NCBI GenBank assembly: GCA_016719295.1
Contig: JADKAF010000001.1
Coordinates: forward strand, 4,704,267-4,768,266
Origin: Planctomycetota bacterium
Lineage (GTDB): Bacteria; Planctomycetota; UBA1135; JADKAF01
Direction: 5' to 3'
Length of the DNA stretch: 64,000 nucleotides
In this document: positions 1 to 64,000 of the stretch, in pieces
Position numbering within the stretch: the stretch's first letter is position 1
Layout: every line of letters begins with the position of its first letter
The notes under the pieces: generated by a model
The model's database searches: none
Told to the model about the DNA's origin: nothing
What the model saw: only the letters and a program-made list of their open reading frames with translations
Translations under genes and position numbers: made by a program

Positions 1-615
1 ACGGTCCACAACGTCCAGTCGAAGTACGACACCTACGTGCAGAACACCGCGGTCGAAGCTTCGAGCCCCGAGCTGCGCTCCTTGCGTGGTCACGCCTCGG
101 TGGCGCTCCACCTGCTGGAGTGCGCGACCTGCCTCAGCCACTTCTACGAGCGCCACGAGAACGACATCCGCTACGAGGCGGCCAAGGAGCGCATCGCCGT
201 TCTGATCGAGAAGCGCCGGGTCGTGGAGCTGATCGTCGGACTCTGCTTGCGCTGGGGCGCCGAGTTCCTGCTGCTCGGGCGCTCGACGGCAGAGGCGATG
301 ATCGAACGCTTCACCGAGCGCGGGAGCCTGCATCTCGAGATCCCCGAGGGCGTCGTGCTGCATGCGCGCCCCTGCTCCCTGATCGTCCGGGTGGTGAATC
401 ACCACGGTACCCCGGTCGAGATGGAGATCGAGGAGGAGCGCTGCGACGCGAGCTCGATCATGCAGGTCATGATCCTCGCGAGCAGCAACTCCGCGCAGCG
501 CGCCGTGGTGTTCCACGGCGACAAGAGAGCGCTGCGAGACCTGCAGCGCCTCTTCGATGCGCGGCTCGGTGAGGGCTGCGACTTGCCCGAGGACCTGGGC
601 TACCTGCGAACCTGA
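1..615 (+). CDS. HPr-domain-containing protein, 5'-partial (frame open to window edge)
   Basis: Track ORF 37..615 starts at a GTG, but the frame is open back to nt 1. The C-terminal ~90 aa (GVVLHARPCSLIVRVV .. ASSIMQVMIL .. VVFHGDKRAL) match the PTS HPr phosphocarrier fold, including the His-Ala-Arg-Pro active-site context. The N-terminal part is unassigned. Confidence 0.6.
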   Translation, partial: TVHNVQSKYDTYVQNTAVEASSPELRSLRGHASVALHLLECATCLSHFYERHENDIRYEAAKERIAVLIEKRRVVELIVGLCLRWGAEFLLLGRSTAEAMIERFTERGSLHLEIPEGVVLHARPCSLIVRVVNHHGTPVEMEIEEERCDASSIMQVMILASSNSAQRAVVFHGDKRALRDLQRLFDARLGEGCDLPEDLGYLRT

Positions 616-1310
616 TCGCTGGAAGTCTCGGTCGCGGTGGGGACCCTGCGGGGGTGCTCCAGCAAGAGGACGCGCAGCGCGAGCGCGAGCGCGAGCTGCG
701 CTGAGGCCGCTCGGAGGCAGGTTCCGAGTCCAGCCGTGGAGGCCCCGAGCCCGGGGTGAGCCGCGCGGCTCCAGGGATCGAAGCGGACGCCGAGATCAGG
801 TGCCAGGTCCCCGGCACCCGTCCAGAACCACGCCAGCGCGATCCCGAGGAAGAGGTTCGGCGCGCCGAAGCGCAAGCTGCCGCCTTCGAGCACGGCGACC
901 GCGATGCTCACACAGCCCAGCAAGGCAACGCCACTCGAGGCTGCCCCTGGGAGCCCCAGCGTGGGTAGCAGCAGGACGCTCGCGAGGAAGAACGCGCGCA
1001 GCTGTGTTTCCACGTGGCCAAGGAGCTCGGCACGGGTGCTCGAGCCGGCCGCCATCGCGCGGAGATCGAGCAGCACCCGGTTCTCGTCGCGGTCGCGCAG
1101 GCGCAGCCGAAGGTCGAGTGCGACCCAGAGGAACGCGAAGGTCGCGAAGCCCGGCAGAGGGTCGAGCTGCTGGTAGGTGCTGGTCAGCTCGTGCCCGAGG
1201 CGCAGAGCCAAGGCGATCGCTGCTCCCGCGAGGGGACCGAGCAGGGGCTGGATTCGTTCCACGTGGAACATCACAATGCGACCCGCGCATCCCAGCGGCC
1301 CCTCGAGCAC
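600..1310 (-). CDS. hypothetical integral membrane protein
   Basis: Track ORF with several hydrophobic segments (FATFAFLWVALDL, FFLASVLLLPTLGL, LFLGIALAWFW). No family recognised. Start uncertain (internal ATG at 1271). Confidence 0.45.
   Translation of the reverse strand: MLEGPLGCAGRIVMFHVERIQPLLGPLAGAAIALALRLGHELTSTYQQLDPLPGFATFAFLWVALDLRLRLRDRDENRVLLDLRAMAAGSSTRAELLGHVETQLRAFFLASVLLLPTLGLPGAASSGVALLGCVSIAVAVLEGGSLRFGAPNLFLGIALAWFWTGAGDLAPDLGVRFDPWSRAAHPGLGASTAGLGTCLRAASAQLALALALRVLLLEHPRRVPTATETSSDQVRR
1255..1270. promoter_or_regulatory. parS-like centromere site (cGTTCCACGTGGAACa)
   Basis: Perfect 14-bp palindrome GTTCCACGTGGAAC at 1256..1269. It equals canonical parS TGTTTCACGTGAAACA with one symmetric T>C / A>G change. 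It lies 116 nt upstream of the parB start. Confidence 0.55.
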
Positions 1311-1385
1311 GGGCGGGCAAGGAAACGCAGAAGCTGTCGCTCACCCTCGAGGCGGGCGCAACGGTCGGGTCGAGCAGGTGGGGTC

Positions 1386-2324
1386 ATGACGCAGAACCGC
1401 ATGGGTCGAGGGCTGCGCGCGCTGATGGGCGCCGCTGCCCCGGCCATGGAGCCGACGGCGGGGAGCCACCTGCCGATCGAGCGCATCAAACCGAATCCTC
1501 ATCAGCCCCGCAAGGTCTTCGATTCCCAGGACCTGGCCGAGCTCGCCCAGACCATCAAGGACCGGGGAGTGCTCCAGCCGGTGGTCGTCCGCCCCATCGC
1601 GAATGGTAACTACGAGCTGATCGCGGGAGAGCGCCGCTGGCGCGCGTCGCAGCTCGCCGGACTCCAAGAGATCCCGGTGGTCGTCCGCCAGGACGTGAAC
1701 GACCGCGAGATGCTGATCTTGGCGCTCGTGGAGAACGTCCAGCGCCGGGACCTAGACGCGATCGAAAAGGCGCGCGGCTTCGCGGAACTCGCGACGAGCG
1801 GCGCCACGCAGGACGAGATCGCCACGTGGGTCGGGATGAACCGGGCCAGCATCTCGAACTTCATTCGGCTCCTCGACCTCCCCGAGGATGTCCAGCAGCT
1901 CGTCTCGCGCGGTCACCTGAAGATGGGCCACGCCCGCGCCCTGCTTGGGCTCCTCGATCAGGAGAAGCAGCGCCGGCTCGCCGTCGAGGTGGTGAAGAAG
2001 GGTCTTTCGGTGCGCCAGACCGAGGACCTGGTCCAGCGGATGCGGCCTTCCGGAGCGCCGCCCGTGGCTCCGCTCGAGGAAGGCGCCGAGGGCGCGGAGG
2101 GGCCAGCTTCCAGTGAGGCCAGCCCGAAGGCGAGTTCGGAGCCGCCGCGGCCGGCATGGGTGGGCTCGGTGGAGAAGCGCCTCCGCGAGCGCTACGGCCT
2201 CACGGCCCTGATCCGCCATACCCCATCCGGCGAAGGGAAGCTCGAGTTCGCCTACCGCAGCGAGGATGAGCTCCAATTCCTGCTCGAGGAGCTCGGCCTC
2301 GGCGAGGACCAACTCCCTCGCTGA
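1386..2324 (+). CDS. parB: chromosome partitioning protein ParB/Spo0J
   Basis: Track ORF 1014..2324 trimmed to ATG 1386 (MTQNRMGRGLRALMG). ParB hallmarks: IERIKPNPHQPRKVF box, GERRWRA arginine patch, HTH region. The upstream part of the ORF is Arg-rich non-gene sequence. Confidence 0.9.
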   Translation: MTQNRMGRGLRALMGAAAPAMEPTAGSHLPIERIKPNPHQPRKVFDSQDLAELAQTIKDRGVLQPVVVRPIANGNYELIAGERRWRASQLAGLQEIPVVVRQDVNDREMLILALVENVQRRDLDAIEKARGFAELATSGATQDEIATWVGMNRASISNFIRLLDLPEDVQQLVSRGHLKMGHARALLGLLDQEKQRRLAVEVVKKGLSVRQTEDLVQRMRPSGAPPVAPLEEGAEGAEGPASSEASPKASSEPPRPAWVGSVEKRLRERYGLTALIRHTPSGEGKLEFAYRSEDELQFLLEELGLGEDQLPR

Positions 2325-2366
2325 TCTGCGGCTTCGGCACACTCGCACTAGCGGGAGCGTACGCGA

Positions 2367-2417
2367 CCGAAACGAAGAGGGCTCGGAGCCAAGCGCTCCG
2401 AGCCCTCTTCGTTTCGG
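2367..2417. terminator. long perfect hairpin between convergent genes (bidirectional terminator candidate)
   Basis: ccgaaacgaagagggctcggagc (2367..2389) pairs perfectly with gctccgagccctcttcgtttcgg (2395..2417), giving a 23-bp stem and a 5-nt loop. It sits between the parB stop (2324) and the stop of the minus-strand gene (2471). No U-tract. Confidence 0.5.
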
Positions 2418-2470
2418 GTCACCGCGTGGATCGCGCGGCGTTCCCCGGGGATTGTCCCCCGTTGAAGCCC

Positions 2471-3589
2471 CTAGGACTTCGGCGTTCCGAAGTACGGCCG
2501 CTCCGTCTTGGTCGTCGCCGGCTTCTCGGCCGACGCATCCGCGCTGTCCGTTTCGGCGGACTTGGCGGCTGCTTCCTTCTCGATGGCGTCCAGGGCCTCG
2601 ACGATCTTCTGCGCGACGGCCATCGACTCGTCCGTCAGTCGGGCGAACGGCACGATGATCTGGTTTCCGGCGAATTGGTCCTTCAGGTTCGGCGCTTCCG
2701 TCGCCACCACGATCTCGCGGGCGGAGAGCTTTGCCGTCTGAGGATCGAGCAGGGCGCCGATCCAGCCCTTCCAGAGGAAGAGCCCGTTATCCTTGGCCTC
2801 GACGGGAGCCAGGTTCGGTCCGCGGCCCCAGAAGCTCGTCGCCGGGAGCGCCTCGGTCGACAGCTCGTGCTTCAAGCGCGCGTCGCCGAACTGGAACGCG
2901 CCCTTCCGGCTGGAGTCGACGTGCTTGTAGAGCACCAGGCCCTCGAAGGAGTTGGCTTGGAGGGCTTGCTGGAAGGCCTGGCAGAGCTCGGGAGCCTTGT
3001 CGGTGGCCAAGATGAACTCGAGCTTGCCCAGGGAGGTCTCCAATGACACCTTCGGGGCGGATTCCGGAAGGCTCGGCGGAAGCAGGATCGAGTCGAGGAC
3101 TTGCCGGTCGCTGTAGCTGCCGAGCGCCGTGGCGGGTGCAGCGTTCGTGCTTTCGAGGCCCAGCGCCACAGCGCCATCCTTCGTCAGCTTGCCGGACATC
3201 GTCGAGCCGAACTCGCTCTGCAGGCGGCTGGCCAGCTCGCGCGCCTTGGCGAGCGATTGGGACACTTCCGAGGCATCACCTGCGGCGGCCGCCTTCACGT
3301 AGCGCTGCAGCGCGATTCCCAAGCCTAGCGCTTGATCCTCCGAGCCGCTGAGATCGCCCGCTTTGGCCGCAGCGCCGTCGGGTGACGCCGCATCGCGGAC
3401 CTCGAGGACGGCCTGCGTCTGGCTGCGCATCCCCGACTCCTTCCACCAGCCGTAGAGCTGCGCGAGGAGTACGAGGCCGACGATGCCCAGGATCCCGCCG
3501 TAGACCCGGCCCTTCCAGCGCGCCCAGAGCGCGAGGATCGGATCGTTGGGGTCGGTGACGAGCGGGGGAGCAGAGATCTTCTGAGCCAT
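2471..3589 (-). CDS. membrane-anchored cyclophilin-like (PPIase-fold) protein, divergent
   Basis: Trimmed to ATG 3589 (MAQKISAPP); TTG 3634 is also possible. N-terminal TM helix VYGGILGIVGLVLLAQLY. The C-terminal ~150 aa are colinear with cyclophilins (DKAPELCQAFQQAL..FEGLVLYKHV..AFQFGD..NGLFLWKGWIGAL), but the canonical FHRV / QGGD residues are altered. Confidence 0.55.
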   Translation of the reverse strand: MAQKISAPPLVTDPNDPILALWARWKGRVYGGILGIVGLVLLAQLYGWWKESGMRSQTQAVLEVRDAASPDGAAAKAGDLSGSEDQALGLGIALQRYVKAAAAGDASEVSQSLAKARELASRLQSEFGSTMSGKLTKDGAVALGLESTNAAPATALGSYSDRQVLDSILLPPSLPESAPKVSLETSLGKLEFILATDKAPELCQAFQQALQANSFEGLVLYKHVDSSRKGAFQFGDARLKHELSTEALPATSFWGRGPNLAPVEAKDNGLFLWKGWIGALLDPQTAKLSAREIVVATEAPNLKDQFAGNQIIVPFARLTDESMAVAQKIVEALDAIEKEAAAKSAETDSADASAEKPATTKTERPYFGTPKS

Positions 3590-3721
3590 GGGAGAGGTGG
3601 GGCGCGCAAGGCGCGCCGAGCGATGGGAAGCCAAGCCGAGGTGTGTGCCTCGGCCCAGGAGCCAGGAAATCGGAGAGCCAAGCGCCGCCGATCGGTCGCT
3701 TGGCGAGGGGCCCTCGAGGCG

Positions 3722-4204
3722 CTACGAGGACGGTTCCGCGGCGCCGGTCTTCGGCAGCACGCGCATGGTGACGTTCAGGTTCTTGGAGACCTGGCCGCGG
3801 ACCTCGGCCGACTCCACGCTGACCTCGACGCGCTTCGCGTCGCGGACGAAGTAGAGCTGGCGGCCGAGCCGCGAAGGCTCGGTCGCTTCCCCCGTCTCCA
3901 TCGCCGTCCAGCCGTGGTCGGGCATGCGCCGGCGATAGAACTCGGCGACGTTCTCGAGCTCGTCTCGGCCGCTCCACACGTAGGTCGCGCTTTCGAAGCG
4001 CCCCGACCTGTAGCTGTAGGAGCGACCTTCGATGAACTCGAAGCCTTCGGGGACCGGATAGCCCTCCGGCTGCTCGCGCGTGATGCTGAGCTCGGGCTTC
4101 TCGGCCGTGTTGCACGAGCCGAGGCCGAACGAAGCGGCAGCGAGGCCGAGGAGCGCGAACGCGGAGAGCTGCAGACGAGGAGGGAGGGAACGAGAGCGGA
4201 ACAT
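3722..4204 (-). CDS. lipoprotein, function unknown
   Basis: ATG at 4204. Signal peptide plus lipobox (LLGLAAASFGLGS|C). Compositionally normal product. Confidence 0.65.
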   Translation of the reverse strand: MFRSRSLPPRLQLSAFALLGLAAASFGLGSCNTAEKPELSITREQPEGYPVPEGFEFIEGRSYSYRSGRFESATYVWSGRDELENVAEFYRRRMPDHGWTAMETGEATEPSRLGRQLYFVRDAKRVEVSVESAEVRGQVSKNLNVTMRVLPKTGAAEPSS

Positions 4205-4383
4205 GCGTCATCCAACCCAGGGCGATGGCCCCGGAAAAAGCCCCGGATTATAGGTTCCGACCGGGTTCGCGCAATCTCGCGTTCCCAGCCCGATGGCTCG
4301 AAGCAGGCGAGCCTGCCCAGATCGGCGAGGAGGCGCTAACCTCTGCGCTCGTTCCTCGGCTCGCGGCACGTCGGAGACCTCGA

Positions 4384-5013
4384 ATGGACCGCTTGCTCCC
4401 ACCAACCTTCTCGAGCACTGCGCCCGGTCTGACCACCGGCCGCTGCGTGCTCGACGAGCACACCTTGGTGCTCAATCGCTCTTGGATCGTGATCAATGTC
4501 ACGACCGTGCGCCGCTCGATCGTGATGCTCTACCACGGTATCGCGCGCGCGATCGAGCCGGAGACCTTCGAGGCTCTCGACTTCCCCTCCTGGATCGAGC
4601 GCACTCGCGCCGAGCAGCACCTGCAGATCCGGACACCGCGCGGCATGATCCCCGTGCCCGACGTGATCGTGCTCGGCTCCTACGATCGCCCGCCGAGCAC
4701 GCGCGTGCCGTTCACGCGCCGCAATCTCTTCCGCCGTGACGACGGCGTCTGTCAGTACTGCGGTCGCCAAGTGCGCACGCAGGAGTACTCGATCGACCAC
4801 GTGCTGCCTCGATCCCGCGCCGGAGCGACTTCGTGGGAGAACTGCGTGCTCGCGTGCTTGCGCTGCAACGCACACAAAGGCGATCGTACGCCCGAGGAAG
4901 CGAACCTCCGCTTGCTCCGCACGCCGCGTCCGCCCGATTGGCGCTTGCTCGTCGGGACCGCGCGCGATCTCGAGCGGCGCTCGTGGCGCACCTTTCTCAG
5001 CCGCGTTCCGTGA
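4384..5013 (+). CDS. HNH endonuclease family protein
   Basis: HNH core CQYCG..IDHVLPRSRAGATSWENCVLACLRCNAHKG. ATG 4384 chosen; the start of the track ORF at 4225 cannot be excluded. Confidence 0.8.
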   Translation: MDRLLPPTFSSTAPGLTTGRCVLDEHTLVLNRSWIVINVTTVRRSIVMLYHGIARAIEPETFEALDFPSWIERTRAEQHLQIRTPRGMIPVPDVIVLGSYDRPPSTRVPFTRRNLFRRDDGVCQYCGRQVRTQEYSIDHVLPRSRAGATSWENCVLACLRCNAHKGDRTPEEANLRLLRTPRPPDWRLLVGTARDLERRSWRTFLSRVP

Positions 5014-5128
5014 ACGCCGGCTAGCGCACCCCACCGCATCCCCGTACTCGATGACCTTCGCTGGAGCTCTCGACGGAGCTCTCGGATGATTCGCCCTCGA
5101 GCTCCGCGTCGGAGCTCCCGGAGGAGAC

Positions 5129-6469
5129 ATGCTGATCTCTCGCGTACTGCTCGCTTCGCTCGCCTCGCTGCCCGCCGCGTTCGCTGCCCCGTCAGCTCCC
5201 TGTGCACCGTTCGTCGCGCAAGCGCAGGACGAGGAAGCGCTGAAGAAGGAGTACAAGGAGCGGCGCGAGAAGCTCGGCAAGTTCGATCTCGACGCTCACC
5301 TCGAGCTGGCGCGCTGGTGCAACGGCGTCGGGTTGAAGCGCGAGTACAAGGCGCAGCTCAACTACATCGTGAAGGAAGACCCCGAGCACGCCGCGGCGCG
5401 CAAGGAGCTCGGCCAGGTCAAGTTCGATGGCCAGTGGGTCGCCGAGAGCCAGCTGGAGGCGCTGAAGAAGAAGAAGGAAGAGGACGAGTACAAGGCCAAG
5501 GGCTGGACCAAGTACAACGGCGAATGGGTCGACCCTGCCGACATCCCCAACCTGAAGAAGGGCCTCGTCAAGGTCGACGGCCGCTGGCTTAGCGCCGAGG
5601 AGAAAAGCAAGCTCGATCAGGGTTGGGTCTTCCTCGAAGGCGAGCTCCTGCCGCCCGATGCCGGCGAGAAGCTGAAGCAGGGGCTCTTCCCCGTGGAAGG
5701 CGGGTGGGTGAGCGAGGAGCAGGCCGACACCTTCCATGCGAAGTGGGCCACGCCCTGGCAGATCACCGAAGGCCTCGTGCGCCTGCGGACCAACGTGAAG
5801 CGCAAGGTCGCGCTCGAGAAGGTCTTCCCCGAGCTGAAGCTCGCCTATCGCCGCATGAAGACGATCTTCCGCAGCACCGAGCCTGCGCAGCCGATCGATC
5901 TCTACTTGCTGGGCTCGATCAACGACTTCAACAAGTACGCGGAGAACACGGAGATCGGCGCCGAGTCCTCGAACTACGGTGCCTATCTCGACGCGGCCAA
6001 CGAGAAGCGTCCTGTGATCGCGTTGAACGACGAGCGCAAGCTGCGCCATCACATCGGCTACGCGATCGCGCTCGGCTACATGGATCGCGTGAAGGAAGCG
6101 AAGGTCGTCATCCCGCCCTGGTTCCAGGTCGCGGTCGCGGGCTACAACGATCGCTTCCACGACAAGACCGACCGCAAATGGCTGATCGAGAACAGCCCCT
6201 ACATCACCGGCGGCCTCGGCAAGTACGCCGATCTCTTCGAGACCTTCGATCCGAGCCAGATGGAAGCCGAGTCCTTCCTGAAGGCGATGTCCCAGCTCGG
6301 CCTCCTCGTCGCCTACTTCGTCGACGGCGGTAACGCGAAGCACACGCAGCTCTTCCAAGAGGCGATGCAGGCGGTGCTGGACGGCAAGGGCGCGGATGGG
6401 AAGTTCCGCGCGATCGCGAAGGCGGCGAAGGAGCTCGACGAGGCGGTGGGCGAGTTCTTGAAGAAGTAG
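5129..6469 (+). CDS. secreted hypothetical protein
   Basis: ATG 5129 preceded by GGAGGAG (5121..5127). Signal peptide MLISRVLLASLASLPAAFA. Lys/Glu-rich product with G/C-rich third positions. No family recognised. Confidence 0.7.
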   Translation: MLISRVLLASLASLPAAFAAPSAPCAPFVAQAQDEEALKKEYKERREKLGKFDLDAHLELARWCNGVGLKREYKAQLNYIVKEDPEHAAARKELGQVKFDGQWVAESQLEALKKKKEEDEYKAKGWTKYNGEWVDPADIPNLKKGLVKVDGRWLSAEEKSKLDQGWVFLEGELLPPDAGEKLKQGLFPVEGGWVSEEQADTFHAKWATPWQITEGLVRLRTNVKRKVALEKVFPELKLAYRRMKTIFRSTEPAQPIDLYLLGSINDFNKYAENTEIGAESSNYGAYLDAANEKRPVIALNDERKLRHHIGYAIALGYMDRVKEAKVVIPPWFQVAVAGYNDRFHDKTDRKWLIENSPYITGGLGKYADLFETFDPSQMEAESFLKAMSQLGLLVAYFVDGGNAKHTQLFQEAMQAVLDGKGADGKFRAIAKAAKELDEAVGEFLKK

Positions 6470-6518
6470 AGCCCGCTCGCTGCGCGGGGCGGCTCGCATC
6501 CGCTTGGCTCGTCGCCGA

Positions 6519-7451
6519 TCAAGCGCTCGAAGCGTCGTCTCGCTCGAGCCCCGCGAAGAGATCCGGGGTCGCTAGCTTCTCTGCCGTCGCTCGGGCGAAG
6601 GAGCGCAGCGAGGGATAGCGCGCGAGCAGCGCCTCGGGCGCGCTCTGCGGTTCTCCCGCCAGCAGCGCGCGCATCTGGATCGCGTTCACCAGCGCCTGCC
6701 CGCGGAAGTGATTGTTCGCGATCAGGGTCGAGGGCTTGCCGCGGCTCAGCGCGCCTTTGGCGCGCTCGAGCCACGGCTCGAGCTCGGCGGTGGTGTAGAG
6801 GTAATCGTAAGCTTGATCGCGCGTCGCTCCGCGTCGGAACCACGCAGCGCCGTTCCGCCCGTGCAGGCGCAGGTAGAAGCGGCTGCCTTGGCCGGAGATC
6901 TCGCGCGCCCCGCCGTGCGCATCGCCCGGCATGTCGACGCAAGCGAGGTCGATCGACTCGCGGCGCAGGAACGCGCGTTCCTCGTCGCTGGTCCAGCCCG
7001 GCGCACGCAGCTCGAAGACCACGGGCCAAGGACGCAGCGCCTCGGCGAGCTCGCGCACGGCGTCGCGCTCCGCCGCTCCCGGCTCGAAGAAGAAGGGGTA
7101 CTGCGCGACGACGACCTCGAGCTTGCCCGCGTCGTGCAGCGGGGCGAGCGCTTCGCGAAAGGCGCGAGCTTCGTCGCGGATCCGCGCACGCTCGTGCGTG
7201 CAGGCGGACGGCGCCTTCGCGCTGAAGCGAAGATGCGGCAGCGCAGCGGCGCGCTGGATCCAGGAGCGCGCTGAGCTCAGGCGCGGCGTGCGATAGAAGG
7301 AGGAGTTGATCTCGACGAGATCGACGCAGCCACCGACGGCGAGCAGGGGGTCGCGCGCGCCGCGTCTCGCTTGGCTCTCGTAGACGATCCCTTCCCAGTC
7401 GGCGTAGCTCCAGCCGGCGATGCCGACCTGGATCGCGGGAGCCGAGCTCAC
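6519..7451 (-). CDS. DUF72 family protein
   Basis: Typical DUF72 N-terminus (QVGIAGWSYADWEG). The GTG start at 7451 overlaps the stop of the upstream gene (GTGA). Confidence 0.8.
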   Translation of the reverse strand: MSSAPAIQVGIAGWSYADWEGIVYESQARRGARDPLLAVGGCVDLVEINSSFYRTPRLSSARSWIQRAAALPHLRFSAKAPSACTHERARIRDEARAFREALAPLHDAGKLEVVVAQYPFFFEPGAAERDAVRELAEALRPWPVVFELRAPGWTSDEERAFLRRESIDLACVDMPGDAHGGAREISGQGSRFYLRLHGRNGAAWFRRGATRDQAYDYLYTTAELEPWLERAKGALSRGKPSTLIANNHFRGQALVNAIQMRALLAGEPQSAPEALLARYPSLRSFARATAEKLATPDLFAGLERDDASSA

Positions 7452-8440
7452 GGCTCGCGTTCTTCACTCGGTGGCGCTTCGTTGGTCGCGGCGAGCGCGG
7501 CCCGATCGAGCTCGCTGAGCTCGCTCGAATCCTCGTCGTGCTCGAAGCGCTGCAGGCGATCGCGTCGCTTGCGGCGCGCGCGAGCGAAGCCGAGCACGAG
7601 CAGCGGCGAGATCGCGAACATCCCGAGACCGCCGAGATAGCCGTAGAGCGAGCGAACGTAGACGCTGCGGTCGCTCGCGAGCTCTTCGTGGAGGCGCGCT
7701 TCGTGCCAGACCACCGGCTCGCCGGTGGCGGCGACGACGGCGGCGCCGAAGGAGTCGGCGCGGTCGAGCTCGCTCAGGATGCGCCCGATCACCTCGTTGC
7801 CCCAGTAGCGCACCATGAGGCGCACCATGGCCTCGGAGTAGAGGTACGCAGTTCGCGCGCCTTCGCCGTCTTCGGGGAAGCGCTCCGACCACTCGGCGAG
7901 GTTCGGCGAGTGCCAGATCTGTACGCGCAGCGCGAGCTCGTCGCGTTGGAAGCGGAAGACCGGCGCGGCATAGACCTGCGCCACTCCTTCCTCGAACCAG
8001 AGCGGGATGCTGCGCCGCACGTGCCAAGGGAGTTGGCCGAAGACGAGATGCAGAGCTTCATGCCGCAGCACCGCGGAAAGCTCGCTCCGATTCGCCGGCG
8101 GCAGGTGATCGACCTGCACCAGCATGCGCCCTTGGTCGGGCAGCGCGAGCGCGGCGCTCCACGTCGGAACCGGCGCGCTGGTCCAGCGCGCGGCCTCGCG
8201 GCGGTCTTGCACCACGATCACCTCGATCTCGGGCGGAGGTGGGAGCGCGAGCTTGCTGGCGAGCTCCTGCACGTGGGCCGGGAGGGTGGCGAAGATCTCC
8301 TGCGCGAGATCGCGATGCTCGGCATCGAAGCGCACGACGAGGCCAGCGCCTTCGAGGCGGCGCTTGCCGTCGGCGAGAGGTCCGGCGAAGGCCGGCGTAG
8401 CCAGGCCGACCCAGAGGCAGAGCCAGAGGAGGAGCTTCAT
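7448..8440 (-). CDS. putative secreted/membrane-anchored zinc metallopeptidase (HExxH)
   Basis: Signal peptide MKLLLWLCLWVGLATPAFA. HExxH (LRHEALHLVF) followed by WFEEGVAQ, a possible third ligand Glu. C-terminal TM helix and acidic tail. Confidence 0.6.
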   Translation of the reverse strand: MKLLLWLCLWVGLATPAFAGPLADGKRRLEGAGLVVRFDAEHRDLAQEIFATLPAHVQELASKLALPPPPEIEVIVVQDRREAARWTSAPVPTWSAALALPDQGRMLVQVDHLPPANRSELSAVLRHEALHLVFGQLPWHVRRSIPLWFEEGVAQVYAAPVFRFQRDELALRVQIWHSPNLAEWSERFPEDGEGARTAYLYSEAMVRLMVRYWGNEVIGRILSELDRADSFGAAVVAATGEPVVWHEARLHEELASDRSVYVRSLYGYLGGLGMFAISPLLVLGFARARRKRRDRLQRFEHDEDSSELSELDRAALAATNEAPPSEEREP

Positions 8441-8573
8441 CGCGAAGAGGTGCCGCCTGCACCCGCTCCGAAGCTACCCCGGCGCTCGCGCACCGCAAGC
8501 CGCGGAAACGAAGGCGGGCCCGGCGGGCACAGGGCCCCGGGCCCGACTCGAAGGGCAGGCGTGGGTTCGAAGA

Positions 8574-8948
8574 TCAGCCCGCCGCGCGGCTGCTGCGCGG
8601 TCGGCCCTCGGAGCCGTTCCGTCGCGGTGCTCCCGAGCGCGCCGCTTCGACGAGGGTCGGGGCGACGCCGCTGCCCCCGCGGAGGGTGGCGCCCAGGATC
8701 TCGATGCGCCGCTCGAGGGCCTGCGCCGCATCGCGTCCCGCCTCACCCGCGGGGAATCCGGCGGAGAGCTGGGAGAGCGAAGCGAGCTCGAAACGCTCCA
8801 GCATCTCGAACGCCGTCGCGGGGCTGAGCTCGTCCTTCTCGATCTGCCGCGCCAGGTGACGCAGGAGCGCGTCGTCGCAATGGCGGAGTCGGCCGATGGC
8901 CTGCTCGAGAGCCGGGCGGTTCTGCGGGATGCGGGACTTGGCTTCCAT
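8574..8948 (-). CDS. hypothetical protein (124 aa)
   Basis: ATG 8948 with GAGG about 6-9 nt upstream. Helical-looking product (MEAKSRIPQNRPALEQAIGRL..). It is the 3' part of an otherwise implausible long track ORF (8574..9782) antisense to dapF. Confidence 0.4.
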   Translation of the reverse strand: MEAKSRIPQNRPALEQAIGRLRHCDDALLRHLARQIEKDELSPATAFEMLERFELASLSQLSAGFPAGEAGRDAAQALERRIEILGATLRGGSGVAPTLVEAARSGAPRRNGSEGRPRSSRAAG

Positions 8949-9116
8949 GGCGGACCTCGGGGGCGGATCGCTCCGCCGGGCCGCGGAGCACGCCCCCCAA
9001 ACGTCGCCGGCCCGCCTCGGGGACGACCAAAACCAGAAATGCCTCGGCCGGCGGTGCCGGGCGTTGATCCCGCCGGCCTTCCCGGTTCGGATGCCGGTCT
9101 CCGCCCTCGACCTGCG

Positions 9117-9995
9117 ATGACCCCCCTCGACCGCCTCTCCCTGCCCTTCACCAAGCTCGAAGGTGCGCGCAACGACTACGTCTTCGTCGACGTGCGCCGC
9201 GCCCCGCTGCCGCTCGACCCCGGCGCGCTCGCGCGGGTGGTCTCGGATCGCCGCGCCGGGATCGGCTCGGATGGGCTGATCCTCGCCGCGCCCTCGACGC
9301 GCGGCGTTTGCCGCATGCAGATGTTCAACGTCGATGGAACGCCGGGCGAGATGTGCGGCAACGGGCTGCGCTGCCTCGCGAAGTGGGCGTACGACTCGGG
9401 CTGGACGAACGGCGCGAAGGAGTTCGTGCTCGAGTCCGCGGTGGGGCTGCACGCCGCGCGCATCTTGCGCGATGAAGGGCGCAGCGCGTGGGTCGAGGTC
9501 GAGCTCGGGGCGCCGTGCTTCGAGCCCGAGCGCATCCCCGTGCGGCCCGATCGCGTCGCCGCCACACCGCAGATCGACGTGCGCTTCGAAGGGCAGGACT
9601 ACACGGGACACGCGGTCTCGTTCGGCAATCCGCACGTGGTGTTCTTCCTCCCGAGCGCGGAGCCGCGCGCGCTGGAGGCGTTTCCGCTCGAGCGCTTCGG
9701 TCCCCTGGTCGAGCACGACCCGCGCTTTCCCGCGCGCGTGAACGTCGAGGTCGCGCAGCTCGACGAGCGCGGAGCGCGCCAACGCACGTGGGAGCGCGGC
9801 AGCGCGGAGACCTGGGCCTGCGGCAGCGGCGCTTGCGCGATCACCGCGGTCGCCGCCCGCCTCGGTCGAACGCGCGGACCGCTGCAGCTCGAGCTCCGAG
9901 GCGGAACGCTCGAGGTCGAGCTCACGGAGCGCGCGCTGCTGCGCGGCCCTGCGACCGAGGTCTTCCGCGGCGAGTGGCGCGTGTGGGCAACCTGA
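9117..9995 (+). CDS. dapF: diaminopimelate epimerase
   Basis: Track ORF 8124..9995 trimmed to ATG 9117 (MTPLDRLSLPFTKLEGARNDYVFVD). DapF motifs GIGSDG, FNVDGTPGEMCGNGLRC and the second catalytic Cys region WACGSGACA. Confidence 0.9.
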   Translation: MTPLDRLSLPFTKLEGARNDYVFVDVRRAPLPLDPGALARVVSDRRAGIGSDGLILAAPSTRGVCRMQMFNVDGTPGEMCGNGLRCLAKWAYDSGWTNGAKEFVLESAVGLHAARILRDEGRSAWVEVELGAPCFEPERIPVRPDRVAATPQIDVRFEGQDYTGHAVSFGNPHVVFFLPSAEPRALEAFPLERFGPLVEHDPRFPARVNVEVAQLDERGARQRTWERGSAETWACGSGACAITAVAARLGRTRGPLQLELRGGTLEVELTERALLRGPATEVFRGEWRVWAT

Positions 9996-11731
9996 TCTGG
10001 GCGCTCGCCGCCGTTCTGCTGATCCATCTCGCCGAGCCCTCGCTGCCGGCGCGCGGCGCGCGCGCCGCCTGGGAGCCGCTCGCGTTCACGGCGCTCGCGG
10101 TCGCCGCGGGATGGATCGTCGTCGCGCGCGTGCGGCTGCGCAGAGCGCAGGTCGTGCTGCCCGCGTTCGGGCTCGCGATGCACGCGCTCTGCCTCTTCGG
10201 CACAGGCTGGCTCGACGCGCTGCGCGATCTCGGCGTGCGCGACTGGCCGTGGCTCGGGATGCTCGTCGCGCTCGGGCCGTTCCTGGCGCTGCACGCGCGC
10301 GCGAACGCGGTGCTCCTGCGCGCCGAAGGGCTCGCGAAGGCGGAGCTCGTCGCCGTCTTGCGCTTGCGGCTCGAGATGGAGCTCTTCCCGCTCGTGCCCT
10401 TCCTCTTCCTCGACGGCTGCATCGCGCTCTCGGCGCTGTGGCCGCCGCTGCGCATCGCCGTCGAGCAGGTCGAGCTCGTGCTGTGGGGCGCGGTCGCGGT
10501 GAGCGTGATCGCCATGCTCTACGCGCTGCCCGCGCTGCTGAAGATCGCCTGGCGTCTCCAGCCGCTGCCCGCGAGCCCGCTGCGCCGATTGCTCGAGCAG
10601 ATCGCCGCGCGCATGGGCTTCGCGTTTGGCGAGCTGTATGTCTGGCCGACCGGGCATCAGATGGCGAACGCCGCGATCGTCGGAGCGGGCCGGCGGCGCA
10701 TCGTGGTGTTCACCGATCTCTTGCTCGAGCGCCTGCACGACGAAGAGGTCGCGGCGGTGTTCGCCCACGAGGCCGCGCACGCGCGGCGCCATCACGTGCG
10801 ACGCTACGCGGCGCTGGGCTTCGGCGCGCTCCTCCTCGCGTGGCTCGCCGCCGACCACCTCGCACAGGACGAGCTCTGGCTCGCGTGGGGGCCGTGGAGC
10901 GCCGCGGAGGAGATCCCCCTCGCGCTGCGCCTCGGCGCCGAAGCGCTCGTCCTGCTCGCGATCGGGACGGCCTGGTGGTTCGGCTTCGGTCGACTCTCGC
11001 GAGCTTGCGAGCGCGAGGCGGATCTGGTGGCGATGCAGGCCGTGGGCTCGGGCGCGCTCTTCCGGAGCGCGCTGCTCGAGGTTTGCCGCAGCATGGGGCA
11101 GCCGCTGGAGCGCGGTGGATGGCGACACGACAGCCCGCTGCATCGCGCGGCGTTCCAGCAGCGCCTCGAGGTCGATCCACCGCTCGCGCGGTCCTTCGCC
11201 CAGCGCCTGCGGGGCATCTCCTTCGCGCTGCAGGGCGCGCTCCTCGTGCTGGTCGCGGCGAAGGTCTGGCTCTACCTGCCGGCGCTGCCCGTGGAGTGGA
11301 TCCGCGTCGAGCTCGGGCTCGGCGCCTACGACCGCGCGCGCTCCCACGCGGCGTGGCTCGGCGATCCGGAAGACCGGCGCGAGGTCGAGGCGCTCGCCGA
11401 GCTCGGCCGCGCGACGCGGGCCCTGGTCCCCTCGCACGACGCCCGCGTGGCGCATCTCCTCGATCGCGCGCGCAGCGAAGCGGAGCGCGGCGCGATCGAC
11501 CTCGCCTGGCGCTGTCTGACCTTGGCGCGGCTCGAAGGCGAGGCCTCTCGCGCCCCCGAGCTGGCTCCCTTGTTGGAGCGCGCGCGATTCCTGCGCGACC
11601 ACGGCTTCCGCTCCGCGTTCTCGCGCTGGGAACGCTGGTGCGCGGACCGAGAGCACCGCGTCTCCGATGCGCTGCGCAGCGGCGTCGAGGCCTATCTCGC
11701 GGGGCCTTCCGGGGCTGGTCCCGGCCTTTGA
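9983..11731 (+). CDS. M48-family (HtpX/BepA-like) membrane metallopeptidase
   Basis: Track ORF 9488..11731 trimmed to GTG 9983, which overlaps the dapF stop. Multi-TM N-terminal half, HExxH in M48 context (VFAHEAAHARRHH), helical C-terminal half. Exact start uncertain. Confidence 0.7.
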   Translation: MGNLIWALAAVLLIHLAEPSLPARGARAAWEPLAFTALAVAAGWIVVARVRLRRAQVVLPAFGLAMHALCLFGTGWLDALRDLGVRDWPWLGMLVALGPFLALHARANAVLLRAEGLAKAELVAVLRLRLEMELFPLVPFLFLDGCIALSALWPPLRIAVEQVELVLWGAVAVSVIAMLYALPALLKIAWRLQPLPASPLRRLLEQIAARMGFAFGELYVWPTGHQMANAAIVGAGRRRIVVFTDLLLERLHDEEVAAVFAHEAAHARRHHVRRYAALGFGALLLAWLAADHLAQDELWLAWGPWSAAEEIPLALRLGAEALVLLAIGTAWWFGFGRLSRACEREADLVAMQAVGSGALFRSALLEVCRSMGQPLERGGWRHDSPLHRAAFQQRLEVDPPLARSFAQRLRGISFALQGALLVLVAAKVWLYLPALPVEWIRVELGLGAYDRARSHAAWLGDPEDRREVEALAELGRATRALVPSHDARVAHLLDRARSEAERGAIDLAWRCLTLARLEGEASRAPELAPLLERARFLRDHGFRSAFSRWERWCADREHRVSDALRSGVEAYLAGPSGAGPGL

Positions 11732-11846
11732 TTTCAGGCCCCGTTTCGAGGATGATGCGCGGCTTTGCGGGACGCGTTGCGAGAAGCCGCGAGCCGCGTC
11801 GAAACACGATCTAGAGGCGGCCAACAGGCCCCTCTCGGAGACCCTG

Positions 11847-14477
11847 ATGGAGTCCTCTCCCGGAGCCCAGATCCCTTCTCTGCAAGTCGAGAAGGAGATG
11901 AAGACCTCGTACATGAATTACGCGATGAGCGTGATTCGTTCGCGAGCGCTTCCCGACCTCCGCGACGGGCTGAAGCCTTCGCAGCGGCGCATCCTCTACG
12001 CGATGCGCGAGCTCGGTCTCGGACCGCGCAGCCGCTATAGGAAGTGCGCCAAGATCTGCGGCGACACCTCTGGCAACTACCACCCGCACGGCGAAGCGGT
12101 CGTGTATCCGACGCTCGTGCGCATGGCGCAGGAGTTCTCGCTGCGCTATCCGCTGGTCGACGGCCAAGGGAACTTCGGCAGCATCGACGGCGACGGCCCC
12201 GCGGCCATGCGCTACACCGAGGCGCGCATGACGGGCGCCGCGGTGGAGATGCTGGAGGACATCAACAAGGACACCGTCGACTTCATCCCGAACTACGACA
12301 ACACGACCCAGGAGCCGGTCGTGTTCCCGTCGAAGTTCCCGAACCTGCTCTGCAACGGCTCGGACGGGATCGCGGTAGGCATGGCGACGAGCCTCCCGCC
12401 GCACAACCTGACCGAGATCTGCGATGCATTGACGGCGCTGCTCGACGATGGCTCGATCGGCATCGACGCGCTCGTGAAGATCGTCCCCGGTCCCGACTTC
12501 CCGACCGGCGGCACGATCCGCGGGCGCAGCGGCGCGCTGCAGGCGGCGTACACGGGCCGCGGCATCGTCTACGTGCGCGCGAAGTACGAGGTCGAGGAGT
12601 CGCGCGACGGACGCGCCACGATCGTCTTCACCGAGATCCCGTATCAGGTGAAGAAGGAGGCGATCAAGGACAAGATCCGCGAGGTCTACAACGAGGGCAA
12701 GCTCCCCGGTCTGCACGACATCAAGGACTACAGCGATCGCAACGGCATCCGCCTCACCGCGCTTCTGAAGAAGAACGAGGACCCGCAGGTCCTCGTGAAC
12801 CAGCTCTTCAAGCACACGCCGCTGCAGAGCAGCTTCTCGATCATCAACCTCGTGATCGACGAGGAAGGCCGCCCGCGCACGCTCAATCTGAAGGAGCTGC
12901 TCGAGGCCTACCGCGACTCGCGCTTCCAGGTGATCCGCCGGCGCACGCGCTTCGAGCTGCGCCAGGCCGAGGACGAGATCCACATCCTGCGCGGCCTGCA
13001 CATCGCCGTGCAGAACATCGACGAGGTCATCGCGATCATCAAGGCCTCGACCGACGAGGCCGACGCGAAGTCGAAGCTGGAGCAGCGCTTCGCGCTCTCC
13101 GAGCGCCAGTCGCAGGCGATCGTCGACATGCGCTTGAAGCGCTTGACCGCGCTGGCCATCGAGAAGCTCGAAGAGGACATCCAGAAGCTCGAGACGCTGA
13201 TCGCCGACCTGAAGGACATCCTCGCCCGCGACGAGCGCGTCTACGCGATGATCCGCGCCGACGTCGCCGAGCTGCGTCAGAAGTACGGCGACGTGCGTCG
13301 CACGCTGATCGACGAGCAGGAAGGCGACCTCATCATCGAGGACCTGATCGCCGACGACATGATGGCGGTCACCTTCAGCGAGCAAGGCTACGTGAAGCGC
13401 ACGCCGCTCAGCACGTATCGCTCGCAGGGCCGCGGCGGACGCGGGATCAGCGGCGCCGAGACCAAGGAGGGCGACGTCATCCAGGACCTCTTCGTCGCGC
13501 TGGCGAAGGACACGCTGCTCTTCTTCAGCGACAAGGGCCGCTGCTACTGGCGCAAGGTCTACGAGCTGCCCGAGCTCGGCCGCACCTCGCGCGGTCGCTC
13601 GATCGCGAACGTGCTCGAGCTCGAGGAGGGCGAGACGATCCGCGTCATCCTCCCGATGCGCGAGTTCGACGAGCGCTCGCTGGTCTTCGTGACGCGGAAG
13701 GGCACGATCAAGAAGACGAAGCTCGAGGCGTACTCGCGTCCGCGCAGCGCGGGCATCCGCGCGATCGAGCTCGACGACGACGATCAGCTCGTCGACGTCG
13801 CGCTCTGCAACGCGGGCCAGGACATCCTGATCGTCACCGCGCAAGGTCAAGCGGCGCGCTTCTCGGAGAGCGAGGTGCGCTCGATGGGCCGCGTCGCACG
13901 CGGTGTCCGCGGCATCGGGCTGCGCGAGGGCGACCACGTCGTCGACCTCGTGATCGCGAGCCCGGGTGCGCTTATCCTCTCGGTGTGCGAGAACGGCTTC
14001 GGCAAGCGCACTCCGATCGAGGAGTACCGCAAGACGAAGCGCGGCTCGAAGGGCGTCATCAACATCCGCACGAGCGAGCGCAACGGCCAGGTCGTGAACG
14101 CGCTCACCGTCTCCGATGGCGACGATGTGATGTTCGTCACCCTGGAGGGCATGATCGTGCGCATCCCCGCCGACTCGATCCCGACCCAGAGCCGCGGCAC
14201 CCAAGGCGTGCGCCTCGTGAACCCCCGCGCCGAAGACCGCGTGGTCTCGGCTCGCAAGGTCGTGCGCGACGACGGCGACGAGCTCGCCGCCGAAGCTGCG
14301 GCGGCCGCGGCGGCGCAGTCGAAGGTCGCGCGTCCGGCACCGGAGGCCGCCGCCGACGCGAGCGACGAGGAAGAGCTCGCGGACGACGAGGAGCTCGAGG
14401 CTGACCTCGATGCGGGCGCCGATGACGACGATGGGGACGATGACGCCGCCGAGGACGACGACGGCGGAGAAGACTGA
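11847..14477 (+). CDS. gyrA: DNA gyrase subunit A
   Basis: ATG 11847. MNYAMSVIRSRALPDLRDGLKPSQRRILYAM, active-site Tyr region AAMRYTEARM, C-terminal beta-pinwheel repeats, and a long Asp/Glu-rich tail. Confidence 0.95.
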   Translation: MESSPGAQIPSLQVEKEMKTSYMNYAMSVIRSRALPDLRDGLKPSQRRILYAMRELGLGPRSRYRKCAKICGDTSGNYHPHGEAVVYPTLVRMAQEFSLRYPLVDGQGNFGSIDGDGPAAMRYTEARMTGAAVEMLEDINKDTVDFIPNYDNTTQEPVVFPSKFPNLLCNGSDGIAVGMATSLPPHNLTEICDALTALLDDGSIGIDALVKIVPGPDFPTGGTIRGRSGALQAAYTGRGIVYVRAKYEVEESRDGRATIVFTEIPYQVKKEAIKDKIREVYNEGKLPGLHDIKDYSDRNGIRLTALLKKNEDPQVLVNQLFKHTPLQSSFSIINLVIDEEGRPRTLNLKELLEAYRDSRFQVIRRRTRFELRQAEDEIHILRGLHIAVQNIDEVIAIIKASTDEADAKSKLEQRFALSERQSQAIVDMRLKRLTALAIEKLEEDIQKLETLIADLKDILARDERVYAMIRADVAELRQKYGDVRRTLIDEQEGDLIIEDLIADDMMAVTFSEQGYVKRTPLSTYRSQGRGGRGISGAETKEGDVIQDLFVALAKDTLLFFSDKGRCYWRKVYELPELGRTSRGRSIANVLELEEGETIRVILPMREFDERSLVFVTRKGTIKKTKLEAYSRPRSAGIRAIELDDDDQLVDVALCNAGQDILIVTAQGQAARFSESEVRSMGRVARGVRGIGLREGDHVVDLVIASPGALILSVCENGFGKRTPIEEYRKTKRGSKGVINIRTSERNGQVVNALTVSDGDDVMFVTLEGMIVRIPADSIPTQSRGTQGVRLVNPRAEDRVVSARKVVRDDGDELAAEAAAAAAAQSKVARPAPEAAADASDEEELADDEELEADLDAGADDDDGDDDAAEDDDGGED

Positions 14478-14485
14478 GCCCGAAA

Positions 14486-14508
14486 GGGCAGGCGGATCTC
14501 GCCTGCCC
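14486..14508 (+). terminator. hairpin downstream of gyrA
   Basis: gggcaggcg / cgcctgccc form a perfect 9-bp stem with a 5-nt loop, 9 nt after the gyrA stop. No clear U-tract. Confidence 0.4.
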
Positions 14509-14610
14509 ACGGGCCACCTTTCGAGCGGCGCACAGCACCCCTGCTCGCCGCGCCGAAAGAGGAGGGGCACCAGCCCTCTGCTCCTCTCACCCGAGTCCTC
14601 CGGCGCGGCC

Positions 14611-16134
14611 ATGATTCGACGCGGCCTCATCCTCACCGGCGGCACGCTGCACACGCTCGATCGCGAGCAGGCGGTGGTCCGCGCGCTGATGGCATTCAAC
14701 GGCGTCGTCGAGTACGCCGGCGACGACCTCGATCTGCAGGCGATGGGGGTGCAGGACCAGCGCTCGGACTGGTTGCGCGTCCTCGATCTCTCGGGTCGCG
14801 CGGCGATCCCGGGGCTCGTGTCGGTAGGGCGCCATCTCCTGCACGAAGCGCGCGAGCTCGGCACCCTCGACCTCTCCCACGTGACGAAGCCGAGCGAGCT
14901 CTTCGACACGCTGCGGACGAGCATCGAAGGCCAGAACCCGGGCGCCTGGATCGTCGCGCGCGGCCTCGCTCCGGAGCTCGCGGCGAGCTTCCCGGGCGTT
15001 CGCGATCACCTCGATCGCCTGGCGCCGAAGAACCCGCTCCTGCTCCACGGCGCCCAGGCCGAGGCCGAAGCCGTCGAAGCCGAGCGCTGGGCCGTCGCGA
15101 ACTCCCTGGCTCTGCGCGCCGTGGTCGACGATCCCGAGCGCGGCCTGCGCGAGGCCGGCGTCGTGCGTCGAGAAGGCGTTCCGAGCGGTCGCATCGAAGG
15201 TCGGGCCCTCGAGCGCTTGCGCGGCGTCCTGCCCGATCCCTCCGAGCGCCGCCGCGAGCCCCTGCTCGAGAACGCCTTGCGCCGCTGCGTCGCCCGCGGC
15301 ATCACCTCGGTCCTCGACGTCGGAGGCTGCGAGACCTTCGCGCTGCTCGCGCGCCTGCACAAGTCCGGCGGTCTGCCGCTGCGCGTCTCGAGCTCGATCC
15401 TGCCCGACGAGCTCGACGCTTGCCGCAAGGCCGGCGTCGTCGCCGGCTTCGGCGACAGCTTCCTGCGCCGCGGCGGGATGCTGCTCGCGTTCGACTCCGA
15501 CGCGTCCTTCGAGCTCCCCGCGAGCGCGCGTGTCGACCATCGCCCGACGCGCCTCGAGCTCGCGCGCCAAGCGGCCAACGCCGGCTTCCCGCTCTGGCTC
15601 TTCGCGCCGCACGCCGACGCGGTAGCCGAAGCGCTCGACCTGCTCGAAGCCGTCGCCGTCCCGCGCCCCGCGCACCTGCTCTTCGGCGTGCGCAGCCTCG
15701 CGGAGCGCGAGCGCGTGCGCCTCGAGCGCAGCGGTGTGCACGTGAGCTTCGCTGCGGTTCCGTGCCATGGCGACGAGCCGGTGCCCGCGACGCTCGCCTC
15801 GCGCGGCGGGCGCGTCGGCCTCAGCGCGCCGCCCGACGATCGCCCGGCGCTCGGGGCCCTCGCAGCGCTGCTCGCGCACAGCCGCGGGCAGGGCGGGGCC
15901 TTCGCCGAAGACTACTTCGAGCTCGGCGAGGCCCTGCGCGCGAACGTCGTCGAGGGCGCGCGCGCGCTCGGCCTCGACGCTCGCCTCGGCACTCTCGGCG
16001 ATGGCCAGAAGGCCGATCTGCTGATCCTCGATCGCGACCCCTTCCTCGGCGGAGCGATGCCGCGCGTCGTCGCGACCTTCGTCGCCGGCGAGGCCCGCTA
16101 CGAGCTCCCCGGCTGGGAGCGGCGCCGTGCCTGA
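14611..16134 (+). CDS. Amidohydro_3 (YtcJ-like) family protein with altered metal motif
   Basis: Trimmed to ATG 14611 (MIRRGLILTGGTLHTLD). Colinear with YtcJ-type amidohydrolases (LDLSGRAAIPGLV.., ..KADLLILDRDPF..). The usual HxH after the PG-x-x-D motif reads SVGRHLL. Confidence 0.7.
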   Translation: MIRRGLILTGGTLHTLDREQAVVRALMAFNGVVEYAGDDLDLQAMGVQDQRSDWLRVLDLSGRAAIPGLVSVGRHLLHEARELGTLDLSHVTKPSELFDTLRTSIEGQNPGAWIVARGLAPELAASFPGVRDHLDRLAPKNPLLLHGAQAEAEAVEAERWAVANSLALRAVVDDPERGLREAGVVRREGVPSGRIEGRALERLRGVLPDPSERRREPLLENALRRCVARGITSVLDVGGCETFALLARLHKSGGLPLRVSSSILPDELDACRKAGVVAGFGDSFLRRGGMLLAFDSDASFELPASARVDHRPTRLELARQAANAGFPLWLFAPHADAVAEALDLLEAVAVPRPAHLLFGVRSLAERERVRLERSGVHVSFAAVPCHGDEPVPATLASRGGRVGLSAPPDDRPALGALAALLAHSRGQGGAFAEDYFELGEALRANVVEGARALGLDARLGTLGDGQKADLLILDRDPFLGGAMPRVVATFVAGEARYELPGWERRRA

Positions 16135-18568
16135 GAACGCAGCCGGACCGAGCGGCGAGAGCTTCGCCAGCGCCCTCGGTCCGCCAGTCGTACGCCGCGG
16201 CGCGCTCTTCGAGCTCGATCTCCGCGAGCTGCCGCTCTTCCATGGCTTGAGCGTGCTCTCGCGCGCGCTGGGCGAGATGATCCTCGCCGCGGTGCACGCG
16301 CAGCGCGACGAGATCGACTTCACGCGCGACCTGCGCGTCGCGGAGAACAAGGAGCTCGCCGCCGAGCTCCACGTGCAGCGCGTGCGGGTGCGCGCCGAGC
16401 GCGAGGTCGGCGAAGAGCTCGCGCGCGATCCCGAGCTGCTGCAGGATCGCCTGCGCGCGCTCTTCGGCACGCTGCAGGTCGAGCGCTATCGCCAGGCACT
16501 GTTCCCCATCGATCCCGCGACGCCGTCGCAGGCACTCGTCTTCGAGCTCGAAGCCGCGCTCGCGCCGCGCTTCGTGCTGGAGCGCCTCGCGCGCGCCGGA
16601 GAGCCGCGCTGCTCCCTGCGCCTCAGCATCGAGAGCGCGCGCGGGCGACGCACCGATCTCGCGTCGCTGCCGCACGTGCGCCTCGAGCTCGGCGCGGAGC
16701 GCGCGTTCATCGCCGGCTCGACGCGCATCTCGCAGACGCTGGCCGAGGCCGTGCGACGCGAAGCCGAGCGCGGGCGCCACTCCGCCACCGAGCGCCGCCA
16801 ACCGGGGAACCACCTCTTCGCTCAGCTCGACAAGGCCGACCTGCTGGGGCTCGAACGCGTCTCTCTCGCGTGGAACGAAGCCGCGGTCCGTTACGCGCTC
16901 GAAGGCGAGCCCGGCGCGCTCGATCGCGACCTGAAGCGCCTCTTGCTCGCGCTCGAGGACCGCGGCATCCGCGCGCTGCTCGCGCGCGGCGAAGTGTTGC
17001 GCCTTCTCACCGGCGAGCTGCCGATCTACGTCGATCAGAGCCAGCTCGGCCGTGTGCTGAACCTCAGCTTGGGCGAGCATCGCACGCGCCGCGACCTCGG
17101 CGACTTCCTGCGCCGTCTGCCGCAGGTGCAGCGCGTGGCCGCGAGCGCCGCTGAGCAGCCGCTCGCGCGCACGAAGATCCTACTCGTCCACCACAACACG
17201 AGCGAAGTCCTCGGCGTCATCGCCGCGCTGCGGAAGCTCGGCTGCCGCGATCTCGTCGTGCTCTTCGTGACCTACGCCGCGCGCACGCCGGACGAGTTCC
17301 TGGAAGCGCTGCTCGAGGTGCCCGCCGAAGAGCTGCGTTGCTTGGCCCTCGTGCACATCCCCGACGAGCAGCGCCTCGAAGGCCACTACCAAGTCTCGGC
17401 GCGCTTCTCGCATCTGCCCGAGCGCGAGCTGCTGAACGAACATCTCCGCGAACGCGGCCTGCGCTTCCTCGACGCGATGCGCTGCGTCGGGGTGCAGCAG
17501 CTCGTCGCGCAGGCCGAGCGCGCGGCCTCGGCGAACGAAGAGCTCCTCGTCATCGAGGACGGCGGCTATCTCGCGCCGCTGCTCCACGAAGCGCTCGCCG
17601 CGAACGCGCGCCTCGCCGATCTGCCTGTGCCGCGCTCGGTCTTGCACACGCCCGAGCTCCCGCTCGCCGAGCTGCTCGGCGAGCGCTGGCTCGGCAGCGT
17701 CGAGCACACGCGGAACGGCCTCGATCGCCTGCGCGAAGTCGAAGCGCGCTTGGGCGCACTCGCGCGACCGGCGCTCACCATCGCCACGTCACGCGTAAAG
17801 ATCGAAGTCGAAGCGGACGAAGTCGCGGCCACCGTTCTGACCGCGACGGAGATGGTGCTGCACTCGATGGGCCGCGTTCTCTCCCGCCGGCGCGCGCTCG
17901 TCATCGGCTCGCGCGGCGCGATCGGCTCGCGTCTCCAGCGGCGCCTCGGGCAGCGCTTGGGACATCCCGACGCCCTTCGCGGCGTGGACCTGGTCGTACC
18001 GCCGAGCCAAGCCGCCGAAGCCCGCAGCGGAGCTTCGCTCGAGGCACGAGCGCTGGGCGAGCTCCCCGCCGATTGGCTGCGTTCCTGTGATCTCGTCGCG
18101 GGCGCGGCCGGCGCCAGCGTCTTCGAGCGCGAAGCCCTCGAGAGCTGGCTCCTCGAAGGTGAACGCGCGGAGCTCCTGCTCGTCAGCGCCTCGACCAAGC
18201 GCGTCGAGTTCGCCGGCGCCTTGCGCTGGATCGACGAGCTGCTGCAGCAACGCGAGCCGCGCGTGCGCGGCCAGCGTGTGCTCTTGAAGGTGCAAGACCT
18301 CCGCGACCCGCTCTCCGAGCGCCTCTACGGCCGCGCCGTGCGCTTCGAGTTCGAGCCCGGCTCGATCCGCGCGCCGCGCGAGCTCTGGCTCGCCGCCGAC
18401 ACGACCCCGGTGAACTTCCTCTTCTACGGAGTCCCCACCGAGGTCATCGACGAGGTCTTGGCCGAGCTGCTGCAGTGCGCGCTGATCCTGCGCCGCCGCG
18501 CGCGCGAGCTGCCACCGCGCGTGCTCGAGCTCGATCGGCAGATCGATGCGTCGGGTGCGTTGATCTAG
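16127..18568 (+). CDS. large hypothetical protein with C-terminal S-adenosylhomocysteine-hydrolase-like NAD-binding fold
   Basis: GTG 16127 overlaps the amidohydrolase stop by 8 nt. The C-terminal ~470 aa are colinear with SAHH motifs (LVIEDGGYLAPLLH ~ ILDDGGDLT; GSVEHTRNGLDRL ~ SEETTTGV; ALVIGSRGAIGSRL ~ VAGYGDVGKG; DLVAGAAG ~ VTTTG). The N-terminal ~340 aa are unassigned. Confidence 0.65.
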   Translation: MPENAAGPSGESFASALGPPVVRRGALFELDLRELPLFHGLSVLSRALGEMILAAVHAQRDEIDFTRDLRVAENKELAAELHVQRVRVRAEREVGEELARDPELLQDRLRALFGTLQVERYRQALFPIDPATPSQALVFELEAALAPRFVLERLARAGEPRCSLRLSIESARGRRTDLASLPHVRLELGAERAFIAGSTRISQTLAEAVRREAERGRHSATERRQPGNHLFAQLDKADLLGLERVSLAWNEAAVRYALEGEPGALDRDLKRLLLALEDRGIRALLARGEVLRLLTGELPIYVDQSQLGRVLNLSLGEHRTRRDLGDFLRRLPQVQRVAASAAEQPLARTKILLVHHNTSEVLGVIAALRKLGCRDLVVLFVTYAARTPDEFLEALLEVPAEELRCLALVHIPDEQRLEGHYQVSARFSHLPERELLNEHLRERGLRFLDAMRCVGVQQLVAQAERAASANEELLVIEDGGYLAPLLHEALAANARLADLPVPRSVLHTPELPLAELLGERWLGSVEHTRNGLDRLREVEARLGALARPALTIATSRVKIEVEADEVAATVLTATEMVLHSMGRVLSRRRALVIGSRGAIGSRLQRRLGQRLGHPDALRGVDLVVPPSQAAEARSGASLEARALGELPADWLRSCDLVAGAAGASVFEREALESWLLEGERAELLLVSASTKRVEFAGALRWIDELLQQREPRVRGQRVLLKVQDLRDPLSERLYGRAVRFEFEPGSIRAPRELWLAADTTPVNFLFYGVPTEVIDEVLAELLQCALILRRRARELPPRVLELDRQIDASGALI

Positions 18569-18930
18569 ACGAGCAGCTAACCCCAGTGCCGCCGTTGCAG
18601 CCCGGCGGGCCAGGTGGATCGTAGGGGCGCAGGCGGCGGGAGCGGGACATCGATGGCATAGGTACGGCGGAGCAGCTCGGCCCATCGCAGACGCTCGTGG
18701 CGACGCGTGGGCGGCTACGCGTTGGAGAGGCCCTGCGATCGTGCGCAGCTCTCGGTCACGCTCGCCGTGGGTTGTGGGGAGCTCCAGCAGCGCGGTGCGC
18801 GTGCTGGTGGGGAAGCGGGGACTGCGCGATCTCGCCAACCGGCGGCGGGAGCGAGGATGGACTTTCGCCATCGCGGCGGACATCTTCCCGGCTCGCATCG
18901 GGTCCCCCTTCACCGTCCAGAGCCCCCACG

Positions 18931-20169
18931 ATGAACCGCGCCTCCTTCCTGTCCGACGACTGCCCGCCGATGGGCATCTACGAGACCCTGTATGCGTTTC
19001 GCGACGCCTTCGGGAAGTTCATGGGCTCGCCCGGCACGCACCCGTGGTCGCAGGGCTTCCCGTTGACGACGCCGCTGCCCGGCGGCCCGGCTCTGCCGAG
19101 CAGCGTCGCCGTGACCTCGGACGATCGTCTGTATCCGAAGGCGTGGGGGCACCCGCTGCTGCGCGAGGCGATCGCCGCGCACTACAACGACTTCTACGGC
19201 TCGCGCATCGCCCCCGAGAACGTGATGGTGTTCGCCGGCGGCCGGCCCGGCATCTACACGGTGCTCGCGTTCCTGAAGAAGCACGTCGAGGTGCGCATCG
19301 GCCACGTCGAGTGGCCGGCCTACCTCGACATCCTGACGCAGACGGCGGCCAGCTGGCGCGTCGTGCCGTTCACCCGCGAGAACGGCTTCCATCCGGCGAA
19401 CGCGACCTACTTCGACCGACAGGGCCTGAACGCGAAGACACACCTCATGGCCGTGCTGTCGAACCCCGGCAACCCCACCGGGCACACGCGTGCCGGCGCC
19501 GAGCTCGAGGAGCTGATGGCGATGGCCGAGCAGGAGAAGAGCGGCATCCTGCTCGACGAGGCCTACGAGATGTTCCACGAGAGCCGCGGTGTCAGCGGCA
19601 TCCGCTACGTGAAGGACCTCGACAACAGCAACGTCTTTCTCGCCGGTGCCTGCACCAAGGGCCTGCAGTCTCCCGGCATTCGCATCGGCTGGATCATCGC
19701 CAGTCGCAAGAACATCGAAACTCTGTCGAACTTCTCGAGCTTCGGGATGGGCGGCGTCAGCCACCCCTCGCAGCTCTACGCCGTCGAGTTGCTGCGGAAG
19801 GAGCGCGTGGCGCAGGCGCGCGAAGCGGTGGCCAGACACTACGGCATGCAGCGCGAGCGCTACGGCCGCGCGTTCGCGGCGATGGGTCTCAAGGTGCACA
19901 CGGGCGACGGCGGCTTCTACCACTGGCTCGAGCTGCCGAGCGGGCTCGACGCCGACGAGCTGAACCGCCGCCTGTTCCAGCATGGCGCGGCGATCCTGAG
20001 GGGCTTCGACTGCGACATGGCGCGGCCGCACAGCAAGGACCCGAGCTATCGCTCGCCGTACGCTTCGTTCTTCCGGTTCTCGTTCGGCCCGCTACCGCCC
20101 GAGTCGTTCGAGTCGGACATCGCGATCTTGAAGCGCGTGCTCGACGAGTATCGGGCGGCTGTCCGCTAG
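18931..20169 (+). CDS. PLP-dependent aminotransferase (class I/II)
   Basis: Trimmed to ATG 18931. Motifs SNPGNPTG and the pyridoxal-Lys region ACTKGLQSPGIRIGW. Confidence 0.85.
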   Translation: MNRASFLSDDCPPMGIYETLYAFRDAFGKFMGSPGTHPWSQGFPLTTPLPGGPALPSSVAVTSDDRLYPKAWGHPLLREAIAAHYNDFYGSRIAPENVMVFAGGRPGIYTVLAFLKKHVEVRIGHVEWPAYLDILTQTAASWRVVPFTRENGFHPANATYFDRQGLNAKTHLMAVLSNPGNPTGHTRAGAELEELMAMAEQEKSGILLDEAYEMFHESRGVSGIRYVKDLDNSNVFLAGACTKGLQSPGIRIGWIIASRKNIETLSNFSSFGMGGVSHPSQLYAVELLRKERVAQAREAVARHYGMQRERYGRAFAAMGLKVHTGDGGFYHWLELPSGLDADELNRRLFQHGAAILRGFDCDMARPHSKDPSYRSPYASFFRFSFGPLPPESFESDIAILKRVLDEYRAAVR

Positions 20170-20266
20170 CGCCGGCACGAACGGAGCCGTCGCGCCCCCT
20201 CTCGATCGGTCCGCGATCCGCGGCGCGCGTGCCCATGCAGGATGCCTTGGTCCCGACGCACGCGCC

Positions 20267-20292
20267 CTGAGCGCGGAGAGTACCGCGCTCAG
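20267..20292. terminator. hairpin between convergent genes
   Basis: ctgagcgcgg / ccgcgctcag form a perfect 10-bp stem with a 6-nt loop, in the gap between the aminotransferase (stop 20169) and the methyltransferase (stop 20392). Confidence 0.4.
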
Positions 20293-20391
20293 AGCGTGAG
20301 CAGGAACGGCTCGGCAAAGGGGTGCAGCGCCGTCGGGCGACGCGCCAGGAGGGCGCGGAGAGGCTGTAAGCCCCGTTCTCCGCGCACCCTC

Positions 20392-21069
20392 TCAGTGCGC
20401 GAAGGCCGGTGGACTCCAGCTCCGCAGCCGCCCGTGCAGCACGCTCAGGATCTCGAAGCGCTGTCCGTCGCGTTCGTCGTAGCCGCCCTCGACCTCTTCG
20501 GCCTCGAGCAGGAAGCGCGGATCTTCGAAGTAGTACTCGCGCCAGGGCTCTTCGCGCTGGGCCAGGATGCGTGGCTCGTAGCCGTTCCGCAGCATCATCT
20601 GAATCGAGAGGTTGAGATCGGCCATGCTCGACTGCACGAAGAGCAGCTCGCCTTCGGGCTTCAGGCGCCGGAAGGAATCGAGGATCAGCTTGTCGAGGAA
20701 GTAGCGGCGGTTGCGCTTGCCGGACTTCGCGAAGGGCGGGTTGGTTACCACGAGATCGAACTTGCCCGTCGTGCGCAGCCAATCCGCGACGCGGTACTCG
20801 ACCGGTGCGTCCTTGCCGCAGAGGCGCTCCACGTTGTGGCGCGTGGTCTCGAGGCGCTCTTCCGTGATCTCGGTCGCCACGACATGGCGCGCGCCGCCGC
20901 GCACGAGGAGCACGGTGTGGTTCCCGACGCCGGCGCCGAGCTCCAGCACGTCCTTGCCGCGCACTAGGCGCTGGCGCTGCAGCACGTCTCCGAGGAGGTG
21001 CCCGTGCGCGGTCGGCTGCCAATCGCCTTCGGTGCACTCGAACTGTTGTTCGCGGGTTCGTTCCATCAC
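20392..21069 (-). CDS. class I SAM-dependent methyltransferase (NPPF motif, HemK/RsmC-like)
   Basis: SAM pocket VLELGAGVGNHTV and DLVVTNPPF motif. Confidence 0.8.
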   Translation of the reverse strand: MMERTREQQFECTEGDWQPTAHGHLLGDVLQRQRLVRGKDVLELGAGVGNHTVLLVRGGARHVVATEITEERLETTRHNVERLCGKDAPVEYRVADWLRTTGKFDLVVTNPPFAKSGKRNRRYFLDKLILDSFRRLKPEGELLFVQSSMADLNLSIQMMLRNGYEPRILAQREEPWREYYFEDPRFLLEAEEVEGGYDERDGQRFEILSVLHGRLRSWSPPAFAH

Positions 21070-21202
21070 GTTCTGCTCCTTGGTCGAGGGGTCCCAGGTC
21101 GGACGGCGTCTCCCGCGCCGCCTTCGACGAGGCTCATTCTAGAGGTCGCTCGCCCAGAGCGCAGCCACCAAGTCGGCCTGGGGGACGACGACGCGAGCGG
21201 CT

Positions 21203-22732
21203 CTAGATGGAACCTGTGGGCCTCTCACCCTCGAAGCGCGCGATGATCGCTGCGCCGCAGCAATCGCTCCAGATGTTGGTCGTCGTGCGCAGCATGTCGA
21301 TCGGGCGATCGACGACGAGCAAGAGCGCGGCACCTTCCACGGGCAAGCGCAGCGCGGAGAGGATCATCACCATCATCACGAAGCCCGCGTAGGGGATCCC
21401 GGCGGCGCCGATCGACGCCGCGAGCGCCATGTACGCCACGAGAAGCTGCGTCGAGAGGCCGAGCTCGAAGCCGCCGATCGACGCGTAGTACTGCGCGAGG
21501 AAGATCACGCCCACACACTCATACAGCGCCGTCCCGTCCATGTTCACGGTCGCGCCGAGGGGCTGCACGAACGAGACCACGCGATTCGATACTCCGCCGC
21601 GCTTCTCGACGACCTCGAGTGCCACGGGCAAGGTCAAGCTCGAGGACGAGGTCGAGAACGCGGTCACGAGAGCGGGGCTCACGGCCTTCGCGTAGGCAGC
21701 GGGGCGAATGCGCCCGATCCAGCGCAAGAGCAAGGGCAGCACGCCCGCGGCGTGGATCAGGATCCCGGCCGTCACCGTGACGAGATACCAGGCCAGTGGC
21801 TCGAACACGGCGAAGCCCGTGGTTCCCACGATCTTCACGAGAAGGCAGAAGATGCCGTAGGGGATGAGGCGCAGCAGCGTCCCGGCGAGGCGCATCATCA
21901 CCTCGAAGGTCGCGGTGAAGAAGCGCTGCAGGGTCTCGCGGTGGTGCGCTTCGACTTGCATCGCACAGATGCCGAAGAAGAGCGCGAAGAAGATCACCTG
22001 GAGCATGCTCGCGTTGTCGCTTAGCGCTGCGAAGACGTTCGAAGGGACGATGCGCAGCAGGACCTCGGCGAACGAGGTCTGCGCGACCTCGGCGAAGCGC
22101 TGGCTCGGAGGCAATCCGAGGGCGGCGCCGCGCCCGGGCTGGATCAGGTTCACCAACGTGAGGCCGATCGCGATCGCGAGGGCGCTCGTCGCGGTGTAGT
22201 ACGCCAACGTGCGCAGACCGAGCCGCTTCAGGCTGGCCGTCGTCCCGACGCCGATCACGCCGACGATGATCGAGCTCAGCACGATCGGCACGATCAGCAT
22301 CTTCAGCAGCACGAGGAAGAGATCGGCCACGAAGGCGAAGGGCGCGATCCACGTGGCGAGCGAGCTCCGCGGATCGAGCTCGAGCGCGATGGGCTCGAGG
22401 GCACCGCGCGCGAGCTCGTGCCACACCAGCGCTCCGCAGCGCGCGTTCGCGATCCCGGCGCGATAGCTCGCGACATCGGGGGTCGGCCAGCGCCGCTCGG
22501 TCGGGAGGCCGCGCTCGAGCACCAGCGCATGGACCACATCACCGGGCGCGATGCGCGAGCGCGCCGGCGCCGCGGCCACGCGCACGCCCGGCGCTGTCGT
22601 CGTTCCCTCGACGCGCGCCGCATCTTCGAGCGCGAGCGGCGAGCTCGGCGGCATGCCGTGCCAGCTCTGCAGCAGCGCACCGAGCAGCGCACCCGCGAGC
22701 AACCAGATCAGGATCTTCCAGGGTCCTCGCAT
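21203..22732 (-). CDS. dicarboxylate/amino acid:cation symporter (DAACS) family transporter with PDZ-like insertion
   Basis: DAACS motifs LKMLIVPIVLSSII, SSSSLTLPV, VNMDGTALYE, DRPIDMLRTTTNIWSD. There is a ~100-aa insertion after TM1 (see findings). Confidence 0.85.
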   Translation of the reverse strand: MRGPWKILIWLLAGALLGALLQSWHGMPPSSPLALEDAARVEGTTTAPGVRVAAAPARSRIAPGDVVHALVLERGLPTERRWPTPDVASYRAGIANARCGALVWHELARGALEPIALELDPRSSLATWIAPFAFVADLFLVLLKMLIVPIVLSSIIVGVIGVGTTASLKRLGLRTLAYYTATSALAIAIGLTLVNLIQPGRGAALGLPPSQRFAEVAQTSFAEVLLRIVPSNVFAALSDNASMLQVIFFALFFGICAMQVEAHHRETLQRFFTATFEVMMRLAGTLLRLIPYGIFCLLVKIVGTTGFAVFEPLAWYLVTVTAGILIHAAGVLPLLLRWIGRIRPAAYAKAVSPALVTAFSTSSSSLTLPVALEVVEKRGGVSNRVVSFVQPLGATVNMDGTALYECVGVIFLAQYYASIGGFELGLSTQLLVAYMALAASIGAAGIPYAGFVMMVMILSALRLPVEGAALLLVVDRPIDMLRTTTNIWSDCCGAAIIARFEGERPTGSI

Positions 22733-22832
22733 CGTTCCTCGCGAAGGGGGAAACGCGCACCCTAGGCTCGGACGCGCAGAGTGGAACCCCGCGCCTCAGA
22801 AACTTCTCACCGAAGCGCAGGTCGCGCCGTGC

Positions 22833-24155
22833 TCAGCGCAGCGCCTCTTGCGGTGCGCTCTTTGCGGGCTCCGCGCCCTTCGGTGCCGCCGCGCTGGGCT
22901 GCCACGCACGCCCCGTGATGAGCCGCGCGCCACGCGAGAACGCGAAGTACTGCCACGCCCATCCCATCATCACCACGAGGCGATTGCGGAACCCGATCAG
23001 GTAGGCGATGTGCACCACCCACCACAGCCACCACGCGAAGAACCCGCTGAACCGCCATCCTCCGAGCTGCGCCACCGCGGCTGCGCGCCCGATCGTCGCG
23101 AGCGAGCCCTTGTCGCGATAGCGGAACGCCTGCGCGCGCTGCCCTTGCATCAAGCGTTGCACATTCGCTGCCGCCGCGCGCCCCGCCTGCAGCGCCGCAG
23201 GAGCCACTCCCGGCACGGGCTTCCCCTCGCAGGCGAGGCTCATCAAGTCCCCGACGACGAACACCTCGGGATGCCCCGGCAAGCTGAGATCGGGCTCCAC
23301 CAGCACGCGCCCCGCGCGATCGAGCGGGACACTCAAGCTCTTCGCGAGCGGCGACGCCGCGACGCCCGCGGCCCACAGCACCGTGCGCGCATGGATGCGC
23401 TCCTCGCCGAGCCGGACACCGTTCGCATCGATCTCGGTCACGCGCGCGCTGGTCAGCACCTGCACGCCCAAGCGCTCGAGCTGCCGCCGCGCCTTCTCCG
23501 ACAGCTCCACCGGATAGACCGGGAGCACGCGCTCCGCGCCTTCCACCAGCACCACGCGCACGCTCCGCGGATCGAAGGTCCGAAAGTCCTTCGCCACCGT
23601 GAGCCGCCCGATCTCGCTCAAGGCTCCGGCGAGCTCGACGCCCGTCGGACCTCCACCCACCACGACGAAGGTCAAGAGCTCTCGCACCCGCTGCCGATCC
23701 GGCTCCCGCTCCGCCGCCTCGAACGCCGACAGCACGCGCCGCCGCACCTCGAGCGCATCCTCGACGGTCTTCAGCCCCGGCGCCCAAGGCTCCCACTCAT
23801 CGCGCCCGAAGTAGCTGTGCGTCGCCCCCGTCGCGACGATCAGATAGTCGTACTCCACCACCCCATCGACGAGCACCACGCGCTTCGCCCCGACCTCGAT
23901 CCGCTCCGCGCGCGCCAAGATCGTCCGCACGTTCCTCTGCTTCCGCAGCACCGAACGAATCGGATACGCGATGTCCGCCGGATTCAGCGCCGCCGTCGCG
24001 ACCTGATACAGCAGCGGCTGGAACAAGTGATGGTTCCGCCGATCGACGAGGGTGATCTCGATCGGTGCCTTCCGCAGCGCGCGTGCAGCGGCGAGGCCGG
24101 CGAAGCCGCCGCCGAGGATGACGAGGCGGGGGTGAGGGTTGGGGGCGGCGAGCAT
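22833..24155 (-). CDS. ndh: type II NADH dehydrogenase (NDH-2)
   Basis: Trimmed to ATG 24155. RLVILGGGFAGLAAARAL and a second dinucleotide fold VVGGGPTGVELAG. Hydrophobic C-terminal tail. Confidence 0.85.
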   Translation of the reverse strand: MLAAPNPHPRLVILGGGFAGLAAARALRKAPIEITLVDRRNHHLFQPLLYQVATAALNPADIAYPIRSVLRKQRNVRTILARAERIEVGAKRVVLVDGVVEYDYLIVATGATHSYFGRDEWEPWAPGLKTVEDALEVRRRVLSAFEAAEREPDRQRVRELLTFVVVGGGPTGVELAGALSEIGRLTVAKDFRTFDPRSVRVVLVEGAERVLPVYPVELSEKARRQLERLGVQVLTSARVTEIDANGVRLGEERIHARTVLWAAGVAASPLAKSLSVPLDRAGRVLVEPDLSLPGHPEVFVVGDLMSLACEGKPVPGVAPAALQAGRAAAANVQRLMQGQRAQAFRYRDKGSLATIGRAAAVAQLGGWRFSGFFAWWLWWVVHIAYLIGFRNRLVVMMGWAWQYFAFSRGARLITGRAWQPSAAAPKGAEPAKSAPQEALR

Positions 24156-24894
24156 TGGTCGATGTTGCGATTGGCGCAAAGAGGATAGCCGCCGGCGCGC
24201 AGAGCTGCACGACGAGCTGCAGAGCTTCCTCGTCGAGGACATTGGCATCCTGCTCCCATCTCAGGGGACGAGGACTGCGACGTTCACGCTCTTGATGGAG
24301 AAGTCCTCGCCTGAAGTATCGTGCAAGCGCCAGAGCGCCTCTTCTCCAACGATTCGTTGCCAAGCCATCCCGAGCTGCTTCCTGCTCCGAGATCTCCTCT
24401 CTGAAACCAGCGAACCGAACCCGCCTCCACGAGCTCGTGCGGCTCGGGGTGCACCTCGACGAGAGTTCCACGGCTCTGGCCCAAGCCCCGAGGGGGTATC
24501 GAGTGTCGACCAGGTCTGCGTCGACACTGCGGTGCTGGAGATGATGGTGCAAGGAGCGATTCGGCCGGTGTTGCAACTCACCGGGAAGCTGCGATCGCGG
24601 CAACGCCCCGTGCTCCACTGGGTCTGGCGATCCGCGAAGCGTGGGCTCGACCGGTGCGTTGGTAGTCGATGCAGTCGAGCGATCCCGCAGCTCGGCGCAT
24701 CGGCAGCGCGCGGGATCGGTTCGCTCGAGGCGGACGATGGTGGCGAGTCGTGAGCGATCGTCCGCCGCGTTCGAAGTCCGATCGCGACGAGGCGCGAGCC
24801 TCGGCATGGAATAGACCACGGGAGCCGCCTTGCGACAGCTCCCGTGGATCCGCGAGCCCCACGCTCGCGGCAGCATAGATGGGCTGGGTCGGCG

Positions 24895-26973
24895 TCAGCC
24901 GATCGTGATTCGAAGGGCGTCGGTGGTGACGATGCTGGCGGGATTGGTGCCGAGCTTCAGGACCCACCACTGCGCGGTGTACACCTGGCCGATGAAGATG
25001 CCGTTAGCTGGGATCGAGACCGGTAGGGAGATGGATCCACCGGGGCCGACGGGATAGGGGCCGATCGTGCTCAGCGGGTCGATCCAGAGGTAGGAGCTCG
25101 GTGCGCCGAGGAGGCCGAGATCGAAGACGGCGGCCGGTGAAGGCGCTACGTTGAGCCCCACCGTGAGGATCCCGATCTGGGCGAGGTTCTGCCAGAAGTC
25201 GATCGCGCCGCGCAGGTCGATGTGGAAAGTGCTGTTCGTCGTGAAGCGTGTAGAGGGCGTGGCGATGGTCGGATGGAAACCGTCGGCTCCGAAGCCGGCG
25301 ACGCCGACCGGGACGGCATTGCCGTTCGGGTTCCACTCATCCGCGCCTAGGTCGGGACCGCCTTGGCTGCCGAGACGACCGAGCAGCGGACGCGGGTCGC
25401 CTTCATAGTCGGGAGAGGGGATGCGTGCAGCGCGGTTACCGGCGTCGATGCAAGGTGATGTCGGCTGCAACTTGTAGTGCGGGCGAAAGAGCTGGGGATC
25501 CGTGCGCAGATTTCCCGTGCCCGCGTGCGTCTGGTTCTGGAAGCAGGAGTAGGCGATCGGGAAGCTCTGGTTCAGCTCGCCCCAGGTGTTGTTCGCAACG
25601 ATGCAGTGATCGACCTGCAACCGCGAAGGAAAGCGACTCTCCAGATGAACGCCGTAACGAGCATTGTCCGCCATCGTCGATGTCTGGATCGCGACGTCGT
25701 TGCCACCGCCGAACAAGAGCCCGGAGTATCCGTTGCCTGCGAATACACCGTTGACGAGCCGCAGGCTACTGGTGCTCGTCGGGCCGAGCCAACAGAAGAA
25801 GCCGTACCCTGTGTTGCAAAGTGCTCGGTCACTAACGGAGTCCACCACCAGATTCACTGCGTCGTCCAAGGGATGATCGACAACGAAGCCCTCTGTCTGG
25901 TTCTCCAGGGCCAAGTTGTTCTCGGAGAAGATGCGGACGTCTCCTGTGCCCCTGACCTCGTGTCGGAATCCCTGGAAGCAGTGTCGGGCAACATTGCTCC
26001 GCAGAGTGAAGCTGTACTGCCCGGGAGTGAAGTTGCCGTTGAGTCGGTAACCGTAGCCGCACTGAAGGAAGACGCACGACTCCACGGTGACGAGAGGGTC
26101 ATAGGGACGGCCGACCTGGATCGAGATCCCGTCGCCGCAAGAACGGAAGTGCGAACTCCTCACTTCCAGGCGCGAGAGGAAAGCGTTGTTGCCCGACAGC
26201 AGGAAGACCCCTGCGGTGTTGCCCTGAAAGGTCGAGTAAGCGACGATTCCACCGACATCCGAGCCCGCGCCGCTGGTGTCCCGGATCTGGATGCCGCGTC
26301 CGGAACCGGTGAACTCACACTCTTCGATGTCCGGGCGCACCACCGCGTTGTCACCTTGGGCGAAGGCATCGATCCCCGGAGCGCCGGTGTTGCCGCGGAA
26401 GATGCACTGGAAGAAGCGCGGGTCGGTGATTTGGTTCCCGCGCTCGTCGATGCGGACGCCAGCCTGGGCCTGCCCATCGAAGACGCAGTTCCAGAAGCGA
26501 GGGCGATGACGGATGCCGGGGTTCCCACCCATTAGCGCGCCGACCTGAGCTCCGCGGATCTCGAGGTTGCGCAGCGTGACCTGGTTGCGGTTGTAGATGG
26601 TGCCGCGGTCGAAGACGATCGCCGACTCAGAGGAGCGGGGCGATAAGATGGCGCGAGAGCTCGTGGACGATCCCAGCAGGGCCACGTTGTAGAGCATCGT
26701 GAGCGGGAAGCTCTCTCCGTTGGTGGCCGGCGAATAGACCTGGCCTCCCGCGAGGTGCAGCGTGTGGACGGACTGCACTTGGGTGGGCGGCGTGATGCGG
26801 CTCAGGGCATAGGAGATCGTCTTCCACGGCGCGGCCGTGCTGGATCCGTTGCCCGGGACATCGAGGCCGGATTGCCCGTCGACGTAGAAGCTGGATTGGG
26901 CGAAGAGGCACGGGGGCGCGCTGCATAGCAAAGCGAGCGCGGCGAGTATGGCTCGGGCGGGCGGGTGGAACAT
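24895..26973 (-). CDS. secreted right-handed parallel beta-helix repeat protein
   Basis: ATG 26973 gives the signal peptide MFHPPARAILAALALLCSAPPCLFAQ. The body consists of short Gly/Asn-rich repeats typical of pectate-lyase-like beta-helices (NCVFDGQAQAG, CIFRGNTGAPG, STFQGNTAGVF, CIVANNTWGE). Visibly lower G+C than its neighbours. Confidence 0.75.
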   Translation of the reverse strand: MFHPPARAILAALALLCSAPPCLFAQSSFYVDGQSGLDVPGNGSSTAAPWKTISYALSRITPPTQVQSVHTLHLAGGQVYSPATNGESFPLTMLYNVALLGSSTSSRAILSPRSSESAIVFDRGTIYNRNQVTLRNLEIRGAQVGALMGGNPGIRHRPRFWNCVFDGQAQAGVRIDERGNQITDPRFFQCIFRGNTGAPGIDAFAQGDNAVVRPDIEECEFTGSGRGIQIRDTSGAGSDVGGIVAYSTFQGNTAGVFLLSGNNAFLSRLEVRSSHFRSCGDGISIQVGRPYDPLVTVESCVFLQCGYGYRLNGNFTPGQYSFTLRSNVARHCFQGFRHEVRGTGDVRIFSENNLALENQTEGFVVDHPLDDAVNLVVDSVSDRALCNTGYGFFCWLGPTSTSSLRLVNGVFAGNGYSGLLFGGGNDVAIQTSTMADNARYGVHLESRFPSRLQVDHCIVANNTWGELNQSFPIAYSCFQNQTHAGTGNLRTDPQLFRPHYKLQPTSPCIDAGNRAARIPSPDYEGDPRPLLGRLGSQGGPDLGADEWNPNGNAVPVGVAGFGADGFHPTIATPSTRFTTNSTFHIDLRGAIDFWQNLAQIGILTVGLNVAPSPAAVFDLGLLGAPSSYLWIDPLSTIGPYPVGPGGSISLPVSIPANGIFIGQVYTAQWWVLKLGTNPASIVTTDALRITIG

Positions 26974-27262
26974 GGGTCCTCCTTTCTGGACGGGATGCGC
27001 ACGGAGAGCTGGCGACGCGGTGCTCGATGGACTTACCGGGCCGATCCGCTCTCGAGTGCGCACCTTCCGGAGGGCGAAGGCGGCGAAGGCGTGACGGCCG
27101 CCTCTAGTTTTCTTGCTCGGGAGAGGACTCGGAGCTTCTCTTGCCGAGGCTGGTCACGCGCGCCGGCGCTTCGCCCTCTTCCCTTGCCCGCGGATCCTCT
27201 CCTAGAACTGGAGTCGCGGCCGCGGAACGCCGCATGGCTCCGTCCCGCTCGAACTCGATCGC

Positions 27263-27850
27263 ATGCCTTTGCCCATGACCACGCCCGCGGATCTCGACCA
27301 GCTCGTGCGCGCTCTGCGCGAGGCGCGCCGTGATCTGGGGGCGCTCTTGCAGGACGAGCTCCTGCGTCGCGTTCGGGCCCTTTGCTCCCAGCGCCTCGCC
27401 TCGGGCGATCGCTTGCGCGGCTCGATGGACTCCGAGGATCTGACGCAGGACGTCCTCATCGATCTCATCGACGCCATCGAGGAGTTCCGCGGCCGGAGCT
27501 GGCAGGAGTTCTTCGCCTTCGTGGACGCGCTGGTCGGTCGCCGGAAGGTCCAGCACGCACGGAGGTTGGGAGCTGCGAAGCGCGGTGGATTCGCCGCTCC
27601 GGCGGCATTGCCGAGTGAGGTCGGGGCGAATCCTTCGGGCACTCCGTCGCGCGCGGCTGCGAACGCAGAGGAGCGCGAACGCGCGGGGCAGCTGCTCGCA
27701 GGTCTCCCCGAGGAGGAGCGGCTGCCGATCCAGTGGCGACTCATGGAGGAGCTCTCCTACGCGGAGATCGCGGCTCGTCTCGGGATCAGCGAGGAAGCTG
27801 CCCGGCAGCGTGTTTCCCGGGGGCTGCGGCGCTTGAAGGAGCGGTGGTGA
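27263..27850 (+). CDS. ECF-type RNA polymerase sigma factor
   Basis: Sigma-70 region 2 (EDLTQDVLIDLIDAIEEF) and region 4 HTH (LSYAEIAARLGISEEAARQRVSRGLRRLKE). Confidence 0.85.
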   Translation: MPLPMTTPADLDQLVRALREARRDLGALLQDELLRRVRALCSQRLASGDRLRGSMDSEDLTQDVLIDLIDAIEEFRGRSWQEFFAFVDALVGRRKVQHARRLGAAKRGGFAAPAALPSEVGANPSGTPSRAAANAEERERAGQLLAGLPEEERLPIQWRLMEELSYAEIAARLGISEEAARQRVSRGLRRLKERW

Positions 27851-27863
27851 GGGAGTTCGGTCG

Positions 27864-30188
27864 ATGAGCGATGACGCGGACGTGCAGGGAGGGGAACCGA
27901 GAGAGCGGGTCCCGGAGAGCGCTGAGCGGCTTCGCCAGCGCCTGGATCGCGTGCTCGGCTCGGGGAGAGATCCGCTGCAGATGCTCGCGGAGCTGTTGGC
28001 TTCCGAGCGTCGAGAAGAAGCGTCGGTCGCGCTGCTCGACTTGAGCGGCCAGGCGATCGATGGATTCGAGCTGAAGCGCTTGCTCGGCTACGGCGGCATG
28101 GGTGCGACCTATCTCGCGCAGTCCCCCGAGGGACCCTTGGTCGCGTTCAAGGTCATGATGGCGGAGCGCGATCGCGCGCGCGCCCGCTTCGAGAGCGAAG
28201 CCAAAGTTCTGGCGACGCTGCAGCACCCGAACATCGCGGCGTATCTGTCGCACGGAATGCGGTCGGACGGGCTGGGCTGGCTCGCGATGGAGCTCATCGA
28301 GGGGCAGAGCCTGGAGGCGACCTTTCAAGAGCTGGCCACCGAGAGACCCGCGGGACCGATCGCTCGCGCGCTGGCCGAAGGATGCCGCACTCCGCTGCTC
28401 GAGGACGATGCCTGGAGGCGGCGCTTCTTGCGCCTGATGATCGGGATCGTCGAAGCTCTCGAGCACGCGCACGAGCGCGGGGTCGTGCATCGCGACGTCA
28501 AGCCACAGAACATCCTGGTCCGGCCCGACCTCTCCGCCGCGCTCGTGGACTTCGGCATCGCCCGGGACGTGTTCCGTCCGGTGTCCCTGACGCGCGCGGG
28601 GATGCGTCTCGGCACTCCGGGATACATGGCTCCCGAGCAGCTCGCGGGTCGCCTGAAGGAGCTCGGGCCTCGCACCGATCTCTTCGCCTTGGGCCTCGTG
28701 CTCTGGCGCGGGCTGTTCGGCAGCGATCTCTTCTCGAGCGAGGAGGAGCTCGTGCGTTACGCGGGGAGGTCTCGCGCCCTCCTCCCGAGCAGCGCGCAGC
28801 AGCTCGGACCACCGCTCCTCGGCGTGCTCTATCGGGCGTTGGAGCCCCTGGCGAAGCACCGCTACCCATCGGCTCGGGCGCTCGGTGAAGATCTGCGCCG
28901 CTTGCTCAGCGATCGACCCGTGACCGCGCATGCGCCGGGGATCCTGGCGCGCTTCTCTCGCTCGACCATCGGGCGGCGGCTCTTCCTCGTCGGAGGAGGA
29001 ACGAGTCTCTTCGGGGCGGGCTTCTTAACGGCCCGAGCGCGGGAGCCCTATCGTCTGACGGTGGATGCTGTGAATCGGGGCGGCTTCTTCTGGCTCGGCG
29101 ACGACGAGTCGCAGAAGCGCAGCCTGCCCCACGATCCACTCGAAATCGAGCCCGGCGTCTACACGCTGCACTATCACTATCCCGAGACGATCCACCCGAA
29201 GCGCTACGAACAGCTCTCGCCCTTTCCGGTGCATCGGGTCTCCCGAGAGATCGAGATCGAGCCCGGAGCGAGGAAGGACCATCGCGTTACCTTGCTCACC
29301 ATCGGCGCCGATCAGCTGGGTCCGGCAGGGAACTGGCTCGGAACCGCGAATCGACCGCACATGCCTCCAGGAGAGGAAGAACCGCCCCGCGACCGCCCCT
29401 ACTCGCTCCTCCGTCTCGGAACAGGACTGGGTGACGCGAGCTTCGAGGTGGGCGTGGCCGGAAGCCATGAGCCGCGATGGCACTTCGCGCCCGGGTATCA
29501 CTGGGTTCCCGCGGGCCAAGGGTATTGGGTGCGGGCCACGGGACCGCGTGGAGAGCAGGAGATGGTCGAGCGCGTTCAATGCCTGCCGTTCGAACGCACG
29601 GAGATCGTTCTCTTGAGCTCGCAGAGCCTTCCACCGGACGAGAATCACCTCTCCTTCACATGGGGCAGCGTCTTCTCTCCGTTGCCCTCGGGGCTGGAGC
29701 TGGATCTCGATGATGGTTGGGGGCGTTGGCTCAATGGCCAGCAGGAGCCGCAAGCACCCGATCAGGAGTTCTTCATCCGCTGCGTCCTCGCTCCCTTGGT
29801 CCGAGATCGGGCGATCACTGCGCGACTTCTCCTCACGATGCCGAATCCACGGCGCTTCCGGCGCCTTCGGATCTGCTCGAACGCCGAATGGCGGAACCAG
29901 GATGCCGAGGTTCGAACCACCTGGGAGCTCGACGACGGTACCTCCGGCGAGTTCGCCAGCCAGTTGAATGGCCGCGGGGACATGTCCCAGCACGTCGTTC
30001 CGGTCGAGATCACGGCCGGCCCGGAAGGCGCGACGCGCTGCACGCTGAGCATCGCCGCGAGCGTGAGGCGCCTGCCTCAGGATTTCAGCAGCGTCGAGAT
30101 CTTCAGCGGTATGCTCGGGCCTGCGGATGGTCGCAGGCACGTCAATGGTCACGTCGCGCTCTCCATCGCGGCTGAGCTGATGCCGTGA
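27864..30188 (+). CDS. Ser/Thr protein kinase with TM segment and unassigned C-terminal domain
   Basis: Hanks motifs GYGGMGATY, VAFK, HRDVKPQNILV, DFGIARD, GTPGYMAPE. TM-like segment RRLFLVGGGTSLFGAGFL followed by ~380 unassigned aa. Starts 13 nt after the sigma factor stop. Confidence 0.9.
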   Translation: MSDDADVQGGEPRERVPESAERLRQRLDRVLGSGRDPLQMLAELLASERREEASVALLDLSGQAIDGFELKRLLGYGGMGATYLAQSPEGPLVAFKVMMAERDRARARFESEAKVLATLQHPNIAAYLSHGMRSDGLGWLAMELIEGQSLEATFQELATERPAGPIARALAEGCRTPLLEDDAWRRRFLRLMIGIVEALEHAHERGVVHRDVKPQNILVRPDLSAALVDFGIARDVFRPVSLTRAGMRLGTPGYMAPEQLAGRLKELGPRTDLFALGLVLWRGLFGSDLFSSEEELVRYAGRSRALLPSSAQQLGPPLLGVLYRALEPLAKHRYPSARALGEDLRRLLSDRPVTAHAPGILARFSRSTIGRRLFLVGGGTSLFGAGFLTARAREPYRLTVDAVNRGGFFWLGDDESQKRSLPHDPLEIEPGVYTLHYHYPETIHPKRYEQLSPFPVHRVSREIEIEPGARKDHRVTLLTIGADQLGPAGNWLGTANRPHMPPGEEEPPRDRPYSLLRLGTGLGDASFEVGVAGSHEPRWHFAPGYHWVPAGQGYWVRATGPRGEQEMVERVQCLPFERTEIVLLSSQSLPPDENHLSFTWGSVFSPLPSGLELDLDDGWGRWLNGQQEPQAPDQEFFIRCVLAPLVRDRAITARLLLTMPNPRRFRRLRICSNAEWRNQDAEVRTTWELDDGTSGEFASQLNGRGDMSQHVVPVEITAGPEGATRCTLSIAASVRRLPQDFSSVEIFSGMLGPADGRRHVNGHVALSIAAELMP

Positions 30189-30497
30189 CGACGGCTTGCG
30201 AGAGAGGCGACGTAGGGGATCCTCGCCGAGTTCGGCTGCTGGCTGCCCCGTGATGAGGGGCAGGAGAACCCGTGGTACCTGGCTCTCGGGAGGTGCTAGG
30301 TCGAGCCATAGGAGCTCTTCGCCACTTCCGCCGTGATCTCGCGGTCTTGCCCGCCTTGAACCAACGACCCCCTCGAGAACGAGAGCGACCTCGAGCGCCG
30401 GCAACGGCTCTGATCGCCAGTAGCCCCCCAAAGGGCGCATGGTCGCATATCTGCTCCCGTGCTCTGATCTTCGCCCTTCTCCCAGGAGATCCTAGAC

Positions 30498-31121
30498 ATG
30501 AACCATCGCCTCCTTTCCCGACTTGCCCTTCTCGCCCTCAGCTCTTGCCTCGCTCTGCCCATCGGCTGCGGCAGCGATCCCCAGCCGCTCCCGCCGAAGG
30601 TCGCGACTGGCCTCGATGGCCTGCGCAACGAGGCCATCGCGCTGAAGGGCCAGATCGAGAAGGTGACGGCGGCACTCTCGGATCTGGTGATGAAGCCGCA
30701 GGCCGACCTGCAGCCGCAGAGCTTCAGCTTCGCGCAGGAGCTCGCCGGGCTCGAAGGACGCCTCGAGCGTTCGCAGGCGCAGCGCCAGGTTGCCGGCAAC
30801 ATGGTGCTCGAGCAGTTCGCGTTCTGGGATAGCCAGCTCGACAAGCTCGAGAGCGAGGAAGCGAAGGAAGTCGCCGCCGAGCGTCGTGCCGCTACCGCGG
30901 AGACCTTCGATGGCATCCAGATGAAGATCGAAGCGCTGCGCGAGAAGTTCACGCCTTTCTTCACCGATCTCCGCGACGTGCGTCAGTACCTGAAGGGCGA
31001 CCTCAGCCTTCAGGGCTTGCAGACGATGAAGCCGGTGGCGGAGCGCGTGCTTGCGGCCCAGGGCGACATCCTGAGCGGTCTCGACGGCGTGGTCGCGAGC
31101 ATCACCGCCGCGATCGGCTAG
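30498..31121 (+). CDS. coiled-coil lipoprotein, function unknown
   Basis: AGGAG about 10 nt upstream of ATG 30498. Signal peptide plus lipobox (LALPIG|C). Gln/Leu/Glu-rich body. Confidence 0.7.
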   Translation: MNHRLLSRLALLALSSCLALPIGCGSDPQPLPPKVATGLDGLRNEAIALKGQIEKVTAALSDLVMKPQADLQPQSFSFAQELAGLEGRLERSQAQRQVAGNMVLEQFAFWDSQLDKLESEEAKEVAAERRAATAETFDGIQMKIEALREKFTPFFTDLRDVRQYLKGDLSLQGLQTMKPVAERVLAAQGDILSGLDGVVASITAAIG

Positions 31122-31138
31122 TGCAAACGTGAACGTCG

Positions 31139-31163
31139 GGGCGCGAGCGCTAGGCTCGCGCCC
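31139..31163. terminator. hairpin between convergent genes
   Basis: gggcgcgagc / gctcgcgccc form a perfect 10-bp stem with a 5-nt loop, between stop 31121 (+) and stop 31171 (-). Confidence 0.4.
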
Positions 31164-31170
31164 TGGCGGA

Positions 31171-33747
31171 TCAGTGCGCGAAGGCGACGCGCAGCGCGTT
31201 CGAGGCCGAGAGCTCGTTCGCGACGCAGGCGCCGGCATCGTGCGGCTCGCTCCAGAGGCACTGCAGCGCGAGAGTGGTGCCGACCAAGCTCGCTTGCCGA
31301 GGGATCGAGAGGATCCATCGCGCGCGGCCGTTCGTATCGCTCTGCACGGGTATGGCCAGCGCTCGCCACGGATCGAGATGCAACGCGAGCGGTCCGATCG
31401 CGAGGGGGCTCGCGAGCACGTCGGTTGCGAAGAGAAGTCCGCCCAGCGCGCTGCCGGGCGCGCCACCGCACCAGAGCTCGAAGTCGCGGACACCGATCCG
31501 CGGCTCGCTATTGGCGCCGAGCGAGGCTTGGCGCGCGCAGCTCGAGGTGGGCGTGCCGATGGATGTCAGGCCGCGGGGCAGGAGATCCAGCGCGACGAGC
31601 GTGGCGTCGCCGGGATGTACGCTGCCGAGTGCGCGCGGCGTCTCGGGGAAGTCGGACGACCAGGTCGTGCCCACCGAGATCGCCAGCAGCGGCGGCGCGA
31701 GCGCTCCGCCGTTGACGAGGTCGCTCCCGTCGCCGCCGTGATAGGTGGAGTGGATGAGCTGCTTCTCTGGTGAGCGCGCCGGATCGATGCGGGCGAAGAA
31801 TTGCTCGGGCTGGTTGAAGCCGAACGAGTGCGCGCGCGGTTGCTGCGCGTCCTCGGTGGTCGGCAGATGCTGCGAGGTCGTCGAGCCGATCAGCACGAGG
31901 GCGCCGCTGGGGTCGAGCTCGAGGTCGACCGCGACATCGGAGCCCTCGCCGCCGAAGAGCGCTCCGTAGCGGAGCTGTGCGCTCGGTGCTCGATGCGTGT
32001 CGAGGATGCCGACGATGGCCTCGTAGCTTCCGCGAGGGCTCGCAGGCAACGTGCGCGCGGTGATGGGGAAGTCTTGCGAATCGCTGCCCCCGACGAAGGC
32101 GTAGATGCCCGGCTCGAGCACGCGCACGGAGCGGATCTGGTCATCGCCCGAGCCGGCAAGGTAGGTTCCGTAGACGAGCTGCGCTCGGCCGGTGAGGCGG
32201 GGATCGAGGACCGCGAGGAAACCGTCGTAGTGATCGTAGCGGCGTAGCGGCGAAGGCAGCGCTGCGAACGCGTTGGCGGTCACCGGTAGGTCGAGGCTTC
32301 TCGCAGTGCCGGCGATGACCCACTGCTCACCATCGCGCGCCAGCGACCAAGCGGCGTCCGGTTCGTTACCGTGGAAGCGCGTGGCGTAGCGGAGCTGCGC
32401 GCTGCCGCTGGCGCGGGGATCGAGCTCGAAGAGTGCCGAGCCGCGCCGACCCGAGGTGTCGGATAGAAAGGCCCCGGGGGTCGTCGGGAAGTCCGCGGAG
32501 TAGCAGAAGATGATCCCGCCGACGGCGCCGTCGCCGCAGGGGACCAGCTCTTGCAGGAGATCGCCGTTGATCCCACCGAAGAGCGTGCACCACGCGAGTT
32601 GCCCGGCGCCACGAGCGCTGAGGTCCAGCTTCGCGATCCAGGAGCCGCTGTCGCCAGTCAACTGGCGCGAATAAGCACCCGGCGTCGTCGGGAAGTCGCG
32701 AGAGCTATGTCTTCCACCGACGAACACCGCGTTCGTACCGGCGTCCGCAAGACAGAGAGCTACCTGAGCTTCGCTTCCGCCGATCAGCGCGCTGTAGACG
32801 AGCTGCTGTTCCGGAGGCAACGCGAGATCGATCAGGCACACGAAGGATGTGCCCATGCGAGGAGGCAACGCGAAGAGCCCGCCGGTCGTGCTGGGGAACT
32901 CGAGATCCGCCGTCTCGCCGCAGACCCAGAGGCGCGAGGAACCGACGGCGATCACGTCCCACGCGATCTCCCCAGTCGGTCCGCCGAAGCTCGTCGAAGT
33001 CCGCAGCTCCGGATCGAGCACTAGATCGCGCAGCTCGTCGGCTGCCGCGAGATCGAGCGCGAAGTGGTTCGCGTCGAGCAAGCGGAAGCGCGCGTCGTGC
33101 AGCAGCTCGCACGCCGTCTCTCCGCACCAAGCGAGCGGAGCAGGCTGACGGATCACGCCGAGCGCGGTCTCGAGGACCAGCGAGCGATCCTGATCGAGGT
33201 GAAGACCCGCGTGGCCCTGCACTTCGATCGCGAGCTCGCGGAGCGTCGCTCCTTCGTCGAGCAGGAGGTCGTACGCGAAGCTCCCCGCCTTCTCGCGGAA
33301 GCGCACGGCAAAGCCGTCGCCTTTCAGACACACGCTGCGATACGCCGCGAGGTCGGTCACCCAGCGCGCGGGATCGCTGCCGCGGAAGAACGCGCGCGAA
33401 CCACAGCCTGCGCCTTCGGGCTCGGCACGCAGAGCCTCTCGTGCGCCGCGTAGCGCGAAGTGCACGCGCAGCACGGCGCGTCCCTCGTGCGGCAGCGTCG
33501 CTCCGAGGATCAGCGACCAGCCGTCGCGCTCGAGCGTGATCCAAGTGTTGCCGGAGCGCGCGGCCCAGAGCACGGCTTGATCCCATTGCCCGCAGTTCTT
33601 CACGAAGAGCGGGCGGGAGGCCTCGCGCAGCGCGTGATGGCTCCGGACGTTCGGCTGCGGGGCCGCGGGCTGCTGCGGGAAGAGAAGCGCCGCGGTCGCG
33701 ACGAGCGCGACCGCGGCGTTGATCGGCGAGATCGTTCGGATACCCAT
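31171..33747 (-). CDS. secreted SBBP (beta-propeller) repeat protein
   Basis: Track ORF 31171..34332 trimmed to ATG 33747 (MGIRTISPINAAVALVATAALL). Repeated units end in S-x-DFP-x-T (GGSDSQDFPIT, GRHSSRDFPTTPGA, CYSADFPTTPGA, TWSSDFPETP), characteristic of SBBP repeats. Confidence 0.75.
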   Translation of the reverse strand: MGIRTISPINAAVALVATAALLFPQQPAAPQPNVRSHHALREASRPLFVKNCGQWDQAVLWAARSGNTWITLERDGWSLILGATLPHEGRAVLRVHFALRGAREALRAEPEGAGCGSRAFFRGSDPARWVTDLAAYRSVCLKGDGFAVRFREKAGSFAYDLLLDEGATLRELAIEVQGHAGLHLDQDRSLVLETALGVIRQPAPLAWCGETACELLHDARFRLLDANHFALDLAAADELRDLVLDPELRTSTSFGGPTGEIAWDVIAVGSSRLWVCGETADLEFPSTTGGLFALPPRMGTSFVCLIDLALPPEQQLVYSALIGGSEAQVALCLADAGTNAVFVGGRHSSRDFPTTPGAYSRQLTGDSGSWIAKLDLSARGAGQLAWCTLFGGINGDLLQELVPCGDGAVGGIIFCYSADFPTTPGAFLSDTSGRRGSALFELDPRASGSAQLRYATRFHGNEPDAAWSLARDGEQWVIAGTARSLDLPVTANAFAALPSPLRRYDHYDGFLAVLDPRLTGRAQLVYGTYLAGSGDDQIRSVRVLEPGIYAFVGGSDSQDFPITARTLPASPRGSYEAIVGILDTHRAPSAQLRYGALFGGEGSDVAVDLELDPSGALVLIGSTTSQHLPTTEDAQQPRAHSFGFNQPEQFFARIDPARSPEKQLIHSTYHGGDGSDLVNGGALAPPLLAISVGTTWSSDFPETPRALGSVHPGDATLVALDLLPRGLTSIGTPTSSCARQASLGANSEPRIGVRDFELWCGGAPGSALGGLLFATDVLASPLAIGPLALHLDPWRALAIPVQSDTNGRARWILSIPRQASLVGTTLALQCLWSEPHDAGACVANELSASNALRVAFAH

Positions 33748-33898
33748 CACGGCGTCATCTCTCTCGGCCCCTGGGGGGAGAGCGGAGCCAGGAGATGGAT
33801 CGCCGTTCGTCGCGGGTGGCCTGGAGGCGAAGTTCCGCCCCTTACCGCGAACGAGTCGGCGCGTTCGGTCGGGGATCTCCGTCGCGCGCGCGAAGGTC

Positions 33899-35299
33899 TC
33901 AGCGCGGCGCGCGGAGATCGTAACAAAGGAGGCGCGGAGAAGTCCCCTGGCGGCGATCGGGCTCGTTCTGGCACACGAGGAGGAGGCCACGGGCGAGAGC
34001 GAGCGGCGTCCAGGAATCGGGCGCGTCGAAGAGCGCCGCCCGAGCTTCGATCGCGGCGGCATCGCTCGCGACGCGCAGGCGGAAGAGATCGCCGCCGTCG
34101 CCGAGTGCCAGCACGCGCCCATCGACCGCGAGCAGGTTGCCTTCGCCGAGGCTGCCCGCATCGGCGGCGGGCTCGCAGCGCCAGCGCTCCTCTCCACTCG
34201 CGGGATCGAGGCCCACGACGGCACCGGCCTGATTCGCGACGCCGTCGATGAGGACGATCGCGCCGTCGAGAAAGAGCGGCGGCGAGAAGCGGACGCCGAT
34301 GCGGCTCGCTCTCCAGCGCTCGCGCAGCGCACCGTCCTCGCCGCGTTGCAACAGCGCGCTGCCTGTGCCGTAGGACGCCGTGAGGAAGACCGTGTCGTCC
34401 ACGACGAGCGGCGAGCAGCCGCTCACGGAGGTCGCGGAGCGCGAGCGGAAGGGGAAGCGCTGCTCCACGATGCCGTTCTCGGGCTCGATGAGGAGCAAGC
34501 CGCCGACCGCGGGCCGCGTCTTGCCGCCGCAGAGCACGAAGAGTCTCTCGGCGCCGCCCCATGGTGCGAGCACGGGAGAAGCGCAATCGGCGCCCCACTT
34601 GGGTTCTCCGGCGGCTCGCCAGAGCTCCTTTCCGCTCTGCACCTCGAGCGCCACGACACAGGCGTCGTCCGCGCCGCCCACGTTCACGAAGAGCTTCTCG
34701 CCTCGCGCGATCGGGCTCGCCGCGACGCCGAACCAGCTGTCGGGCGTGCGGTACTCGCGCGCCAGATCGCGGCTCCAAACGCGCGTCCCCATCTCTAGCT
34801 CGACGGCGTGCAGCGTGCCCTCGACGCCGTGCACGAAGACGAGTCCCCCGTGCGCCAAGGGCGCCGCGCGCGGCCCGCCGTCTGCGGCGATCTCGCCGCG
34901 GTAATCGCAAGGGTGCTCGTAGACCCACTGCAGGGCACCGCTCTCGAGCGCGCGCGCTTCGAGCCGCGCGACCTCGCCGACGCGATGGTAGTGCAGAACG
35001 CGCTCACCGACGATCACCGGCGCGGCGAAGCCCTCGCCGCGCGGCGCTTCCCAGACGAGCTTCGGCCCTGCGCTGTCCCAGGTGTGATCGATGTGCGTCT
35101 CGCGCGAGCGCGCATCGCGCCGCGGGCCGAGGAAGCCCGGCCAGTCTTCGTTCACCGCATCGGCGGCGCGCGCGCGCGGCGGCGCGTGCCGCACGGCGTC
35201 CGCGGCGTCGAAGCGGGGCGACGGCGCTTCCTGGGCGCAGCAGCAGAGCGCGAAGCTCGAGCTCAGGGCGGCGAGCGTGGGATAGCGCGAGATACGCAT
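33899..35299 (-). CDS. secreted PQQ-like (BamB/YncE-type) beta-propeller protein
   Basis: Trimmed to ATG 35299 (MRISRYPTLAALSSSFALCCCAQ signal). Repeated Trp/Gly-containing blade motifs (GKELWRAAGEPKWG, GTRVWSRDL, GALQWVYEH). Confidence 0.75.
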   Translation of the reverse strand: MRISRYPTLAALSSSFALCCCAQEAPSPRFDAADAVRHAPPRARAADAVNEDWPGFLGPRRDARSRETHIDHTWDSAGPKLVWEAPRGEGFAAPVIVGERVLHYHRVGEVARLEARALESGALQWVYEHPCDYRGEIAADGGPRAAPLAHGGLVFVHGVEGTLHAVELEMGTRVWSRDLAREYRTPDSWFGVAASPIARGEKLFVNVGGADDACVVALEVQSGKELWRAAGEPKWGADCASPVLAPWGGAERLFVLCGGKTRPAVGGLLLIEPENGIVEQRFPFRSRSATSVSGCSPLVVDDTVFLTASYGTGSALLQRGEDGALRERWRASRIGVRFSPPLFLDGAIVLIDGVANQAGAVVGLDPASGEERWRCEPAADAGSLGEGNLLAVDGRVLALGDGGDLFRLRVASDAAAIEARAALFDAPDSWTPLALARGLLLVCQNEPDRRQGTSPRLLCYDLRAPR

Positions 35300-35503
35300 G
35301 GAGGGCGGTGCCTGTGTGGGCCGGCGAAGGGGGCTTCGCGCTCCATGGTACGCGCGAGCACGTCGAGCGACTCGCCGCACGAGGCCCTCGCGAAAACGCG
35401 CCCGGGGCTATCGAGCTACTTGGGGCGTTCGTATTCTGGGCCTGCCCGGTAGGCGTCGTCGCCGATATGTGCGAACCGGCGGAGGCCGGGCTCGCGTGGG
35501 AGA

Positions 35504-36898
35504 TTGGCTCTCACGGCAACTCTCTTATTCACAGCGGAGGATCACTCCGTGACCCTATCTTTCGGCTCTGGGATCGGCGAGCGACACAACGCCGATCCGT
35601 TTGGCTCGCGACGAAGCTTTCGAACCAGGCGGCTCCTGGCCTTCGCGGCACTCGCCCTGTTGCTCGTCGCTTCGCGAGCCAGAGCCCAGAATCTTCTCGT
35701 CCTGATGGCCGACGACCTGGGCAAGGACAAGCTGAGCACGTACGGCATCAGCATCGCGCCACCGACTCCGGCGCTCGATCAGCTCGCCTCACGCGGCCTG
35801 CTGTTCCGGAACTTCTGGAGCCATCCGAGCTGCTCGCCCACGCGAGCGGCTTTCCTCACGGGCGAGTATGTGCACCGCAATCTGATCGGTCGCGCGATCT
35901 CGCCTTCCTCGTCCTTCGGGCTCGACCCGACGCGCCCCTATCTCCTGCCGAAGCTCTTGCCGCCGAGCTACGCCAAGGTCGCTGTCGGCAAATGGCACGT
36001 CGGCGCGCCGGGAGCTGGCGGCTGGCATCCCATCGCCGCAGGCTTCGACCTGTATGCCGGGGCGTTGATGAACCTCCATGCGACGGAGTCGTACGGGAGC
36101 TACACGAAGACCTACGCGAGCCCCGCGGGCGTTGCCACGGTGGGCTCGACGAGCTACATCACGGACGACGAAACCGAAGACGCGCTTTCGGCCCTGAGCT
36201 TTCTCGCGGCACTCGGTCGGCCATGGCTCCTCCAGGTGTGCTTCCACGCGATTCACGAGCCGCTGCACTTCCCACCGGGGATGGGTGGGACACCGACCAT
36301 CACGGGGATGGCGGAGAGTCGCGCGATGGCCCGCTATCTCGATCGATCCATCGGTCGCATCCTCGCGGCAGTGGATTGGCGGACGACGACGGTGATCTTC
36401 TTCTCCGACAACGGAACGAGCACCGGACTGACCCAATCGAATCTCCGCGGCGCCAAGGGCACGCTCTACGAGGGCGGCGTCTCGGTACCGCTCATCCTCG
36501 CGGGGCAAGCGGTCTCTTGGCAGGGCGCGAGCGACGAGCTGGTTCAGGACTGTGATCTCTTCGCGACGGCGCTCGCGATCGCGTGGGGATTTCCGGGGCC
36601 GCTGCAGCTCGCCGACGCCCACTCGCTCGTTCCGGTGCTGCTTGGGGGCCGAGGCACGCGTCGCCATTGCTACTCCGAAGAGTTCCGTCCGAACGGACAG
36701 GCGCCTCCCGCGACCTTCGCAGAGACCGCGCGCGACGCGCGTTGGAAGTTGATCTCCGGCTCGAGCGGATCGACGGAGTTCTTCGACCTACTTCTCGACC
36801 CTTCCGAAACGACGCCGCTCGCGCTGTCCGGCCTGACTCCACCGCAGCTCGCGGCCTACAACATCTTGCAGGGCATCCTGAGCTCGCACGGGTTCTAG
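35504..36898 (+). CDS. type I sulfatase (formylglycine-dependent)
   Basis: C-x-P-x-R signature in context (SHPSCSPTRAAFLTGEY). N-terminal LVLMADDLG metal-binding motif and a signal-like segment. The TTG start at 35504 is uncertain. Confidence 0.85.
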   Translation: MALTATLLFTAEDHSVTLSFGSGIGERHNADPFGSRRSFRTRRLLAFAALALLLVASRARAQNLLVLMADDLGKDKLSTYGISIAPPTPALDQLASRGLLFRNFWSHPSCSPTRAAFLTGEYVHRNLIGRAISPSSSFGLDPTRPYLLPKLLPPSYAKVAVGKWHVGAPGAGGWHPIAAGFDLYAGALMNLHATESYGSYTKTYASPAGVATVGSTSYITDDETEDALSALSFLAALGRPWLLQVCFHAIHEPLHFPPGMGGTPTITGMAESRAMARYLDRSIGRILAAVDWRTTTVIFFSDNGTSTGLTQSNLRGAKGTLYEGGVSVPLILAGQAVSWQGASDELVQDCDLFATALAIAWGFPGPLQLADAHSLVPVLLGGRGTRRHCYSEEFRPNGQAPPATFAETARDARWKLISGSSGSTEFFDLLLDPSETTPLALSGLTPPQLAAYNILQGILSSHGF

Positions 36899-37084
36899 CT
36901 CGGAGCGCGCCGCGTCGAGCGGCCCTTCCCCCTCCTCTCGTGCCGCGGAACGCCGAATGGGCCGAAGGGTCCCTTGCGCCGCACGGCCTCCGGGGAGTAG
37001 CACTTCGGCTCGCCTGCAGCGCTGCTCCTCGTCGAGAAGGCGCTCTCGGCTCCCTATGCGGCGTCCCCTGTTGGAGGACCTTCC

Positions 37085-37693
37085 ATGCGCGCTCTGCTCT
37101 GCTCCGCGGCGGTGATCTTGCTGGCGAGCTCGCCGGCGTACACGCAGGCCGTGGTCGAGAAGGTCGTCCCCCGCGCCATCGGGCTCTCCTACCAGAAGGC
37201 CAAGACGCGCTTCGAGGCGTTCGAGGTTCTCTACCAGTTCGATCCGGAGCCACCGCCCGGTGCGAACGAGAACTGCCGCGTGGTGCAGCTCACCCCGGCG
37301 TCGGGCACCCTCTTGAATGCGGGGGAACAGGTCACCGCTCATCTACAGACCGTCGATCCCGGGCAGCTGGTCGCGCCGGAGCTGCTCGACATGCGCCTGC
37401 CCTTCGCGCTCGGGGAGCTCTACCTCTGCGACTTCAGCGACAAGCGCATCGAGATCACGCCGGCCGATCACGATCCCCAGGCATGGGTGACGGAGGTCAA
37501 GCAGGAGCCCGGCGCGATCATCAACCTGAACAACGCCATCAACGTCGTCGTCTTCAACAAGCAGGGGCCCGGACCCGGTCTCCCCATCGAAGCCTGGACC
37601 TTGATCGCGATCGGCGTGGCCGTTGGCGTCGCCGTCGGTTGGTGGTTCGCCTCGAGGTTCCGCGGACGAGTGGAACGGCGCGCGGACCTCTGA
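37085..37693 (+). CDS. secreted, C-terminally anchored protein with PASTA-like modules
   Basis: GGAGG upstream of ATG 37085. Signal peptide. Two ~65-aa modules resemble PASTA repeats (VPRAIGLSYQKAKTRFEAF..). C-terminal TM WTLIAIGVAVGVAVGWWF. The PASTA assignment is tentative. Confidence 0.6.
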   Translation: MRALLCSAAVILLASSPAYTQAVVEKVVPRAIGLSYQKAKTRFEAFEVLYQFDPEPPPGANENCRVVQLTPASGTLLNAGEQVTAHLQTVDPGQLVAPELLDMRLPFALGELYLCDFSDKRIEITPADHDPQAWVTEVKQEPGAIINLNNAINVVVFNKQGPGPGLPIEAWTLIAIGVAVGVAVGWWFASRFRGRVERRADL

Positions 37694-37715
37694 GGCGCGC
37701 GGCCCGCCGCGCGGC

Positions 37716-40019
37716 TCAGCGCCGCGGCTCGTTCACGTCGAGCGCCAGCCGCGCGCCGATCGTCGCCGTCGCATTGCCCTGGAGGGTGTACTGCCGACTC
37801 GTCGCGCGACAGCGCTGCGGCGGGTAGTACCAACTGCCGCCGCGATGCACTTTCGCGCGGCTCTCCGGCGGAGCGCTCCCATCGCTCGGATACTCCATCG
37901 CGAACGAGTCCGCCGTCCACTCGGAGACGTTGCCGAGGAGATCGTGGAGGCCGAAGGCGTTGGGGCGATGGGCGCCGACGGGCGCGTGCACGGGGTAGCG
38001 ATCGTTCCAGGGCGCGGTGCCTTCGAGCGGAGCGTTGCGGAACGATCGGTCGGCGACGTTCTCGGCGCCTTCGAGCGAGCTCGCCTGATCGCTGCCCGCG
38101 TAGTAGCGATCTCCGCCGCAGCGCGCGGCGTACTCCCACTCGAGCTCCGCCGGCAGGCGCAGGCCCATCCTCCGGGCCCATTCCTGCGCGTTCTCCCAGG
38201 TGATCATCTCGACGGGATGGGTCGGGGCGATCGGATCCCCGGTGCCGGGATCCTTCGCGATCGACCACTGCGACGGGTTCTCGTGCCAGCCGCGGAGCCA
38301 TTGACCCTGCGTCAGCTCGTAGCGCGAGAGGAGGAAGGCGGGGACGTCGCGCGCCGGTCGCGCGACCTCGCCGGCGGAGAGGCTGCCTTCGGGTGGCTCG
38401 CTCGCGCGCGGTCCCATCGCGAAGCGCCCGGGCGGGAGCAGCACGAGCACGATGCCGCTCTCCGCTTCGAGCGCCCAGCCCCCCTCGCTCCGCGGCACGG
38501 GTCGCTCGCCGCTGGCGACGTGCCAGAACTCCTGGAGGCCGGCCTCGTTCCGTCCGAGGGGGACGAGCCCCTCGAGCGGCGGGAGGGCGACGCCCGCGAA
38601 GCGCGGATCCGCGGCGAGCTCGACGCGCAGGCGCTCCCACGCGGGTGCATGCTCCTCGCGCAGGCGGCGGAACTCGACCCGGACGCGCTCCTCGACCCGC
38701 TGGACCTCCGGCAGGAGCGCCTCCAATCGATCGAGCAGGAGCTGCACCTTCTCGAGCTGGCCGGTGCTCTGCAGCGCCTCCGCGGGATCGCCCTTCCCCT
38801 CGCGCGCGGCGCGGTAGAGCGGTGCGCGCGAGAGCAGATCCGCCGTGCGCTCCTTCCACGCCTGCAGCGCGGGGAGCTCGCGCGAGGTCGCGGCGAAGGG
38901 CTGCCGCTCGACGTCGAGGAGCGCGTCGCTCTCGAACACGTCGGCGAGCAGCTGGCTCCGCGCCTGCTCCGCGCGCGCGCGGTCGAGCGCGAGCGCCATC
39001 TGCTCGAAGGCCGACTCGCGCGCGAGGATCTGCGAGACGAGCAGCGCCACGAGCACCACCACCGTGGCGCCGGAGAGCAGCGAGACCGCGGCGAGCGCGG
39101 GGTTGCGCCGAGCGAAGCGCTGCGCGCGGCCGAGCCACCCGATGGGGCGCGCATGGATCGGCTGCAGGGTCCGCAAACGCTCCAGGTCCTCGGCGAGGTG
39201 CAGCGCGCTGCGGTAGCGCCGATCGGGGTCCTTCTCGAGGCACTTCAACGCGATCGTCTCGAGATCGCGGCTGATCTCGGGTCGCCGCTGGCGGGGCGGA
39301 ACCGGGTCCTTGAAGAGGATCCTCTGGAAGATCTCGGCGCTCGTCTGACCTTCGAAGGGGCGCGCGCCGGTCAGCGCTTCGTAGAGCAGGACGCCTAGAG
39401 AGAAGATGTCGGTGCGACCGTCGATCCGGGTGCGCTGCCCGCTCACGATCTCGGGCGCCATGTAGGGGATGGTTCCGAGCACGCGGCCGCTCTCCGTCAG
39501 CGAGTGGCGGCCCTCGACGTAGGCGAGGCCGAAATCGACGAGGTGCGGCTCACCGCGCGCATCGATGAGGATGTTCGACGGCTTGATGTCGCGGTGCACG
39601 ATCTTCTGCTGGTGCGCGTGGTGCAGCGCGCGTGCGCAGGTCTCCACCAAGGTGACGATCCACGGCACGCGGCCGCGCTCCGCGGCGGGACCGGGCGGGG
39701 GCTGCGCACCTTGCCCCTCGACCAGGAGCTCCGAGAGCGGCCGCCCTTCGATGTGGCGCATCGCGAAGTAGAGCAGGCCTTCGCACTCCCCGTGCTCCCA
39801 CACGGGCACGATCGCCGGATGATCCAGCGCCGAGGCCGCGCGCACCTCGCGGTAGAAGCGGTCGCGCGCTTCGTCGCTCTTCGCGAGCTCCGGCGCGAGG
39901 ATCTTCAGCGCCACGGTGCGTTTCGACTCGACATGGCGCGCCATGACGACGACGCCCATGCCGCCGCTGCCGATCTCGCGCACGATACGGAACGGGCCGA
40001 TGCGTTCGGGCAATTGCAT
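37716..40019 (-). CDS. Ser/Thr protein kinase fused to FGE-sulfatase (SUMF1-like) domain
   Basis: N-terminal Hanks kinase (GSGGMGVV, ALK, HRDIKPSNILI, DFGLA). Central TM and coiled-coil region. C-terminal FGE-like domain (RYELTQGQW, HPVEMITWENAQEWARRMGLRLPAELEWEYAARCGG, GLHDLLGNVSEWTAD, HRGGSW). Confidence 0.9.
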   Translation of the reverse strand: MQLPERIGPFRIVREIGSGGMGVVVMARHVESKRTVALKILAPELAKSDEARDRFYREVRAASALDHPAIVPVWEHGECEGLLYFAMRHIEGRPLSELLVEGQGAQPPPGPAAERGRVPWIVTLVETCARALHHAHQQKIVHRDIKPSNILIDARGEPHLVDFGLAYVEGRHSLTESGRVLGTIPYMAPEIVSGQRTRIDGRTDIFSLGVLLYEALTGARPFEGQTSAEIFQRILFKDPVPPRQRRPEISRDLETIALKCLEKDPDRRYRSALHLAEDLERLRTLQPIHARPIGWLGRAQRFARRNPALAAVSLLSGATVVVLVALLVSQILARESAFEQMALALDRARAEQARSQLLADVFESDALLDVERQPFAATSRELPALQAWKERTADLLSRAPLYRAAREGKGDPAEALQSTGQLEKVQLLLDRLEALLPEVQRVEERVRVEFRRLREEHAPAWERLRVELAADPRFAGVALPPLEGLVPLGRNEAGLQEFWHVASGERPVPRSEGGWALEAESGIVLVLLPPGRFAMGPRASEPPEGSLSAGEVARPARDVPAFLLSRYELTQGQWLRGWHENPSQWSIAKDPGTGDPIAPTHPVEMITWENAQEWARRMGLRLPAELEWEYAARCGGDRYYAGSDQASSLEGAENVADRSFRNAPLEGTAPWNDRYPVHAPVGAHRPNAFGLHDLLGNVSEWTADSFAMEYPSDGSAPPESRAKVHRGGSWYYPPQRCRATSRQYTLQGNATATIGARLALDVNEPRR

Positions 40020-40230
40020 AGGACGCGACAGGGCTCGAGAGGCGGTTTCCTCGACTCGTCGCGATCGAGAGGCACAGCCCTCGGGCGTGCGCGCTCCGCG
40101 AGTCGCGCCGTGGTGCCGAAGATCGCGCGGTCGGGGAACGCGGGACGATCCGCACCCGTGCGACTCTACTCGCGTTCCCGCGCGACGCGAGGGTCTGAGC
40201 GAGCTCTCTCCGAGGAACTCCGCGCGGCGC

Positions 40231-40482
40231 TCAGCGGCTCGTGAACGCCGACATCGCGGAGCTAGGATCCGCCTCGACCGCGGCCATCGAGGACGGCGTC
40301 CCCGCTTCGGAGTACGCGCGCGCCAATAGGCCCAGCATGCCCGCCGCGAACACCGCCGCGAGGAGCAGCCAGGTGATCGCGCGGACGCGCGGCTGAGGGG
40401 CGAGCTCGCGCGGATCGAAGCGGAGGCCGTGGGCGGATTCGCCTGGGCCGAGCTGGAAGAGGCCGGAGATGCGCTGGTTCAT
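40231..40482 (-). CDS. possible small membrane protein (83 aa)
   Basis: ATG 40482. One clear TM (ITWLLLAAVFAAGMLGLLA). It is the only plausible part of the long antisense track ORF 40231..42402. Weak call. Confidence 0.3.
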   Translation of the reverse strand: MNQRISGLFQLGPGESAHGLRFDPRELAPQPRVRAITWLLLAAVFAAGMLGLLARAYSEAGTPSSMAAVEADPSSAMSAFTSR

Positions 40483-40680
40483 CGCGAGCAGGGCAGGGAG
40501 AAGAGCACCGGGGGCAGGAACGCTCTCAACGCCCCATCTCCCGATAAGCGCCGCCAGAACTCCGAGTTTCGTGCCGCGGCGCTTCGGCGCACCCTCTTCC
40601 GCGGGTGGACCCGTGCGTGCTCGCGGAGGAGCGGCATCGCCCGCTACGCTGGACGCAACAGCCCCCTCGAAGGGAAGACC

Positions 40681-42534
40681 ATGCTCCGTCCCCTGACCTG
40701 CCTCCTCGCAACTCTCCTCGCCGCGGCGTTGCCATCGCGCGCTCCGGCGCAGGAAGCGGCGTCGGCGCCCTACACCGCCGACTGGGAATCGCTGAACCGC
40801 CATCACGCCGCGCCGTGGTTCGAGGAAGCGAAGTTCGGCATCTTCATCCACTGGGGCGTGTACTCGGTGCCCGCGTTCTGCGACACGAGCACGTACAGCG
40901 AGTGGTATTGGCACTGGCTCGACACGAACTCGCACGGCGGCAAGGTGCGCCAGTTCCACGAGCGGGTCTACGGCAAGGCGTTCCCCTATCAGCGCTTCGC
41001 CGAGCAGTTCCGCGCCGAGCTCTTCGATCCGCAGCAGTGGGCCGAGATCTTCCGCCGCTCGGGCGCGCGCTACGTCGTGCTCACCTCGAAGCACCACGAT
41101 GGCTTCGCGCTCTGGCCGAGCAAGCACGCGAGCGACGCGCGCGCGCACGCGTGGAATGCGCAAGAGACCGGGCCGAAGCGCGATCTGGTGGGCGAGCTCG
41201 GTACGGCCGTGCGCGCGGCGGGCTTGAAGTACGGGCTCTACTACTCGTTCCTCGAGTGGCGGAACCCGATCTATCAGGAGTCGATCCCGCGCTACGTCGA
41301 GCGCGTGATGTTCCCGCAGGTGAAGGAGCTGATCACGCGCTATCAGCCGGACATCTTCTGGCCCGACGGCGAATGGGAGCACCCCGAGACGACGTGGCGC
41401 GCGAAGGAGCTGCTGGCGTGGATCTTCAACGCGCAGCCCGGCGTCACGGTGAACGACCGCTGGGGCAAGGACCTGCGCGCGCGGAGCGGCGACTACTACA
41501 CCACCGAGTACGGCAGCGGCGGTGCCGGCGCTGAGAGCTTGCGCCGACCCTTCGAGGAATGCCGCGGCATCGGACACAGCTTCGCGTTCAATCGCGCCGA
41601 GGGCTACGAGCTCTACATGGAACGCGACGCGTGCGTGCGCGAGCTGGTCTCGATCGTCGCGCGCGGAGGAACGCTGCTGCTCGACATCGGCCCGGCCGCC
41701 GACGGCACGATCCCGCTGATCATGGTCGATCGCCTGCTCGCGATCGGCCGCTGGCTCGACGTGAATGGAGAAGCGATCTACGGCACGACGCGCTCGCCGT
41801 TCCGCCGCGCGCCGTGGGGCGCTGCGACGCGGAAGGAGAACACCCTCTACCTGCATCTCTACGCTTGGCCGAAGGACCGCCAGCTCGCGCTGCCGAGCCT
41901 GAAGACCCCCATCGCGAAGGCCGCGTTCCTCCACGATCCCGAGCGCACCGCGCTCCCGGTGAAGTACGTGAAGGGCGCGCAGACGATCGATCTCAGCGAC
42001 GCGCTCCCGGGCGAGCACGTGCACGTCCTGCGCCTCGATCTCGCGAGCCAGCTCAGCGTCGACGAAGCCTTCCGCCCGCGCGCCGACGGGACGCTCGTGC
42101 TCGAAGCGCAGCACGGCGAGACCTTCGGCAAGAACTTGCGCCTCGAGGCGAGCAGCGACGCCGGCACCGAGCTCGCGCTGGCCGACGGCCCGCTCGCCCT
42201 CGCGCCGAAGAACCTGGGCACCTGGAACCAGCCCGAGAGCGGCATCGCGTGGAGCCCCGTGCGCTTGGATCCGGGTCGCAGCTATCGCGTGGAGCTCGTC
42301 TACGCCCTGAAGCACGGCACCGAAGGCGCGCAGCTCGAGCTCGCGCTCGGCGATCGCACGCATGAGCTCACGCTCTCCGCATCCACTGGCGAGGCGTGGC
42401 ATACCTACGCGACGCTCGAGCTCGGCACGCTCGCGGCGGGCGACCTGGCCGACGCGGTACGCCTGACCGCGAAGCGCATCCCGGGTGAGGGTGCCGTCAA
42501 CCTTCGCGCCCTCATCCTCCGCCCCGCTCGCTGA
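40681..42534 (+). CDS. alpha-L-fucosidase (GH29)
   Basis: Trimmed to ATG 40681, which gives a signal peptide. GH29 motifs WFEEAKFGIFIHWGVYSVPA, YVVLTSKHHDGFALWPS, YYSFLEW. Confidence 0.9.
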   Translation: MLRPLTCLLATLLAAALPSRAPAQEAASAPYTADWESLNRHHAAPWFEEAKFGIFIHWGVYSVPAFCDTSTYSEWYWHWLDTNSHGGKVRQFHERVYGKAFPYQRFAEQFRAELFDPQQWAEIFRRSGARYVVLTSKHHDGFALWPSKHASDARAHAWNAQETGPKRDLVGELGTAVRAAGLKYGLYYSFLEWRNPIYQESIPRYVERVMFPQVKELITRYQPDIFWPDGEWEHPETTWRAKELLAWIFNAQPGVTVNDRWGKDLRARSGDYYTTEYGSGGAGAESLRRPFEECRGIGHSFAFNRAEGYELYMERDACVRELVSIVARGGTLLLDIGPAADGTIPLIMVDRLLAIGRWLDVNGEAIYGTTRSPFRRAPWGAATRKENTLYLHLYAWPKDRQLALPSLKTPIAKAAFLHDPERTALPVKYVKGAQTIDLSDALPGEHVHVLRLDLASQLSVDEAFRPRADGTLVLEAQHGETFGKNLRLEASSDAGTELALADGPLALAPKNLGTWNQPESGIAWSPVRLDPGRSYRVELVYALKHGTEGAQLELALGDRTHELTLSASTGEAWHTYATLELGTLAAGDLADAVRLTAKRIPGEGAVNLRALILRPAR

Positions 42535-42542
42535 CCCCTCAC

Positions 42543-42566
42543 TGCACAGTAAAGGCGCCAGGCACC
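42543..42566 (+). repeat. single-arm copy of the 24-nt motif tgcacagtaaaggcgccaggcacc
   Basis: Matches 22 of 24 positions of the minus-strand reading of the palindrome at 43164..43198. It sits between the fucosidase stop (42534) and the alkB start (42575). Confidence 0.55.
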
Positions 42567-42574
42567 TCTACTCA

Positions 42575-43174
42575 ATGGAGATGCTGTTCGAGGACGCGAC
42601 ACTTGGCGCGTCGCTGAGCTACCACGCAGCCTTCCTGGAGCGCGGCGAGGCCGATGCGCTGCTCGCCTGGATGCTGGAGCGCGCACCGTGGCAGCGCGAA
42701 GCGCCGGTGCTGTTCGGCGTCGTGCGCGAGGTGCGGCGGAGGACGTGCGCGTTCGGCGAGGCGGGGCGGAGCTATCGCTACTCGGGGATCGAGCGGCGGG
42801 CGGAGCCGTGGCCCGAGCTCTTGCGACCAGTCGTCGAGCGCGTGCGCGCGCTCTGCGCGACGCGCTTCGACTTCGCGCTCGCGAACCTCTATCCCGATGG
42901 GGAGGCGGCGCTTGGGAAGCACGCCGACGACGAGCGCGACATCGTCGCGGAGAGCGCGATCGCGGGGCTATCGCTCGGCGCGGAGCGCGACTTCGTGCTG
43001 TATCGCAAGGGACCGCGCGGCGAACGGGTGGCGTCGGTGGCGCTCGCGCACGGATCGCTCGTCGTGATGTGGGGCACCACGCAGCAGCACTTCGTGCACG
43101 CCGTGCCGGCGCGGAAGCGCGTGCGCTCACCCCGCGTCAGCCTGACCTTCCGCGCGATGTCATTGCACAGTTAG
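42575..43174 (+). CDS. alkB: Fe(II)/2-oxoglutarate-dependent dioxygenase, AlkB-like
   Basis: Trimmed to ATG 42575. HxD...H ligands (LGKHADDE .. FVHAVP), RVSLTFR motif, ANLYPDG. Confidence 0.85.
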   Translation: MEMLFEDATLGASLSYHAAFLERGEADALLAWMLERAPWQREAPVLFGVVREVRRRTCAFGEAGRSYRYSGIERRAEPWPELLRPVVERVRALCATRFDFALANLYPDGEAALGKHADDERDIVAESAIAGLSLGAERDFVLYRKGPRGERVASVALAHGSLVVMWGTTQQHFVHAVPARKRVRSPRVSLTFRAMSLHS

Positions 43175-43198
43175 GGTGCCTGGCACCTTAACTGTGCA
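43164..43198. repeat. 35-nt palindrome (two inverted copies of the 42543 motif) that could act as a bidirectional terminator
   Basis: tgcacagttagggtgcc t ggcaccttaactgtgca forms a 17-bp stem with one mismatch. It contains the stop codons of both convergent genes: alkB TAG at 43172..43174, and the ATPase TAA on the complement of 43188..43190. Confidence 0.65.
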
Positions 43199-44519
43199 GC
43201 GGGCGGAGGAGCCAGCGCCAGAGTGCTTGCACCGCGAGGCCTTTCGGCGCTTGCCAGCCCCGCGGGATCGGACCGCTCACCAAGAGGAGTCGCTCCGCGT
43301 CGGGGTGCTCCTCGCTCGCCTCGGCAAGTGCTGTGAGCTCGCGCTCGCGCGTGTCGGCGGAGCCCAGATCATCGACGACTTGCACGAGCGTCTGCTCGCC
43401 CTCGCGCGTCGTCGCGAGGAAGTCGACTTCGCGGCTCGAGCTGGTCTTCACGTAGGCGAGTGCGTGTCCGCGGCGAAGGAGCTCACAGGCGACGAGGTTC
43501 TCGACGTGGAAGCCGCGATCGGTGTGCGCGCGCACCTGGTGCGCCGCGGCGAGACCGTGGTCCGCGAGGTAGAGCTTCCGCGGGTTGACTTGGCGACGTC
43601 GCTCCGAGTCCGTCGCCACGGGCAAAGTGAAGCAGAGGAAGGCGTCTTCCAGGTGATCGAGGAAGGCGAGCAGGGTCTCCTTCGCGACGCCGATCCCGCG
43701 CGAGCGGAAGTCCGCGTGCATCTTGCTCACGCTGAAGCTGCGGGCCGGCTGACGCACGAGCTGGCGCACGAAGGCGCGCAGCGCGACCAGGTTCGCGATG
43801 CCGTGGCGCTCGGCGACGTCGCGGAAGAGCACGCTCTCGACATAGCCCTGCAAGAGTTCGGCGCGTTGCGGCGCGAGATCCGCGCGCGAAGCTTCGGGGA
43901 ACCCGCCGATCTCGAGGTAGCTCTCGAAGCAGGCTTCCCAGGCTGACACCTCGCGCGCGCTGAGCACGTAGGGATCGGCAGGGATCTTCCGTCCGTGCGC
44001 GCGCCCGAACTCGCGCAAGCTGAACGGCGTGATCATGGTCTCCAACGCGCGGCCGCGCAGCGTGGTCGCGATCTCGCGGCTCAGCATCTTCGCCGAAGAG
44101 CCGCTGACGAAGATCTCGACCTTCTCGCTGTCGAGCATGCGGCGGATGAACTTCTCCCATCCGGGGATGAGCTGGATCTCGTCGAAGCACCAGGTCACGC
44201 GCTGGCTGCGCCGGTGCTGTGGGTAAGCGCGGTAATACTCATCGAGGAGGACGCCGAGGTCCGCGGCCTGCAGCCCCTCGAGCCGCTCATCCTCGAAGTT
44301 GAAGTAGAGCAGTCGCTCGCGCTCGATGCCTGCGGCCAAGCGATCCGCCAGGCATTGGAAGAGGAAGGTCGTCTTCCCGGCGCGGCGCATGCCGATCACG
44401 GCGCGGACCTTGCCAGGAACTTCGTCCGTGTCGATGTCTCGCGGCGTGTGAGGTGGGAGCTCGAAGCTGACGGCGTCCCCGAGCTTCTCGCGGATGGCGG
44501 AGAGGATTCGGTCGTTCAT
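43188..44519 (-). CDS. AAA-type ATPase with DUF4143-like C-terminal domain
   Basis: Walker A GMRRAGKTT, a typical AAA_14-like N-domain, and a C-terminal domain as in DUF4143 proteins (..HVENLVACELLRRG..). Confidence 0.85.
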   Translation of the reverse strand: MNDRILSAIREKLGDAVSFELPPHTPRDIDTDEVPGKVRAVIGMRRAGKTTFLFQCLADRLAAGIERERLLYFNFEDERLEGLQAADLGVLLDEYYRAYPQHRRSQRVTWCFDEIQLIPGWEKFIRRMLDSEKVEIFVSGSSAKMLSREIATTLRGRALETMITPFSLREFGRAHGRKIPADPYVLSAREVSAWEACFESYLEIGGFPEASRADLAPQRAELLQGYVESVLFRDVAERHGIANLVALRAFVRQLVRQPARSFSVSKMHADFRSRGIGVAKETLLAFLDHLEDAFLCFTLPVATDSERRRQVNPRKLYLADHGLAAAHQVRAHTDRGFHVENLVACELLRRGHALAYVKTSSSREVDFLATTREGEQTLVQVVDDLGSADTRERELTALAEASEEHPDAERLLLVSGPIPRGWQAPKGLAVQALWRWLLRPLHS

Positions 44520-44593
44520 GGCGACCGAATTGGATCAAAAGCGGTCGTCCGGGGCGACCGCATTTCCGCGTCGCGTCCTTCGCTCCAGGACGG

Positions 44594-47484
44594 CTAGGAC
44601 CGCCCCGGCTGCCTCCGCTGCAGCAACGCACGGCGCCGATCGAGCCCTTCCTGCCGCGCCTGCACGCGCTCGGCCGAGACGGTCGTCGCGCTCGAGGCCG
44701 GATCGCCGGAGTTCCGCAGGAAGTCGGCGAGCGAGCGCACCGTGGGGAAGCGGAAGAGGTCGGTGATCGAGGCGTGCACGGAGAGCTGGCGCTTGAGACG
44801 CCCCTGCACCTGCACGGTGAGGAGCGAGTGGCCGCCGAGATCGAAGAAGTTGTCGTCGCGGCCGACGCTGGGCAGCGTGAGCACCTCGGCCCAGATGGCG
44901 GCGATGGCGCGCTCGAGGTCGTCCTCGAGCTTCGTGTTCGACGGGGCCTTGGGTGCGGCGAGCTGCTCGGGATCGGGCAGCGCCTTGCGGTCGATCTTCT
45001 GGTTCGGCGTGTGCGGGAGCTCGGGGAGCGCCATCACCCGCGCGGGGATCATGAACTCGGGCAGCGACTCGCGGAGCTCCAAGCGCAGCGCGTCGGGAGC
45101 GAGCACGGCGCCGGGCTTCGGCGAGACGTAGGCGAGGAGGCGCGGCTCGCTGCTTGCGTCCTTGCGGACGACGACGGCGGCTTCGTGCACGCCGGCGCGC
45201 GCGCGCAGGGCGGCTTCGATCTCGCCGAGCTCGATGCGGTAGCCGCGCAGCTTCACCTGCTGGTCGACGCGGCCCAGGAACTCGAAGAGGCCGTCATCGC
45301 GGCGGCGCGCGATGTCGCCGGTGCGGTAGAGGCGCGGGGCACCGAGCTCGGCGGCGAGCGGGTGGTGCACGAAGCGCTCGGCGCTGAGCTCGGCGCGGTG
45401 GAGATATCCGCGCGCGACGCCGGTGCCGCCGATCCAGAGCTCACCGGAGAGCCCGCTCGGCACGGGTTGGCCGTACGCGTCCAGGACGAGGAAGAAGGTG
45501 TTCGCGATCGGTTCCCCGATCGGGATCTGCTCTTCGTCGCCGCGGAGCTCGTAGGTCGAGGACCAGATGGCCGTCTCCGTGGGGCCGTACATATTGATGA
45601 TGCGGCCGCGCATGTGCGCGCGGAGCTCGCGCGCGAGGGCCGGCGGGAACGCTTCGCCGCCGATCATCAGAAGCTCGAGCTTCGCGAGCGCTTCGGCGGA
45701 ACCGGACTGCGCGAGGATCATCGCGGCCATCGACGGCGTGCACTGGAGGTGCGTGATGCCGTGCGCGGCGATGAGCTCGGGGATGCTCTGACCCTGGGCG
45801 GCTTCCGCGCGCTGCGTCACGTGCTCGCGCAGGCGGTTCAAGTGGTCGATGTGCTCGAGGGCCAGCTCGGAGTCGACGCCGAAGTCGATCAAGCACGCGA
45901 TCTCGTCGATGCCTACGGACTCGAGGCGCTCGACCATGCGCTCGCAGGTCTCGAGCGTCCCGAAGAGGCCGCTGGTCTCGAAGTAGCGCTCGAAGGCGTT
46001 CTCGAGGATCGCCTCCAGGTCCTCCGCGGAGAGCTTCTCGAAGTCCCGACTCATCTCTTCCGCTTCGCCCGCGGAGTTCGTCTTGAAGGTGGGGAAGCTC
46101 GCGACGAAGGACTTCACGAGGCCGACGGAGCTACGCAGGTACTCGATCATCGGCCGCCGCACGAGCTCGCGCACGGAGTGATCGCAGTCGCCGACGAAGG
46201 CGTGCAGCATGATCGTGACGCGGCCTTCGCGCGGGCCATGGCCCGCTGCGCTCCACGCGCGGCGATAGGCCTCGACTTTCTCGCGCAGCTCCTCCACGGT
46301 CTGGCCGAGGAGGTGCGTCAGCACGTTCGCGCCGATCTTTCCGGCGGCGATCCAGGTGTCGACGTTGCCGGCGGTGGTGAGCCAGACCGGCAGCTCCTTT
46401 TGCACGGGGCGCGGAAGCGTGCGCACCGCGATCTTGCGACCGTCGGCGAGCGGGCGCTCGATCGACTCGCCGCGCCAGAGCGCGCGCACGGTCTCGATGC
46501 CGTCCATCAGGACTTGCTTGCGATCCGCGTAGTTCTGCGGCGCGAGCACGAAGTCATTGGGCTGCCAGCCCGAGGCGAACGCGATGCCGACGCGCCCTTG
46601 CGAGAGGTTGTCGACGAGCGACCATTCCTCGGCGACGCGCAGAGGGTCGTTGATGGGGAGAACGACGCTGCCGGCGCGGATCTGGATGCGCTTCGTGATC
46701 GAGGCGAGGGCCGCGCTCGCGACCGCGGGGTTGGGATAGAGGCCGCCGAAGGCGTGGAAGTGGCGCTCGGGCGACCAGACGGCTTCGAAGCCGAAGGCGT
46801 CGGCGCGGCGGGCACCTTCCATCAGCAGGCGGTACTTGTCGTGCGCCTTCTCGGCCTCGTCGCTGGCGAAGTAGAAGAGGCTGAAGTCGAGCTTCCTCCG
46901 CAACCCGCCCTTGCCGGAGGCGCGGCGATCATCGCCGGTGTAGAGCACGAGCTTCAGGCCGCGCGTCAGCGTCCAACAGATCTCGAGCACCGAGATGTCG
47001 AACGAGAGGCTCGTCACCGCCAGCCAGGCACCGCCCTCGCGCCGGCCGAGGCGCTGGTCCATGCCGGTGAAGAAGTTGAGCACGTTGCCGTGCTCGACCA
47101 TGACGCCCTTCGGCTTCCCGGTGGAGCCGGAGGTGTAGATGACGTAGGCCAAGTCCTTCGATGCGAGATGGCGCATCGGGGCGCTCGCGGGCTGCACCGC
47201 GATGCGCGAGGCGTCCTCGTCGAGGCGCACGACGGCGCCGCGGAACGCGGGGAAGAGCGAGCTCGTGTCTCCGAGCGTGACGAGCACGGGGACCTGCGCA
47301 TCCTCGACTTGGTACGAGAGGCGCTCGGACGGATACTCGGGGTCGAGCGGCAGATAGGCGCCGCCCGCCTTTTGGATCGCGAGCAGCGCTACGACCATCG
47401 GGACGCCGCGCGGCACGCAGATGCCGACGATCGTGCCTGTGGTGACACCGAGCACGCGGAGATGCCACGCGAGCTGATTCGCGC
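44594..47484 (-). CDS. NRPS fragment 2: adenylation domain with inserted luciferase-like monooxygenase, then PCP (frameshifted continuation of 47485..48989)
   Basis: Track ORF 44594..47590, meaningful from ~47484. A-domain cores LAYVIYTSGSTGKPKG, SLSFDIS, NMYGPTE, GELWIGGTGVARGY, YRTGD, KLRGYRIELGEIE, PNQKIDRKAL. An LLM-type domain (~45823..46891; FSLFYFASDE.., SPERHF, ..GIDEIACLIDFG) lies between the FDxS core and the pre-A5 region. PCP motif FFDLGGHSLL. No TE or R domain. Confidence 0.85.
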
Positions 47485-48989
47485 GCCTCGAGCTCGCGAT
47501 AGCGCAGCGACTGCGCGCCGCAGACGAGCGCCACGGCGTCCGGGGTCTTTCGCGCCTGCTCTTCGAACTGATCCGGGATCGTGCGCTCATGGGGCCACTC
47601 GCACGCGGTGCTGCGTCCGGCGGCGAGCAGCTCGGCGCGTTCGCGATCGCTCATCAAGCGCTGCTCGGCGAGCGGCGCGCGCGGTGCATCGGCGAACGAG
47701 GCGAGCAAGGTCTCCAAGTGCTCCATCGCGCGCGCCATCGCCGCATCGGCGAAGCGCGTGCGATCCCAGGAGAGCTGCAGCACGAGGCCGTCCTCGCCGT
47801 AGGCGTAGAGCGTCAGCGGGAACACCGTGCGCTCGTGCAGTGCGAAGTGGCGCTCGCGCTCGGCGCTCGAGAGCTCGCGGAGCTCGCCGTCCAGGATGCG
47901 ATCGTCATAGATCAGGATCGCTTCGAACAAGTGGCGCGCGCCGCTCGGCAAGCACCAGCGCTGGATGTCGACGAGCGGGGTCGTCTCGAAGGGCGCCAAC
48001 GCGCGGTTCTGCGCGCGGACTTCGCGCAGCCAATCGACGAGGGGCAGCTCGGGCTGCAAGCGCACGCGCAGCGGCAGCGTGTTGATGAAGGTGCCGACGA
48101 TCGACTCGGCGCCCTCGACGGAGGAGCGGCGGCAGGCGCGGATGCAGCCCAGCACGACCTCGCTCTCGCCGGCGTAGCGCGCGAGCAGCGTCGCGAACGC
48201 GGCTTGCACCACGTTGTTCAGCGAGGCGCCGCTCTGCTCGGCGAGGGCGCGGAGCTGCGCGGTGAGCGCCGGTGTCAGCGCACGACGGAGCAGCCCGCGA
48301 TCCTCACCCGGAGCGAAGCTCGTGGTCGTGGGACGCGGGGAGAGCGCTGGCAGCGTGCTGCCGCCGCTTCCCGCGAGCGCGCCGCGCCAGAACGCTTCCT
48401 CGGCCGTGGCGTTGCGCCGCTCGGCGAGGTGCGCGACGTGCGCGCGGAAGCCGCGCTGTGGCGGCAGCGCCGGCGCGGAAGCGCCCGCGCGCGCCGCGTC
48501 GTAGCTCGTGAACACTTCGCGCAACACTTGCGCGAAGCTGCGACCGTCGAGCAGCAGGTGATGGAAGGTCCACACCAAGCGCTGCTCGCGCGCACCGAAG
48601 CGGAAGAGCGAAAAGCGCAGCAGCGGCGCCTTCGCGAGCGCCATTCCGCCCTGGCGGTCCTCGCGGAGCCAACGCGCGAAGCGCTCCTCGCGCTCGGCCG
48701 CGGGCATGGTGCTCCAATCGTGATTCGTCCACGCGAGCTCGACCTGCGGCAGCACGCGCGCCACGGGTTCCGGCAGTCCCTCCCACGCGAACTCGGTGCG
48801 CAGCGCTTCGTGGTGCGCGATCACGCGACGCCACGCTGTCTGAAGTGTCGCGACATCCAGCTCCTCGCTCAGGTTCGCGACGATCTGCTCGAGATCGACG
48901 CCGGGATGCCCACCCGCGATGTGGTGGAAGAGCATGCCCTGCTGAATGGAGGTGAGCGGATGCTCGAGAGGGAGGTCGCGTTCGTTCAT
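47485..48989 (-). CDS. NRPS fragment 1: condensation domain plus start of the A domain
   Basis: ATG 48989 forms an ATGA overlap with the PPTase stop. C-domain motifs LTSIQQGMLFH and HHLLLDGRS. The track ORF 46929..49466 leaves the sensible frame right after ..SLRYRELEAR (~47485), where the 44594..47590 frame takes over (..ANQLAWHLRVLGV). Confidence 0.8.
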
Positions 48990-49777
48990 CGGGAGCACCA
49001 TGCGCCGGACTCGGCTCTGGAGCGAAGGTCTGCAGCGGCGTAGGGATAGCACTCCACGGCGGCGGTGCCGCGCGGAGCCGCGAGGGCGGCCGCGAACCCA
49101 GGTACGAGCTCGAGGTCGAGGACCCTCCACCCTACTTCGGAGGTAGAAGCCCCACGGCCGTGAAGGACCGCGCGCTCGTCGGAAGAACTTTCCGGATCGA
49201 TCTGGATGTCGAGGAGCGGTGCGCGGAGCCCTTCGCCGGTGGCCTTGATGTAGGCCTCCTTGCGGGTCCACGCCGCGAAGAACGCGCGGTCGCATCGCGT
49301 GGAGCTCGCGCGCTCGATCGCTGCGCGCTCTCCCGCGGTGAAGACGCGCTCCGCGACATCGTCGGCGTCGGGCAGTCGGTGGATCTCTTCGACATCGACG
49401 CCGAGCTCGCCGATCGCGCTGAGCGCGACGACGGCGACGCCGGCGCTGTGCGAGAGGTTGAACCATAGCGCGCCGGCGAGTTCACCCGCGAGCGTCGGCT
49501 TGCCGTCGGAGCGCACGCCGATCGGCACGCGCTCCGGCGCGAGCGAGAGCGCCCGCGCGAGCACGCGGCGCAGCGCGGCATGCGCGGCGATGTAGCGACG
49601 CTGCAGGAGCGGGATCTGGAATCGAGCGGCGCGCACGCGTTCTCCCTCATCGAGGAGGTCTCGCTCGCTCGGCGAGCTCGCCGCATCTCCATCGAGCTCG
49701 ATGGTGAAGACCGCGGCTGCCTCGGGTCGGAGCTGCCAGTCCGCCGGGAGTGCCGCGGAGTACTGCACCGCGATCAT
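48986..49777 (-). CDS. Sfp-type 4'-phosphopantetheinyl transferase
   Basis: Trimmed to ATG 49777, which forms an ATGA overlap with the upstream stop. Motifs FNLSHS, GVDVEEI, WTRKEAYIKATG. Confidence 0.85.
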   Translation of the reverse strand: MIAVQYSAALPADWQLRPEAAAVFTIELDGDAASSPSERDLLDEGERVRAARFQIPLLQRRYIAAHAALRRVLARALSLAPERVPIGVRSDGKPTLAGELAGALWFNLSHSAGVAVVALSAIGELGVDVEEIHRLPDADDVAERVFTAGERAAIERASSTRCDRAFFAAWTRKEAYIKATGEGLRAPLLDIQIDPESSSDERAVLHGRGASTSEVGWRVLDLELVPGFAAALAAPRGTAAVECYPYAAADLRSRAESGAWCSR

Positions 49778-50565
49778 CGCGCCACCGCCGTCGCGCGTCG
49801 GCGATTCCAGAGCGAAGCGGCGAGCAAACGCACGGCGAACGGGATGCCGTGCACGAGGTAGCGCTTGAACAGGCGTCGCGGCTCCTGGACCAAGCGATGC
49901 AGCCACTCCAGGCCGAGGCGTCGCACGAGCGGAGACGCGCGCTTCACGTCGCCGGTGACGAAGCTGAAGCTGATGCCGACGCCGAGCCACCACGCGCGCG
50001 GCAGGAGCTGGCGCAGCTCGGCGATCAAGCGCTCCTGCTTCGGAGAGCCGAGCGCCACGTAGACGATATCGGGCTGCAGGTCGACGAGCAGCTCGCGCAG
50101 CGCGCGCAGTGCCTGCTCGTCCTTCTCGAAGCCCGGTGCGGGGCACGCCGTGCCGCGCACGACGAGCCCGCGGTTGCGCTCCGCGAGGATGCGTCCCGCC
50201 GCTTCGGCCGTCCCCGGATCTCCACCGAGCAGGAAGATGCTGCGACCCGCGCGAGCGGCGGCGCTCGTCAGGCTCGAGATGAGATCGCTGCCGGCGACGC
50301 GCTCGGGCAGCGGGGTGCCCTGCAAGCGCGAAGCCCAGACCAGCGGCATGCCGTCGGCGACGAAGAGCTCAGCGCCGGCGCAGAGCTCGCGGTAGCTCTT
50401 CTCGTTTACGAGGCGGCGCAGGTGATCGAGGTTCGGTGTCACGATCCAACCGCCGCGGCCGGCGGCGAGCTCTTGAAGCACGTGCTCGACGCATTGCCCT
50501 TCGCGCACGGCATCGATCTCGACACCGAGCAGCTCGATCCGGTGCCACGCGCGAGCTCCGCTCAC
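49774..50565 (-). CDS. WecB/TagA/CpsF family (GT26) glycosyltransferase
   Basis: GTG 50565 forms a GTGA overlap with the GT2 stop. Family motifs WIVTPNLDHLR, ADGMPLVWASR, FLLGGDPG, VALGSPKQE. Confidence 0.85.
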   Translation of the reverse strand: MSGARAWHRIELLGVEIDAVREGQCVEHVLQELAAGRGGWIVTPNLDHLRRLVNEKSYRELCAGAELFVADGMPLVWASRLQGTPLPERVAGSDLISSLTSAAARAGRSIFLLGGDPGTAEAAGRILAERNRGLVVRGTACPAPGFEKDEQALRALRELLVDLQPDIVYVALGSPKQERLIAELRQLLPRAWWLGVGISFSFVTGDVKRASPLVRRLGLEWLHRLVQEPRRLFKRYLVHGIPFAVRLLAASLWNRRRATAVAR

Positions 50566-51506
50566 GAGGTGCTCTCCTGCGGCGGCCGCCAGACGCTCGC
50601 CTGCCGCTCGTCGAGCGCGCGCGTCGCGCGGCGCTTGCCTTGCACGAGGCACGCGAGCTGATAGCGGCGCAGGAACCTGCGGAACGCGGGATCCGCGTAA
50701 CGCTTCTTCCGCGCGAAGAAGCTCTTCAGCCAGCCCCACTCCATCGCCAATCCGCCGAGCACGTACGGCGGGTGCAGCATGCGGAAGAGCGCGCTGGCGC
50801 TCATGTACAGGAAGCCCGTGCCCATGAAGTGCTGGCCGGCGCCGTGGCGCACGCGTCCGGTGTAGATGCTCTTCTGCGAGGAGCCCATCGGGCGCAGGTG
50901 CTCGAAGGCGAGCTCCTCGTCGCCATAGCTCTCCGCGCGCCAGCCGAGCTGTCGCGCGCGATGGCAGTCGATGCCGTCCCACATCACCTCGCGCACGAAG
51001 CCGCCGATCTGCTCGAAGGCCGCTCTTCGGTAGAGCTTGGTCATGCCGACCGACATCTCGTCGCCGCAGCCCTCCGAGATTCGCTCGCCGTTCGGCCCGC
51101 GGAACCAAGGCTTGCCGCTGCAGGTCGCGAGCCGCGGCTCGGCCTCCATGCGAGCGAGCAGGATCTCGAAGTAGCGCGGCGGAATGTCGAGATCGAGATC
51201 GAACTTCGCGAAGTAGGGATAGCGCTCGGGCTCGGCGACCTCCCAACCGGCGTAGAAAGCGTCGATGACACCGGGCCCGACACTGCGATGGCCGCGGTTC
51301 TCGCGGCGCAGCACGCGGATCCACGAGTGCTTGGCGGCGTACTCGGCGAGGAGCTGCGGCGTCTCATCGGAGCTGCCGTCGTCGACGATCAGCCAGCACG
51401 CCGGCCGATGCGTCTGCGCGACCACGCTGTCCAAGGTGCGCCGCGCGTACGCGGCCTCGTCGCGGCACGGCGTGATGAGCAGATACGGCGGAAGCGGTGC
51501 GCTCAT
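50562..51506 (-). CDS. family 2 glycosyltransferase
   Basis: ATG 51506 forms an ATGA overlap with the asnB-like stop. GT2 N-terminus LLITPCRDEA..LDSVVAQT..WLIVDDGSSDET and a DxD-like FDLDLD. Hydrophobic C-terminal segments. Confidence 0.85.
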   Translation of the reverse strand: MSAPLPPYLLITPCRDEAAYARRTLDSVVAQTHRPACWLIVDDGSSDETPQLLAEYAAKHSWIRVLRRENRGHRSVGPGVIDAFYAGWEVAEPERYPYFAKFDLDLDIPPRYFEILLARMEAEPRLATCSGKPWFRGPNGERISEGCGDEMSVGMTKLYRRAAFEQIGGFVREVMWDGIDCHRARQLGWRAESYGDEELAFEHLRPMGSSQKSIYTGRVRHGAGQHFMGTGFLYMSASALFRMLHPPYVLGGLAMEWGWLKSFFARKKRYADPAFRRFLRRYQLACLVQGKRRATRALDERQASVWRPPQESTS

Positions 51507-53440
51507 GCGGCCCCTCCGATCTCGACCTTCTGCGCGCGGCACCACCAGAGCAGCACGTAGAGCGACCAGATGCGCGACCAGTAGAGACCCGGGGCTCCCG
51601 CCGAGAACGCGCGCCAGAGCCGCGCGACGGCGGCGGGCTCGAGGCCGGCCGCCTCGCAAGCCGCGGCGTTCGTGAGCAGGGCGCCGACCTCTCCGGCGAG
51701 CGACGCGCGGCACCAGCGCTCGATGGGCAGCACGAAGCCGGACTTCTGGCGTTCGAACAACGCCTTGTCGAGGTTGTCGAGGGCCAGGTCGCGCAGCAGC
51801 TGTTTGCGACCGAGCGGCTCGAAGCGGACGGTCGGCGGCAGCGCGCTCGCGTTCTCGACGATGCGCGAGTCGAGCAGCGGAACGCGCACCTCGAGCGAAA
51901 CGGCCATGCTCGCCGTGTCGCCGTCGCGCAGCAGGCGCTGGCCGATGAAGCTCTCGAGCTCGAGACGCGCGATCGCCGCGCGCGCGTCGTGTCCCTGGAT
52001 CCCGCGCTCGAGGCGGTCCAAGCGCTCGAGCTCGAGGCCGTAGGCCGTGCCTTCGAAGAGCTGAGCGGGTGCGAGCTCGGCGAGGAAGCGCTGCGTGTAG
52101 AGCCCATAGGCGACTTGGTAGAGCGCGACGAGCGAGCCGCGCGTCGCGAGCAGATCGCCGAGCTTCCCCCAGCGCGTCTGCGGGGGAACCTCGCCCGCAG
52201 CGCCCGTCTTCATGCGCGCGGCGAGCCCTGCCGCGGCGCGCAGCAGCGACACCGGGACGGGGCGCAAGCGTCGCGCCCACTTTCGCGCCTTCGGCAGCTC
52301 CGCGAAGCTGCGATAGCCGCCGAAGAGCTCGTCGCCGCCGGTGCCTGCGAGCGCCACGGTGATCCCCGCTTCGCGCACCGCGCGGCTCACGAAGTAGGTG
52401 TTCAGCGCGTCGAACGACGGCTGGTCGAGCGAGCGCAGCGCGCCGTCGAGACCGCTCGTGAAGCTCTGCTCGGTGAGCCGGATCTCGCGATGCGTCGTGC
52501 CGAGGGCGGAGGCGACCGCGCGCGCGATCTTCGATTCGTCGTACGCGGCTTCGTCGAAGCCGATCGTGAAGGTGTGGACCGCGCCGGCTCCCGCGCGCGC
52601 GGCGAGGCTCGCCACCGCGCTCGAGTCGATGCCGCCCGAGAGGAAGACGCCGAGCGGCACATCGCTCACGAGCTGCTCGCGCACCGATTGCTCGAGAGCC
52701 GCGCGCAGCGTCGCCAACGAGCTGCGCGGCGCTTCGGGCTCCGGCAGATGCCACCAACGCTCGGGCTTGCACTGCGGCGCGTCGATGGAGATCGAAGCGC
52801 GCGAGCCGGCGGGCAGGAGCTCGATCCCGCGCACGAGCGAGCGATCGCTGCAGACGAAGCCATGCCAGAGATAGCTCGCGAGCGCCTTGGGCTCGAGCTT
52901 CCGATCGACCATGCCCGTCGCGAGGAGAGAACGGAGCTCGGAGGCGAAGAGCAGCACCGCGGAGCCGTTCCGGCGGACGAGGGTCCAGTAGAGTGGCTTC
53001 TCGCCCAGCGGATCGCGCGCGAGCAACACCGCTCTCCGCCGCGGGTCGTAGAGCGCGAAGGCGTACATGCCGCGGAGCTTGCGCACGCAGTCGTCGCCCC
53101 ACTGCGCATAGGCCGCGAGCAAGACCTCGGTATCCGAGCGCGTGCGAAAGCTGCGTCCGGCCGCGCGCAGCTCTTCGCGCAGCGCGGCGAAGTTGTAGAT
53201 CTCCCCGTTGAAGACGATCACGCAGCCCGAGGCGTCGTCGCGCATGGGCTGATTCGCCTCGGCTGAGAGGTCGAGGATCGCCAGGCGGCGATGCGCGAAG
53301 AGGACGCGCTCCCGCTCACCCGGGCCGGGCCAGAGGCCTTCCGCATCGGGGCCGCGGTGTGCCTGCGCCGCGTGCGCGCGCTGCAGCGCAGCTCGCAGCT
53401 CCGCGTCGATCCCGCCTACAGCGCCAGCGATGCCGCACAT
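51503..53440 (-). CDS. asnB: asparagine synthase (glutamine-hydrolysing)-like amidotransferase
   Basis: Trimmed to ATG 53440 (MCGIAG.. with the N-terminal nucleophile Cys) with AGGAGG 7 nt upstream. GATase-2 region plus the PP-loop SGGIDSS. Confidence 0.9.
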   Translation of the reverse strand: MCGIAGAVGGIDAELRAALQRAHAAQAHRGPDAEGLWPGPGERERVLFAHRRLAILDLSAEANQPMRDDASGCVIVFNGEIYNFAALREELRAAGRSFRTRSDTEVLLAAYAQWGDDCVRKLRGMYAFALYDPRRRAVLLARDPLGEKPLYWTLVRRNGSAVLLFASELRSLLATGMVDRKLEPKALASYLWHGFVCSDRSLVRGIELLPAGSRASISIDAPQCKPERWWHLPEPEAPRSSLATLRAALEQSVREQLVSDVPLGVFLSGGIDSSAVASLAARAGAGAVHTFTIGFDEAAYDESKIARAVASALGTTHREIRLTEQSFTSGLDGALRSLDQPSFDALNTYFVSRAVREAGITVALAGTGGDELFGGYRSFAELPKARKWARRLRPVPVSLLRAAAGLAARMKTGAAGEVPPQTRWGKLGDLLATRGSLVALYQVAYGLYTQRFLAELAPAQLFEGTAYGLELERLDRLERGIQGHDARAAIARLELESFIGQRLLRDGDTASMAVSLEVRVPLLDSRIVENASALPPTVRFEPLGRKQLLRDLALDNLDKALFERQKSGFVLPIERWCRASLAGEVGALLTNAAACEAAGLEPAAVARLWRAFSAGAPGLYWSRIWSLYVLLWWCRAQKVEIGGAA

Positions 53441-53670
53441 AGCGGACCTCCTGCGGAGCCCGAGCGCTGGGCATGGGCGCGACACGGTCTCGCGCGCCGG
53501 GCGATCGGCGTGCTCCTGGCGCTGAGGCTGGGGAGAGGCGGGTGCAACTTCGGTGACGGCCGCGCGGGGCTCTGCCTCGCTCGCGACGGGCGCTCATGGG
53601 TGTATTCGGACCGGCTCGGGGCAGGTCTGAAGAGACCCTCAGTCGCAGATTCTCTCTGGAAACGCAACGA

Positions 53671-53698
53671 GAGGTCGGGGACCGAAGTCCTCGACCTC
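53671..53698 (-). terminator. hairpin downstream of the mini-protein gene (terminator/attenuator candidate)
   Basis: gaggtcggggac cgaa gtcctcgacctc forms a 12-bp stem (one mismatch or G:U) with a 4-nt loop, ~100 nt after stop 53800. It is followed on the minus strand by a T-containing stretch (tcgttgcgtttcc). Confidence 0.4.
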
Positions 53699-53799
53699 AC
53701 GTGGGATGCCCGGTCTCGACGGGGAAGCTCGAGCGCAATGCGGCGAGCGCGTCACCGGCCCGGCAAGCCAGTCGGCCCGGATCGGCCCGGGCGATCAGC

Positions 53800-54036
53800 T
53801 CAGGCCGTCGCGCGGGCGCTGCGGACGCGGCTCGTCAGGATGAGCACGCCGCCGACGAGCAGCACGATGAGACCCGTCGCGAGGGTCGGGTCGATTTCGG
53901 GCGCGTTCATGACCTCGCCCGTGGTCGCCGTCGTTCCGACGACCGTGGTACCGACGGCCTGCTGGAAGGCGAGCGCCGGGTGCGCGAACACGAGAGAGAC
54001 GAAAGCCAAGGTGCGGAGAGTCGCAAAGCGGATCAT
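53800..54036 (-). CDS. 78-aa secreted mini-protein with PEP-CTERM/VPEID-CTERM-like C-terminal sorting signal
   Basis: ATG 54036 with GGAG 10 nt upstream. Signal peptide MIRFATLRTLAFVSLVFAHPALA, then a ~22-aa Thr-rich core (FQQAVGTTVVGTTATTGEVMN), then APEIDP, a TM helix (TLATGLIVLLVGGVLILT) and a basic tail (SRVRSAR). Confidence 0.6.
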   Translation of the reverse strand: MIRFATLRTLAFVSLVFAHPALAFQQAVGTTVVGTTATTGEVMNAPEIDPTLATGLIVLLVGGVLILTSRVRSARATA

Positions 54037-54201
54037 GGCGGTCAAACTCCACGCGCGTGAGCACATCCGCGGATCGTGCCGCCGATGGCCTCGCAGCGCG
54101 CAGTGCGAGGGAGAGTTGTGTTTCGGGGAGAGATAGTCCCTCCAAACCTAGCCCGGCATCCCTCGAACTGTCCAGTCCCCGGATCAAGGAAGGGCCTTTT
54201 T

Positions 54202-54867
54202 TCAGCGCGGAGGCCGGAGCCAGGTCGGCAGGCCGCGCGTGCAGCGGTTCAGCAAAGTGCCCAGCAGGGGGATGGCGGCGCTCTCGAGCGAGCGCAGGAC
54301 GGGGCGCACATCCCCACGGCGGGTTCGACGCGCGTTGAGGACCAGGATCACCCCGTCCAACGAAGCCAGGATAGGCACCGTCTGCGGATGCGCGGGGGCT
54401 GGAGGGGCATCGACGATGAGATGGCTCCCGTCGCTGGTCAGGCGTTCCCAGATCTTCACGAGCTCGGCCGCGCGCGGCGGCACGCTGCTCGGCTTCGGAA
54501 CCCCGACGGGCAGGACGCGGAGGCCGGGAACATCGGTCGTGCGGACCGCGGCCTCGAAGGAGGACTCGCCGCTGCGGATCTCCTCGAGGCCGGGACCGGC
54601 AGGCAAGCCGACGAGCTGCGCCAGGCCGGGGCGGTGAGCATTGGCTTCGACGAGGACGACGCTGCGTCCGCCGTGCAGGGCGAGGCTGATCGCGGCGCAG
54701 GTGGCCGCGGTCGTCGTGCCGTCGCCATGCTCGCAGGCGGTGAAGGCGAGGCGGAGCGGGGCGTCGCTCGGCGCGCTGGCGAGCAAGCCGGTCCAGAGGG
54801 TGGCGAAGGTCGGGCCGAAGGGATCGAGGAGGTCGAGGAGGCCCGAACGCGAAGTGGGAGAGCTCAT
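54202..54867 (-). CDS. BY-kinase-like (CpsD/EpsG-type) P-loop protein with degenerate Walker A
   Basis: ATG 54867 forms an ATGA overlap with the wzz-like stop. Colinear with BY-kinase catalytic domains (VVLVEANAHRP ~ Walker A', HLIVDAPP ~ Walker B). Walker A reads ACEHGDGTTT with no Lys, and there is no C-terminal Tyr cluster. Confidence 0.7.
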   Translation of the reverse strand: MSSPTSRSGLLDLLDPFGPTFATLWTGLLASAPSDAPLRLAFTACEHGDGTTTAATCAAISLALHGGRSVVLVEANAHRPGLAQLVGLPAGPGLEEIRSGESSFEAAVRTTDVPGLRVLPVGVPKPSSVPPRAAELVKIWERLTSDGSHLIVDAPPAPAHPQTVPILASLDGVILVLNARRTRRGDVRPVLRSLESAAIPLLGTLLNRCTRGLPTWLRPPR

Positions 54868-56528
54868 GAGCGCGCCGCTCCCACCGCGGCTTGCCGGCGC
54901 GGTTGGGCGAGGTCGCGCGCCGACACCTCGGGCACGAGGCCGAGGACCGGAGTACCGAGGAGGCGCTTCACGTCGCCCGGCGAACGGAAGCGCCGTCCGA
55001 GGCGAGATCGCAGCAGCGCGAAGCCAACGCTGAGCGCACCGCCGACCAAGCCGCCGATCATCACCATGCGACCGCGGCGCGGGCCGCTCTTCTCGGCGAG
55101 CGAGCTGGCTCGCTGGATCTCGCGCAGGTTGATGAGGTTCATGCGATCGAGGTCGTCGAGGACGGCGATCTCCGCGCGCGCCGCCGTGACCTGATCCAGC
55201 TTCGAGCGCGCCTTGCTCGCCTCGTTCTGGAGGTAATTGAGGGTCGGGCTGCAGCGCTCCACCTCGGCCAGGTCGTCCTTCACGCTGGAGCGCCGGCCCT
55301 TGCGCTTGTCGGCTTCGCTGCGCAGAGAGACGAGCTCTATCTTGGCTGCATCCCGATCGACGACGAGGCGTTCGTAACGCGGGTTGGGCTGCTCGATCTG
55401 GCTCGGAGCGACTTCCTCGCGCTGGGGCGTCGACTCGAGCTCTTTGTCCGTTTCCTCGAGCTGCCTCTGGAGCGCGCGACGCTGGAGCTCGATCTTCTCC
55501 CGGCTCAAGTCGCTGCCGAACTCCAGCGCGACGAGCTGACCCTTCAGCTCGAGGCGTCGATCGGTGAGCGCGGTCCAGAGCGGATTGGGCTGGGCAGGAT
55601 TCGGCGCGAGCACCTTGCGCGTCGGCAGCTCTTCTTTCAGCTCGGCCTCCAAGGTCTGGACCGTCGCTTCGAGCGCCGCGATGCGTTCCTCGTCGGCGCG
55701 GATTCGCCCTTCGAGCTCCACCCTCTCGCGCTGGAGCTCGGCCCGCTCGCTGTCCGCGTCGAAGATGTTGCACTGCAGACGGTAGTCGGCGGCGGCCTTC
55801 TCTGCCGCAGCGAAGCTCGTGTTCGCCTCGGTGATCTCCTGATCGAGGAACTCCAGCCACGAGTTCGAGGAGAAGACGGATTGGTGCATGGCGCGAGCTT
55901 CCGCCATGAAGGTGTTCACCAGCTCGGCCGAGAGTCGGGGCGAGCTCGTCGTACAGATCACGGTGAGCACGCTCGAGTTCATCTCGGCACGCACGAGGAG
56001 AGCGCGCTGCAGGATCTTCGTCGCCACCGAGACGGCTGCTTCGGAATCGAGGCTCGCGGCGTTGGCTGCATCGCCTGAGAAGCTGCGGAACCAGAAGTCC
56101 TGGAACGAATGCAGCGCCTCGGTGACGAAGCCGTGGTCGATGCCCTGGCTCTGCGGATCGTAGGGAGCGAGCAGGCGGTCGGCGCCGATCTTGCGGACGA
56201 CGTTCTCGAAGAGATGCGGGTTCGCCAGCAGATGAAGCTCGTTCATCACGGCTTCGCGTGCGCTGGAGGCTCCGCCGCCGTCCGAGCCCATGATGCGCGA
56301 CTCTGCGGAGCCGCCTTCGCGCTCACCAGCGCGCACCAGCAGCTTGCCGGTCGCTTCGTAGGTGTTCGGCTCGATCGCCGCTCGGAAGGTCGCGATGGCG
56401 AGCCCGAGGCCGGTGAGCAAGCAGATCCAATAGCGCGCGTGCCAGAGCGGCGCGACGAAGGCCTCGACCAGATCGACGGGCGGGCGACGCTGCTGGTCGC
56501 TCGCCTCCTGCTCGCTAGAGAATGGCAT
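54864..56528 (-). CDS. polysaccharide chain-length determinant (Wzz/GumC/EpsF-like PCP)
   Basis: N-terminal TM (YWICLLTGLGLAIATF), long coiled-coil periplasmic region, second TM (MVMIGGLVGGALSVGFALL). This matches typical PCP-2 architecture without a fused kinase. Confidence 0.8.
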   Translation of the reverse strand: MPFSSEQEASDQQRRPPVDLVEAFVAPLWHARYWICLLTGLGLAIATFRAAIEPNTYEATGKLLVRAGEREGGSAESRIMGSDGGGASSAREAVMNELHLLANPHLFENVVRKIGADRLLAPYDPQSQGIDHGFVTEALHSFQDFWFRSFSGDAANAASLDSEAAVSVATKILQRALLVRAEMNSSVLTVICTTSSPRLSAELVNTFMAEARAMHQSVFSSNSWLEFLDQEITEANTSFAAAEKAAADYRLQCNIFDADSERAELQRERVELEGRIRADEERIAALEATVQTLEAELKEELPTRKVLAPNPAQPNPLWTALTDRRLELKGQLVALEFGSDLSREKIELQRRALQRQLEETDKELESTPQREEVAPSQIEQPNPRYERLVVDRDAAKIELVSLRSEADKRKGRRSSVKDDLAEVERCSPTLNYLQNEASKARSKLDQVTAARAEIAVLDDLDRMNLINLREIQRASSLAEKSGPRRGRMVMIGGLVGGALSVGFALLRSRLGRRFRSPGDVKRLLGTPVLGLVPEVSARDLAQPRRQAAVGAARS

Positions 56529-56531
56529 GGG

Positions 56532-57260
56532 CTAGTAGACCGGTGGCGCCGCGACGCCGGGGAACGGCAGCATGCGGCGAATGTATTGATCGACCCAGAT
56601 GTCGACGTCGTCGATCGGCGTGTTCGGGATGAAGATCACGTCGTGCGGCTGGAGCAAGAGCGCGGCTCCTTCTTCCCAGCGCTCGACCGAAGCGTCGATG
56701 CGCCACGACCGTTGGCGCTTCTCGGCCTGCGACCACCGGACGAGGAGGGCGTACTCCAGCATCGCGGTCTCTTTGCGCGGACCACCTGCCGCGGCGAGCG
56801 CTTCGACCATGGACATGCGCCCCTTGATCGGAACCTCTCCTGGCTCGATCACATCGCCCATCACATACACGCTGCGGATGCCCTGGAGCCCGAAGGTGAT
56901 GTTCACGTCGGAAGCAGGGCTGTTGGGGTACTGCTTCGCGATGAGCGCGCGGATCGGGGCTTCCGCCTCGGCCGCCGTGAGCCCGCCGATTTGGACCTCC
57001 CCGAGCGAGCCCAGCGTGGTCTTTCCGTCCGGGCGCACATCCGCCGTGATCGAACGCTCGGGAGTATCGCTCGTGGCGAGCCAGAGGATGGAGACGGTGT
57101 CTCCTGGCACCAGCAGCGACGGGCCGGGCTCGAGGGTAGCGTTGGCCTCGAGGGCGACCTCGAACATCGGGCGGCCATACGAGGTGCAGCCGGCCTCGAG
57201 CAGCGAGGCGGCGAGGAGGCTCAGGGCGATCAGGAGCCCACGGAGGGGGGTTGGTCTCAC
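56532..57260 (-). CDS. polysaccharide export protein (Wza/EpsE-like OPX lipoprotein)
   Basis: GTG 57260. Lipobox LLEAG|C. Poly_export motif region (PGDTVSI..DGKTTLGSLGEVQIGGLTAAEAE) and an SLBB-like domain (VYVMGDVIEPGEVPI). Stop lies 3 nt before the wzz-like start. Confidence 0.85.
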   Translation of the reverse strand: MRPTPLRGLLIALSLLAASLLEAGCTSYGRPMFEVALEANATLEPGPSLLVPGDTVSILWLATSDTPERSITADVRPDGKTTLGSLGEVQIGGLTAAEAEAPIRALIAKQYPNSPASDVNITFGLQGIRSVYVMGDVIEPGEVPIKGRMSMVEALAAAGGPRKETAMLEYALLVRWSQAEKRQRSWRIDASVERWEEGAALLLQPHDVIFIPNTPIDDVDIWVDQYIRRMLPFPGVAAPPVY

Positions 57261-57501
57261 CAGCGCGGCCTACTCTGTCTCGAGTCCGGTTCCAGGGACG
57301 AGGGGCGGGGTATCTAGGGCTGGCGCGGCGAGCTTTGCAAGCCGGTGCTCGACCAGTACCGCCTAGCCCCAGACCGGACGGCGAGAAGTCGAGGCCTGGG
57401 GAGCCCTGACGGAGCCTTCGGCTCGGCCAGGTCGAGACCTGCGCGCCTCCGCCGCGAATCCCCGACGCGATCCCGCCAAAGGGGCGCGGCGCTCACGGCG
57501 C

Positions 57502-57510
57502 GGGGGGGGG
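57502..57510. repeat. homopolymeric G9 tract in divergent intergenic region
   Basis: c ggggggggg c read directly at 57502..57510. It lies 242 nt upstream of the wza-like start (minus strand) and 520 nt upstream of the sugar transferase start (plus strand). Confidence 0.9.
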
Positions 57511-58029
57511 CAGGTGACCGCGTCTGGGAACGCGTCTAGGAATTCGCAAAATGCCGAGTTACTCGCAGCCCCCGCGGCGGTTCCATCCAAAGAGCTCGCT
57601 CCGGTCGACGCTCCACCGCCGCTTGGGGTTTACGAGGCTGCCAAGCTCTAGATCTGGTGCGGCGCAGCGTCGCAGGCTTTGGAGGTTGCGTCCAAAGCCC
57701 CGGCGACATGGTCTAGAACAGCGATTTTCTGTCGCGTCGCCGGCGGATTTCTCGTTGTGAAGATTCGCGTCGGAACGGAACCAGCCGACAGCTCTCTCGT
57801 ATCCCTGTGCCACTCGTGGGCGCCCTCGAATAGGGGTGCGCGGCCGGTAGGAAGGACATTCCCGATCCGAGCCGCCTCCTTTGCTCGACGTGGTTTCCCG
57901 CGATACCCTACGAGATTGCTATTACCCGACCGCGCTCGCGCGGACGGGCTCGTCTCCAGACAGTAAACTCCCTGCGATGGGCGCCGCGAGCGATCGCCGC
58001 GCCATCATCGTCCGTCCCTCAGGATCGCC

Positions 58030-59388
58030 ATGTACTTCCAGCGTCTGTGGCGGGGTCTCGTCCGACTCCTGCCGCTGACTCGCAAGACTCTCGTCCCCGA
58101 GATCTTGCAGCTCGACCAGTTCCGCCGCCTGCTCCAGCGGGAGCGGAACCGCGCGGACCGCGTCCGTTCGCAGCTCTCGCTGGTCGTTCTCGACCTCGGC
58201 GCGCCCGAGGTCCGCTCCGTCCATCTGGCCGACATCCTGATGTCGATCCAGGAGCGCATCCGCGAGACCGACGCCGCGGGCTGGTTCGATCGACGCAGCA
58301 TCGGCGTCCTCCTCCCCGAGACCGGCGCGGCCGGAGCCATGGTCCTCGCGAAGGACCTGAACCGCCGCCTCTTCGCCGTCTCGGCAACGGCAGCCTGGCG
58401 CATCTACACCTACCCCGAGGACACCATGCCGCCCGAGCGGCCCTCCTCGAATTCGCGCGACTCCAGCGAGACCCGTCGAGGTTCGGGCCTCGGCCTGCCC
58501 TTGCCGAGCGGAAGCCCCTCCGGCGTCTCCTCGCCGGCTCCGAGCGGCGCGCCCATCAGCTCCGGAGCGGCTTCTGCCTCGACCTCTTCTGCGTCCGGCT
58601 CGGCGTCGGGTTCGGGCTCGGGATCGAGCACCTCGACCGCGACGCGCCTCCCGCGATCCACTTCCCGAGGAGCGGAGGTCGCCCCGCGACCTGCTTCGCG
58701 CAGAGCGGAGGCCACGGAGCGCCCGGAGGTGCGGAACGCCGAGCCGCAGCAGATGCAGACCGCGCCGCTGCGCTCGCTGCTCGTGATCCCGCGTTCGCCC
58801 TGGACCCGTCTCTTCGACATCACCGTGGCGTCGCTGGTGCTGCTGCCCGTTTCGCCGATCATCCTGCTCGCGGCGATCGCCGTGCGCCTCAGCTCGCCCG
58901 GGCCGGCGTTCTTCCGGCAGGAGCGCATGGGGCGCTGGGGGCGCACGTTCACGATCTACAAGCTGCGCTCGATGTACGAGGACGCCGACAAGCGCAAGCA
59001 AGAGGTTCTGGAGCTGAACGAGCAGACCGGCCCGGTCTTCAAATGCGCGAAGGATCCGCGCATCACGCCGCTCGGTCGCTTGCTGCGCCGCACCAGCATC
59101 GACGAGCTCCCGCAGCTCTGGAACGTGCTGAAGGGCGACATGTCCATCGTCGGGCCGCGGCCGCCGCTCCCGTCGGAGGTGGAGGAATACCAGCCCTGGC
59201 AGCTCCGCCGCCTCGAGATGCAGTCGGGACTCACCTGCATCTGGCAGGTCAGCGGCCGCAGCCAGATCAAGTTCGATGACTGGGTCCGCCTCGATATCCG
59301 CTACGGGCGCATGAAGAGCCTCTGGTTCGATCTGCGCTTGCTCGCGCGCACGCTGCCCGCGGTACTCACCGGGCGCGGCGCGACGTAG
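58030..59388 (+). CDS. priming polyprenyl-phosphate sugar phosphotransferase (bacterial sugar transferase family) with N-terminal degenerate GGDEF-like domain
   Basis: C-terminal PGT domain (FDITVASLVLLPVSPIILLAAIAV, FFRQERMG, TIYKLRSM, DELPQLWNVLKGDMSIVGPRP). The N-terminal ~110 aa are colinear with GGDEF domains. A Ser/Gly/Ala/Pro low-complexity linker joins them. Confidence 0.9.
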   Translation: MYFQRLWRGLVRLLPLTRKTLVPEILQLDQFRRLLQRERNRADRVRSQLSLVVLDLGAPEVRSVHLADILMSIQERIRETDAAGWFDRRSIGVLLPETGAAGAMVLAKDLNRRLFAVSATAAWRIYTYPEDTMPPERPSSNSRDSSETRRGSGLGLPLPSGSPSGVSSPAPSGAPISSGAASASTSSASGSASGSGSGSSTSTATRLPRSTSRGAEVAPRPASRRAEATERPEVRNAEPQQMQTAPLRSLLVIPRSPWTRLFDITVASLVLLPVSPIILLAAIAVRLSSPGPAFFRQERMGRWGRTFTIYKLRSMYEDADKRKQEVLELNEQTGPVFKCAKDPRITPLGRLLRRTSIDELPQLWNVLKGDMSIVGPRPPLPSEVEEYQPWQLRRLEMQSGLTCIWQVSGRSQIKFDDWVRLDIRYGRMKSLWFDLRLLARTLPAVLTGRGAT

Positions 59389-59493
59389 AGTTCGTTCGCG
59401 CACAGGTAGCTGCTCGGCCCGAGACCGCGCGACACGCGCCGTTCTCGGGCCGCACCATTTCAGGCGGGCGCCACGAGAGGTCGATCGGCGACC

Positions 59494-60858
59494 ATGAATC
59501 CGCGGCGCCAGCCGAAACTCCGAGCCATGTCCCGCGAACCGAGCGCCGAGTCCCCGAGCGAGCTCCGCCCGCTCCTGATCGCCGAAGCGGCGAACCCCGA
59601 GTGGGTGAGCGTGCCGCTCGTCGGCTGGAGCCACGCGCACGCGCTGCTGAAGAAGACGCGCGGCCATCTCGTCACGCAGATCCGCAACCGCGACGCGATC
59701 CTGCGCGCCGGTCTCGTCGAGGGCCGCGACTTCACCGCGATCGACTCGGAGCGCAGCGCGCGCCTCGCCGATCGCGTGGCGCGGCTCCTCCGCGGCAAGT
59801 CGGGCGTCGCCTGGACGATGGTGACAGCGCTGCAATCGCTGGCCTACCCGCACTTCGAACGCCTCGTCTGGAAACAGTTCGGCGCGCGGCTCCGCGCAGG
59901 GGAGTTCGATCTCGTCCATCGCATCACGCCGCTGAGCCCGACGACCCCGAGCTCGCTCGCCAAGCGCTGCGCGCGTATCCGCGTGCCCTTCGTCCTCGGC
60001 CCGTTGAACGGCGGCCTGCCCTGGCCGCGCGCGTTCGACCGCGAGCGCCGCCGCGAGCGCGAGTGGCTGAGCTACATCCGCGGCGCGTACAAGCTGATGC
60101 CGGGCTATCGCGCGACGCGCGCGCACGCCGCCGCGATCCTGGTCGCCTCCCGCGCGACGGCCGAGCAGATGCCGAAGCGCCAGCGCGGCAAGTGCTATTA
60201 CCTGCCCGAGAACGGCATCGATCCCGCGCGCTTCGCGCGGCGCCGCACGCACACGGCGAAGCTGCCGCTGCGCCTGATCTTCATCGGCCGCCTCGTGCCG
60301 TACAAAGGCGCCGACATGCTGCTCGAAGCGGCACTCCCGCTGCTGCGCGCCGGGGCGCTCCTGCTCGAGATCGTCGGCGACGGTCCGCAGATGTCCGAGC
60401 TGCGCGCCACCGTCGAGCAGGAAGGGCTCGCGGAGCGCGTGGCGCTCGCCGGTTGGGTCGAGCACGCGCGCGTGCAGGATCGACTGGTAGAAGCCGACCT
60501 GATGGTTTTGCCCAGCATCCGCGAGTTCGGCGGCGGGGTCGTGCTCGAGGCGATGGCCGTGGGCGTTCCACCGGCGGTGGTCGCGTACGGCGGACCCGGC
60601 GAGCTCGTGAGCGATAACCTCGGTTTCCGCATCGAGCTCGGAACACGCGCGGAGATCGTCGCGCGCCTGCGCGCGCTCTTGGATCGCCTCGTCGCGGATC
60701 CCGCGGCGATCGATCGACGCGCGGAGCCCGCGTGGCGCTGCGCGCACGAGCGCTTCGCCTGGAGCTCCAAGGCCGATCAGACGCTCGCGTTCTACGAGTG
60801 GGTGCTCGGGCGGCGCGCGGTCTCGCCGCTGCCGGCGTGGACGGAGATCCCCGGCTGA
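59494..60858 (+). CDS. GT-B fold glycosyltransferase (GT4-like)
   Basis: C-terminal Glycos_transf_1 motifs (LIFIGRLVPYKGADMLLEA, GWVEH, ADLMVLPSIREFGGGVVLEAMAVGVP). Confidence 0.85.
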   Translation: MNPRRQPKLRAMSREPSAESPSELRPLLIAEAANPEWVSVPLVGWSHAHALLKKTRGHLVTQIRNRDAILRAGLVEGRDFTAIDSERSARLADRVARLLRGKSGVAWTMVTALQSLAYPHFERLVWKQFGARLRAGEFDLVHRITPLSPTTPSSLAKRCARIRVPFVLGPLNGGLPWPRAFDRERRREREWLSYIRGAYKLMPGYRATRAHAAAILVASRATAEQMPKRQRGKCYYLPENGIDPARFARRRTHTAKLPLRLIFIGRLVPYKGADMLLEAALPLLRAGALLLEIVGDGPQMSELRATVEQEGLAERVALAGWVEHARVQDRLVEADLMVLPSIREFGGGVVLEAMAVGVPPAVVAYGGPGELVSDNLGFRIELGTRAEIVARLRALLDRLVADPAAIDRRAEPAWRCAHERFAWSSKADQTLAFYEWVLGRRAVSPLPAWTEIPG

Positions 60859-60891
60859 GCTCGGGCGCGTGCGCGAATCGCTCGCTCGCGC

Positions 60892-63800
60892 TCAGCTCTT
60901 CGGCGTGATCGCCTGATCGATCGCCGAGCGCAGCTGGCTCGCGAGCACGCGCACATTCGGCTCCAAGACCATGTTGTCGTGGTCGCCGGTCACGAGGTGC
61001 AGCTCGGGACCGCCTTCGATCCACGGGCCCCAGCCGTTCAACGGCTCCACCCAGCTCGCTTGCTCGTTCACGATGTGGTCGGGACCGAGCTGGAACGCGG
61101 CATCCTGCGGCGGACGGAAGAGCGCCACGCGACCCGCATAGGGGCGGAGCTGATAGCGATCGAGCGCGCGATAGAACGCGGCCTCGATGCGCTCGGTGCG
61201 GAAGTCCGCGGGGCGCAGCTTCACCAGCGGCTTCTGCACGAGCGACTTCAGGCGCTTGCCTTGGTGCTTCAGCTTGCGCACGGCAGCGCCGACGAAGATG
61301 CCTGGGCCGTGCTTCTGCAGGCGCAAGCGCGCGAGCTTCAGGCGCTTCCCCGGCGTGAGCGGCGGTTCGAGCGGCACGGGAGTATCGAGGAAGACGAGCA
61401 GCGCTACTTGCTCGCCCGCGGCGGTGAGCTGCTGCGCCATCTCGTAGGCGGCAATGCCGCCGCCCGAGTAGCCGCCGATCACATACGGGCCGTGCGGTTG
61501 CACTTCGCGGAGCTCGGCGATGTAGCGCTCGGCCATCGCTTCGAAGGTCTCGTCCGGATCGTCGCTGCCTTCGACTCCGCGCGCCTGGATACCGTAGACG
61601 AGCTGGTCGGAGCCCAGGTGGCCCGCGAGGTGCCGCAGATTCATCACGTTGCCGTACATGCCGGCCACGAGGAAGAACGGCGGTCGCGCAGCGTTCCCGT
61701 CCGCGGCCGGATGCAGCAGCACGAGGTGGCGGAACTTCCTCTTCTTCGGCGGCGCCGCGGGCGCACCGGTGGGAGCGCTCGCGGTGAAGCTCTCGCCGAG
61801 CTCGTCGCGCAGGCGCGCGGCGAGCAGCTCGATCGTTGGCGCCTCGAAGAGCATCGCGAGGGGGAACTCGACCTTCCAGGTCTTCTTCACGCGCGCGAAG
61901 AGGCGCACCGCGATCAGCGAGTAGCCGCCGAGCGCGAAGAAGTCGTCCTGCACGCCGACCTGCTCGACGCCGAGGAGCTCCTGCCAGAGCTTCGCGAGCC
62001 CTTGCTCGATCTCGTCGCGCGGAGCTAGGAAGTCGCTGGCGAGGGCGGGGCGCGCGAACGCCGCGGTCTGCGAGCTGTCGTCTTCGCGCTCCTTCTGCTC
62101 GAGCGCCGCGCGTAGCGCCATGGGATCGATCGAGCTCACCAGGATCGGACCGCTGCGGCCCGAGGCGAGCACGCGCTCGAAGGCCTCCGCGCCTTCCTTG
62201 GGGCGGATGCCCTGCTCGACCATGCGCTGGAGCGTCGCATCGACGTGGTGAGCGCGTGCGCCGCTCTTCGCCGCCGTCTGCGCGGCGCGGGCCGTCGTGC
62301 GTCCTGCGCCGAGCGCGCTGGAAGCCGCGAAGCGCCGCAGCGCGAACTCCTCGATCTCGAGCAGCACGTGCCCCGTTTCGTCACAGATCGCGACATCGAA
62401 CAGTGCCAGCTCCGCGGAGGCGGGCCGCTTCGAACTGAGGCGCGCATGGCTCACCACACGCGCGGGCAGCGCGCCGTGGACGCGCACGCGGGCGTAGCCG
62501 AGCGGCGCGTAGAAGACGTCGTTCGCGCGCTCGCCTTCACGCGCGAGGAGGCGCAGCGCAAAGCCCGTGGCCAGGTCGAGCAGCGCCGGGTGCAGCTTGT
62601 AGGTGGCGAGCTCATCGCGGAACGCGGCCGGGAGCTCGAGGAGCGCCAGCGCTTCGGCGCTGCCGAAGCGCAGCTCCTGCACGACGTTCCAACGCGGCCC
62701 GAAGCGGAGCTGCTGCTTCTGCGCGTCCAGCGCGTCGTTCGCGATCGTCCCGCAGCGCGCGCGGAGCTCCGCCAGCGCGAGCGGAGCGCGTGCGCTCGCG
62801 CCGGCGCGCTCGAGGCGCGCTTGCGCGTGGAGCTGCCATTCCTCGTCGTCGGGCGCGCTCGCCGCGCGGCTCGAGACCTCGAATCGCCAGCTCTCGTCGG
62901 GCTCGGCCGCGAGGCGCACGAGCACGGCGCGCTCTTCGCCTTCGGCGACGACGAGCGGGCTCAGGAACGAGAGGTCGCGGATCGCGAGCGCATCGCCGCG
63001 GTCCGCGGCCGCGCGCGCGAGCTCGAGATAGCCCGTGCCCGGGACGAGGGCGGTGCCGTCGGCGAGGCGGTGCTCATCGAGCAGCCAGAGCGCGTCGCTG
63101 CGGTAGCGCGCCAGATAGGCGATCTCGCGCGGCTCGCGCACGAGGCACTTGCCGAGCAGCGGATGCAGCGCGGGCGCCTCATGATGGCCCTTGCGATCGG
63201 TGCGCGCAGGTTCCGGCGTCGGCTCGACGAGGCGCGCAGCCATGCCGACCTCGCTCCAGACGCCCCAGCCGATCGCGAGCGTGCGCTGCTTCGTCTTCGC
63301 GGTGCGATGCTGCGCGAAGGCGTCGAGGAACGCGTTCGCCGCGGTGTAGTCGATCTGGCCTGCCGGCCCGAGCCAGGCGCTCGTCGACGAGAACGCGACG
63401 AAGAAGTCGAGCGTCTCGCCCGCGAGCAGCTCCTCGAGCTGCAGCGTGCCCTGGATCTTCGGCGTGAAGACGCGATCGACGGACGCGGGCGTCTTGCTCG
63501 GGAGCACGCCGTCCTCGACCACGCCGGCGGCGTGGATCACGCCGTGGAGACGACCCCAGCGCTGGCGCACCTCCGCGAGGAAGGCGCCGAGCTCGACGGG
63601 ATTCGCGACGTCGGCGGCGCCGACCAGGACCTCCGCGCCCTGCGCCTCGAGCTCGAGCAAGCGGCGCAAGCGCTGGCTCGTCGCGTCATGCGCGTCGTGG
63701 CTCGCGAGCCAGCGCGACCACGTATCGCGCGGCGGCAGCGCGTGCCGAGCGACGAGGGCGAAGCGCACGCGTGCGCGGCTCGCGAGGTGTTGCGCGATCG

Positions 63801-64000
63801 CGAGGCCGATGCCGCCGAGACCGCCGGTGACGAGATAGGTGCCCTGCTCGCGCACGGGCAGCTTCTCCGCCGGAGCAGCCGCGATCGGCGCGGGGCGAGC
63901 TCCTGCACGAAGCGCTTCCCGTCGCGCCAAGCGCTGAGCGACGCGGGACGCGGCACGGCGAGCTCGGCGAGCAAGCTGCGCTGCGCGGACGCCGCCAACG
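60892..64000 (-). CDS. type I PKS/NRPS-hybrid terminal fragment KR - DH - carrier (PCP-type) - thioesterase, 5'-partial (continues beyond window; apparent frameshift near 63890)
   Basis: KR: GTYLVTGGLGGIGL, catalytic IDYTAANAF, WGVWSEVGMA. PS-DH: LLDEHRLADGTALVPGTGYLE and HPALLDLATG. Carrier: FFALGGYSLIAV. TE: GGYSGGG. Upstream of ~63890 the protein-like, GC3-rich frame is that of track ORF 63537..63998 (..SLSAWRDGKRFVQELAP). Confidence 0.85.
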   Translation of the reverse strand, partial: VGGVRAAQLARRARRAASRVAQRLARREALRAGARPAPIAAAPAEKLPVREQGTYLVTGGLGGIGLAIAQHLASRARVRFALVARHALPPRDTWSRWLASHDAHDATSQRLRRLLELEAQGAEVLVGAADVANPVELGAFLAEVRQRWGRLHGVIHAAGVVEDGVLPSKTPASVDRVFTPKIQGTLQLEELLAGETLDFFVAFSSTSAWLGPAGQIDYTAANAFLDAFAQHRTAKTKQRTLAIGWGVWSEVGMAARLVEPTPEPARTDRKGHHEAPALHPLLGKCLVREPREIAYLARYRSDALWLLDEHRLADGTALVPGTGYLELARAAADRGDALAIRDLSFLSPLVVAEGEERAVLVRLAAEPDESWRFEVSSRAASAPDDEEWQLHAQARLERAGASARAPLALAELRARCGTIANDALDAQKQQLRFGPRWNVVQELRFGSAEALALLELPAAFRDELATYKLHPALLDLATGFALRLLAREGERANDVFYAPLGYARVRVHGALPARVVSHARLSSKRPASAELALFDVAICDETGHVLLEIEEFALRRFAASSALGAGRTTARAAQTAAKSGARAHHVDATLQRMVEQGIRPKEGAEAFERVLASGRSGPILVSSIDPMALRAALEQKEREDDSSQTAAFARPALASDFLAPRDEIEQGLAKLWQELLGVEQVGVQDDFFALGGYSLIAVRLFARVKKTWKVEFPLAMLFEAPTIELLAARLRDELGESFTASAPTGAPAAPPKKRKFRHLVLLHPAADGNAARPPFFLVAGMYGNVMNLRHLAGHLGSDQLVYGIQARGVEGSDDPDETFEAMAERYIAELREVQPHGPYVIGGYSGGGIAAYEMAQQLTAAGEQVALLVFLDTPVPLEPPLTPGKRLKLARLRLQKHGPGIFVGAAVRKLKHQGKRLKSLVQKPLVKLRPADFRTERIEAAFYRALDRYQLRPYAGRVALFRPPQDAAFQLGPDHIVNEQASWVEPLNGWGPWIEGGPELHLVTGDHDNMVLEPNVRVLASQLRSAIDQAITPKS

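Follow-up and report, generated by a model that had tools for sequence, protein, structure and literature searches.

The window analysed here, a stretch of 64,000 nucleotides from a Planctomycetota bacterium, carries a nonribosomal peptide synthetase (NRPS) gene whose glycine-type adenylation (A) domain is interrupted by a luciferase-like monooxygenase (LLM), which raises the question of whether this single module ends a biosynthetic pathway or begins one. In MtaG and MelG, the terminal C-A(MOx)-PCP-TE module of a long PKS/NRPS line sacrifices its glycine to leave a terminal amide. A sequence-only reading of the window had called the gene MtaG-like, and thereby implied the same terminal role.

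Architecture of the interrupted glycine module

The NRPS gene occupies 44594..48989 on the minus strand, with its ATG at 48989 and its stop codon at 44594-44596, and encodes 1465 amino acids once one frameshift is repaired; its domains were assigned with Pfam and NCBIfam profiles, and it is collinear, in two frames, with its orthologues in loci L001 and L002. It is a real one-module peptide synthetase, consisting of a glycine A domain with an inserted predicted hydroxylase, and the Pfam domain order agrees with the C-A(LLM)-PCP architecture proposed earlier. The Condensation (C) domain (residues 10-455, 47625..48962; PF00668, E=5e-75) has an intact HHLLLDG motif at residue 143. The A domain is matched by AMP-binding in two stretches, an N-terminal part containing A1-A4 (residues 475-691, 46919..47567; motifs YTSGSTGKPKG and FDIS) and a C-terminal part containing A5-A10 (residues 1062-1332, 44996..45808; NMYGPTE, YRTGD, GRVDQQVKLRGYRIELGE, and NQKIDR), of which residues 1257-1332 correspond to AMP-binding_C. 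The PCP domain (residues 1362-1425, 44717..44908; PF00550, E=9e-16) bears its phosphopantetheine serine in a GGHS motif at residue 1389. The protein ends 40 residues past the PCP with no PF00975 match among the Pfam and NCBIfam profiles, as had been said of the missing thioesterase (TE). These 40 residues (44597..44716) form a basic tail, containing ERVQARQEGLDRRRALLQRRQ, that is conserved among relatives with either a C domain (C-type) or a formyltransferase domain (F-type) and is replaced by a TE in the TE-bearing relatives, which makes it a candidate docking element for a polyketide synthase (PKS).

The LLM domain (residues 703-1055, 45827..46885) belongs to TIGR04020, the MupA/Atu3671 natural-product LLM family named in the sequence-only reading, with a full-length profile match (positions 1-341) of 512 bits against a curated NCBIfam cut-off of 244 bits; Bac_luciferase of Pfam matches residues 716-1029 (E=1e-44). 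The borders read by eye, 45823..46891, deviate from those of the profile by at most two codons. The insertion point was also placed correctly, since the domain lies between A4 (FDIS, residue 664) and A5 (NMYGPTE, residue 1133), and both halves of the A domain are intact around it, with A3, A7, A8, and A10 present. As published, the glycine A domains of MtaG (myxothiazol) and MelG (melithiazol) are likewise interrupted between A4 and A5, with the same topology (PMC10204066).

Alignment to GrsA-PheA, whose sequence reproduced all ten canonical positions, gives the specificity code D-I-L-Q-M-G-M-I-W-K, identical to the residues previously read by hand. A survey found DILQLGMIWK as the single code in four of four MOX-bearing Gly domains, and lists position 299 as variable among Gly codes (PMC12283262). 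The window code is identical to it at nine of ten positions, with the sole difference at position 299, and its residues are invariant or near-invariant in 13 family members. The glycine specificity predicted earlier thus holds, as far as the code can predict it.

The chemistry of the LLM domain is probably the alpha-hydroxylation of a PCP-bound N-acyl-glycine. We base this assignment on analogy, because the domain resembles the Ox domain of PuwE and because the glycine C-alpha is the site at which both the MtaG/MelG MOx domains and the SolF FMO domain act (PMC11342130, PMC10204066). The PuwE Ox domain (puwainaphycin, PDB 6KET), which is the closest solved structure (~57% identity over 347 residues, E=5e-119), is credited with placing a 2-hydroxyl, alpha to the thioester, on a carrier-bound acyl chain (PMC4219810). 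However, it sits between a hybrid enzyme's PKS portion and its NRPS portion instead of inside an A domain, and a beta-amino/keto fatty acyl chain, instead of glycine, has been proposed as its substrate. In a neighbor-joining tree of LLM domains (no support values), the window protein falls among single-module proteins, adjoining the F-type clade, and the LLMs of multimodular assembly lines stand apart.

The frameshift to which the sequence-only reading had alluded is present. Compared with the orthologues, the GGCGCGCG run at 47480..47487 on the minus strand is two bases short, between ...YRELEAR and ANQLAWHLR, in the region around A-domain motif A1; the orthologues have TAC CGC GAG CTC GAC CGG CGC GCC AAC at this site and the window has ...GAG GCG CGC G|AAT CAG, and the intact frame across 47440-47530 would read GGCGCGCGCG. 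With this two-nucleotide deficit, the gene lacks a single uninterrupted reading frame and, as sequenced, could not yield the full-length protein. It may therefore be dead in the source organism: a real deletion would uncouple the C domain from A(LLM)-PCP, remove the A1 region, and leave an inactive pseudogene with no product. We consider this possible but doubtful. Apart from the lesion itself, the reading draws on the other window genes that were checked (gyrA, AsnB, GT2, WecG, PPTase, and others), which are intact in one frame, so that the assembly is not generally error-prone. But the lesion is a lone one in a GC dinucleotide run, the kind of site where slippage and errors of assembly or consensus typically arise, third-position GC stays high in both halves (0.89-0.93), all of the catalytic motifs are kept, and there are no other stops or indels relative to the orthologues. 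If real, the lesion would be very recent and would bear on activity in the source strain, not on the identity of the gene.

The neighborhood and the candidate partner polyketide synthase

The NRPS gene is the last of a minus-strand operon, and its ATG overlaps the TGA of an upstream Sfp/HetI-type phosphopantetheinyl transferase (PPTase; 48986..49747; PF01648, NF042922 HetI-like) as ATGA. Profile matches and synteny place a WecG/TagA/CpsF-family glycosyltransferase, EpsA-like, at 49774..50562 and a family-2 glycosyltransferase (GT2) at 50562..51494, followed by an AsnB-type glutamine amidotransferase (51515..53440) whose nearest model is the amidotransferase of the XrtA/PEP-CTERM system. Synteny of the whole AsnB-GT2-WecG-PPTase-NRPS block, including its overlapping gene ends, extends to L001, L002, and L086, and for part of the block to L087. 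Exopolysaccharide assembly and export genes, assigned by profile matches, extend over 54202..60858 and bear out the polysaccharide setting described before: a BY-kinase (54202-54846), a Wzz-like protein (54864-56531), and Wza (56532-57269) on the minus strand, and an EpsZ/WbaP-like initiating transferase (57967-59388) and an EpsH-like GT4 (59410-60858) on the plus strand. They separate the NRPS operon from a type I PKS on the minus strand (60892..>64000), the candidate partner, which continues past the window end and is visible only as its C-terminal KR-DH-ACP-TE part, with KS-AT beyond position 64000. This part shares 64% identity with P0121; with the Roseobacter-type PKS of L015 it aligns collinearly over residues 1149-2113 of the latter, at 42% identity. 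The two genes lie 7 kb apart, neither adjacent nor collinear.

The association between the NRPS and the PKS is regular among the relatives. A KS-AT-KR-DH-ACP-TE PKS is present in four syntenic relatives, wherever the flank is visible, and is divergent from the NRPS operon in L001, L002, and L086. In L003, L004, L005, L010, L022, and L033, a KS-AT-KR-DH-ACP gene comes immediately after the C-A(LLM)-T gene, in the same orientation; the NRPS gene of the two-module L089 likewise directly precedes such a PKS on the same strand, and wherever the two genes are adjacent, the NRPS gene comes first. A large sister family has an N-terminal formyltransferase domain in place of the C domain, and these F-A(LLM)-T proteins pair with an orthologous PKS in ~30 loci. 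Where the flank is long enough to tell, practically every A(LLM)-T gene has a KS-AT-KR-DH-ACP PKS in its company. The partner KS of the relatives keeps its Cys-His-His residues and begins at about residue 12, without a loading AT-ACP. A TE closes the window PKS and its L015 orthologue but not the NRPS, and the basic post-PCP tail is common to the window protein and the NRPSs that directly precede PKS genes. Gene content and synteny thus point to a small, uncharacterised two-enzyme NRPS-PKS pathway conserved across many bacterial phyla.

A parallel in gene content, from within this sister family, is a Roseobacter-clade cassette of NRPS, PKS, glycosyltransferase, and PPTase genes, reported as an orphan in 28 of 57 genomes (PMC4337385), labelled 'NRPS-like/T1PKS' (PMC10584327), and called uncharacterised in both papers. 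It shares A(LLM)-PCP (LLM 50-53% identical) with the window and, as far as the window sequence reaches (KR-DH-ACP-TE), its KS-AT-KR-DH-ACP-TE PKS too, and has a GT2 and a PPTase alongside; the flanks of the PKS-GT2-NRPS-PPTase set carry Wzx, Wzz, and BY-kinase genes in Rhodobacteraceae. In contrast, its NRPS (L015) starts with Formyl_trans_N instead of a Condensation domain, and it is without the AsnB and WecG genes that the window has. The GT2 and PPTase of the two systems match in role and differ in lineage, with no significant similarity by BLASTP (E=0.02 and E=0.7, respectively).

Proposed position of the module in the pathway

We favor, somewhat above even odds, the view that the NRPS acts first, as initiation module, in a two-protein NRPS-PKS pathway and is not the end of a long line. 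The co-translated Sfp-type PPTase would prime both the PCP of the NRPS and the ACP of the PKS, and the A domain would activate glycine and load it onto the PCP. The N-terminal C domain, or the formyltransferase domain in the sister family, would acylate the glycine nitrogen, the former from an acyl thioester, and the embedded FMN-dependent LLM would then hydroxylate the C-alpha of the tethered N-acyl-glycine. The N-acyl-alpha-hydroxyglycyl unit would pass to the KS of the single KS-AT-KR-DH-ACP-TE PKS, or, in a less likely variant, the carbinolamide would collapse first and a glyoxylyl unit would be passed on. The PKS would add one malonate-derived C2 unit, reduce and dehydrate it, and its TE would release the product.

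Both the initiation role and the direction from NRPS to PKS are suggested by the gene order, the pairing of F-type proteins with the same PKS, the KS without a loading domain, the PKS-borne TE, the shared basic tail, and the placement in the LLM tree. The F-A(LLM)-T module can only initiate, because the formyltransferase domain replaces the C domain and no upstream chain is acceptable. Because neither the window nor its closest relatives have the PKS next to the NRPS, it is from the more distant loci that the order of action is deduced. Against an initiation role stand the frameshift, the absence of an acyl donor gene (ACP or ligase) with the NRPS at the window locus, and the C domain, whose best PDB matches (McyB and PvdL, also SrfA-C) are like ordinary elongation C domains and do not clearly discriminate between starter and elongation types.

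The comparison with MtaG and MelG therefore stands for the architecture and the probable chemistry, including the presumed C-alpha hydroxylation of a PCP-bound N-acyl-glycine (PMC10204066, PMC11342130, PMC12283262), and is not supported for the terminal, amide-releasing role. In such a role, a PKS- or fatty-acid-derived chain would be joined to glycine, hydroxylated, and collapsed to a primary amide, and a trans-acting hydrolase would clear the glyoxylyl-S-PCP. The agreement with characterised MOx domains in topology and glycine code (PMC11342130, PMC10204066), the intact HHxxxDG motif of an elongation-like C domain, the nearby PKS, and the TE carried by the relatives P0062 and P0064 (C-A(LLM)-T-TE, 48-49% identity) would all fit. 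Yet the window module has neither a TE to clear the glyoxylyl remnant nor an upstream multimodular line of which it could be the last module; apparently it comes first, and its sole partner is one PKS module whose own TE would become internal and roleless. Adjacent pairs are always ordered with the NRPS directly upstream, the F-type sisters cannot receive a chain, and the partner KS, normal in its catalytic residues, needs a carrier-bound primer, for which the conserved gene set encodes, besides the PKS ACP, just the PCP of the NRPS. We regard a terminal module as improbable on these grounds. The best precedent for the proposed initiation mechanism is SolF, module 4 of solanimycin biosynthesis (Dickeya solani), a non-terminal glycine module of C-A(FMO/LLM)-T architecture, whose alpha-hydroxyglycine is retained in solanimycin B while the chain is extended further (PMC10204066). 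It differs in lying within a multimodular line and receiving a polyene acyl chain, whereas the window module is stand-alone, with a single PKS partner and a glycan operon.

The N-acyl or formyl group might alternatively serve only to enable hydroxylation, with the amide discarded and glyoxylyl-S-PCP priming the PKS to give a 4-oxo-2-enoyl (fumaraldehydic-type) C4 unit. For myxothiazol and melithiazol, it is accepted that the N-acyl-alpha-hydroxyglycyl thioester collapses (PMC10204066, PMC11342130), and the interchange of unrelated F and C domains before homologous A(LLM)-T and PKS pairs would be easily explained if the N-acyl group were thrown away. But the same exchange could equally yield products that differ in their N-acyl group, the carbinolamide survives further extension in solanimycin B (PMC10204066), and the glyoxylyl starter is pure inference, which leaves it unlikely in our view. 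Modification of the glycan without any PKS appears very unlikely. The C domain or a partner would then transfer (hydroxy)glycine or an N-acyl-glycyl group to the exopolysaccharide repeat unit, at an amino sugar or a hydroxyl, consistent with the operon shared with GT2, the WecG-type glycosyltransferase, and AsnB, and with the O-antigen-like locus of P0064, which holds two other single-module NRPS-TE proteins, GT4, Bac_transf, and WbqC. The logic would be analogous to that of the carrier-protein systems Dlt and AlmEFG. Both the near-constant company of the PKS and the conserved post-PCP tail, which suggests a protein partner, speak against such a role.

A possible link to the exopolysaccharide

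Returning to the initiation module that we favor, its gene appears from synteny to be tied, in the window lineage, to an exosortase-type exopolysaccharide locus, with two glycosyltransferases and AsnB in the operon. It is therefore probable that the small product becomes glycosylated, is joined to a polysaccharide, or serves to prime one. However, the NRPS-PKS pairs of L008, L011, and L013 sit amid housekeeping genes without glycosyltransferases, so that the link with a glycan would be lineage-specific and could be mere adjacency.

Type I PKSs are also known from the surface-polysaccharide loci of Sinorhizobium (RkpA, rkp-1) and Burkholderia pseudomallei (WcbR, CPS I). Their proposed role is the synthesis of a lipid or of a primer on which the glycan is built, and they are paired with an alpha-oxoamine-synthase-type acyltransferase in place of the LLM-bearing NRPS of the window. 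A carrier-protein-dependent acyl or aminoacyl system also occurs in the exopolysaccharide loci of the XrtA/PEP-CTERM type, whose accessory genes encode an AMP-ligase, an ACP, hydrolases 1 and 2, and an amidotransferase (TIGR03098, 03100, 03101, 03108); there, a simple ligase and ACP stand where the window has the NRPS and PKS. No exosortase gene is present in the 64-kb window. The window AsnB, Wzz, and BY-kinase have XrtA-system models as their best matches, all below the curated cut-off, and in L004 the NRPS-PKS pair is followed by two hydrolases whose best matches, likewise below the cut-off, are the exosortase-A-associated hydrolases 2 and 1. An exosortase/Rce1 fusion adjoins the closest PKS homologue.

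Domain architecture, substrate and reading frame of the NRPS

The product of the minus-strand NRPS gene (48989..44594) contains, according to Pfam, a condensation (C) domain at residues 10-455, an AMP-binding domain at residues 475-691 and in a second stretch, a Bac_luciferase domain at residues 716-1029, an AMP-binding_C domain at residues 1257-1332, and a PP-binding domain at residues 1362-1425. The core motifs are complete: HHLLLDG (C3), YTSGSTGKPKG (A3), FDIS (A4, residue 664), NMYGPTE (A5, residue 1133), YRTGD (A7), GRVDQQVKLRGYRIELGE (A8), NQKIDR (A10), and GGHS (PCP serine 1389). Since FDIS and NMYGPTE flank the luciferase-like monooxygenase (LLM), the LLM is inserted between A4 and A5 of the adenylation (A) domain. 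The insert matches the NCBIfam model TIGR04020, [quoted passage not shown], at residues 703-1055 (nt 46885..45827) with 512 bits against a cut-off of 244, and its nearest solved structure is the monooxygenase domain of PuwE (PDB 6KET; E=5e-119, ~57% identity). No thioesterase (TE) is present in the Pfam and NCBIfam domain content of the NRPS. The sequence-only reading had described the same C-A(LLM)-PCP architecture without a TE, had named TIGR04020, and had placed the insert at essentially these borders.

For the specificity code, the A domain without its insert was aligned to GrsA-PheA with MAFFT. The GrsA reference yields every one of the ten canonical positions (D235...K517), and the numbering is thereby validated. 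At position 331 the MAFFT gap is misplaced, but the ungapped comparison of NMYGPTETAIW with NAYGPTETTIC gives W. The resulting code, D-I-L-Q-M-G-M-I-W-K, reproduces the one previously extracted by hand, and across 13 aligned family members its residues vary little or not at all. Among 2051 A domains surveyed in PMC12283262, DILQLGMIWK is the code of each of the four Gly-activating domains that bear a MOX insert, and Gly codes vary at positions 299, 322, and 330. The window code differs from DILQLGMIWK solely at position 299 (L to M). Because of this near identity and the near invariance among the 13 members, glycine is a well-supported prediction for the substrate.

Two overlapping minus-strand ORFs span the gene in an ORF scan of the window: 46929..49466 encodes the C domain and the first adenylation residues, and 44594..47590 encodes the remainder of the A domain onward. 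The start is the ATG at 48989, which forms an ATGA overlap with the stop codon TGA of the PPTase gene lying upstream, and the frameshift-repaired protein has 1465 residues, the two frames joining between ...SLRYRELEAR and ANQLAWHLR.... At this junction the orthologue on contig L001 reads TAC CGC GAG CTC GAC CGG CGC GCC AAC CAG, and the window, with 2 bases fewer, reads TAT CGC GAG CTC GAG GCG CGC G AAT CAG. The frameshift that had been suspected is therefore real in the assembly and lies in the run GGCGCGCG at 47480-47487, the intact-frame form of which is GGCGCGCGCG. In tblastn searches with the L001 and L002 orthologues, the two halves abut with nothing lost (L001 residue 509/510 falls at 47481-47488), and each neighbouring gene is whole in a single frame. 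As sequenced, the frame breaks within the A1 region; the upstream product would consist of the C domain and ~180 out-of-frame residues, and a downstream product could restart solely at ATG 47590, without A1. A single lesion, situated in a GC dinucleotide run and with the third-position GC and every motif unaffected, leaves two explanations: an error in the consensus, or a mutation of very recent date. Elsewhere in the window, the plus-strand genes parB (1410-2309), dapF (9114-9986), and the complete gyrA (11886-14465), among others, are free of frameshifts, which bears on the reading of this single one, and they mark the window as chromosomal. A second frameshift between the PPTase and WecG genes, hinted at by a third-position GC scan, was rejected, as orthologue tblastn places each gene in one frame. 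On the plus strand, ORFs 44774..48085 and 47589..49043 were rejected as shadows of the minus-strand NRPS; they are rich in Arg and Ala, as is typical of DNA with 70% G+C.

Gene neighbourhood and the two families of relatives

Upstream of the NRPS on the minus strand lie genes for an Sfp/HetI-type PPTase (48986-49747), a WecG/EpsA-like glycosyltransferase (49774-50562), a GT2 (50562-51494), an AsnB-type amidotransferase (51515-53440), a small secreted protein (53800-54066), a BY-kinase (54202-54846), a Wzz-like protein (54864-56531), and Wza (56532-57269). They are followed by plus-strand genes for an EpsZ/WbaP-like initiating transferase (57967-59388) and an EpsH-like GT4 (59410-60858), and by a minus-strand PKS tail with KR-DH-ACP-TE (60892..>64000). 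The earlier description of a polysaccharide locus is correct, although a PKS does lie at the window edge. Immediately 3' of the NRPS, the minus strand carries the gene for an unrelated AAA_14/DUF4143 ATPase (43188-44534); none of the relatives examined has it at the equivalent position, and it may reflect an insertion or rearrangement where the operon ends. Farther on are a Ser/Thr protein kinase fused to an FGE-sulfatase (SUMF1-like) domain (37716-40019, minus strand) and, nearby on the plus strand, an alpha-L-fucosidase (40330-42534) and an AlkB-like 2OG-Fe(II) oxygenase (42467-43174).

A protein search with the NRPS gave 2082 matches at E<=1e-30, with a top identity of 70%. Neither the window AsnB nor the 998-aa NRPS ORF has an identical entry in a collection of 15 billion proteins; gene content and best matches make Myxococcota the probable origin of the window. 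The best 120, inspected for architecture, are mostly proteins of 1420-1540 aa with an architecture identical to that of the window NRPS (C-type), from Planctomycetota, Myxococcota, Gemmatimonadota, Burkholderiales, Gammaproteobacteria, and metagenomes. An AsnB-GT2-WecG-(PPTase)-NRPS block with overlapping gene ends is common to the four nearest visible loci (L001, L002, L086, and L087), and the overlaps suggest that these genes may be translationally coupled. The first three of these loci also contain a divergent PKS of 2141-2182 aa (KS, AT, KR, and six further families). Between that PKS and AsnB is a protein of 513-574 aa with about ten predicted membrane spans, no Pfam match, and the conserved loop FPTEDGYLMLTIARN (L001:2146-3870; L002:3767-5308; L086:1033-2625). 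This protein, a possible GT-C-type glycosyltransferase, has no homologue in the window, where the Wza, Wzz, kinase, EpsZ, and EpsH genes take up that position. In C-type loci farther off, a KS-AT-KR-DH-ACP gene directly follows the NRPS on the same strand (L003, Gemmatimonadaceae; L004, a gammaproteobacterium; L005; L010, Novilysobacter; L022; L033), and 3' of it are two alpha/beta hydrolases or a further C-A-T module. The hydrolases directly follow the pair in L004 (20181-21852), and likewise in L003 and L005. Small ORFs beside the NRPS in L003 and L005, considered as ACP donors, have no ACP features. P0006, a two-module C-A-T-C-A(LLM)-T protein, likewise has a KS directly after it.

The genome-contig scan, in which the matches listed were at most 53% identical and did not include the nearest relatives, returned mostly proteins aligning to NRPS residues ~400-1460 alone. 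These represent a sister family (F-type): in L015 (Thalassovita litoralis), a formyltransferase-like domain (Pfam Formyl_trans_N) occupies the place of the C domain and retains its Asn-His-Asp residues in ...NFHDGPLP...IDEGD.... The L015 genes are ordered Wzx, PKS (KS-AT-KR-DH-ACP-TE, 2130 aa), GT2, F-A(LLM)-PCP, PPTase, Wzz, BY-kinase, epimerase, GT2, and GT4, an order repeated in ~20 Rhodobacteraceae loci. The family also occurs in L008, L011, L013, L034, L038, and L045-L047, and every locus has a KS-AT-KR-DH-ACP(-TE) partner. A PKS directly follows F-A(LLM)-T in Chloroflexota, Acidobacteriota, Actinomycetota, Sphingomonadales, Comamonadaceae, and others. The NRPS/PKS/GT/PPTase cassette of Roseobacters has been found in about half of the genomes of that clade with its product uncharacterised (PMC4337385), and is the commonest "completely unknown" biosynthetic gene cluster in PMC10584327, where its NRPS gene has 4527 nt and its PKS gene 6333 nt. 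These sizes match the L015 genes. In Phaeobacter inhibens the PKS is Inhi_1972 and the NRPS Inhi_1974 (PMC4062626). Neither the GT2 nor the PPTase of the window is an orthologue of its Roseobacter counterpart.

Probable order of action and proposed chemistry

The window PKS tail is collinear with residues 1149-2113 of the L015 PKS (42% identity), and its nearest homologue is P0121 (64% identical); the full-length PKSs of L001, L002, and L086 are absent from its best 120 matches. Many homologues of the tail are proteins of 1000-1400 aa on long contigs (e.g., P0122, P0140, P0175, and P0178). Some genomes therefore seem to divide the PKS between two proteins, one with KS-AT and the other with (psi-KR)-KR-DH-ACP-TE, and the window PKS could be of the split or the unsplit kind. 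Several features point to the NRPS acting before the PKS. The NRPS lies 5' of the PKS wherever both adjoin, the TE sits on the PKS with none on the NRPS, and the F-A-T module is unable to accept an upstream chain. The partner KSs, including those of L001 and L002, keep the catalytic Cys (VQTACSTS) and both His residues and begin at about residue 12 without a loading AT-ACP, and therefore need a carrier-bound primer. A basic tail of ~20 residues after the PCP (e.g., ERVQARQEGLDRRRALLQRRQ), conserved across both types and replaced by a TE in P0062 and P0064, also argues for this order as a putative docking element. In a neighbor-joining tree of LLM domains, which has no support values and a star-like base, the window protein falls among the single-module C-type proteins beside the F-type clade, and the LLMs of multimodular lines (Myxococcus xanthus L051, Corallococcus L016, and others) fall outside.

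Terminal-amide formation is the textbook role of an LLM/MOx domain set within an A domain. The literature assigns such domains one reaction, hydroxylation of the carbon alpha to the thioester (PMC11342130, PMC10204066, PMC4219810). The carbinolamide formed by MtaG and MelG breaks down to a terminal amide and glyoxylyl-S-PCP, and the latter is hydrolysed by the TE (PMC11342130, PMC10204066). The alpha-hydroxyglycine made by SolF is retained in solanimycin B and the chain is then extended many times (PMC10204066), and the PuwE domain is proposed to install the 2-hydroxyl of a beta-amino fatty acid (PMC4219810). The likeness to MtaG drawn from the sequence alone thus stands for architecture, family, substrate, and probable reaction; the implied terminal amide-releasing role is wrong or at least unsupported. 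An MOx domain in a glycine A domain does not automatically mean a terminal amide. The single-module set containing the window NRPS, which numbers several hundred proteins in at least 10 phyla in the protein search and includes the Roseobacter cassette, most likely employs this device to open an NRPS-PKS pathway of two modules.

In the pathway that we propose, glycine would be loaded on the PCP and N-acylated by the C domain, and its C-alpha would be hydroxylated by the LLM; the conserved block contains no ACP or ligase gene for an acyl donor. The hydroxylated unit would pass to the KS, the PKS would add one malonate-derived unit followed by ketoreduction and dehydration, and the TE would release the product. 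The carbinolamide may collapse to a glyoxylyl starter, its N-acyl group being discarded, or the N-acyl-aminal may survive. Collapse would neatly explain why F and C domains exchange freely before the same A(LLM)-T/PKS core, but this exchange is equally compatible with products that differ in their acyl group. No experimentally characterised product of this cluster type was found in the literature. Since the C- and F-versions share the PKS partner and several lineages place the pair in glycan operons, a concrete and testable product can be put forward for this widespread cluster, the Roseobacter cassette included: a small acid derived from alpha-hydroxyglycine, which may be glycosylated or bound to a polysaccharide. 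In full, this tentative and rather doubtful scheme has the C/F-A(Gly,LLM)-PCP and KS-AT-KR-DH-ACP-TE pair making a C4 unit that derives from glycine and is oxygenated at the alpha position (either an N-acyl-aminal or an enoyl acid of glyoxylyl origin), on which glycosyltransferases build or which they attach to exopolysaccharide. If so, surface glycans from Roseobacters to Myxococcota and Planctomycetota would share a primer or substituent made on an assembly line, and this would have its counterpart in the ligase/ACP/hydrolase set, itself unexplained, of exosortase EPS loci.

A possible link to surface glycans

The evidence points to a starter role for the window NRPS in an NRPS-PKS pair that is conserved but orphan, present here in its C-domain version and within an exopolysaccharide operon. 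A functional glycan link is favoured by the overlapping gene ends of the AsnB-GT2-WecG-PPTase-NRPS block and by the Roseobacter arrangement, which sets the pair amid glycan genes. The window AsnB, Wzz-like protein, and BY-kinase have their best models in the XrtA (exosortase A)/PEP-CTERM system, all below cut-off, and the L004 hydrolases best match exosortase A system-associated hydrolases 2 and 1 (TIGR03101, 99 bits; TIGR03100, 84 bits; both below cut-off); both sets of matches favour the link. It is likewise favoured by P0121, which adjoins Wza-Wzz-BY-kinase-Bac_transf genes, a 100-aa protein, and an exosortase/Rce1-like fusion, and by P0064, whose single-module NRPS-TE neighbours are accompanied by GT4, Bac_transf, and WbqC. 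Against the link, the window contains no exosortase gene, and in L008, L011, and L013 the pair lies between housekeeping genes alone, as F-type pairs outside Rhodobacteraceae often do; the two genes therefore form a self-contained core. The glycan link is lineage-specific (Rhodobacteraceae, the window's clade, and a few others). In the window's lineage, the small NRPS-PKS product is probably glycosylated or joined to exopolysaccharide, although glycan attachment is the weakest element of the model.

The contig of P0064 (L088) contains an O-antigen-like locus (1390-16552) with three single-module NRPS proteins, each with its own TE: C-A(LLM)-T-TE (P0064), A-T-TE, and F-(C)-A-T-TE, followed by GT4, a short Bac_transf, and WbqC. 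This locus suggests carrier-protein-made aminoacyl substituents on sugars. The small secreted protein of the window (53800-54066, minus strand) is 88 aa long, carries a signal peptide and a stretch rich in Thr and Gly, and has NAPEIDPTLATGLIVLLVGGVLILTSRVRSAR as its C-terminal tail; it matches no NCBIfam model. Its APEIDP tail, which we take to resemble VPEID, looks like a PEP-CTERM-type sorting signal. A homologue in L090 (11501-11803) ends in DAPEINP...TARLRRR and adjoins an exosortase/Rce1-like fusion gene (12227-13807).

Follow-up and report, generated by a model that had tools for sequence, protein, structure and literature searches.

What does a locus make in which genes for polysaccharide export and assembly stand beside a phosphopantetheinyl transferase (PPTase) and an NRPS? 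Here we analyse such a locus in a 64,000-nucleotide stretch of a Planctomycetes MAG (the window), which an earlier reading from the letters alone (the sequence-only reading) had taken for a candidate glycan-plus-carrier-protein pathway. A composite surface-glycoconjugate locus is the best explanation of its content, and the features on which this rests are listed below by coordinates and strand.

44541..44561, minus: terminator-like hairpin and T-tract, 33 nt 3' of the NRPS stop codon
44594..48989, minus: NRPS module, C-A(predicted Gly, split by LLM/MOx)-PCP, frameshifted (Pfam and NCBIfam domains)
47480-47487, minus: NRPS frameshift site in a (GC)n run (comparison with intact orthologues)
48986..49777, minus: Sfp-type 4'-phosphopantetheinyl transferase (PF01648, 73 bits)
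49774..50565, minus: GT26, WecG/TagA/CpsF family (PF03808, 182 bits)
50562..51506, minus: soluble GT2 glycosyltransferase (Pfam Glycos_transf_2)
51503..53440, minus: AsnB-type glutamine-dependent amidotransferase (TIGR01536, 435, cutoff 267)
53671..53698, minus: GC-rich hairpin (11/12 pairs, TTCG loop), then a T-rich tract (sequence and MFE fold)
53800..54036, minus: secreted mini-protein, 78 aa, PEP-CTERM-like (translation)
54202..54867, minus: BY-kinase-like P-loop protein, degenerate (TIGR01007, 54, cutoff 108)
54864..56528, minus: Wzz/GumC-like polysaccharide co-polymerase (Pfam Wzz, 20.6, below the cutoff of 25.5)
56532..57260, minus: OPX/Wza-like short outer-membrane polysaccharide export protein, 242 aa (Poly_export and SLBB_2 above Pfam cutoffs)
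58030..59388, plus: Bac_transf PGT, polyprenyl-phosphate glycosylphosphotransferase (Pfam Bac_transf, 212 bits)
59494..60858, plus: GT4 glycosyltransferase (Pfam Glycos_transf_1)
60892..64000, minus: one-module type I PKS, 3' part, KR-DH-ACP-TE (Pfam KR, PS-DH, PP-binding, Thioesterase)

The nine minus-strand genes from the Wza-like gene to the NRPS, as proposed earlier, were recovered in the same order and families using Pfam and NCBIfam, and the five 4-nt overlaps were read exactly (ATGA at 54864-54867, 51503-51506, 49774-49777 and 48986-48989, and GTGA at 50562-50565). While AsnB, GT2, GT26, PPTase and NRPS do form an overlap-coupled string, coupling is not unbroken from the Wza-like gene onwards: the kinase-like gene overlaps the Wzz-like gene by 4 nt, gaps of 165 nt and 359 nt precede and follow the mini-protein gene, and the hairpin at 53671..53698, between that gene and asnB, is a possible terminator or attenuator, at which a consensus terminator scanner made no call.

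Six further loci from Planctomycetes (L002 to L005, L087 and L090) preserve the synteny of AsnB (N-terminus MCGI), GT2 (in which no TM segment was found), GT26 (also TIGR00696, 135, above the cutoff of 69) and the NRPS, at 55-77% amino acid identity, with 55-70% for AsnB, 67-77% for GT2 and 63-74% for GT26. The PPTase, whose best NCBIfam match is HetI (127 bits, below cutoff), has an orthologue at the same position in four of the six (L002, L003, L004 and L087; 38-45% identity) and is absent at L005 and L090. A close relative, L093, has the same expanded layout as the window, with core identities of 93-97% (AsnB 93%). The co-conservation by which the sequence-only reading was to be judged is thus seen for the core, including the PPTase in these four loci, but the Wza/Wzz/kinase-like/mini-protein/PGT/GT4 block is shared only with L093 and with two short contigs that resemble the window in sequence; the six more distant loci lack it. 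The block has been inserted between PKS and asnB in the lineage of the window.

The PKS had been assigned to the same system, and this is borne out: a one-module PKS lies alongside the core in all five Planctomycetes loci with a visible flank, which argues that it belongs to the system, and in L002-L005 and L087, where the gene adjoins the NRPS operon, the full-length orthologues have 2128-2218 aa. In the window its KS-AT part runs past the end, the remainder retaining the carrier serine (GGYS) and the TE serine (GYSGG) and sharing 94% identity with its L093 counterpart. Contrary to the earlier description, the gene does not converge with the operon: both are on the minus strand, and the PKS converges with GT4 alone.

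The NRPS itself has a broken reading frame. What had been described as a complete gene at 48989..44594 spans 4396 nt, which is indivisible by 3, and has no intact ORF; it reads as an overlapping pair (48989..46929 and 47590..44594), with either one surplus base or two missing bases at 47480-47487, where orthologues have E/D-R-R-A-N-Q and the window reads 'gag gcg cgc g aat cag'. Intact orthologues are 1455-1482 aa long. The frameshift means either that the pathway is inactive in the source genome or that the assembly contains an indel error. On the former account the NRPS would be a pseudogene, its link to the glycan genes non-functional or coincidental, and the EPS genes would make an ordinary NRPS-independent polysaccharide. 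This account draws on the splitting of the A domain, on the NCBI record, in which only a 953-aa piece is annotated, on the lineage-specific export block, and on a coarse look at the ORF table and Pfam scans, in which no other gene in the window was obviously split, so that frequent indel errors are not independently indicated. Yet indels from assembly or polishing typically fall in (GC)n runs such as this one, the frames are otherwise open with GC3 of ~0.92 and unbroken catalytic motifs (HHLLLDG and GGHS), the adjoining core genes are all intact and overlap-coupled, and the core is 93-97% identical in L093; we consider a pseudogene distinctly unlikely. Terminator-like matches in the region are not above chance, so for the hairpin at 44541..44561 only its position is suggestive.

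The domains of the NRPS indicate what such a module could contribute. Pfam identifies Condensation, AMP-binding (in two pieces), Bac_luciferase and PP-binding domains, and the luciferase-like (LLM) domain, which scores 513 bits with TIGR04020 (NCBIfam), follows the A4 region (FDISVLE) as an insertion. The A domain is predicted to be glycine-specific: its code is DILQMGMIWK, the pattern DILQ[MLC]G[ML][IV]WK occurs in all 17 family members examined, and among solved structures the LgrA module-2 A domain is the best homologue, scoring 619 bits where the next distinct protein reaches 451. For the LLM, the nearest solved structure is that of PuwE, an assembly-line enzyme. The C domain is closest to those of McyB and PvdL and looks like an elongation-type domain; a donor bound to a carrier would suit it better than free acyl-CoA, which counts against the reading proposed below.

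Insertion of an LLM into a glycine-specific A domain is also seen in MtaG/MelG, whose layout is C-A-MOX-A-T (PMC11411415). By analogy, the window NRPS could form a terminal amide: its C domain would take over the PKS chain and condense it with glycine, the MOx would hydroxylate the glycine alpha-carbon, and the adduct would break down to a primary amide and glyoxylyl-S-PCP. The elongation-type appearance of the C domain, typical of takers of carrier-bound donors, is consistent with this. Gene order and domain content nevertheless make such an amide former very improbable. The NRPS has no TE, which sits instead on the PKS; in most relatives a formyltransferase N-terminal domain, an initiation feature, replaces the C domain, and there the NRPS gene stands immediately before that of the PKS; and L014, a gammaproteobacterial MAG with a C-type NRPS, likewise has the PKS immediately after it. 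The PKS gene is directly 3' of the NRPS gene in most of 80 loci, the KS Cys/His/His residues are present, and the nearest match of the KS-AT is a PKS whose structure was determined with that of a peptide synthetase, from which this PKS receives. Together these residues, the nearest match and the gene order support an NRPS-then-PKS order.

Pairs of [formyltransferase or C]-A(MOx)-PCP and PKS, of which the window NRPS is part, occur in many phyla. Their recurrent neighbours in unrelated phyla are GT2 (13 loci), GT4 (8), AsnB (7), PPTase (6+5), BY-kinase-like proteins (6), NDP-sugar epimerases (6), Wzy_C (5), Wzz (5) and PGT (4), which makes a glycan-plus-carrier-protein pathway a reasonable reading. 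By BLAST, at least one glycan gene lies within 10 kb in 28 of 50 diverse loci, at least two in 18 and at least three in 14, with none detectable in 22; these are raw frequencies without a matched random-locus comparison. The association is frequent, not universal, and a link of the NRPS-PKS family to polysaccharide is putative.

These same neighbourhoods could be taken to mean that the product is a glycolipid or a small glycosylated natural product, its NRPS-PKS aglycone decorated by the adjacent GTs as happens in glycolipopeptide gene clusters, with the export genes as unrelated neighbours. The commonest neighbours are indeed single GT2 genes, PPTases and alpha/beta hydrolases, not complete export systems, and an export or assembly gene lies within 10 kb in only 15 of the 50 loci; the description of an orphan roseobacter cluster names no more than PKS, GT, NRPS and PPTase, and the myxoglucamides are glycosylated NRPS/PKS lipopeptides using FMN-dependent alpha-oxidation. 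We regard this alternative as unlikely. The conserved Planctomycetes core contains GT26, and characterised GT26 enzymes (WecG, TagA/TarA, GumM) use polyprenyl-diphosphate-linked sugars, which favours a lipid-linked glycan over a soluble aglycone. Wzz, BY-kinase-like, Wzy_C and PGT genes also recur beside the pair in several unrelated phyla, the first gene of the operon in L002-L004 and L087 encodes a multi-TM protein with weak similarity to LA_3751/LA_3752, a family of putative glycosyltransferases, and an AlgX-like gene is present in the L004 locus.

In the export block, the Wzz-like protein has two terminal TM-like segments (residues 34-53 and 487-507). The kinase-like protein is, as suggested, a P-loop protein related to BY-kinases, but its Walker A (GDGTTT) is without Lys and the C-terminal Tyr cluster is missing, as in the L093 and L095 orthologues. 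The divergent PGT (TIGR03025, 282, cutoff 296) and GT4 (best NCBIfam match EPS_EpsH, 524 bits, below the cutoff of 800) are present as described, with L093 identities of 83% and 93%, and neither occurs in L002-L005. No Wzx flippase, Wzy polymerase or acyltransferase for acyl-to-sugar transfer was found within the window. The mini-protein (signal peptide, Thr/Gly-rich 20-mer, APEIDP, TM helix, Arg-rich tail) does belong to a real small family: in 22 homologous clusters, 71 to 131 aa in length, P-E-I-x-P, GG, L and R do not vary, and the PEI[DN]P-TM-Arg tail is invariant. It matches no curated sorting-domain HMM. Transfer of a carrier-bound unit onto it, as once suggested, is unsupported: its gene is missing from the other NRPS loci searched, with matches only in the window and two unrelated short contigs.

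Based on domain content and synteny, we tentatively propose, at somewhat below an even chance, that a small N-capped, glycine-derived, C2-extended acyl unit built on carrier proteins ends in a polyprenol-linked surface glycan. The conserved core comprises six genes: PKS (KS-AT-KR-DH-ACP-TE), AsnB, GT2, GT26, Sfp-type PPTase and C-A(Gly,MOx)-PCP NRPS. The PPTase would prime PCP and ACP, the A domain would load glycine, and the N-terminal C domain (the formyltransferase domain in most relatives) would cap the amine. The embedded luciferase-like monooxygenase may then oxidise the unit on its carrier, the alpha-carbon of glycine being the likeliest position, after which the PKS would add one malonyl unit, to be reduced and dehydrated by KR and DH, and the TE would release or transfer the small product. 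This product could join or decorate a polyprenol-linked oligosaccharide from GT26 and GT2 (here also PGT and GT4), and AsnB might amidate a carboxylate on the sugar or acyl unit.

Two known systems invite comparison. While the mini-protein tail is PEP-CTERM-like, the OPX protein scores 60 with the XrtA export HMM TIGR03027 (cutoff 180), the Wzz-like protein 72 with TIGR03007 (cutoff 279) and AsnB 416 with the XrtA amidotransferase TIGR03108 (cutoff 817); the locus failed all XrtA/PEP-CTERM tests applied to it, and membership was rejected. The pathway had also been put forward as undescribed, but a cluster of PKS, GT, NRPS and PPTase has been on record from roseobacters from 2007 onwards, and this orphan cluster appears to be a member of the same NRPS-PKS family as the pair in the window.

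Open reading frame listing and Pfam/NCBIfam scans confirmed the minus-strand genes named in an earlier sequence-only reading of this DNA (G+C of approximately 70%), and the five 4-nt stop/start overlaps claimed there (four ATGA and one GTGA) could be read directly from the sequence. The features on which the analysis rests are the following.

Features of the locus (coordinates in the window, strand, description, source)
57260..56532, minus, short OPX/Wza-like protein of 242 aa (ORF listing, Pfam/NCBIfam)
56528..54864, minus, Wzz-like co-polymerase (ORF listing, Pfam/NCBIfam)
54867..54202, minus, BY-kinase-related P-loop protein (ORF listing, Pfam/NCBIfam)
54036..53800, minus, 78-aa mini-protein (ORF listing)
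53698..53671, minus, GC hairpin of 11/12 bp in the 359-nt spacer between the mini-protein gene and asnB
53440..51503, minus, AsnB-type amidotransferase (ORF listing, Pfam/NCBIfam)
51506..50562, minus, GT2 (ORF listing, Pfam/NCBIfam)
50565..49774, minus, GT26 of the WecG/TagA family (ORF listing, Pfam/NCBIfam)
49777..48986, minus, Sfp-type PPTase of 263 aa (ORF listing, Pfam/NCBIfam)
48989..44594, minus, NRPS with C, A, LLM and PCP domains (ORF listing, Pfam/NCBIfam)
44561..44541, minus, terminator-like hairpin plus T-tract, 33 nt past the NRPS stop codon
58030..59388, plus, Bac_transf PGT (Pfam)
59494..60858, plus, GT4 (Pfam)
60892..window end, minus, tail of a type I PKS, KR-DH-ACP-TE (Pfam)

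The minus-strand genes had been presented as one co-directional string. Overlap coupling does hold for asnB-GT2-GT26-PPTase-NRPS, but the string as a whole falls into three separate units: wza-wzz-kinase-like (a 3-nt gap followed by a 4-nt overlap), the mini-protein gene alone (165 nt ahead of it and 359 nt behind), and the coupled asnB-to-NRPS operon. The hairpin at 44561..44541 is consistent with an operon end after the NRPS; the scanner found no minus-strand terminator-like sites in the asnB-NRPS string, and terminator-like matches overall were no more frequent than expected by chance. A sigma-70 promoter scan found none, and Rfam at gathering thresholds gave no match within the window. The 359-nt spacer folds no better than shuffled sequence (z = -0.5), and hence no riboswitch-like element was found there. 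Genes downstream of the NRPS (an AAA_14/DUF4143 protein, an AlkB-like oxygenase and a fucosidase, by Pfam) are unrelated, and the remainder of the window carries housekeeping or typical Planctomycetes genes. These include a Ser/Thr protein kinase fused to an FGE-sulfatase (formylglycine-generating enzyme-like) domain (37716-40019, minus) beside a sulfatase gene (35453-36898, plus), with an alpha-L-fucosidase (40429-42534) and the AlkB-like 2OG oxygenase nearby, which is typical polysaccharide-degradation content of Planctomycetes and unrelated to the NRPS-PKS finding.

The NRPS had been described as a complete C-A(MOx)-PCP module, MOx being a luciferase-like monooxygenase (LLM) domain. All domains and catalytic motifs are there, but the reading frame is broken: the gene spans 4396 nt, which is no multiple of three, and is divided between two overlapping ORFs, with the frameshift site at 47480-47487 within a GCGCGCG run. 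The site reads 'gag gcg cgc g aat cag' where intact orthologues have E/D-R-R-A-N-Q, and the orthologues are single intact proteins of 1455-1482 aa; this leaves two readings, a pseudogene or an indel introduced by assembly. One base fewer in the run, or two more, would give a 1465-aa ORF. No second copy turned up when JGI metagenomes were searched with a DNA pattern that covers the site. A dead, coincidental arrangement in the window would accommodate the broken frame but is a less likely reading. The motifs HHLLLDG, an SGSTGKPKG-type A3, NMYGPTE and GGHS are retained.

The C, A and PCP domains are recognised by Pfam and NCBIfam, with the motifs of an elongation-type module. The C domain, in which HHLLLDG is kept, is nearest to those of McyB and PvdL. 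The LLM domain (TIGR04020, 513 bits) lies between two AMP-binding pieces, after the A4 region, and its nearest solved relative is PuwE, a lipopeptide assembly-line enzyme. Once the LLM insert is taken out, the best match to the A domain is that of the second, glycine-activating module of LgrA (619 bits; next distinct protein, 451). The specificity code reads DILQMGMIWK in the window NRPS and DILQ[MLC]G[ML][IV]WK in all 17 of the 17 aligned members of the types with an N-terminal C domain (C-type) or formyltransferase domain (F-type), the positions having been placed by motif context against GrsA-PheA numbering rather than by a tool alignment to 1AMU; this is the canonical glycine code.

The NRPS ends after the PCP without a TE, which sits instead on the PKS. 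Cys/His/His residues are present in the PKS KS, and the KS-AT region is nearest to CurL and to a PKS whose structure was determined jointly with that of a peptide synthetase, which in turn is the second-best distinct match to the window A domain. An iterative PUFA/enediyne-type PKS was considered and rejected on the KR-before-DH order. The nearest relatives of KS-AT are modular cis-AT PKSs that follow NRPS modules. At about residue 700, the AT specificity motif of the PKSs at two related loci (L005 and L006) reads AAHS or AGHS in place of the usual HAFH (malonyl) or YASH (methylmalonyl), so that the extender unit is uncertain. The PPTase matches PF01648 above cutoff (73 bits) and PF22624 weakly, and its length falls within the about 230-270 aa of Sfp-type enzymes; a metagenome scan with it returned only generic Sfp-type PPTases at up to 47% identity and no specific link to the system. 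Gene order, the initiation-type formyltransferase found in most relatives, and the TE that ends the PKS together favour an NRPS-then-PKS direction. In the order that we infer, an N-capped glycyl-S-PCP would be formed first, the MOx would oxidise the carrier-bound glycyl unit, the PKS would carry out one malonyl extension with ketoreduction and dehydration, and the TE would release the product.

To determine which of these genes belong together, the A(LLM)-PCP part was used as query and the genomic contexts of its matches were compared. The NRPS was found in six further Planctomycetes loci (L002, L003, L004, L005, L087 and L090) at 59-73% identity, and asnB-GT2-GT26 lies directly upstream of it in all six, with identities to the window of 55-70% for AsnB, 67-77% for GT2 and 63-74% for GT26. 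The PPTase stands between GT26 and NRPS in four of the six, being missing from L005 and L090; an unrelated gene parts it from the NRPS in L003 and L087, and the 4-nt GT26/PPTase overlap recurs in L003, L004 and L087. A divergent PKS (2128-2218 aa, KS-AT-KR-DH-ACP-TE) adjoins the operon in 5/5 loci with a visible flank. A conserved multi-TM protein of 513-574 aa, weakly similar to the putative glycosyltransferases LA_3751/LA_3752, opens the operon in four loci (L002:3767-5308, L003:2146-3870, L004:2412-3998 and L087:1033-2625) but is missing from the window, where no homologue was found. An AlgX-like gene (PF16822) is present in L004 as well. On the contig of the closest NRPS orthologue, a fused MFS-acyltransferase-AMP-binding protein (L090:8030-11521, minus; LplT/Aas-like, 1163 aa) is encoded convergently to the NRPS and might serve in lipid re-acylation, although its placement there may be coincidence.

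The Wza, Wzz, kinase-like, mini-protein, PGT and GT4 genes (the export block) were found in none of these six loci. Among the loci compared, the block occurs in the window's exact layout only in a close relative (L093, GCA_016793245), and parts of it are seen on L094 and L095, short contigs similar in sequence. Core proteins of the window and L093 are 93-97% identical and export-block proteins 73-86% (Wza 86%, Wzz 75%, kinase-like 84%, mini-protein 73-80%, PGT 83%), which suggests that the export module evolved faster or was exchanged. From the locus comparison, the conserved unit is PKS, AsnB, GT2, GT26, usually PPTase, and NRPS, and the export block is a lineage-specific insertion between PKS and asnB. 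Co-conservation thus holds for the core in the six loci but not for the export block beyond L093, and of the divergent and convergent genes assigned to the same system by the sequence-only reading, the PKS keeps its place beside the operon wherever the flank is visible but PGT and GT4 do not.

Within the core, GT26 is a clear family member (PF03808, 182 against a cutoff of 27; TIGR00696, 135 against 69). Characterised GT26 enzymes act on polyprenyl-PP-sugar acceptors, and by analogy the enzyme of the window would use a polyprenyl-PP-linked acceptor. A DPM1/ArnC-type Und-P-sugar synthase role for GT2 was rejected, the protein having no C-terminal TM helices and no ArnC/GtrB match. AsnB paralogues of O-antigen loci amidate uronic acids; the target here could equally be the TE-released carboxylate. 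AsnB homologues also occur near the NRPS-PKS pair in Gammaproteobacteria, Sandaracinaceae, Arenicellales and Gemmatimonadota loci.

The locus had invited comparison with the XrtA/PEP-CTERM (EpsH) loci of Haft and co-workers. It resembles them in bringing together Wza-, Wzz- and kinase-like proteins with a PGT, a paralogue of AsnB and a secreted small protein that ends in PE...TM...Arg. Not one of the XrtA features tested was borne out. No exosortase (EpsH/Xrt) was found by Pfam among the GC3-supported ORFs of the 64-kb window, no PEP-CTERM HMM matched, and the XrtA equivalogs score far below their cutoffs (TIGR03027 60/180, TIGR03007 72/279, TIGR03018 63/231, TIGR03108 416/817); membership was rejected on these grounds. 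The literature searched held nothing joining Planctomycetes or exosortase with PKS, LLM or AsnB.

The OPX protein contains Poly_export and SLBB domains (PF02563, 37.6 against 28; PF22461, 36.1 against 27) and, at only 242 aa, probably lacks the C-terminal helix domain of Wza. Short OPX proteins of about 240 aa are typical of the Wzx/Wzy-dependent EPS system of M. xanthus and are thought to require a separate beta-barrel partner. The best NCBIfam names point to the same system (GT26 as EpsA, GT4 as EpsH, PGT as EpsZ), all below equivalog cutoffs; M. xanthus EpsY matches the window OPX weakly (25 bits), below the XrtA-export and EpsE matches. No Wzx, Wzy or OPX beta-barrel partner was found among the ORFs of the 64-kb window, within which the set does not amount to a Wzx/Wzy-dependent pathway; Wzx/Wzy could be located past 64000.

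The BY-kinase-like protein lacks the defining features of a BY-kinase: TIGR01007 scores 54 against a cutoff of 108, the Walker A motif reads GDGTTT (no lysine) in place of GK[ST], and the C-terminus, ...TRGLPTWLRPPR, contains no Tyr. The same Walker A and Tyr-less state is found in L093:9157-9828 and L095:753-1424, and since close relatives share the degenerate Walker A and the missing Tyr cluster, the protein probably acts as a pseudo-kinase or a scaffold and not by autophosphorylation.

An exhaustive search of 1.84 billion representatives recovered 22 homologous clusters of the mini-protein (P0121-P0143; 71-131 aa), which share a signal peptide, a short Gly/Ser/Thr-rich stretch, an invariant P-E-I-[DN]-P, a GG-bearing TM helix and an Arg cluster, leaving a mature part of only about 20 Thr/Gly/Ser-rich residues. 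By eye, the APEI[DN]P-TM-RRR tail resembles a PEP-CTERM-like sorting signal, its motif probably being nearest to that of the VPEID-CTERM variant. No curated sorting-domain HMM matches, and the sole NCBIfam match at E<=5 is LPxTATN (E=0.14, 12.5 bits against a cutoff of 32). Homologues were not found in the other NRPS loci searched for them, the matches being the window and two unrelated short contigs; one homologue does lie on a 341,561-bp contig (that of L002 is also 341,561 bp) but outside the 24.4-kb L002 locus. The mini-protein is accordingly grouped with the export block, outside the NRPS-PKS core, and the proposal that a carrier-bound unit is transferred onto it found no support, its gene being absent from the other NRPS loci so searched.

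Beyond the Planctomycetes, at least 597 relatives were confirmed with one genome per species. Each of the best 120 protein matches shows the A(LLM)-PCP architecture, with identities of at least 54%, and most of them carry an N-terminal formyltransferase (PF00551/PF02911) in place of the C domain. Apart from this N-terminal swap of C for formyltransferase (F-type loci within L006-L086), the A(Gly,MOx)-PCP protein is conserved. The best 80 of the at least 597 are full-length and span more than 10 phyla, including Gemmatimonadota, Burkholderiales, Myxococcota, Phycisphaerae, Chloroflexota, Ignavibacteria, Acidobacteriota, Cyanobacteria, Sphingomonadales, Rhodobacterales, Verrucomicrobiota, Actinomycetota and others. 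A homologous PKS was found at approximately 55 of these best 80 loci (52 by strict clustering), mostly directly after the NRPS.

When neighbouring ORFs were clustered, the recurrent clusters, once annotated, comprised only glycan-related families and PPTases: GT2 (13 loci), GT4 (8), AsnB (7), BY-kinase-like P-loop (6), NDP-sugar epimerase (6), PPTase (6 and 5), Wzy_C (5), a second GT2 (5), Wzz (5) and PGT (4), with no restriction to related phyla. When the five genes closest to the pair were assigned to Pfam families at 26 diverse loci, GT2 was commonest (9/123 proteins), and PPTase and alpha/beta hydrolase came next. The pair of Piscinibacter gummiphilus has two GT2 genes to one side, and to the other EpsI, Wzy_C and beta-helix genes. 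Among 50 diverse loci of at least 19 kb searched by tblastn, at least one glycan gene lay within 10 kb in 28, at least two in 18 and at least three in 14, counts that are lower bounds at BLAST sensitivity and stand without a random-locus baseline; a GT was detected in 23, a PPTase in 15 and an export/assembly gene in 15. The NRPS-PKS family is thus repeatedly embedded in glycosyltransferase and polysaccharide-assembly loci.

The main rival explanation is that the glycosyltransferases merely glycosylate a small NRPS-PKS product, and it draws strength from the 22 of the 50 loci at which no glycan gene was seen and from the restriction of export/assembly genes to just 15. A link to glycans is argued for by the coupled GT2/GT26 operon kept in Planctomycetes, the acceptors of GT26 enzymes, the polymer genes present in several phyla and the inserted initiation/export block. 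We suggest as a possibility, and one that we rate as rather unlikely, that [formyltransferase or C]-A(Gly,MOx)-PCP plus PKS forms the core of an undescribed, widespread surface-glycan modification, in which a glycine-derived, alpha-oxidised, C2-extended acyl unit would be built on carrier proteins and put on polyprenol-linked oligosaccharides or polysaccharides; the orphan cluster of roseobacters would then be a cell-envelope rather than an antibiotic pathway.

The original observation is thus confirmed in part, and its interpretation is supported as far as the co-conserved core is concerned but not for the export block, XrtA or the mini-protein acceptor. The family has no MIBiG match and is handled in roseobacters as a secondary-metabolite cluster; the comparative data point elsewhere, the NRPS of Planctomycetes being coupled by overlaps into a single operon with AsnB, GT2 and GT26. 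Should the product be a glycan decoration or glycoconjugate component, a large orphan family would gain a function and surface-polysaccharide modification a new chemical class. The window's own value is lower, given the frameshift in its NRPS and its origin from an uncultured MAG, but the hypothesis is directly testable in cultivable carriers (Phaeobacter, Ruegeria, Piscinibacter, Sphingomonas and Ramlibacter).

Of known systems, the closest named entity is a hybrid cluster conserved in roseobacters, which comprises, as the window does, a PKS, a glycosyltransferase, an NRPS and a PPTase, its product being unidentified (PMC5014874, citing Martens et al. 2007). An NRPS-like/T1PKS hybrid was reported in 18/37 Rhodobacteraceae species in 2023, where MIBiG held hardly any or no similar cluster, and its gene sizes agree with ours (NRPS of about 1500 aa, PKS of about 2100 aa; PMC10584327). 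The window has the composition of this roseobacter-type family ([N-cap]-A(LLM)-PCP with PKS, PPTase and GT), its N-cap being C, and its A(LLM)-PCP recovered Rhodobacterales loci (L067, L074-L076, L079 and L081) at 48-51% identity, all with a homologous PKS and several also with PPTase or GT2. The equation is made by gene content and by sizes taken from the papers, not by their sequences, and gives a name, not a function. The roseobacter and most other versions begin with a formyltransferase, whereas that of Planctomycetes begins with a C domain; AsnB and GT26 are further components of the core in Planctomycetes, and the window adds the export block. The grouping of a PPTase and an NRPS with glycosyltransferase genes, for which the sequence-only reading knew no described case, is thus not wholly undescribed; the AsnB/GT2/GT26 coupling is new.

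The LLM-split, glycine-activating A domain with a C domain ahead of it is shared with MtaG and MelG of myxothiazol and melithiazol synthesis (C-A-MOX-A-T-TE), in whose C-A-MOX-A-T layout the MOX hydroxylates the glycine alpha-carbon (PMC11411415). This likeness would allow an MtaG-like, amide-releasing role for the module; unlike MtaG/MelG, however, the window NRPS has no TE and is not last in a multimodular line, and because its closest relatives carry a formyltransferase and lie upstream of a PKS, a starter role is likelier. In LgrA, module 2 has the A domain most like that of the window, and module 1 has a formyltransferase as in the sister F-type family; unlike the window, LgrA has no LLM insertion, PKS partner or glycan context.

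Carrier-protein routes to glycan decoration include DltABCD (D-alanylation), AlmEFG (glycine on lipid A), RfbKLMNO of V. cholerae O1 (tetronate) and, for the AHBA side chain of butirosin, BtrI/J/K/O/H, in which BtrO performs an LLM-type oxidation. In each, a small acid or an amino acid is adenylated and loaded by an enzyme on a carrier protein that the glycan locus encodes, and the unit is moved to a sugar, by stand-alone small proteins without a C domain or PKS extension and with an identified transferase; no such transferase was identified at the window locus. As these systems are established, the principle of carrier-dependent glycan decoration is not new. What is new is a C-A(Gly,MOx)-PCP module and PKS module welded to AsnB/GT2/GT26, the very wide distribution of the family, and its repeated embedding in glycan loci.

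Follow-up and report, generated by a model that had tools for sequence, protein, structure and literature searches.

A nearly cargo-free mini-protein with a PEID-type C-terminal signal is a probable substrate of exosortase E in a Planctomycetota exopolysaccharide locus

The closest described counterpart of the gene analysed here is the VPEID-CTERM/XrtE system, in which proteins with a signal peptide and a C-terminal motif, transmembrane (TM) helix and Arg cluster (TIGR04161) are paired with exosortase E (XrtE, TIGR04162), an enzyme that joins an exosortase (Cys/Arg/His) domain to a CPBP glutamic intramembrane protease. Both the enzyme and its VPEID-CTERM targets are known as database definitions only; a literature search for VPEID and XrtE returned no experimental study, and no CC-licensed full text mentions VPEID. 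In the PEP-CTERM/XrtA (EpsH) system, the target genes are single-gene units preceded by a large intergenic region, and EpsH-CAAX protease fusions have been recorded (Haft et al. 2006, PMC1569441). JDVT-CTERM/MrtJ and single-target GlyGly-CTERM/rhombosortase resemble the present case in having one target near its intramembrane enzyme and a sporadic taxonomy (10.1101/2023.06.07.544157; PMC3237569), and cleavage of MYXO-CTERM by MrtX has been shown experimentally (PMC11980579). Archaeosortase A (ArtA), the homologous enzyme family that acts on PGF-CTERM, offers the only experimentally supported chemistry of the family, in which removal of the C-terminal helix is coupled to lipid attachment (10.1101/2023.06.07.544157).

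Here we characterize a small gene in the window, by which we mean the whole 64-kb stretch of DNA that was analysed. Its product is a diverged variant of the VPEID-CTERM/XrtE system, which has itself been described only in silico, and we consider it likely that this mini-protein is a pre-pro-peptide and a dedicated substrate of XrtE, with XrtE itself belonging to the same exopolysaccharide/NRPS-PKS supercluster, just past the right edge of the window. The gene and the segments of its product are as follows.

53800..54036, minus strand: mini-protein gene, 78 amino acids plus stop (GenBank MBK9386722.1, IPN34_18055, labelled 'hypothetical protein'; exact match to P0001).
53968..54036, minus strand: predicted Sec signal peptide, residues 1-23 (MIRFATLRTLAFVSLVFAHPALA), with n/h/c organisation in the sequence and a putative signal peptidase I site ALA-FQQ.
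53905..53967, minus strand: low-complexity core in the translation, residues 24-44 (FQQAVGTTVVGTTATTGEVMN), 21 residues with 6 Thr.
53887..53904, minus strand: signature motif APEIDP, residues 45-50; all 74 family members have P46 and E47.
53833..53886, minus strand: TM helix, residues 51-68 (TLATGLIVLLVGGVLILT); mean Kyte-Doolittle hydropathy 2.56 over 17 residues.
53803..53832, minus strand: basic, predicted cytoplasmic tail, residues 69-78 (SRVRSARATA); at least 90% of family members keep R70 and R72.

The 78-residue ORF is a real, conserved gene. The coordinates and translation quoted in the initial annotation agree exactly with the ORF at 53800..54036 on the minus strand, and its start, stop and location are kept in related loci. 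Its neighbours in the window are listed below.

54202..54870, minus strand: upstream neighbour, BY-kinase-like P-loop ATPase of the exopolysaccharide (EPS) export machinery (TIGR03018 62.6 bits, cut-off 230; syntenic in all loci).
54864..56528, minus strand: polysaccharide co-polymerase (PCP) or chain-length determinant (TIGR03007 72 bits, below cut-off; syntenic).
56532..57269, minus strand: outer-membrane polysaccharide export protein (OPX, Poly_export/SLBB; Pfam Poly_export in orthologs).
51503..53440, minus strand: downstream neighbour, AsnB-type glutamine amidotransferase (TIGR01536 435 bits, above the cut-off of 267).
60892..63999, minus strand: C-terminal part of a PKS of the 2149-aa class that runs off the window (window annotation and sister-genome map).

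The mini-protein gene thus lies, as originally placed, between export genes (OPX, PCP and kinase-like) and an amidotransferase-GT2-WecG-PPTase-NRPS string. The order kinase-like gene, mini-protein, AsnB amidotransferase is kept in L002 and L003, the related loci long enough to contain both flanks, and short contigs are consistent with the same order. In the C-terminal 35 codons, dN/dS is 0.04-0.10 and pS 0.13-0.45 over the four loci compared; such low ratios with abundant synonymous change point to strong purifying selection on the tail. The conservation in homologous loci on which the initial annotation had made its reading depend is therefore borne out by both synteny and selection. Change has been faster in the core than in the tail (pN up to 0.43 vs 0.07 or less), and 31-34 of the 35 residues of motif and TM helix are unchanged, compared with 70-93% identity for the neighbouring kinase-like and PCP genes. 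The GC3 of the ORF is 0.85.

Three further elements flank the coding sequence.

54047..54050, minus strand: GGAG Shine-Dalgarno-like element in the sequence, 10 nt upstream of the ATG, found in the window, L002 and L003 and absent in L006.
54145..54174, minus strand: promoter-like block recognized by conservation, TGGACA (54169-54174), 18 nt, TAGGTT (54145-54150).
53671..53698, minus strand: 12-bp hairpin with a tetraloop, then a U-rich stretch, ~100 nt past the stop, with pairing conserved in four loci.

The GGAG element taken for a ribosome-binding site and the separate upstream gap reported for this gene are both present, the gap measuring 165 nt and containing the promoter-like block. GACA..TTC and GGGCTA..TTTG are invariant in four loci and the surrounding spacer is variable; because the block fails a strict sigma-70 promoter scan, we infer a promoter here from conservation only. 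The downstream hairpin of the initial annotation is likewise real and conserved; it begins ~100 nt past the stop. It is not a canonical intrinsic terminator, and an intrinsic terminator scan did not call it. It forms 11 of 12 pairs in the window and 12 of 12 in L002 and L003, and across L003 and L006 it shows one double compensatory change (U-A to C-G) and two G-U substitutions. It is possible that the hairpin is an attenuator or RNA-stability element; an Rfam search of the gene's flanks gave no match.

The tripartite tail described by the initial annotation, a Pro-Glu motif followed by a TM helix and an Arg-rich end, maps to residues 45-50, 51-68 and 69-78. In addition to the invariant Pro-Glu pair, at least 90% of the family keep I48 and P50 of the motif and L59, G62, G63 and L67 of the helix; motif position 5 is D or N. 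At the other end, inspection and a crude heuristic indicate a positive n-region, a hydrophobic h-region and the small-x-small site ALA-FQQ; A-x-A/S followed by the FQQ junction is kept in 4/4 clade members while the h-region varies, and the same crude heuristic detects a signal-like h-region with a small-x-small site in 71 of 73 family members. The short Thr-rich core between the two signals was correctly recognized, although its residues had been counted as 22-24 with 7 Thr instead of 21 with 6. The seventh Thr of the mini-protein sits C-terminal to the APEIDP motif, outside the core. Among the six-frame ORFs of the window, a C-terminal TM helix with a basic tail occurs only in the mini-protein ORF and in 37001..37693; the latter was rejected as a second substrate, as it lacks a PE motif and the tail profiles do not find it.

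The same tail is carried by other proteins, a point on which the initial annotation had made its reading depend. An exhaustive profile search recovered 73 representative relatives, nearly all of 55-143 aa, with a signal peptide, a short low-complexity core and an [AV]PEI[DN]P motif, TM helix and Arg tail. Their cores, with a median length of ~26 aa and as short as 3 aa, are Gly/Ala/Ser/Pro-rich and sometimes His-rich, so that the Thr-richness seen here is not a conserved property. The further suggestion of the initial annotation, that the mini-protein could be the acceptor, primer or anchor of the product, is a conjecture. These mini-proteins constitute a widespread, almost cargo-free family that annotation pipelines label hypothetical. 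The tail behaves as a modular signal, because it also terminates P0071, a 368-aa HAF-repeat protein. The window and 35 kb of the sister contig each contain a single tail ORF, which fits the criteria for a dedicated system (10.1101/2023.06.07.544157).

The mini-protein escapes the curated models. The PEP-CTERM (TIGR02595) and VPEID-CTERM (TIGR04161) HMMs, proposed earlier as a check, gave no match to the window protein at E<=10, and NCBIfam and Pfam scans of it returned nothing specific. Because neither of these two HMMs matches it, the mini-protein is outside the VPEID-CTERM and PEP-CTERM families as now delimited. It nevertheless has the tripartite architecture and N-terminal signal peptide (the latter by heuristic) of VPEID-CTERM proteins, with an identical P-E-I-D; in contrast, the window protein and most members of the Planctomycetota/Myxococcota type are below the cut-off of TIGR04161 or undetected. 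This model is touched by 16 of 74 family members, and close members scanned singly score 14.4-18.1 bits, against a curated cut-off of 33 bits. The family alignments begin at model position 1, on the motif, and the scores rise by steps up to ORFs that pass: among XrtE-adjacent ORFs of other phyla, scores of 52, 37.2 and 33.5 bits pass and others of 19-32 fail. Compared with the name-giving V-P-E-I-D, the window motif A-P-E-I-D-P has a V-to-A change and an extra Pro, and window-type members are further set apart by the motif form A-P-E-I-D/N-P and the helix LLVGGxL[IV]LT. TIGR02595 is not among the 25 families most often matched across the 74 members, whose motif is P-E-I with no Pro-Glu-Pro. 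With LPXTG-type models (TIGR01167, NF058670, NF058582), the window protein scores 12.5 bits vs a cut-off of 32; it has no LPXTG motif and aligns over the TM helix and Arg tail only, and the matches of these models to many family members are of a generic helix-plus-arginine kind.

A search for exosortases within the 64-kb window found none. An exosortase gene in the genome had been named as a touchstone of the sorting-signal reading, and it exists: the genome to which the window belongs encodes P0085 (MBK9386733.1), which passes TIGR04162 with 178.9 bits (cut-off 150) and is thus XrtE. It lies on a contig of 7,061,272 bp, as does the mini-protein, and the two accessions (MBK9386733 vs MBK9386722) are 11 apart; its position in its own genome is deduced from the same-sized contig, the accession order and the map of a sister genome. 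In the latter, a single EPS cluster on contig JAEUHW010000455.1 contains the mini-protein and XrtE at a distance of 12 genes (19.5 kb), and the window is collinear with this contig at 86% nucleotide identity over 13.9 kb. Since the sister XrtE sits six genes beyond the PKS, XrtE is expected ~9.5-11 kb past position 64000. XrtE orthologs were found in the same samples as the other clade mini-proteins. The beta-helix proteins that flank the clade XrtE lack the tail and were rejected as its substrates.

Pairing of the two genes is seen far beyond this clade. In L008 and L009 a homolog (P0008) lies directly upstream of XrtE, which in L008 is an exosortase E/CPBP-protease fusion scoring 180.3 bits on TIGR04162 (cut-off 150); a PKD protein beside the L008 enzyme has no tail and was dismissed as a substrate. 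Across diverse phyla, 64 of 80 XrtE loci contain tail-bearing mini-ORFs. Among such ORFs, 79 of 80 are co-oriented with XrtE, 71 of 80 lie within 1 kb of it, a zone that makes up 11.7% of the searched DNA, and in 78 of 80 no more than 5 residues separate the tail domain from the stop; tandem arrays of two to four divergent copies also occur beside XrtE. A profile built from the XrtE-locus ORFs alone gives the window ORF 42.2 bits (E=1.9e-12), whereas the runner-up among 730 ORFs reaches 3.9 bits. In clustering of neighbours over the 80 loci, XrtE and the mini-protein are the only conserved unit. The family therefore co-occurs and is neighbourhood-paired with XrtE as VPEID-CTERM proteins are, although in its own clade the target lies inside the export operon, 11-12 genes from XrtE, rather than adjacent. 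In 20 XrtE homologs, C251, R298 and H319 of the exosortase domain and E473, E474, R478, F510, H514, H544 and N548 of the CPBP domain (tested as EExxxR / FxxxH / HxxxN) are invariant; a search of solved structures with an XrtE profile gave no match. The same-genome XrtE, the sister map, the adjacency in L008 and L009 and the pairing in 64 of 80 loci all agree with the initial annotation's interpretation of the tail as a VPEID/exosortase E sorting signal.

On this basis, the likely course of events can be outlined. The gene would be transcribed from its own conserved promoter-like element, with the conserved hairpin following it. The product would be exported by Sec and cut by signal peptidase I after ALA23, as its sequence suggests, leaving a 55-residue peptide whose architecture predicts a type I inner-membrane topology, with the 21-residue Thr-rich segment and APEIDP in the periplasm and the Arg end in the cytoplasm. 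By analogy with ArtA/PGF-CTERM and other tripartite signals, XrtE would recognise the PEID-helix-Arg signal and cut at or near the motif, and the helix would be removed. The released peptide of ~22-25 residues (FQQAVGTTVVGTTATTGEVMNAPE-type) may, speculatively, be hydrolysed free, or be transferred to another moiety, for example a lipid or polysaccharide, as has been suggested for exosortases and archaeosortases. With so little passenger, both in this protein and in XrtE systems at large, the product would be a short, possibly modified peptide and not a sorted functional protein. This differs from archaeosortase A, which is archaeal, has no fused CPBP domain and acts on a large S-layer glycoprotein as opposed to a ~25-residue peptide. 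MrtJ, MrtX and the C-terminal domain of XrtE are all members of the CPBP family; unlike the dedicated systems of that type, however, XrtE also has an exosortase Cys/Arg/His domain, and the Cys-lipidation-first mechanism of myxosortase is inapplicable because the motif of the mini-protein has no invariant Cys.

Several observations run against the substrate reading: the window protein matches neither TIGR04161 nor TIGR02595 at E<=10, the clade gene is 11-12 genes away from XrtE instead of adjacent, the TM helix is conserved beyond the need of a simple disposable anchor, and some members have only ~3 residues between signal peptide and motif, which is odd for cargo sorting. A rival reading is that the mini-protein stays in the membrane, uncleaved, as a single-pass micro-protein and assists or regulates XrtE (as a pseudo-substrate or gate) or the PCP/kinase export complex encoded beside it, with PEID and the GG helix as contact surfaces. 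The near-invariance of helix and motif (31-34 of 35 residues) relative to the neighbours, the conserved G62 and G63 typical of helix-packing motifs, the near-absence of passengers (median 10 residues from h-region to motif in XrtE-adjacent ORFs) and the move of the clade gene to a place beside the kinase-like gene, away from XrtE, would all suit such a subunit. We nonetheless regard it as unlikely. The exact tripartite layout and its extreme C-terminal place are those of known cleaved sorting signals, the same tail is found on the 368-aa HAF-repeat protein, whose class is described as extracellular, the tandem divergent copies beside XrtE resemble multiple substrates more than a stoichiometric subunit, and both protease active sites of XrtE are conserved.

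A RiPP-type precursor, modified by the AsnB-like enzyme and the NRPS/PKS genes and using the C-terminal helix only as a membrane tether or leader, is very improbable. Precursor genes are typically small, with a promoter-like element of their own and a downstream hairpin, as is this gene, carrier-protein genes recur near mini-protein homologs, and AsnB, a homolog of lasso-peptide and macrolactam cyclases, lies directly downstream with a weak lasso cyclase match of 189 bits. However, the cut-off of that model is 525, and AsnB passes the model for an ordinary glutamine-hydrolysing asparagine synthase (435 vs 267). Moreover, the neighbourhood showed neither a RiPP recognition element nor a leader peptidase or ABC exporter, conservation within the protein is lowest in the supposed core, and the conserved partner over 80 loci is XrtE only, not AsnB. 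The lasso or RiPP reading was rejected on these grounds.

Even less probable is that an XrtA-type exosortase of the EPS locus processes the mini-protein as an ordinary PEP-CTERM protein. The likeness to the PEP-CTERM/XrtA system extends to a Pro-Glu tripartite signal, EPS biosynthesis and export genes with an AsnB-type amidotransferase, and a single-gene unit after a large intergenic region, as for the PEP-CTERM genes of PMC1569441; indeed, XrtA-system models are the best or near-best matches of the export genes and amidotransferase, the best NCBIfam match of 54202..54870 being the XrtA-associated tyrosine autokinase TIGR03018. Yet the export, chain-length, kinase and amidotransferase genes all remain below the XrtA-system cut-offs, AsnB reaching 416 bits on TIGR03108 ('XrtA/PEP-CTERM system amidotransferase') where 817 are required. 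The motif is PEID and not PEP, with no TIGR02595 match at E<=10, there is one target rather than dozens, no XrtA is encoded within the window, and the exosortase of the sister-genome cluster is the XrtE fusion; we therefore rejected this reading. Finally, although high-GC DNA yields many spurious ORFs, several of which overlap the mini-protein region, a chance ORF is effectively refuted by the dN/dS of 0.04-0.10 with abundant pS, the GC3 of 0.85, the conserved start, stop and position and the 73 family representatives.

Returning to the mini-protein as an XrtE substrate, its near-absent passenger raises a testable question, namely what role an exosortase has with essentially nothing to sort. 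One conceivable answer, which we hold to be distinctly unlikely, is that the Thr-rich segment (~22-25 residues) is O-glycosylated by a PMT_2-like GT-C and that XrtE transpeptidates it at PEID onto the exopolysaccharide or an NRPS/PKS/PPTase amino-lipid. If so, the polymer would gain a peptide-linked anchor or cap, with the mini-protein as a ribosomally made peptide handle, and XrtE systems in general would be machines for peptide tagging or anchoring and not protein sorters, nearly all of their targets (median ~70 aa) being free of cargo. A PMT_2-like GT-C is found in the related loci L007 and L013 and, by single-sequence searches, in only 1-2 of 80 XrtE loci, and the clustering revealed no widely conserved neighbour. 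The GT-C was therefore rejected as a general XrtE partner, which leaves the glycosylation link anecdotal (L007, L013). The clade locus, with an EPS export operon beside NRPS/PKS genes, is a place to test peptide attachment to polysaccharide or lipid, a question that dates from 2006. The Planctomycetota/Myxococcota-type branch of XrtE targets is missed by the curated model, and a broader HMM would close this annotation gap. As a minor observation on the downstream neighbour, the true start of AsnB is probably MCGIAG at 53440, as suggested by a 645-aa ortholog and the MCGI N-terminus.

The mini-protein is best explained as a dedicated substrate of the exosortase E/protease XrtE, encoded in an EPS/NRPS-PKS supercluster, and its tail as a diverged form of the VPEID-CTERM signal. 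The reading frame translates exactly into the protein quoted in the initial annotation and matches GenBank MBK9386722.1 (IPN34_18055), a 'hypothetical protein' of a 'Planctomycetes bacterium' MAG, residue for residue. Its tail has a tripartite architecture; the core holds six Thr residues rather than the seven previously counted.

53800..54036, minus strand: mini-protein ORF, with the translation first quoted
residues 1-23: signal-peptide-like N-terminus, ending at ALA/FQQ
21-residue core, FQQAVGTTVVGTTATTGEVMN: 6 Thr
tail: motif APEIDP, then an 18-residue hydrophobic helix, then the basic end SRVRSARATA

The window has a G+C content of 69% and abundant shadow ORFs, and only two of its six-frame ORFs, 53800..54036 and 37001..37693, carry a TM helix and basic tail at the C-terminus. 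Three clade orthologs (P0002-P0004) are 63-80% identical to the mini-protein. Both of its flanks are visible in two clade loci only, L002 and L003, where the order is polysaccharide export protein (OPX), chain-length determinant (PCP), kinase-like ATPase, mini-protein and AsnB amidotransferase, continuing in L003 with GT2 and WecG; the short contigs L004-L006 agree over their reach. In the clade alignment, residues 42-77 are near-invariant, with a variable signal peptide and core. The last 35 codons show pS of 0.13-0.45, pN of 0.013-0.067 and dN/dS of 0.04-0.10, indicating that constraint acts on the protein level, and tail identity is 89-97% versus 70-96% for neighbouring genes in the same loci. 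These data establish a genuine gene, with selection acting on its tail. The other ORF with such a C-terminus (37001-37693, plus strand, 230 aa), which has a weak PASTA-domain match, ends in …GLPIEAWT LIAIGVAVGVAVGWWFA SRFRGRVERRADL; it lacks a PE motif, goes undetected by the tail profiles and adjoins a Ser/Thr kinase-FGE-sulfatase-domain fusion gene (37716-40478).

The gene order agrees with the position first assigned to the mini-protein, between export genes and an amidotransferase-GT-PPTase-NRPS string. Its neighbours form a Wzx/Wzy-type EPS export set, for which XrtA-system models are best or near-best, all under their equivalog cut-offs. Model scans of the window place the following around this set.

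GT2 and WecG glycosyltransferases
Sfp-type PPTase
NRPS C-domain protein
A-domain with a luciferase-like monooxygenase inside
priming glycosyltransferase and GT4
large PKS, running off the window
44594-47590, 46932-49466 and 48989-50146, minus strand: NRPS/condensation/PPTase ORFs

Inside the EPS cluster, a MupA/Atu3671-family luciferase-like monooxygenase (TIGR04020, 512.7 bits) interrupts the NRPS adenylation domain, after which comes a carrier domain; the adjoining ORFs encode a stand-alone condensation domain and an Sfp/HetI-type PPTase. A 722-aa beta-helix protein (24895-27063, minus strand) lies far from this cluster. The left part of the window encodes ParB (969-2324, plus strand; ParB_N/HTH_ParB/ParB_C) and GyrA (11520-14477, plus strand), so no more than about 50 kb may separate the supercluster from the chromosome partition region.

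The curated models proposed as a check, PEP-CTERM (TIGR02595) and VPEID-CTERM (TIGR04161), both failed to match the mini-protein at E<=10 in NCBIfam and Pfam; its sole match there was sub-threshold, of its own helix and arginines to an LPxTATN anchor model. Neither model scans nor tblastn found an exosortase, archaeosortase, rhombosortase or CPBP sorting protease in the 64-kb window. In two related loci (L008 and L009), an EPS cassette (Wzx, OPX, Wzz, kinase-like, priming GT) contains the homolog P0008, and the next gene downstream encodes a 545-aa protein that combines Exosortase_EpsH with Rce1-like/CPBP domains. TIGR04162 ('exosortase E/protease, VPEID-CTERM system'), which has a cut-off of 150 bits, gives this protein 180.3 bits. 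With this protein as query, the exosortase search suggested in the initial annotation returned P0085 (MBK9386733.1, 561 aa), named exosortase E/protease by NCBI and scoring 178.9 bits on the same model. Its contig of 7,061,272 bp has the same length as that of the mini-protein and its accession is 11 numbers away; by these two marks, the window genome encodes an XrtE that passes the curated threshold. Because the gene 11 positions to the left of the mini-protein is an unrelated ORF and XrtE is not in the window, the enzyme must be outside the window on its right, on the far side of the PKS.

In the sister MAG GCA_016793245.1, XrtE (MBL8901600.1) and the mini-protein (MBL8901612.1) are in the same cluster on one 51,019-bp contig, 12 genes and 19.5 kb apart; its segments L013 and L003 overlap by 461 identical bp. 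The order is Wzx, Wzy-like, GT2, GT4, two beta-helix proteins, XrtE, polysaccharide deacetylase, PMT_2-like 525-aa protein, GT2, methyltransferase-like, AlgX-like, PKS, GT4, priming GT, OPX, PCP, kinase-like, mini-protein, AsnB, GT2 and WecG. The window from 64000 to 50267 is collinear with this contig at 86% nucleotide identity, which would place its own XrtE roughly 9.5-11 kb beyond position 64000. The samples that yielded the other clade mini-proteins also contain XrtE orthologs, with 88% and 83% identity to P0085. All 20 XrtE homologs compared share the exosortase residues C251-x-G253, R298 and H319 and the CPBP motifs E473-E474-xxx-R478, F510-xxx-H514 and H544-xxx-N548 without variation. 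One or two beta-helix proteins of ~700 aa (BACON_2/Beta_helix) follow XrtE in the clade (L013:11911-16855, L011:2823-4919, L012:1863-6652); they have lipoprotein-like N-termini (…AASCG) and carry no sorting tail.

The pairing of mini-protein with XrtE extends across the family. A genome scan gave 80 XrtE loci (L014-L093) from Planctomycetota, Myxococcota, Acidobacteriota, Binatia, Thermodesulfobacteriota, methanotrophic Gammaproteobacteria and Alphaproteobacteria. When a 36-position tail HMM was run against all 18,072 of their six-frame ORFs, 80 ORFs reached at least 19 bits, spread over 64 of the 80 loci; 79 are co-oriented with XrtE and 71 lie within 1 kb of it, a zone that makes up no more than 11.7% of the DNA. 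There is one copy in 52 loci and two to four in 12, with tandem arrays of divergent copies in, for example, L072, L073 and L028. The estimated products have a median of ~70 aa (at most 120 aa in 72 of 73), with a median of 10 residues between signal h-region and motif in XrtE-adjacent ORFs; XrtE targets are almost all cargo-free. Clustering of all ORFs of at least 150 aa revealed no broadly recurring neighbour besides XrtE in the 80 loci, the next real families (including Ig-like surface proteins, SDR, epimerase, sulfotransferase, GT2, Poly_export and sigma-54 activator) occurring in at most 15; the conserved unit is therefore the XrtE and mini-protein pair. An independent profile, built from XrtE-adjacent ORFs only and leaving out the three closest Planctomycetota loci, gave 42.2 bits (E=1.9e-12) for the window ORF, the runner-up among 730 window ORFs reaching 3.9 bits. 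Scores of XrtE-adjacent or family ORFs on the curated model form a graded series.

Scores on the VPEID-CTERM model (cut-off 33 bits)
Methylomicrobium lacus: 52 bits
alphaproteobacterium: 37.2 bits
Bryobacteraceae MAG: 33.5 bits
other Acidobacteria: 24.8-31.8 bits
Binatia and profile-search family members: 14-19 bits or no match

With the architecture present, the pairing across loci and an XrtE in the same genome, the signal first proposed, a tripartite exosortase-type one of the VPEID/exosortase E kind, is supported. Searched exhaustively with a profile of the four-sequence alignment, 1.84 billion representatives yielded 73 further proteins with the tail at E<=1e-3; almost all of them have 55-143 aa and align end to end. 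They consist of signal peptide, short core and a tail with the consensus [AV]PEI[DN]P-x3-4-G-x3-LL[VI]GGxL[IV]LTxRRRR, in which the motif Pro and Glu are invariant in 74 of 74 sequences. Cores are Gly/Ala/Ser/Pro/Thr-rich and sometimes His-rich (median ~26 residues, minimum 3); Thr-richness marks the window's clade plus a few relatives and is not a family trait. One relative, P0071 (368 aa), has this tail at the end of a HAF-repeat passenger (TIGR02913, 145 bits), which indicates that the tail is modular.

The main rival is that the mini-protein is an uncleaved micro-protein subunit, as the strong conservation of its GG-containing helix and the near absence of cargo would suggest; however, the HAF-repeat protein shows modular use of the tail, mini-genes occur in tandem multi-copy arrays, and the protease sites of XrtE are conserved, all of which speaks against it. 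A RiPP, an XrtA/PEP-CTERM protein and a spurious ORF are all poorly supported. As an XrtE substrate, the mini-protein would be exported by Sec and cleaved by SPase I, would insert as a type I membrane protein and, if it behaves like the substrates of archaeosortase A, of other tripartite systems (Haft 2023 preprint) and of MrtX (PMC11980579), would be cut by XrtE at the motif. The fate of the remaining ~22-25 residues is a matter of speculation; we consider it rather improbable that a small and perhaps glycosylated peptide is joined by XrtE to the polysaccharide or to a lipid made by the NRPS/PKS genes.

PMT_2-like (GT-C, protein-O-mannosyltransferase-type) membrane proteins near XrtE or the mini-gene (L013:7110-8687, minus strand; L007:10403-12043, plus strand) are a possible hint of core glycosylation; one match, at 24 bits, is just under the gathering score, and such a partner was undetectable across the 80 XrtE loci. 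A 517-aa protein (L008:16170-17723, minus strand) is 28% identical to the one in L013. Carrier-protein chemistry recurs beside mini-protein homologs: in L007 (10403-20001), the mini-gene is followed by the PMT_2 GT-C glycosyltransferase and, a few genes on, by a DltB/DltC/DltA-like trio (MBOAT, PP-binding, AMP-binding), and in L094 (607-1038) a PPTase (AASDHPPT_N, 40.2 bits) directly follows the relative P0005.

Curated databases already define the pairing of XrtE with a VPEID-type target, so the system is not categorically new. We found no experimental work on it in CC-licensed full text and no solved structure related to XrtE among PDB sequences. New are a tail variant that the curated model misses and that is annotated as hypothetical, the relocation of the target into the export operon in the window's clade, 11-12 genes from XrtE, and the finding that XrtE and its almost always cargo-free target form the only conserved module.

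The flanks of the gene are conserved as well.

54145-54174: invariant block TGGACA-N18-TAGGTT (window form), kept in four loci, in the upstream gap
53671-53698: conserved 12-bp hairpin, ~100 nt past the mini-protein stop

The ribosome-binding site and upstream gap first described are borne out: three of four loci have a GGAG 10 nt ahead of the ATG, and the gap is 165 nt long; the invariant block failed a strict sigma-70 scan. In its small size, promoter-like element and large upstream gap, the gene resembles PEP-CTERM genes as reported by Haft et al. 2006 (PMC1569441). The downstream hairpin, likewise noted before, shows one double compensatory change and two G-U substitutions (L003/L006); 3' of it follow a U-rich stretch, ~150 nt of conserved leader and AsnB, which probably starts at the MCGI codon at 53440. 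An Rfam search of the flanks gave no match. In the part of the 359-nt AsnB leader that follows the hairpin (53441-53670, minus strand), these ~150 nt are shared by L002 and L003 and to some extent by L006, in stretches such as GAGCGCCCG.CGCGAGCGAGGCAGAGCCCCGCGCGGCCGTCACCGAAGTTGCATCC; with no Rfam match and no obvious ORF, they may serve as a regulatory leader or as a small RNA.
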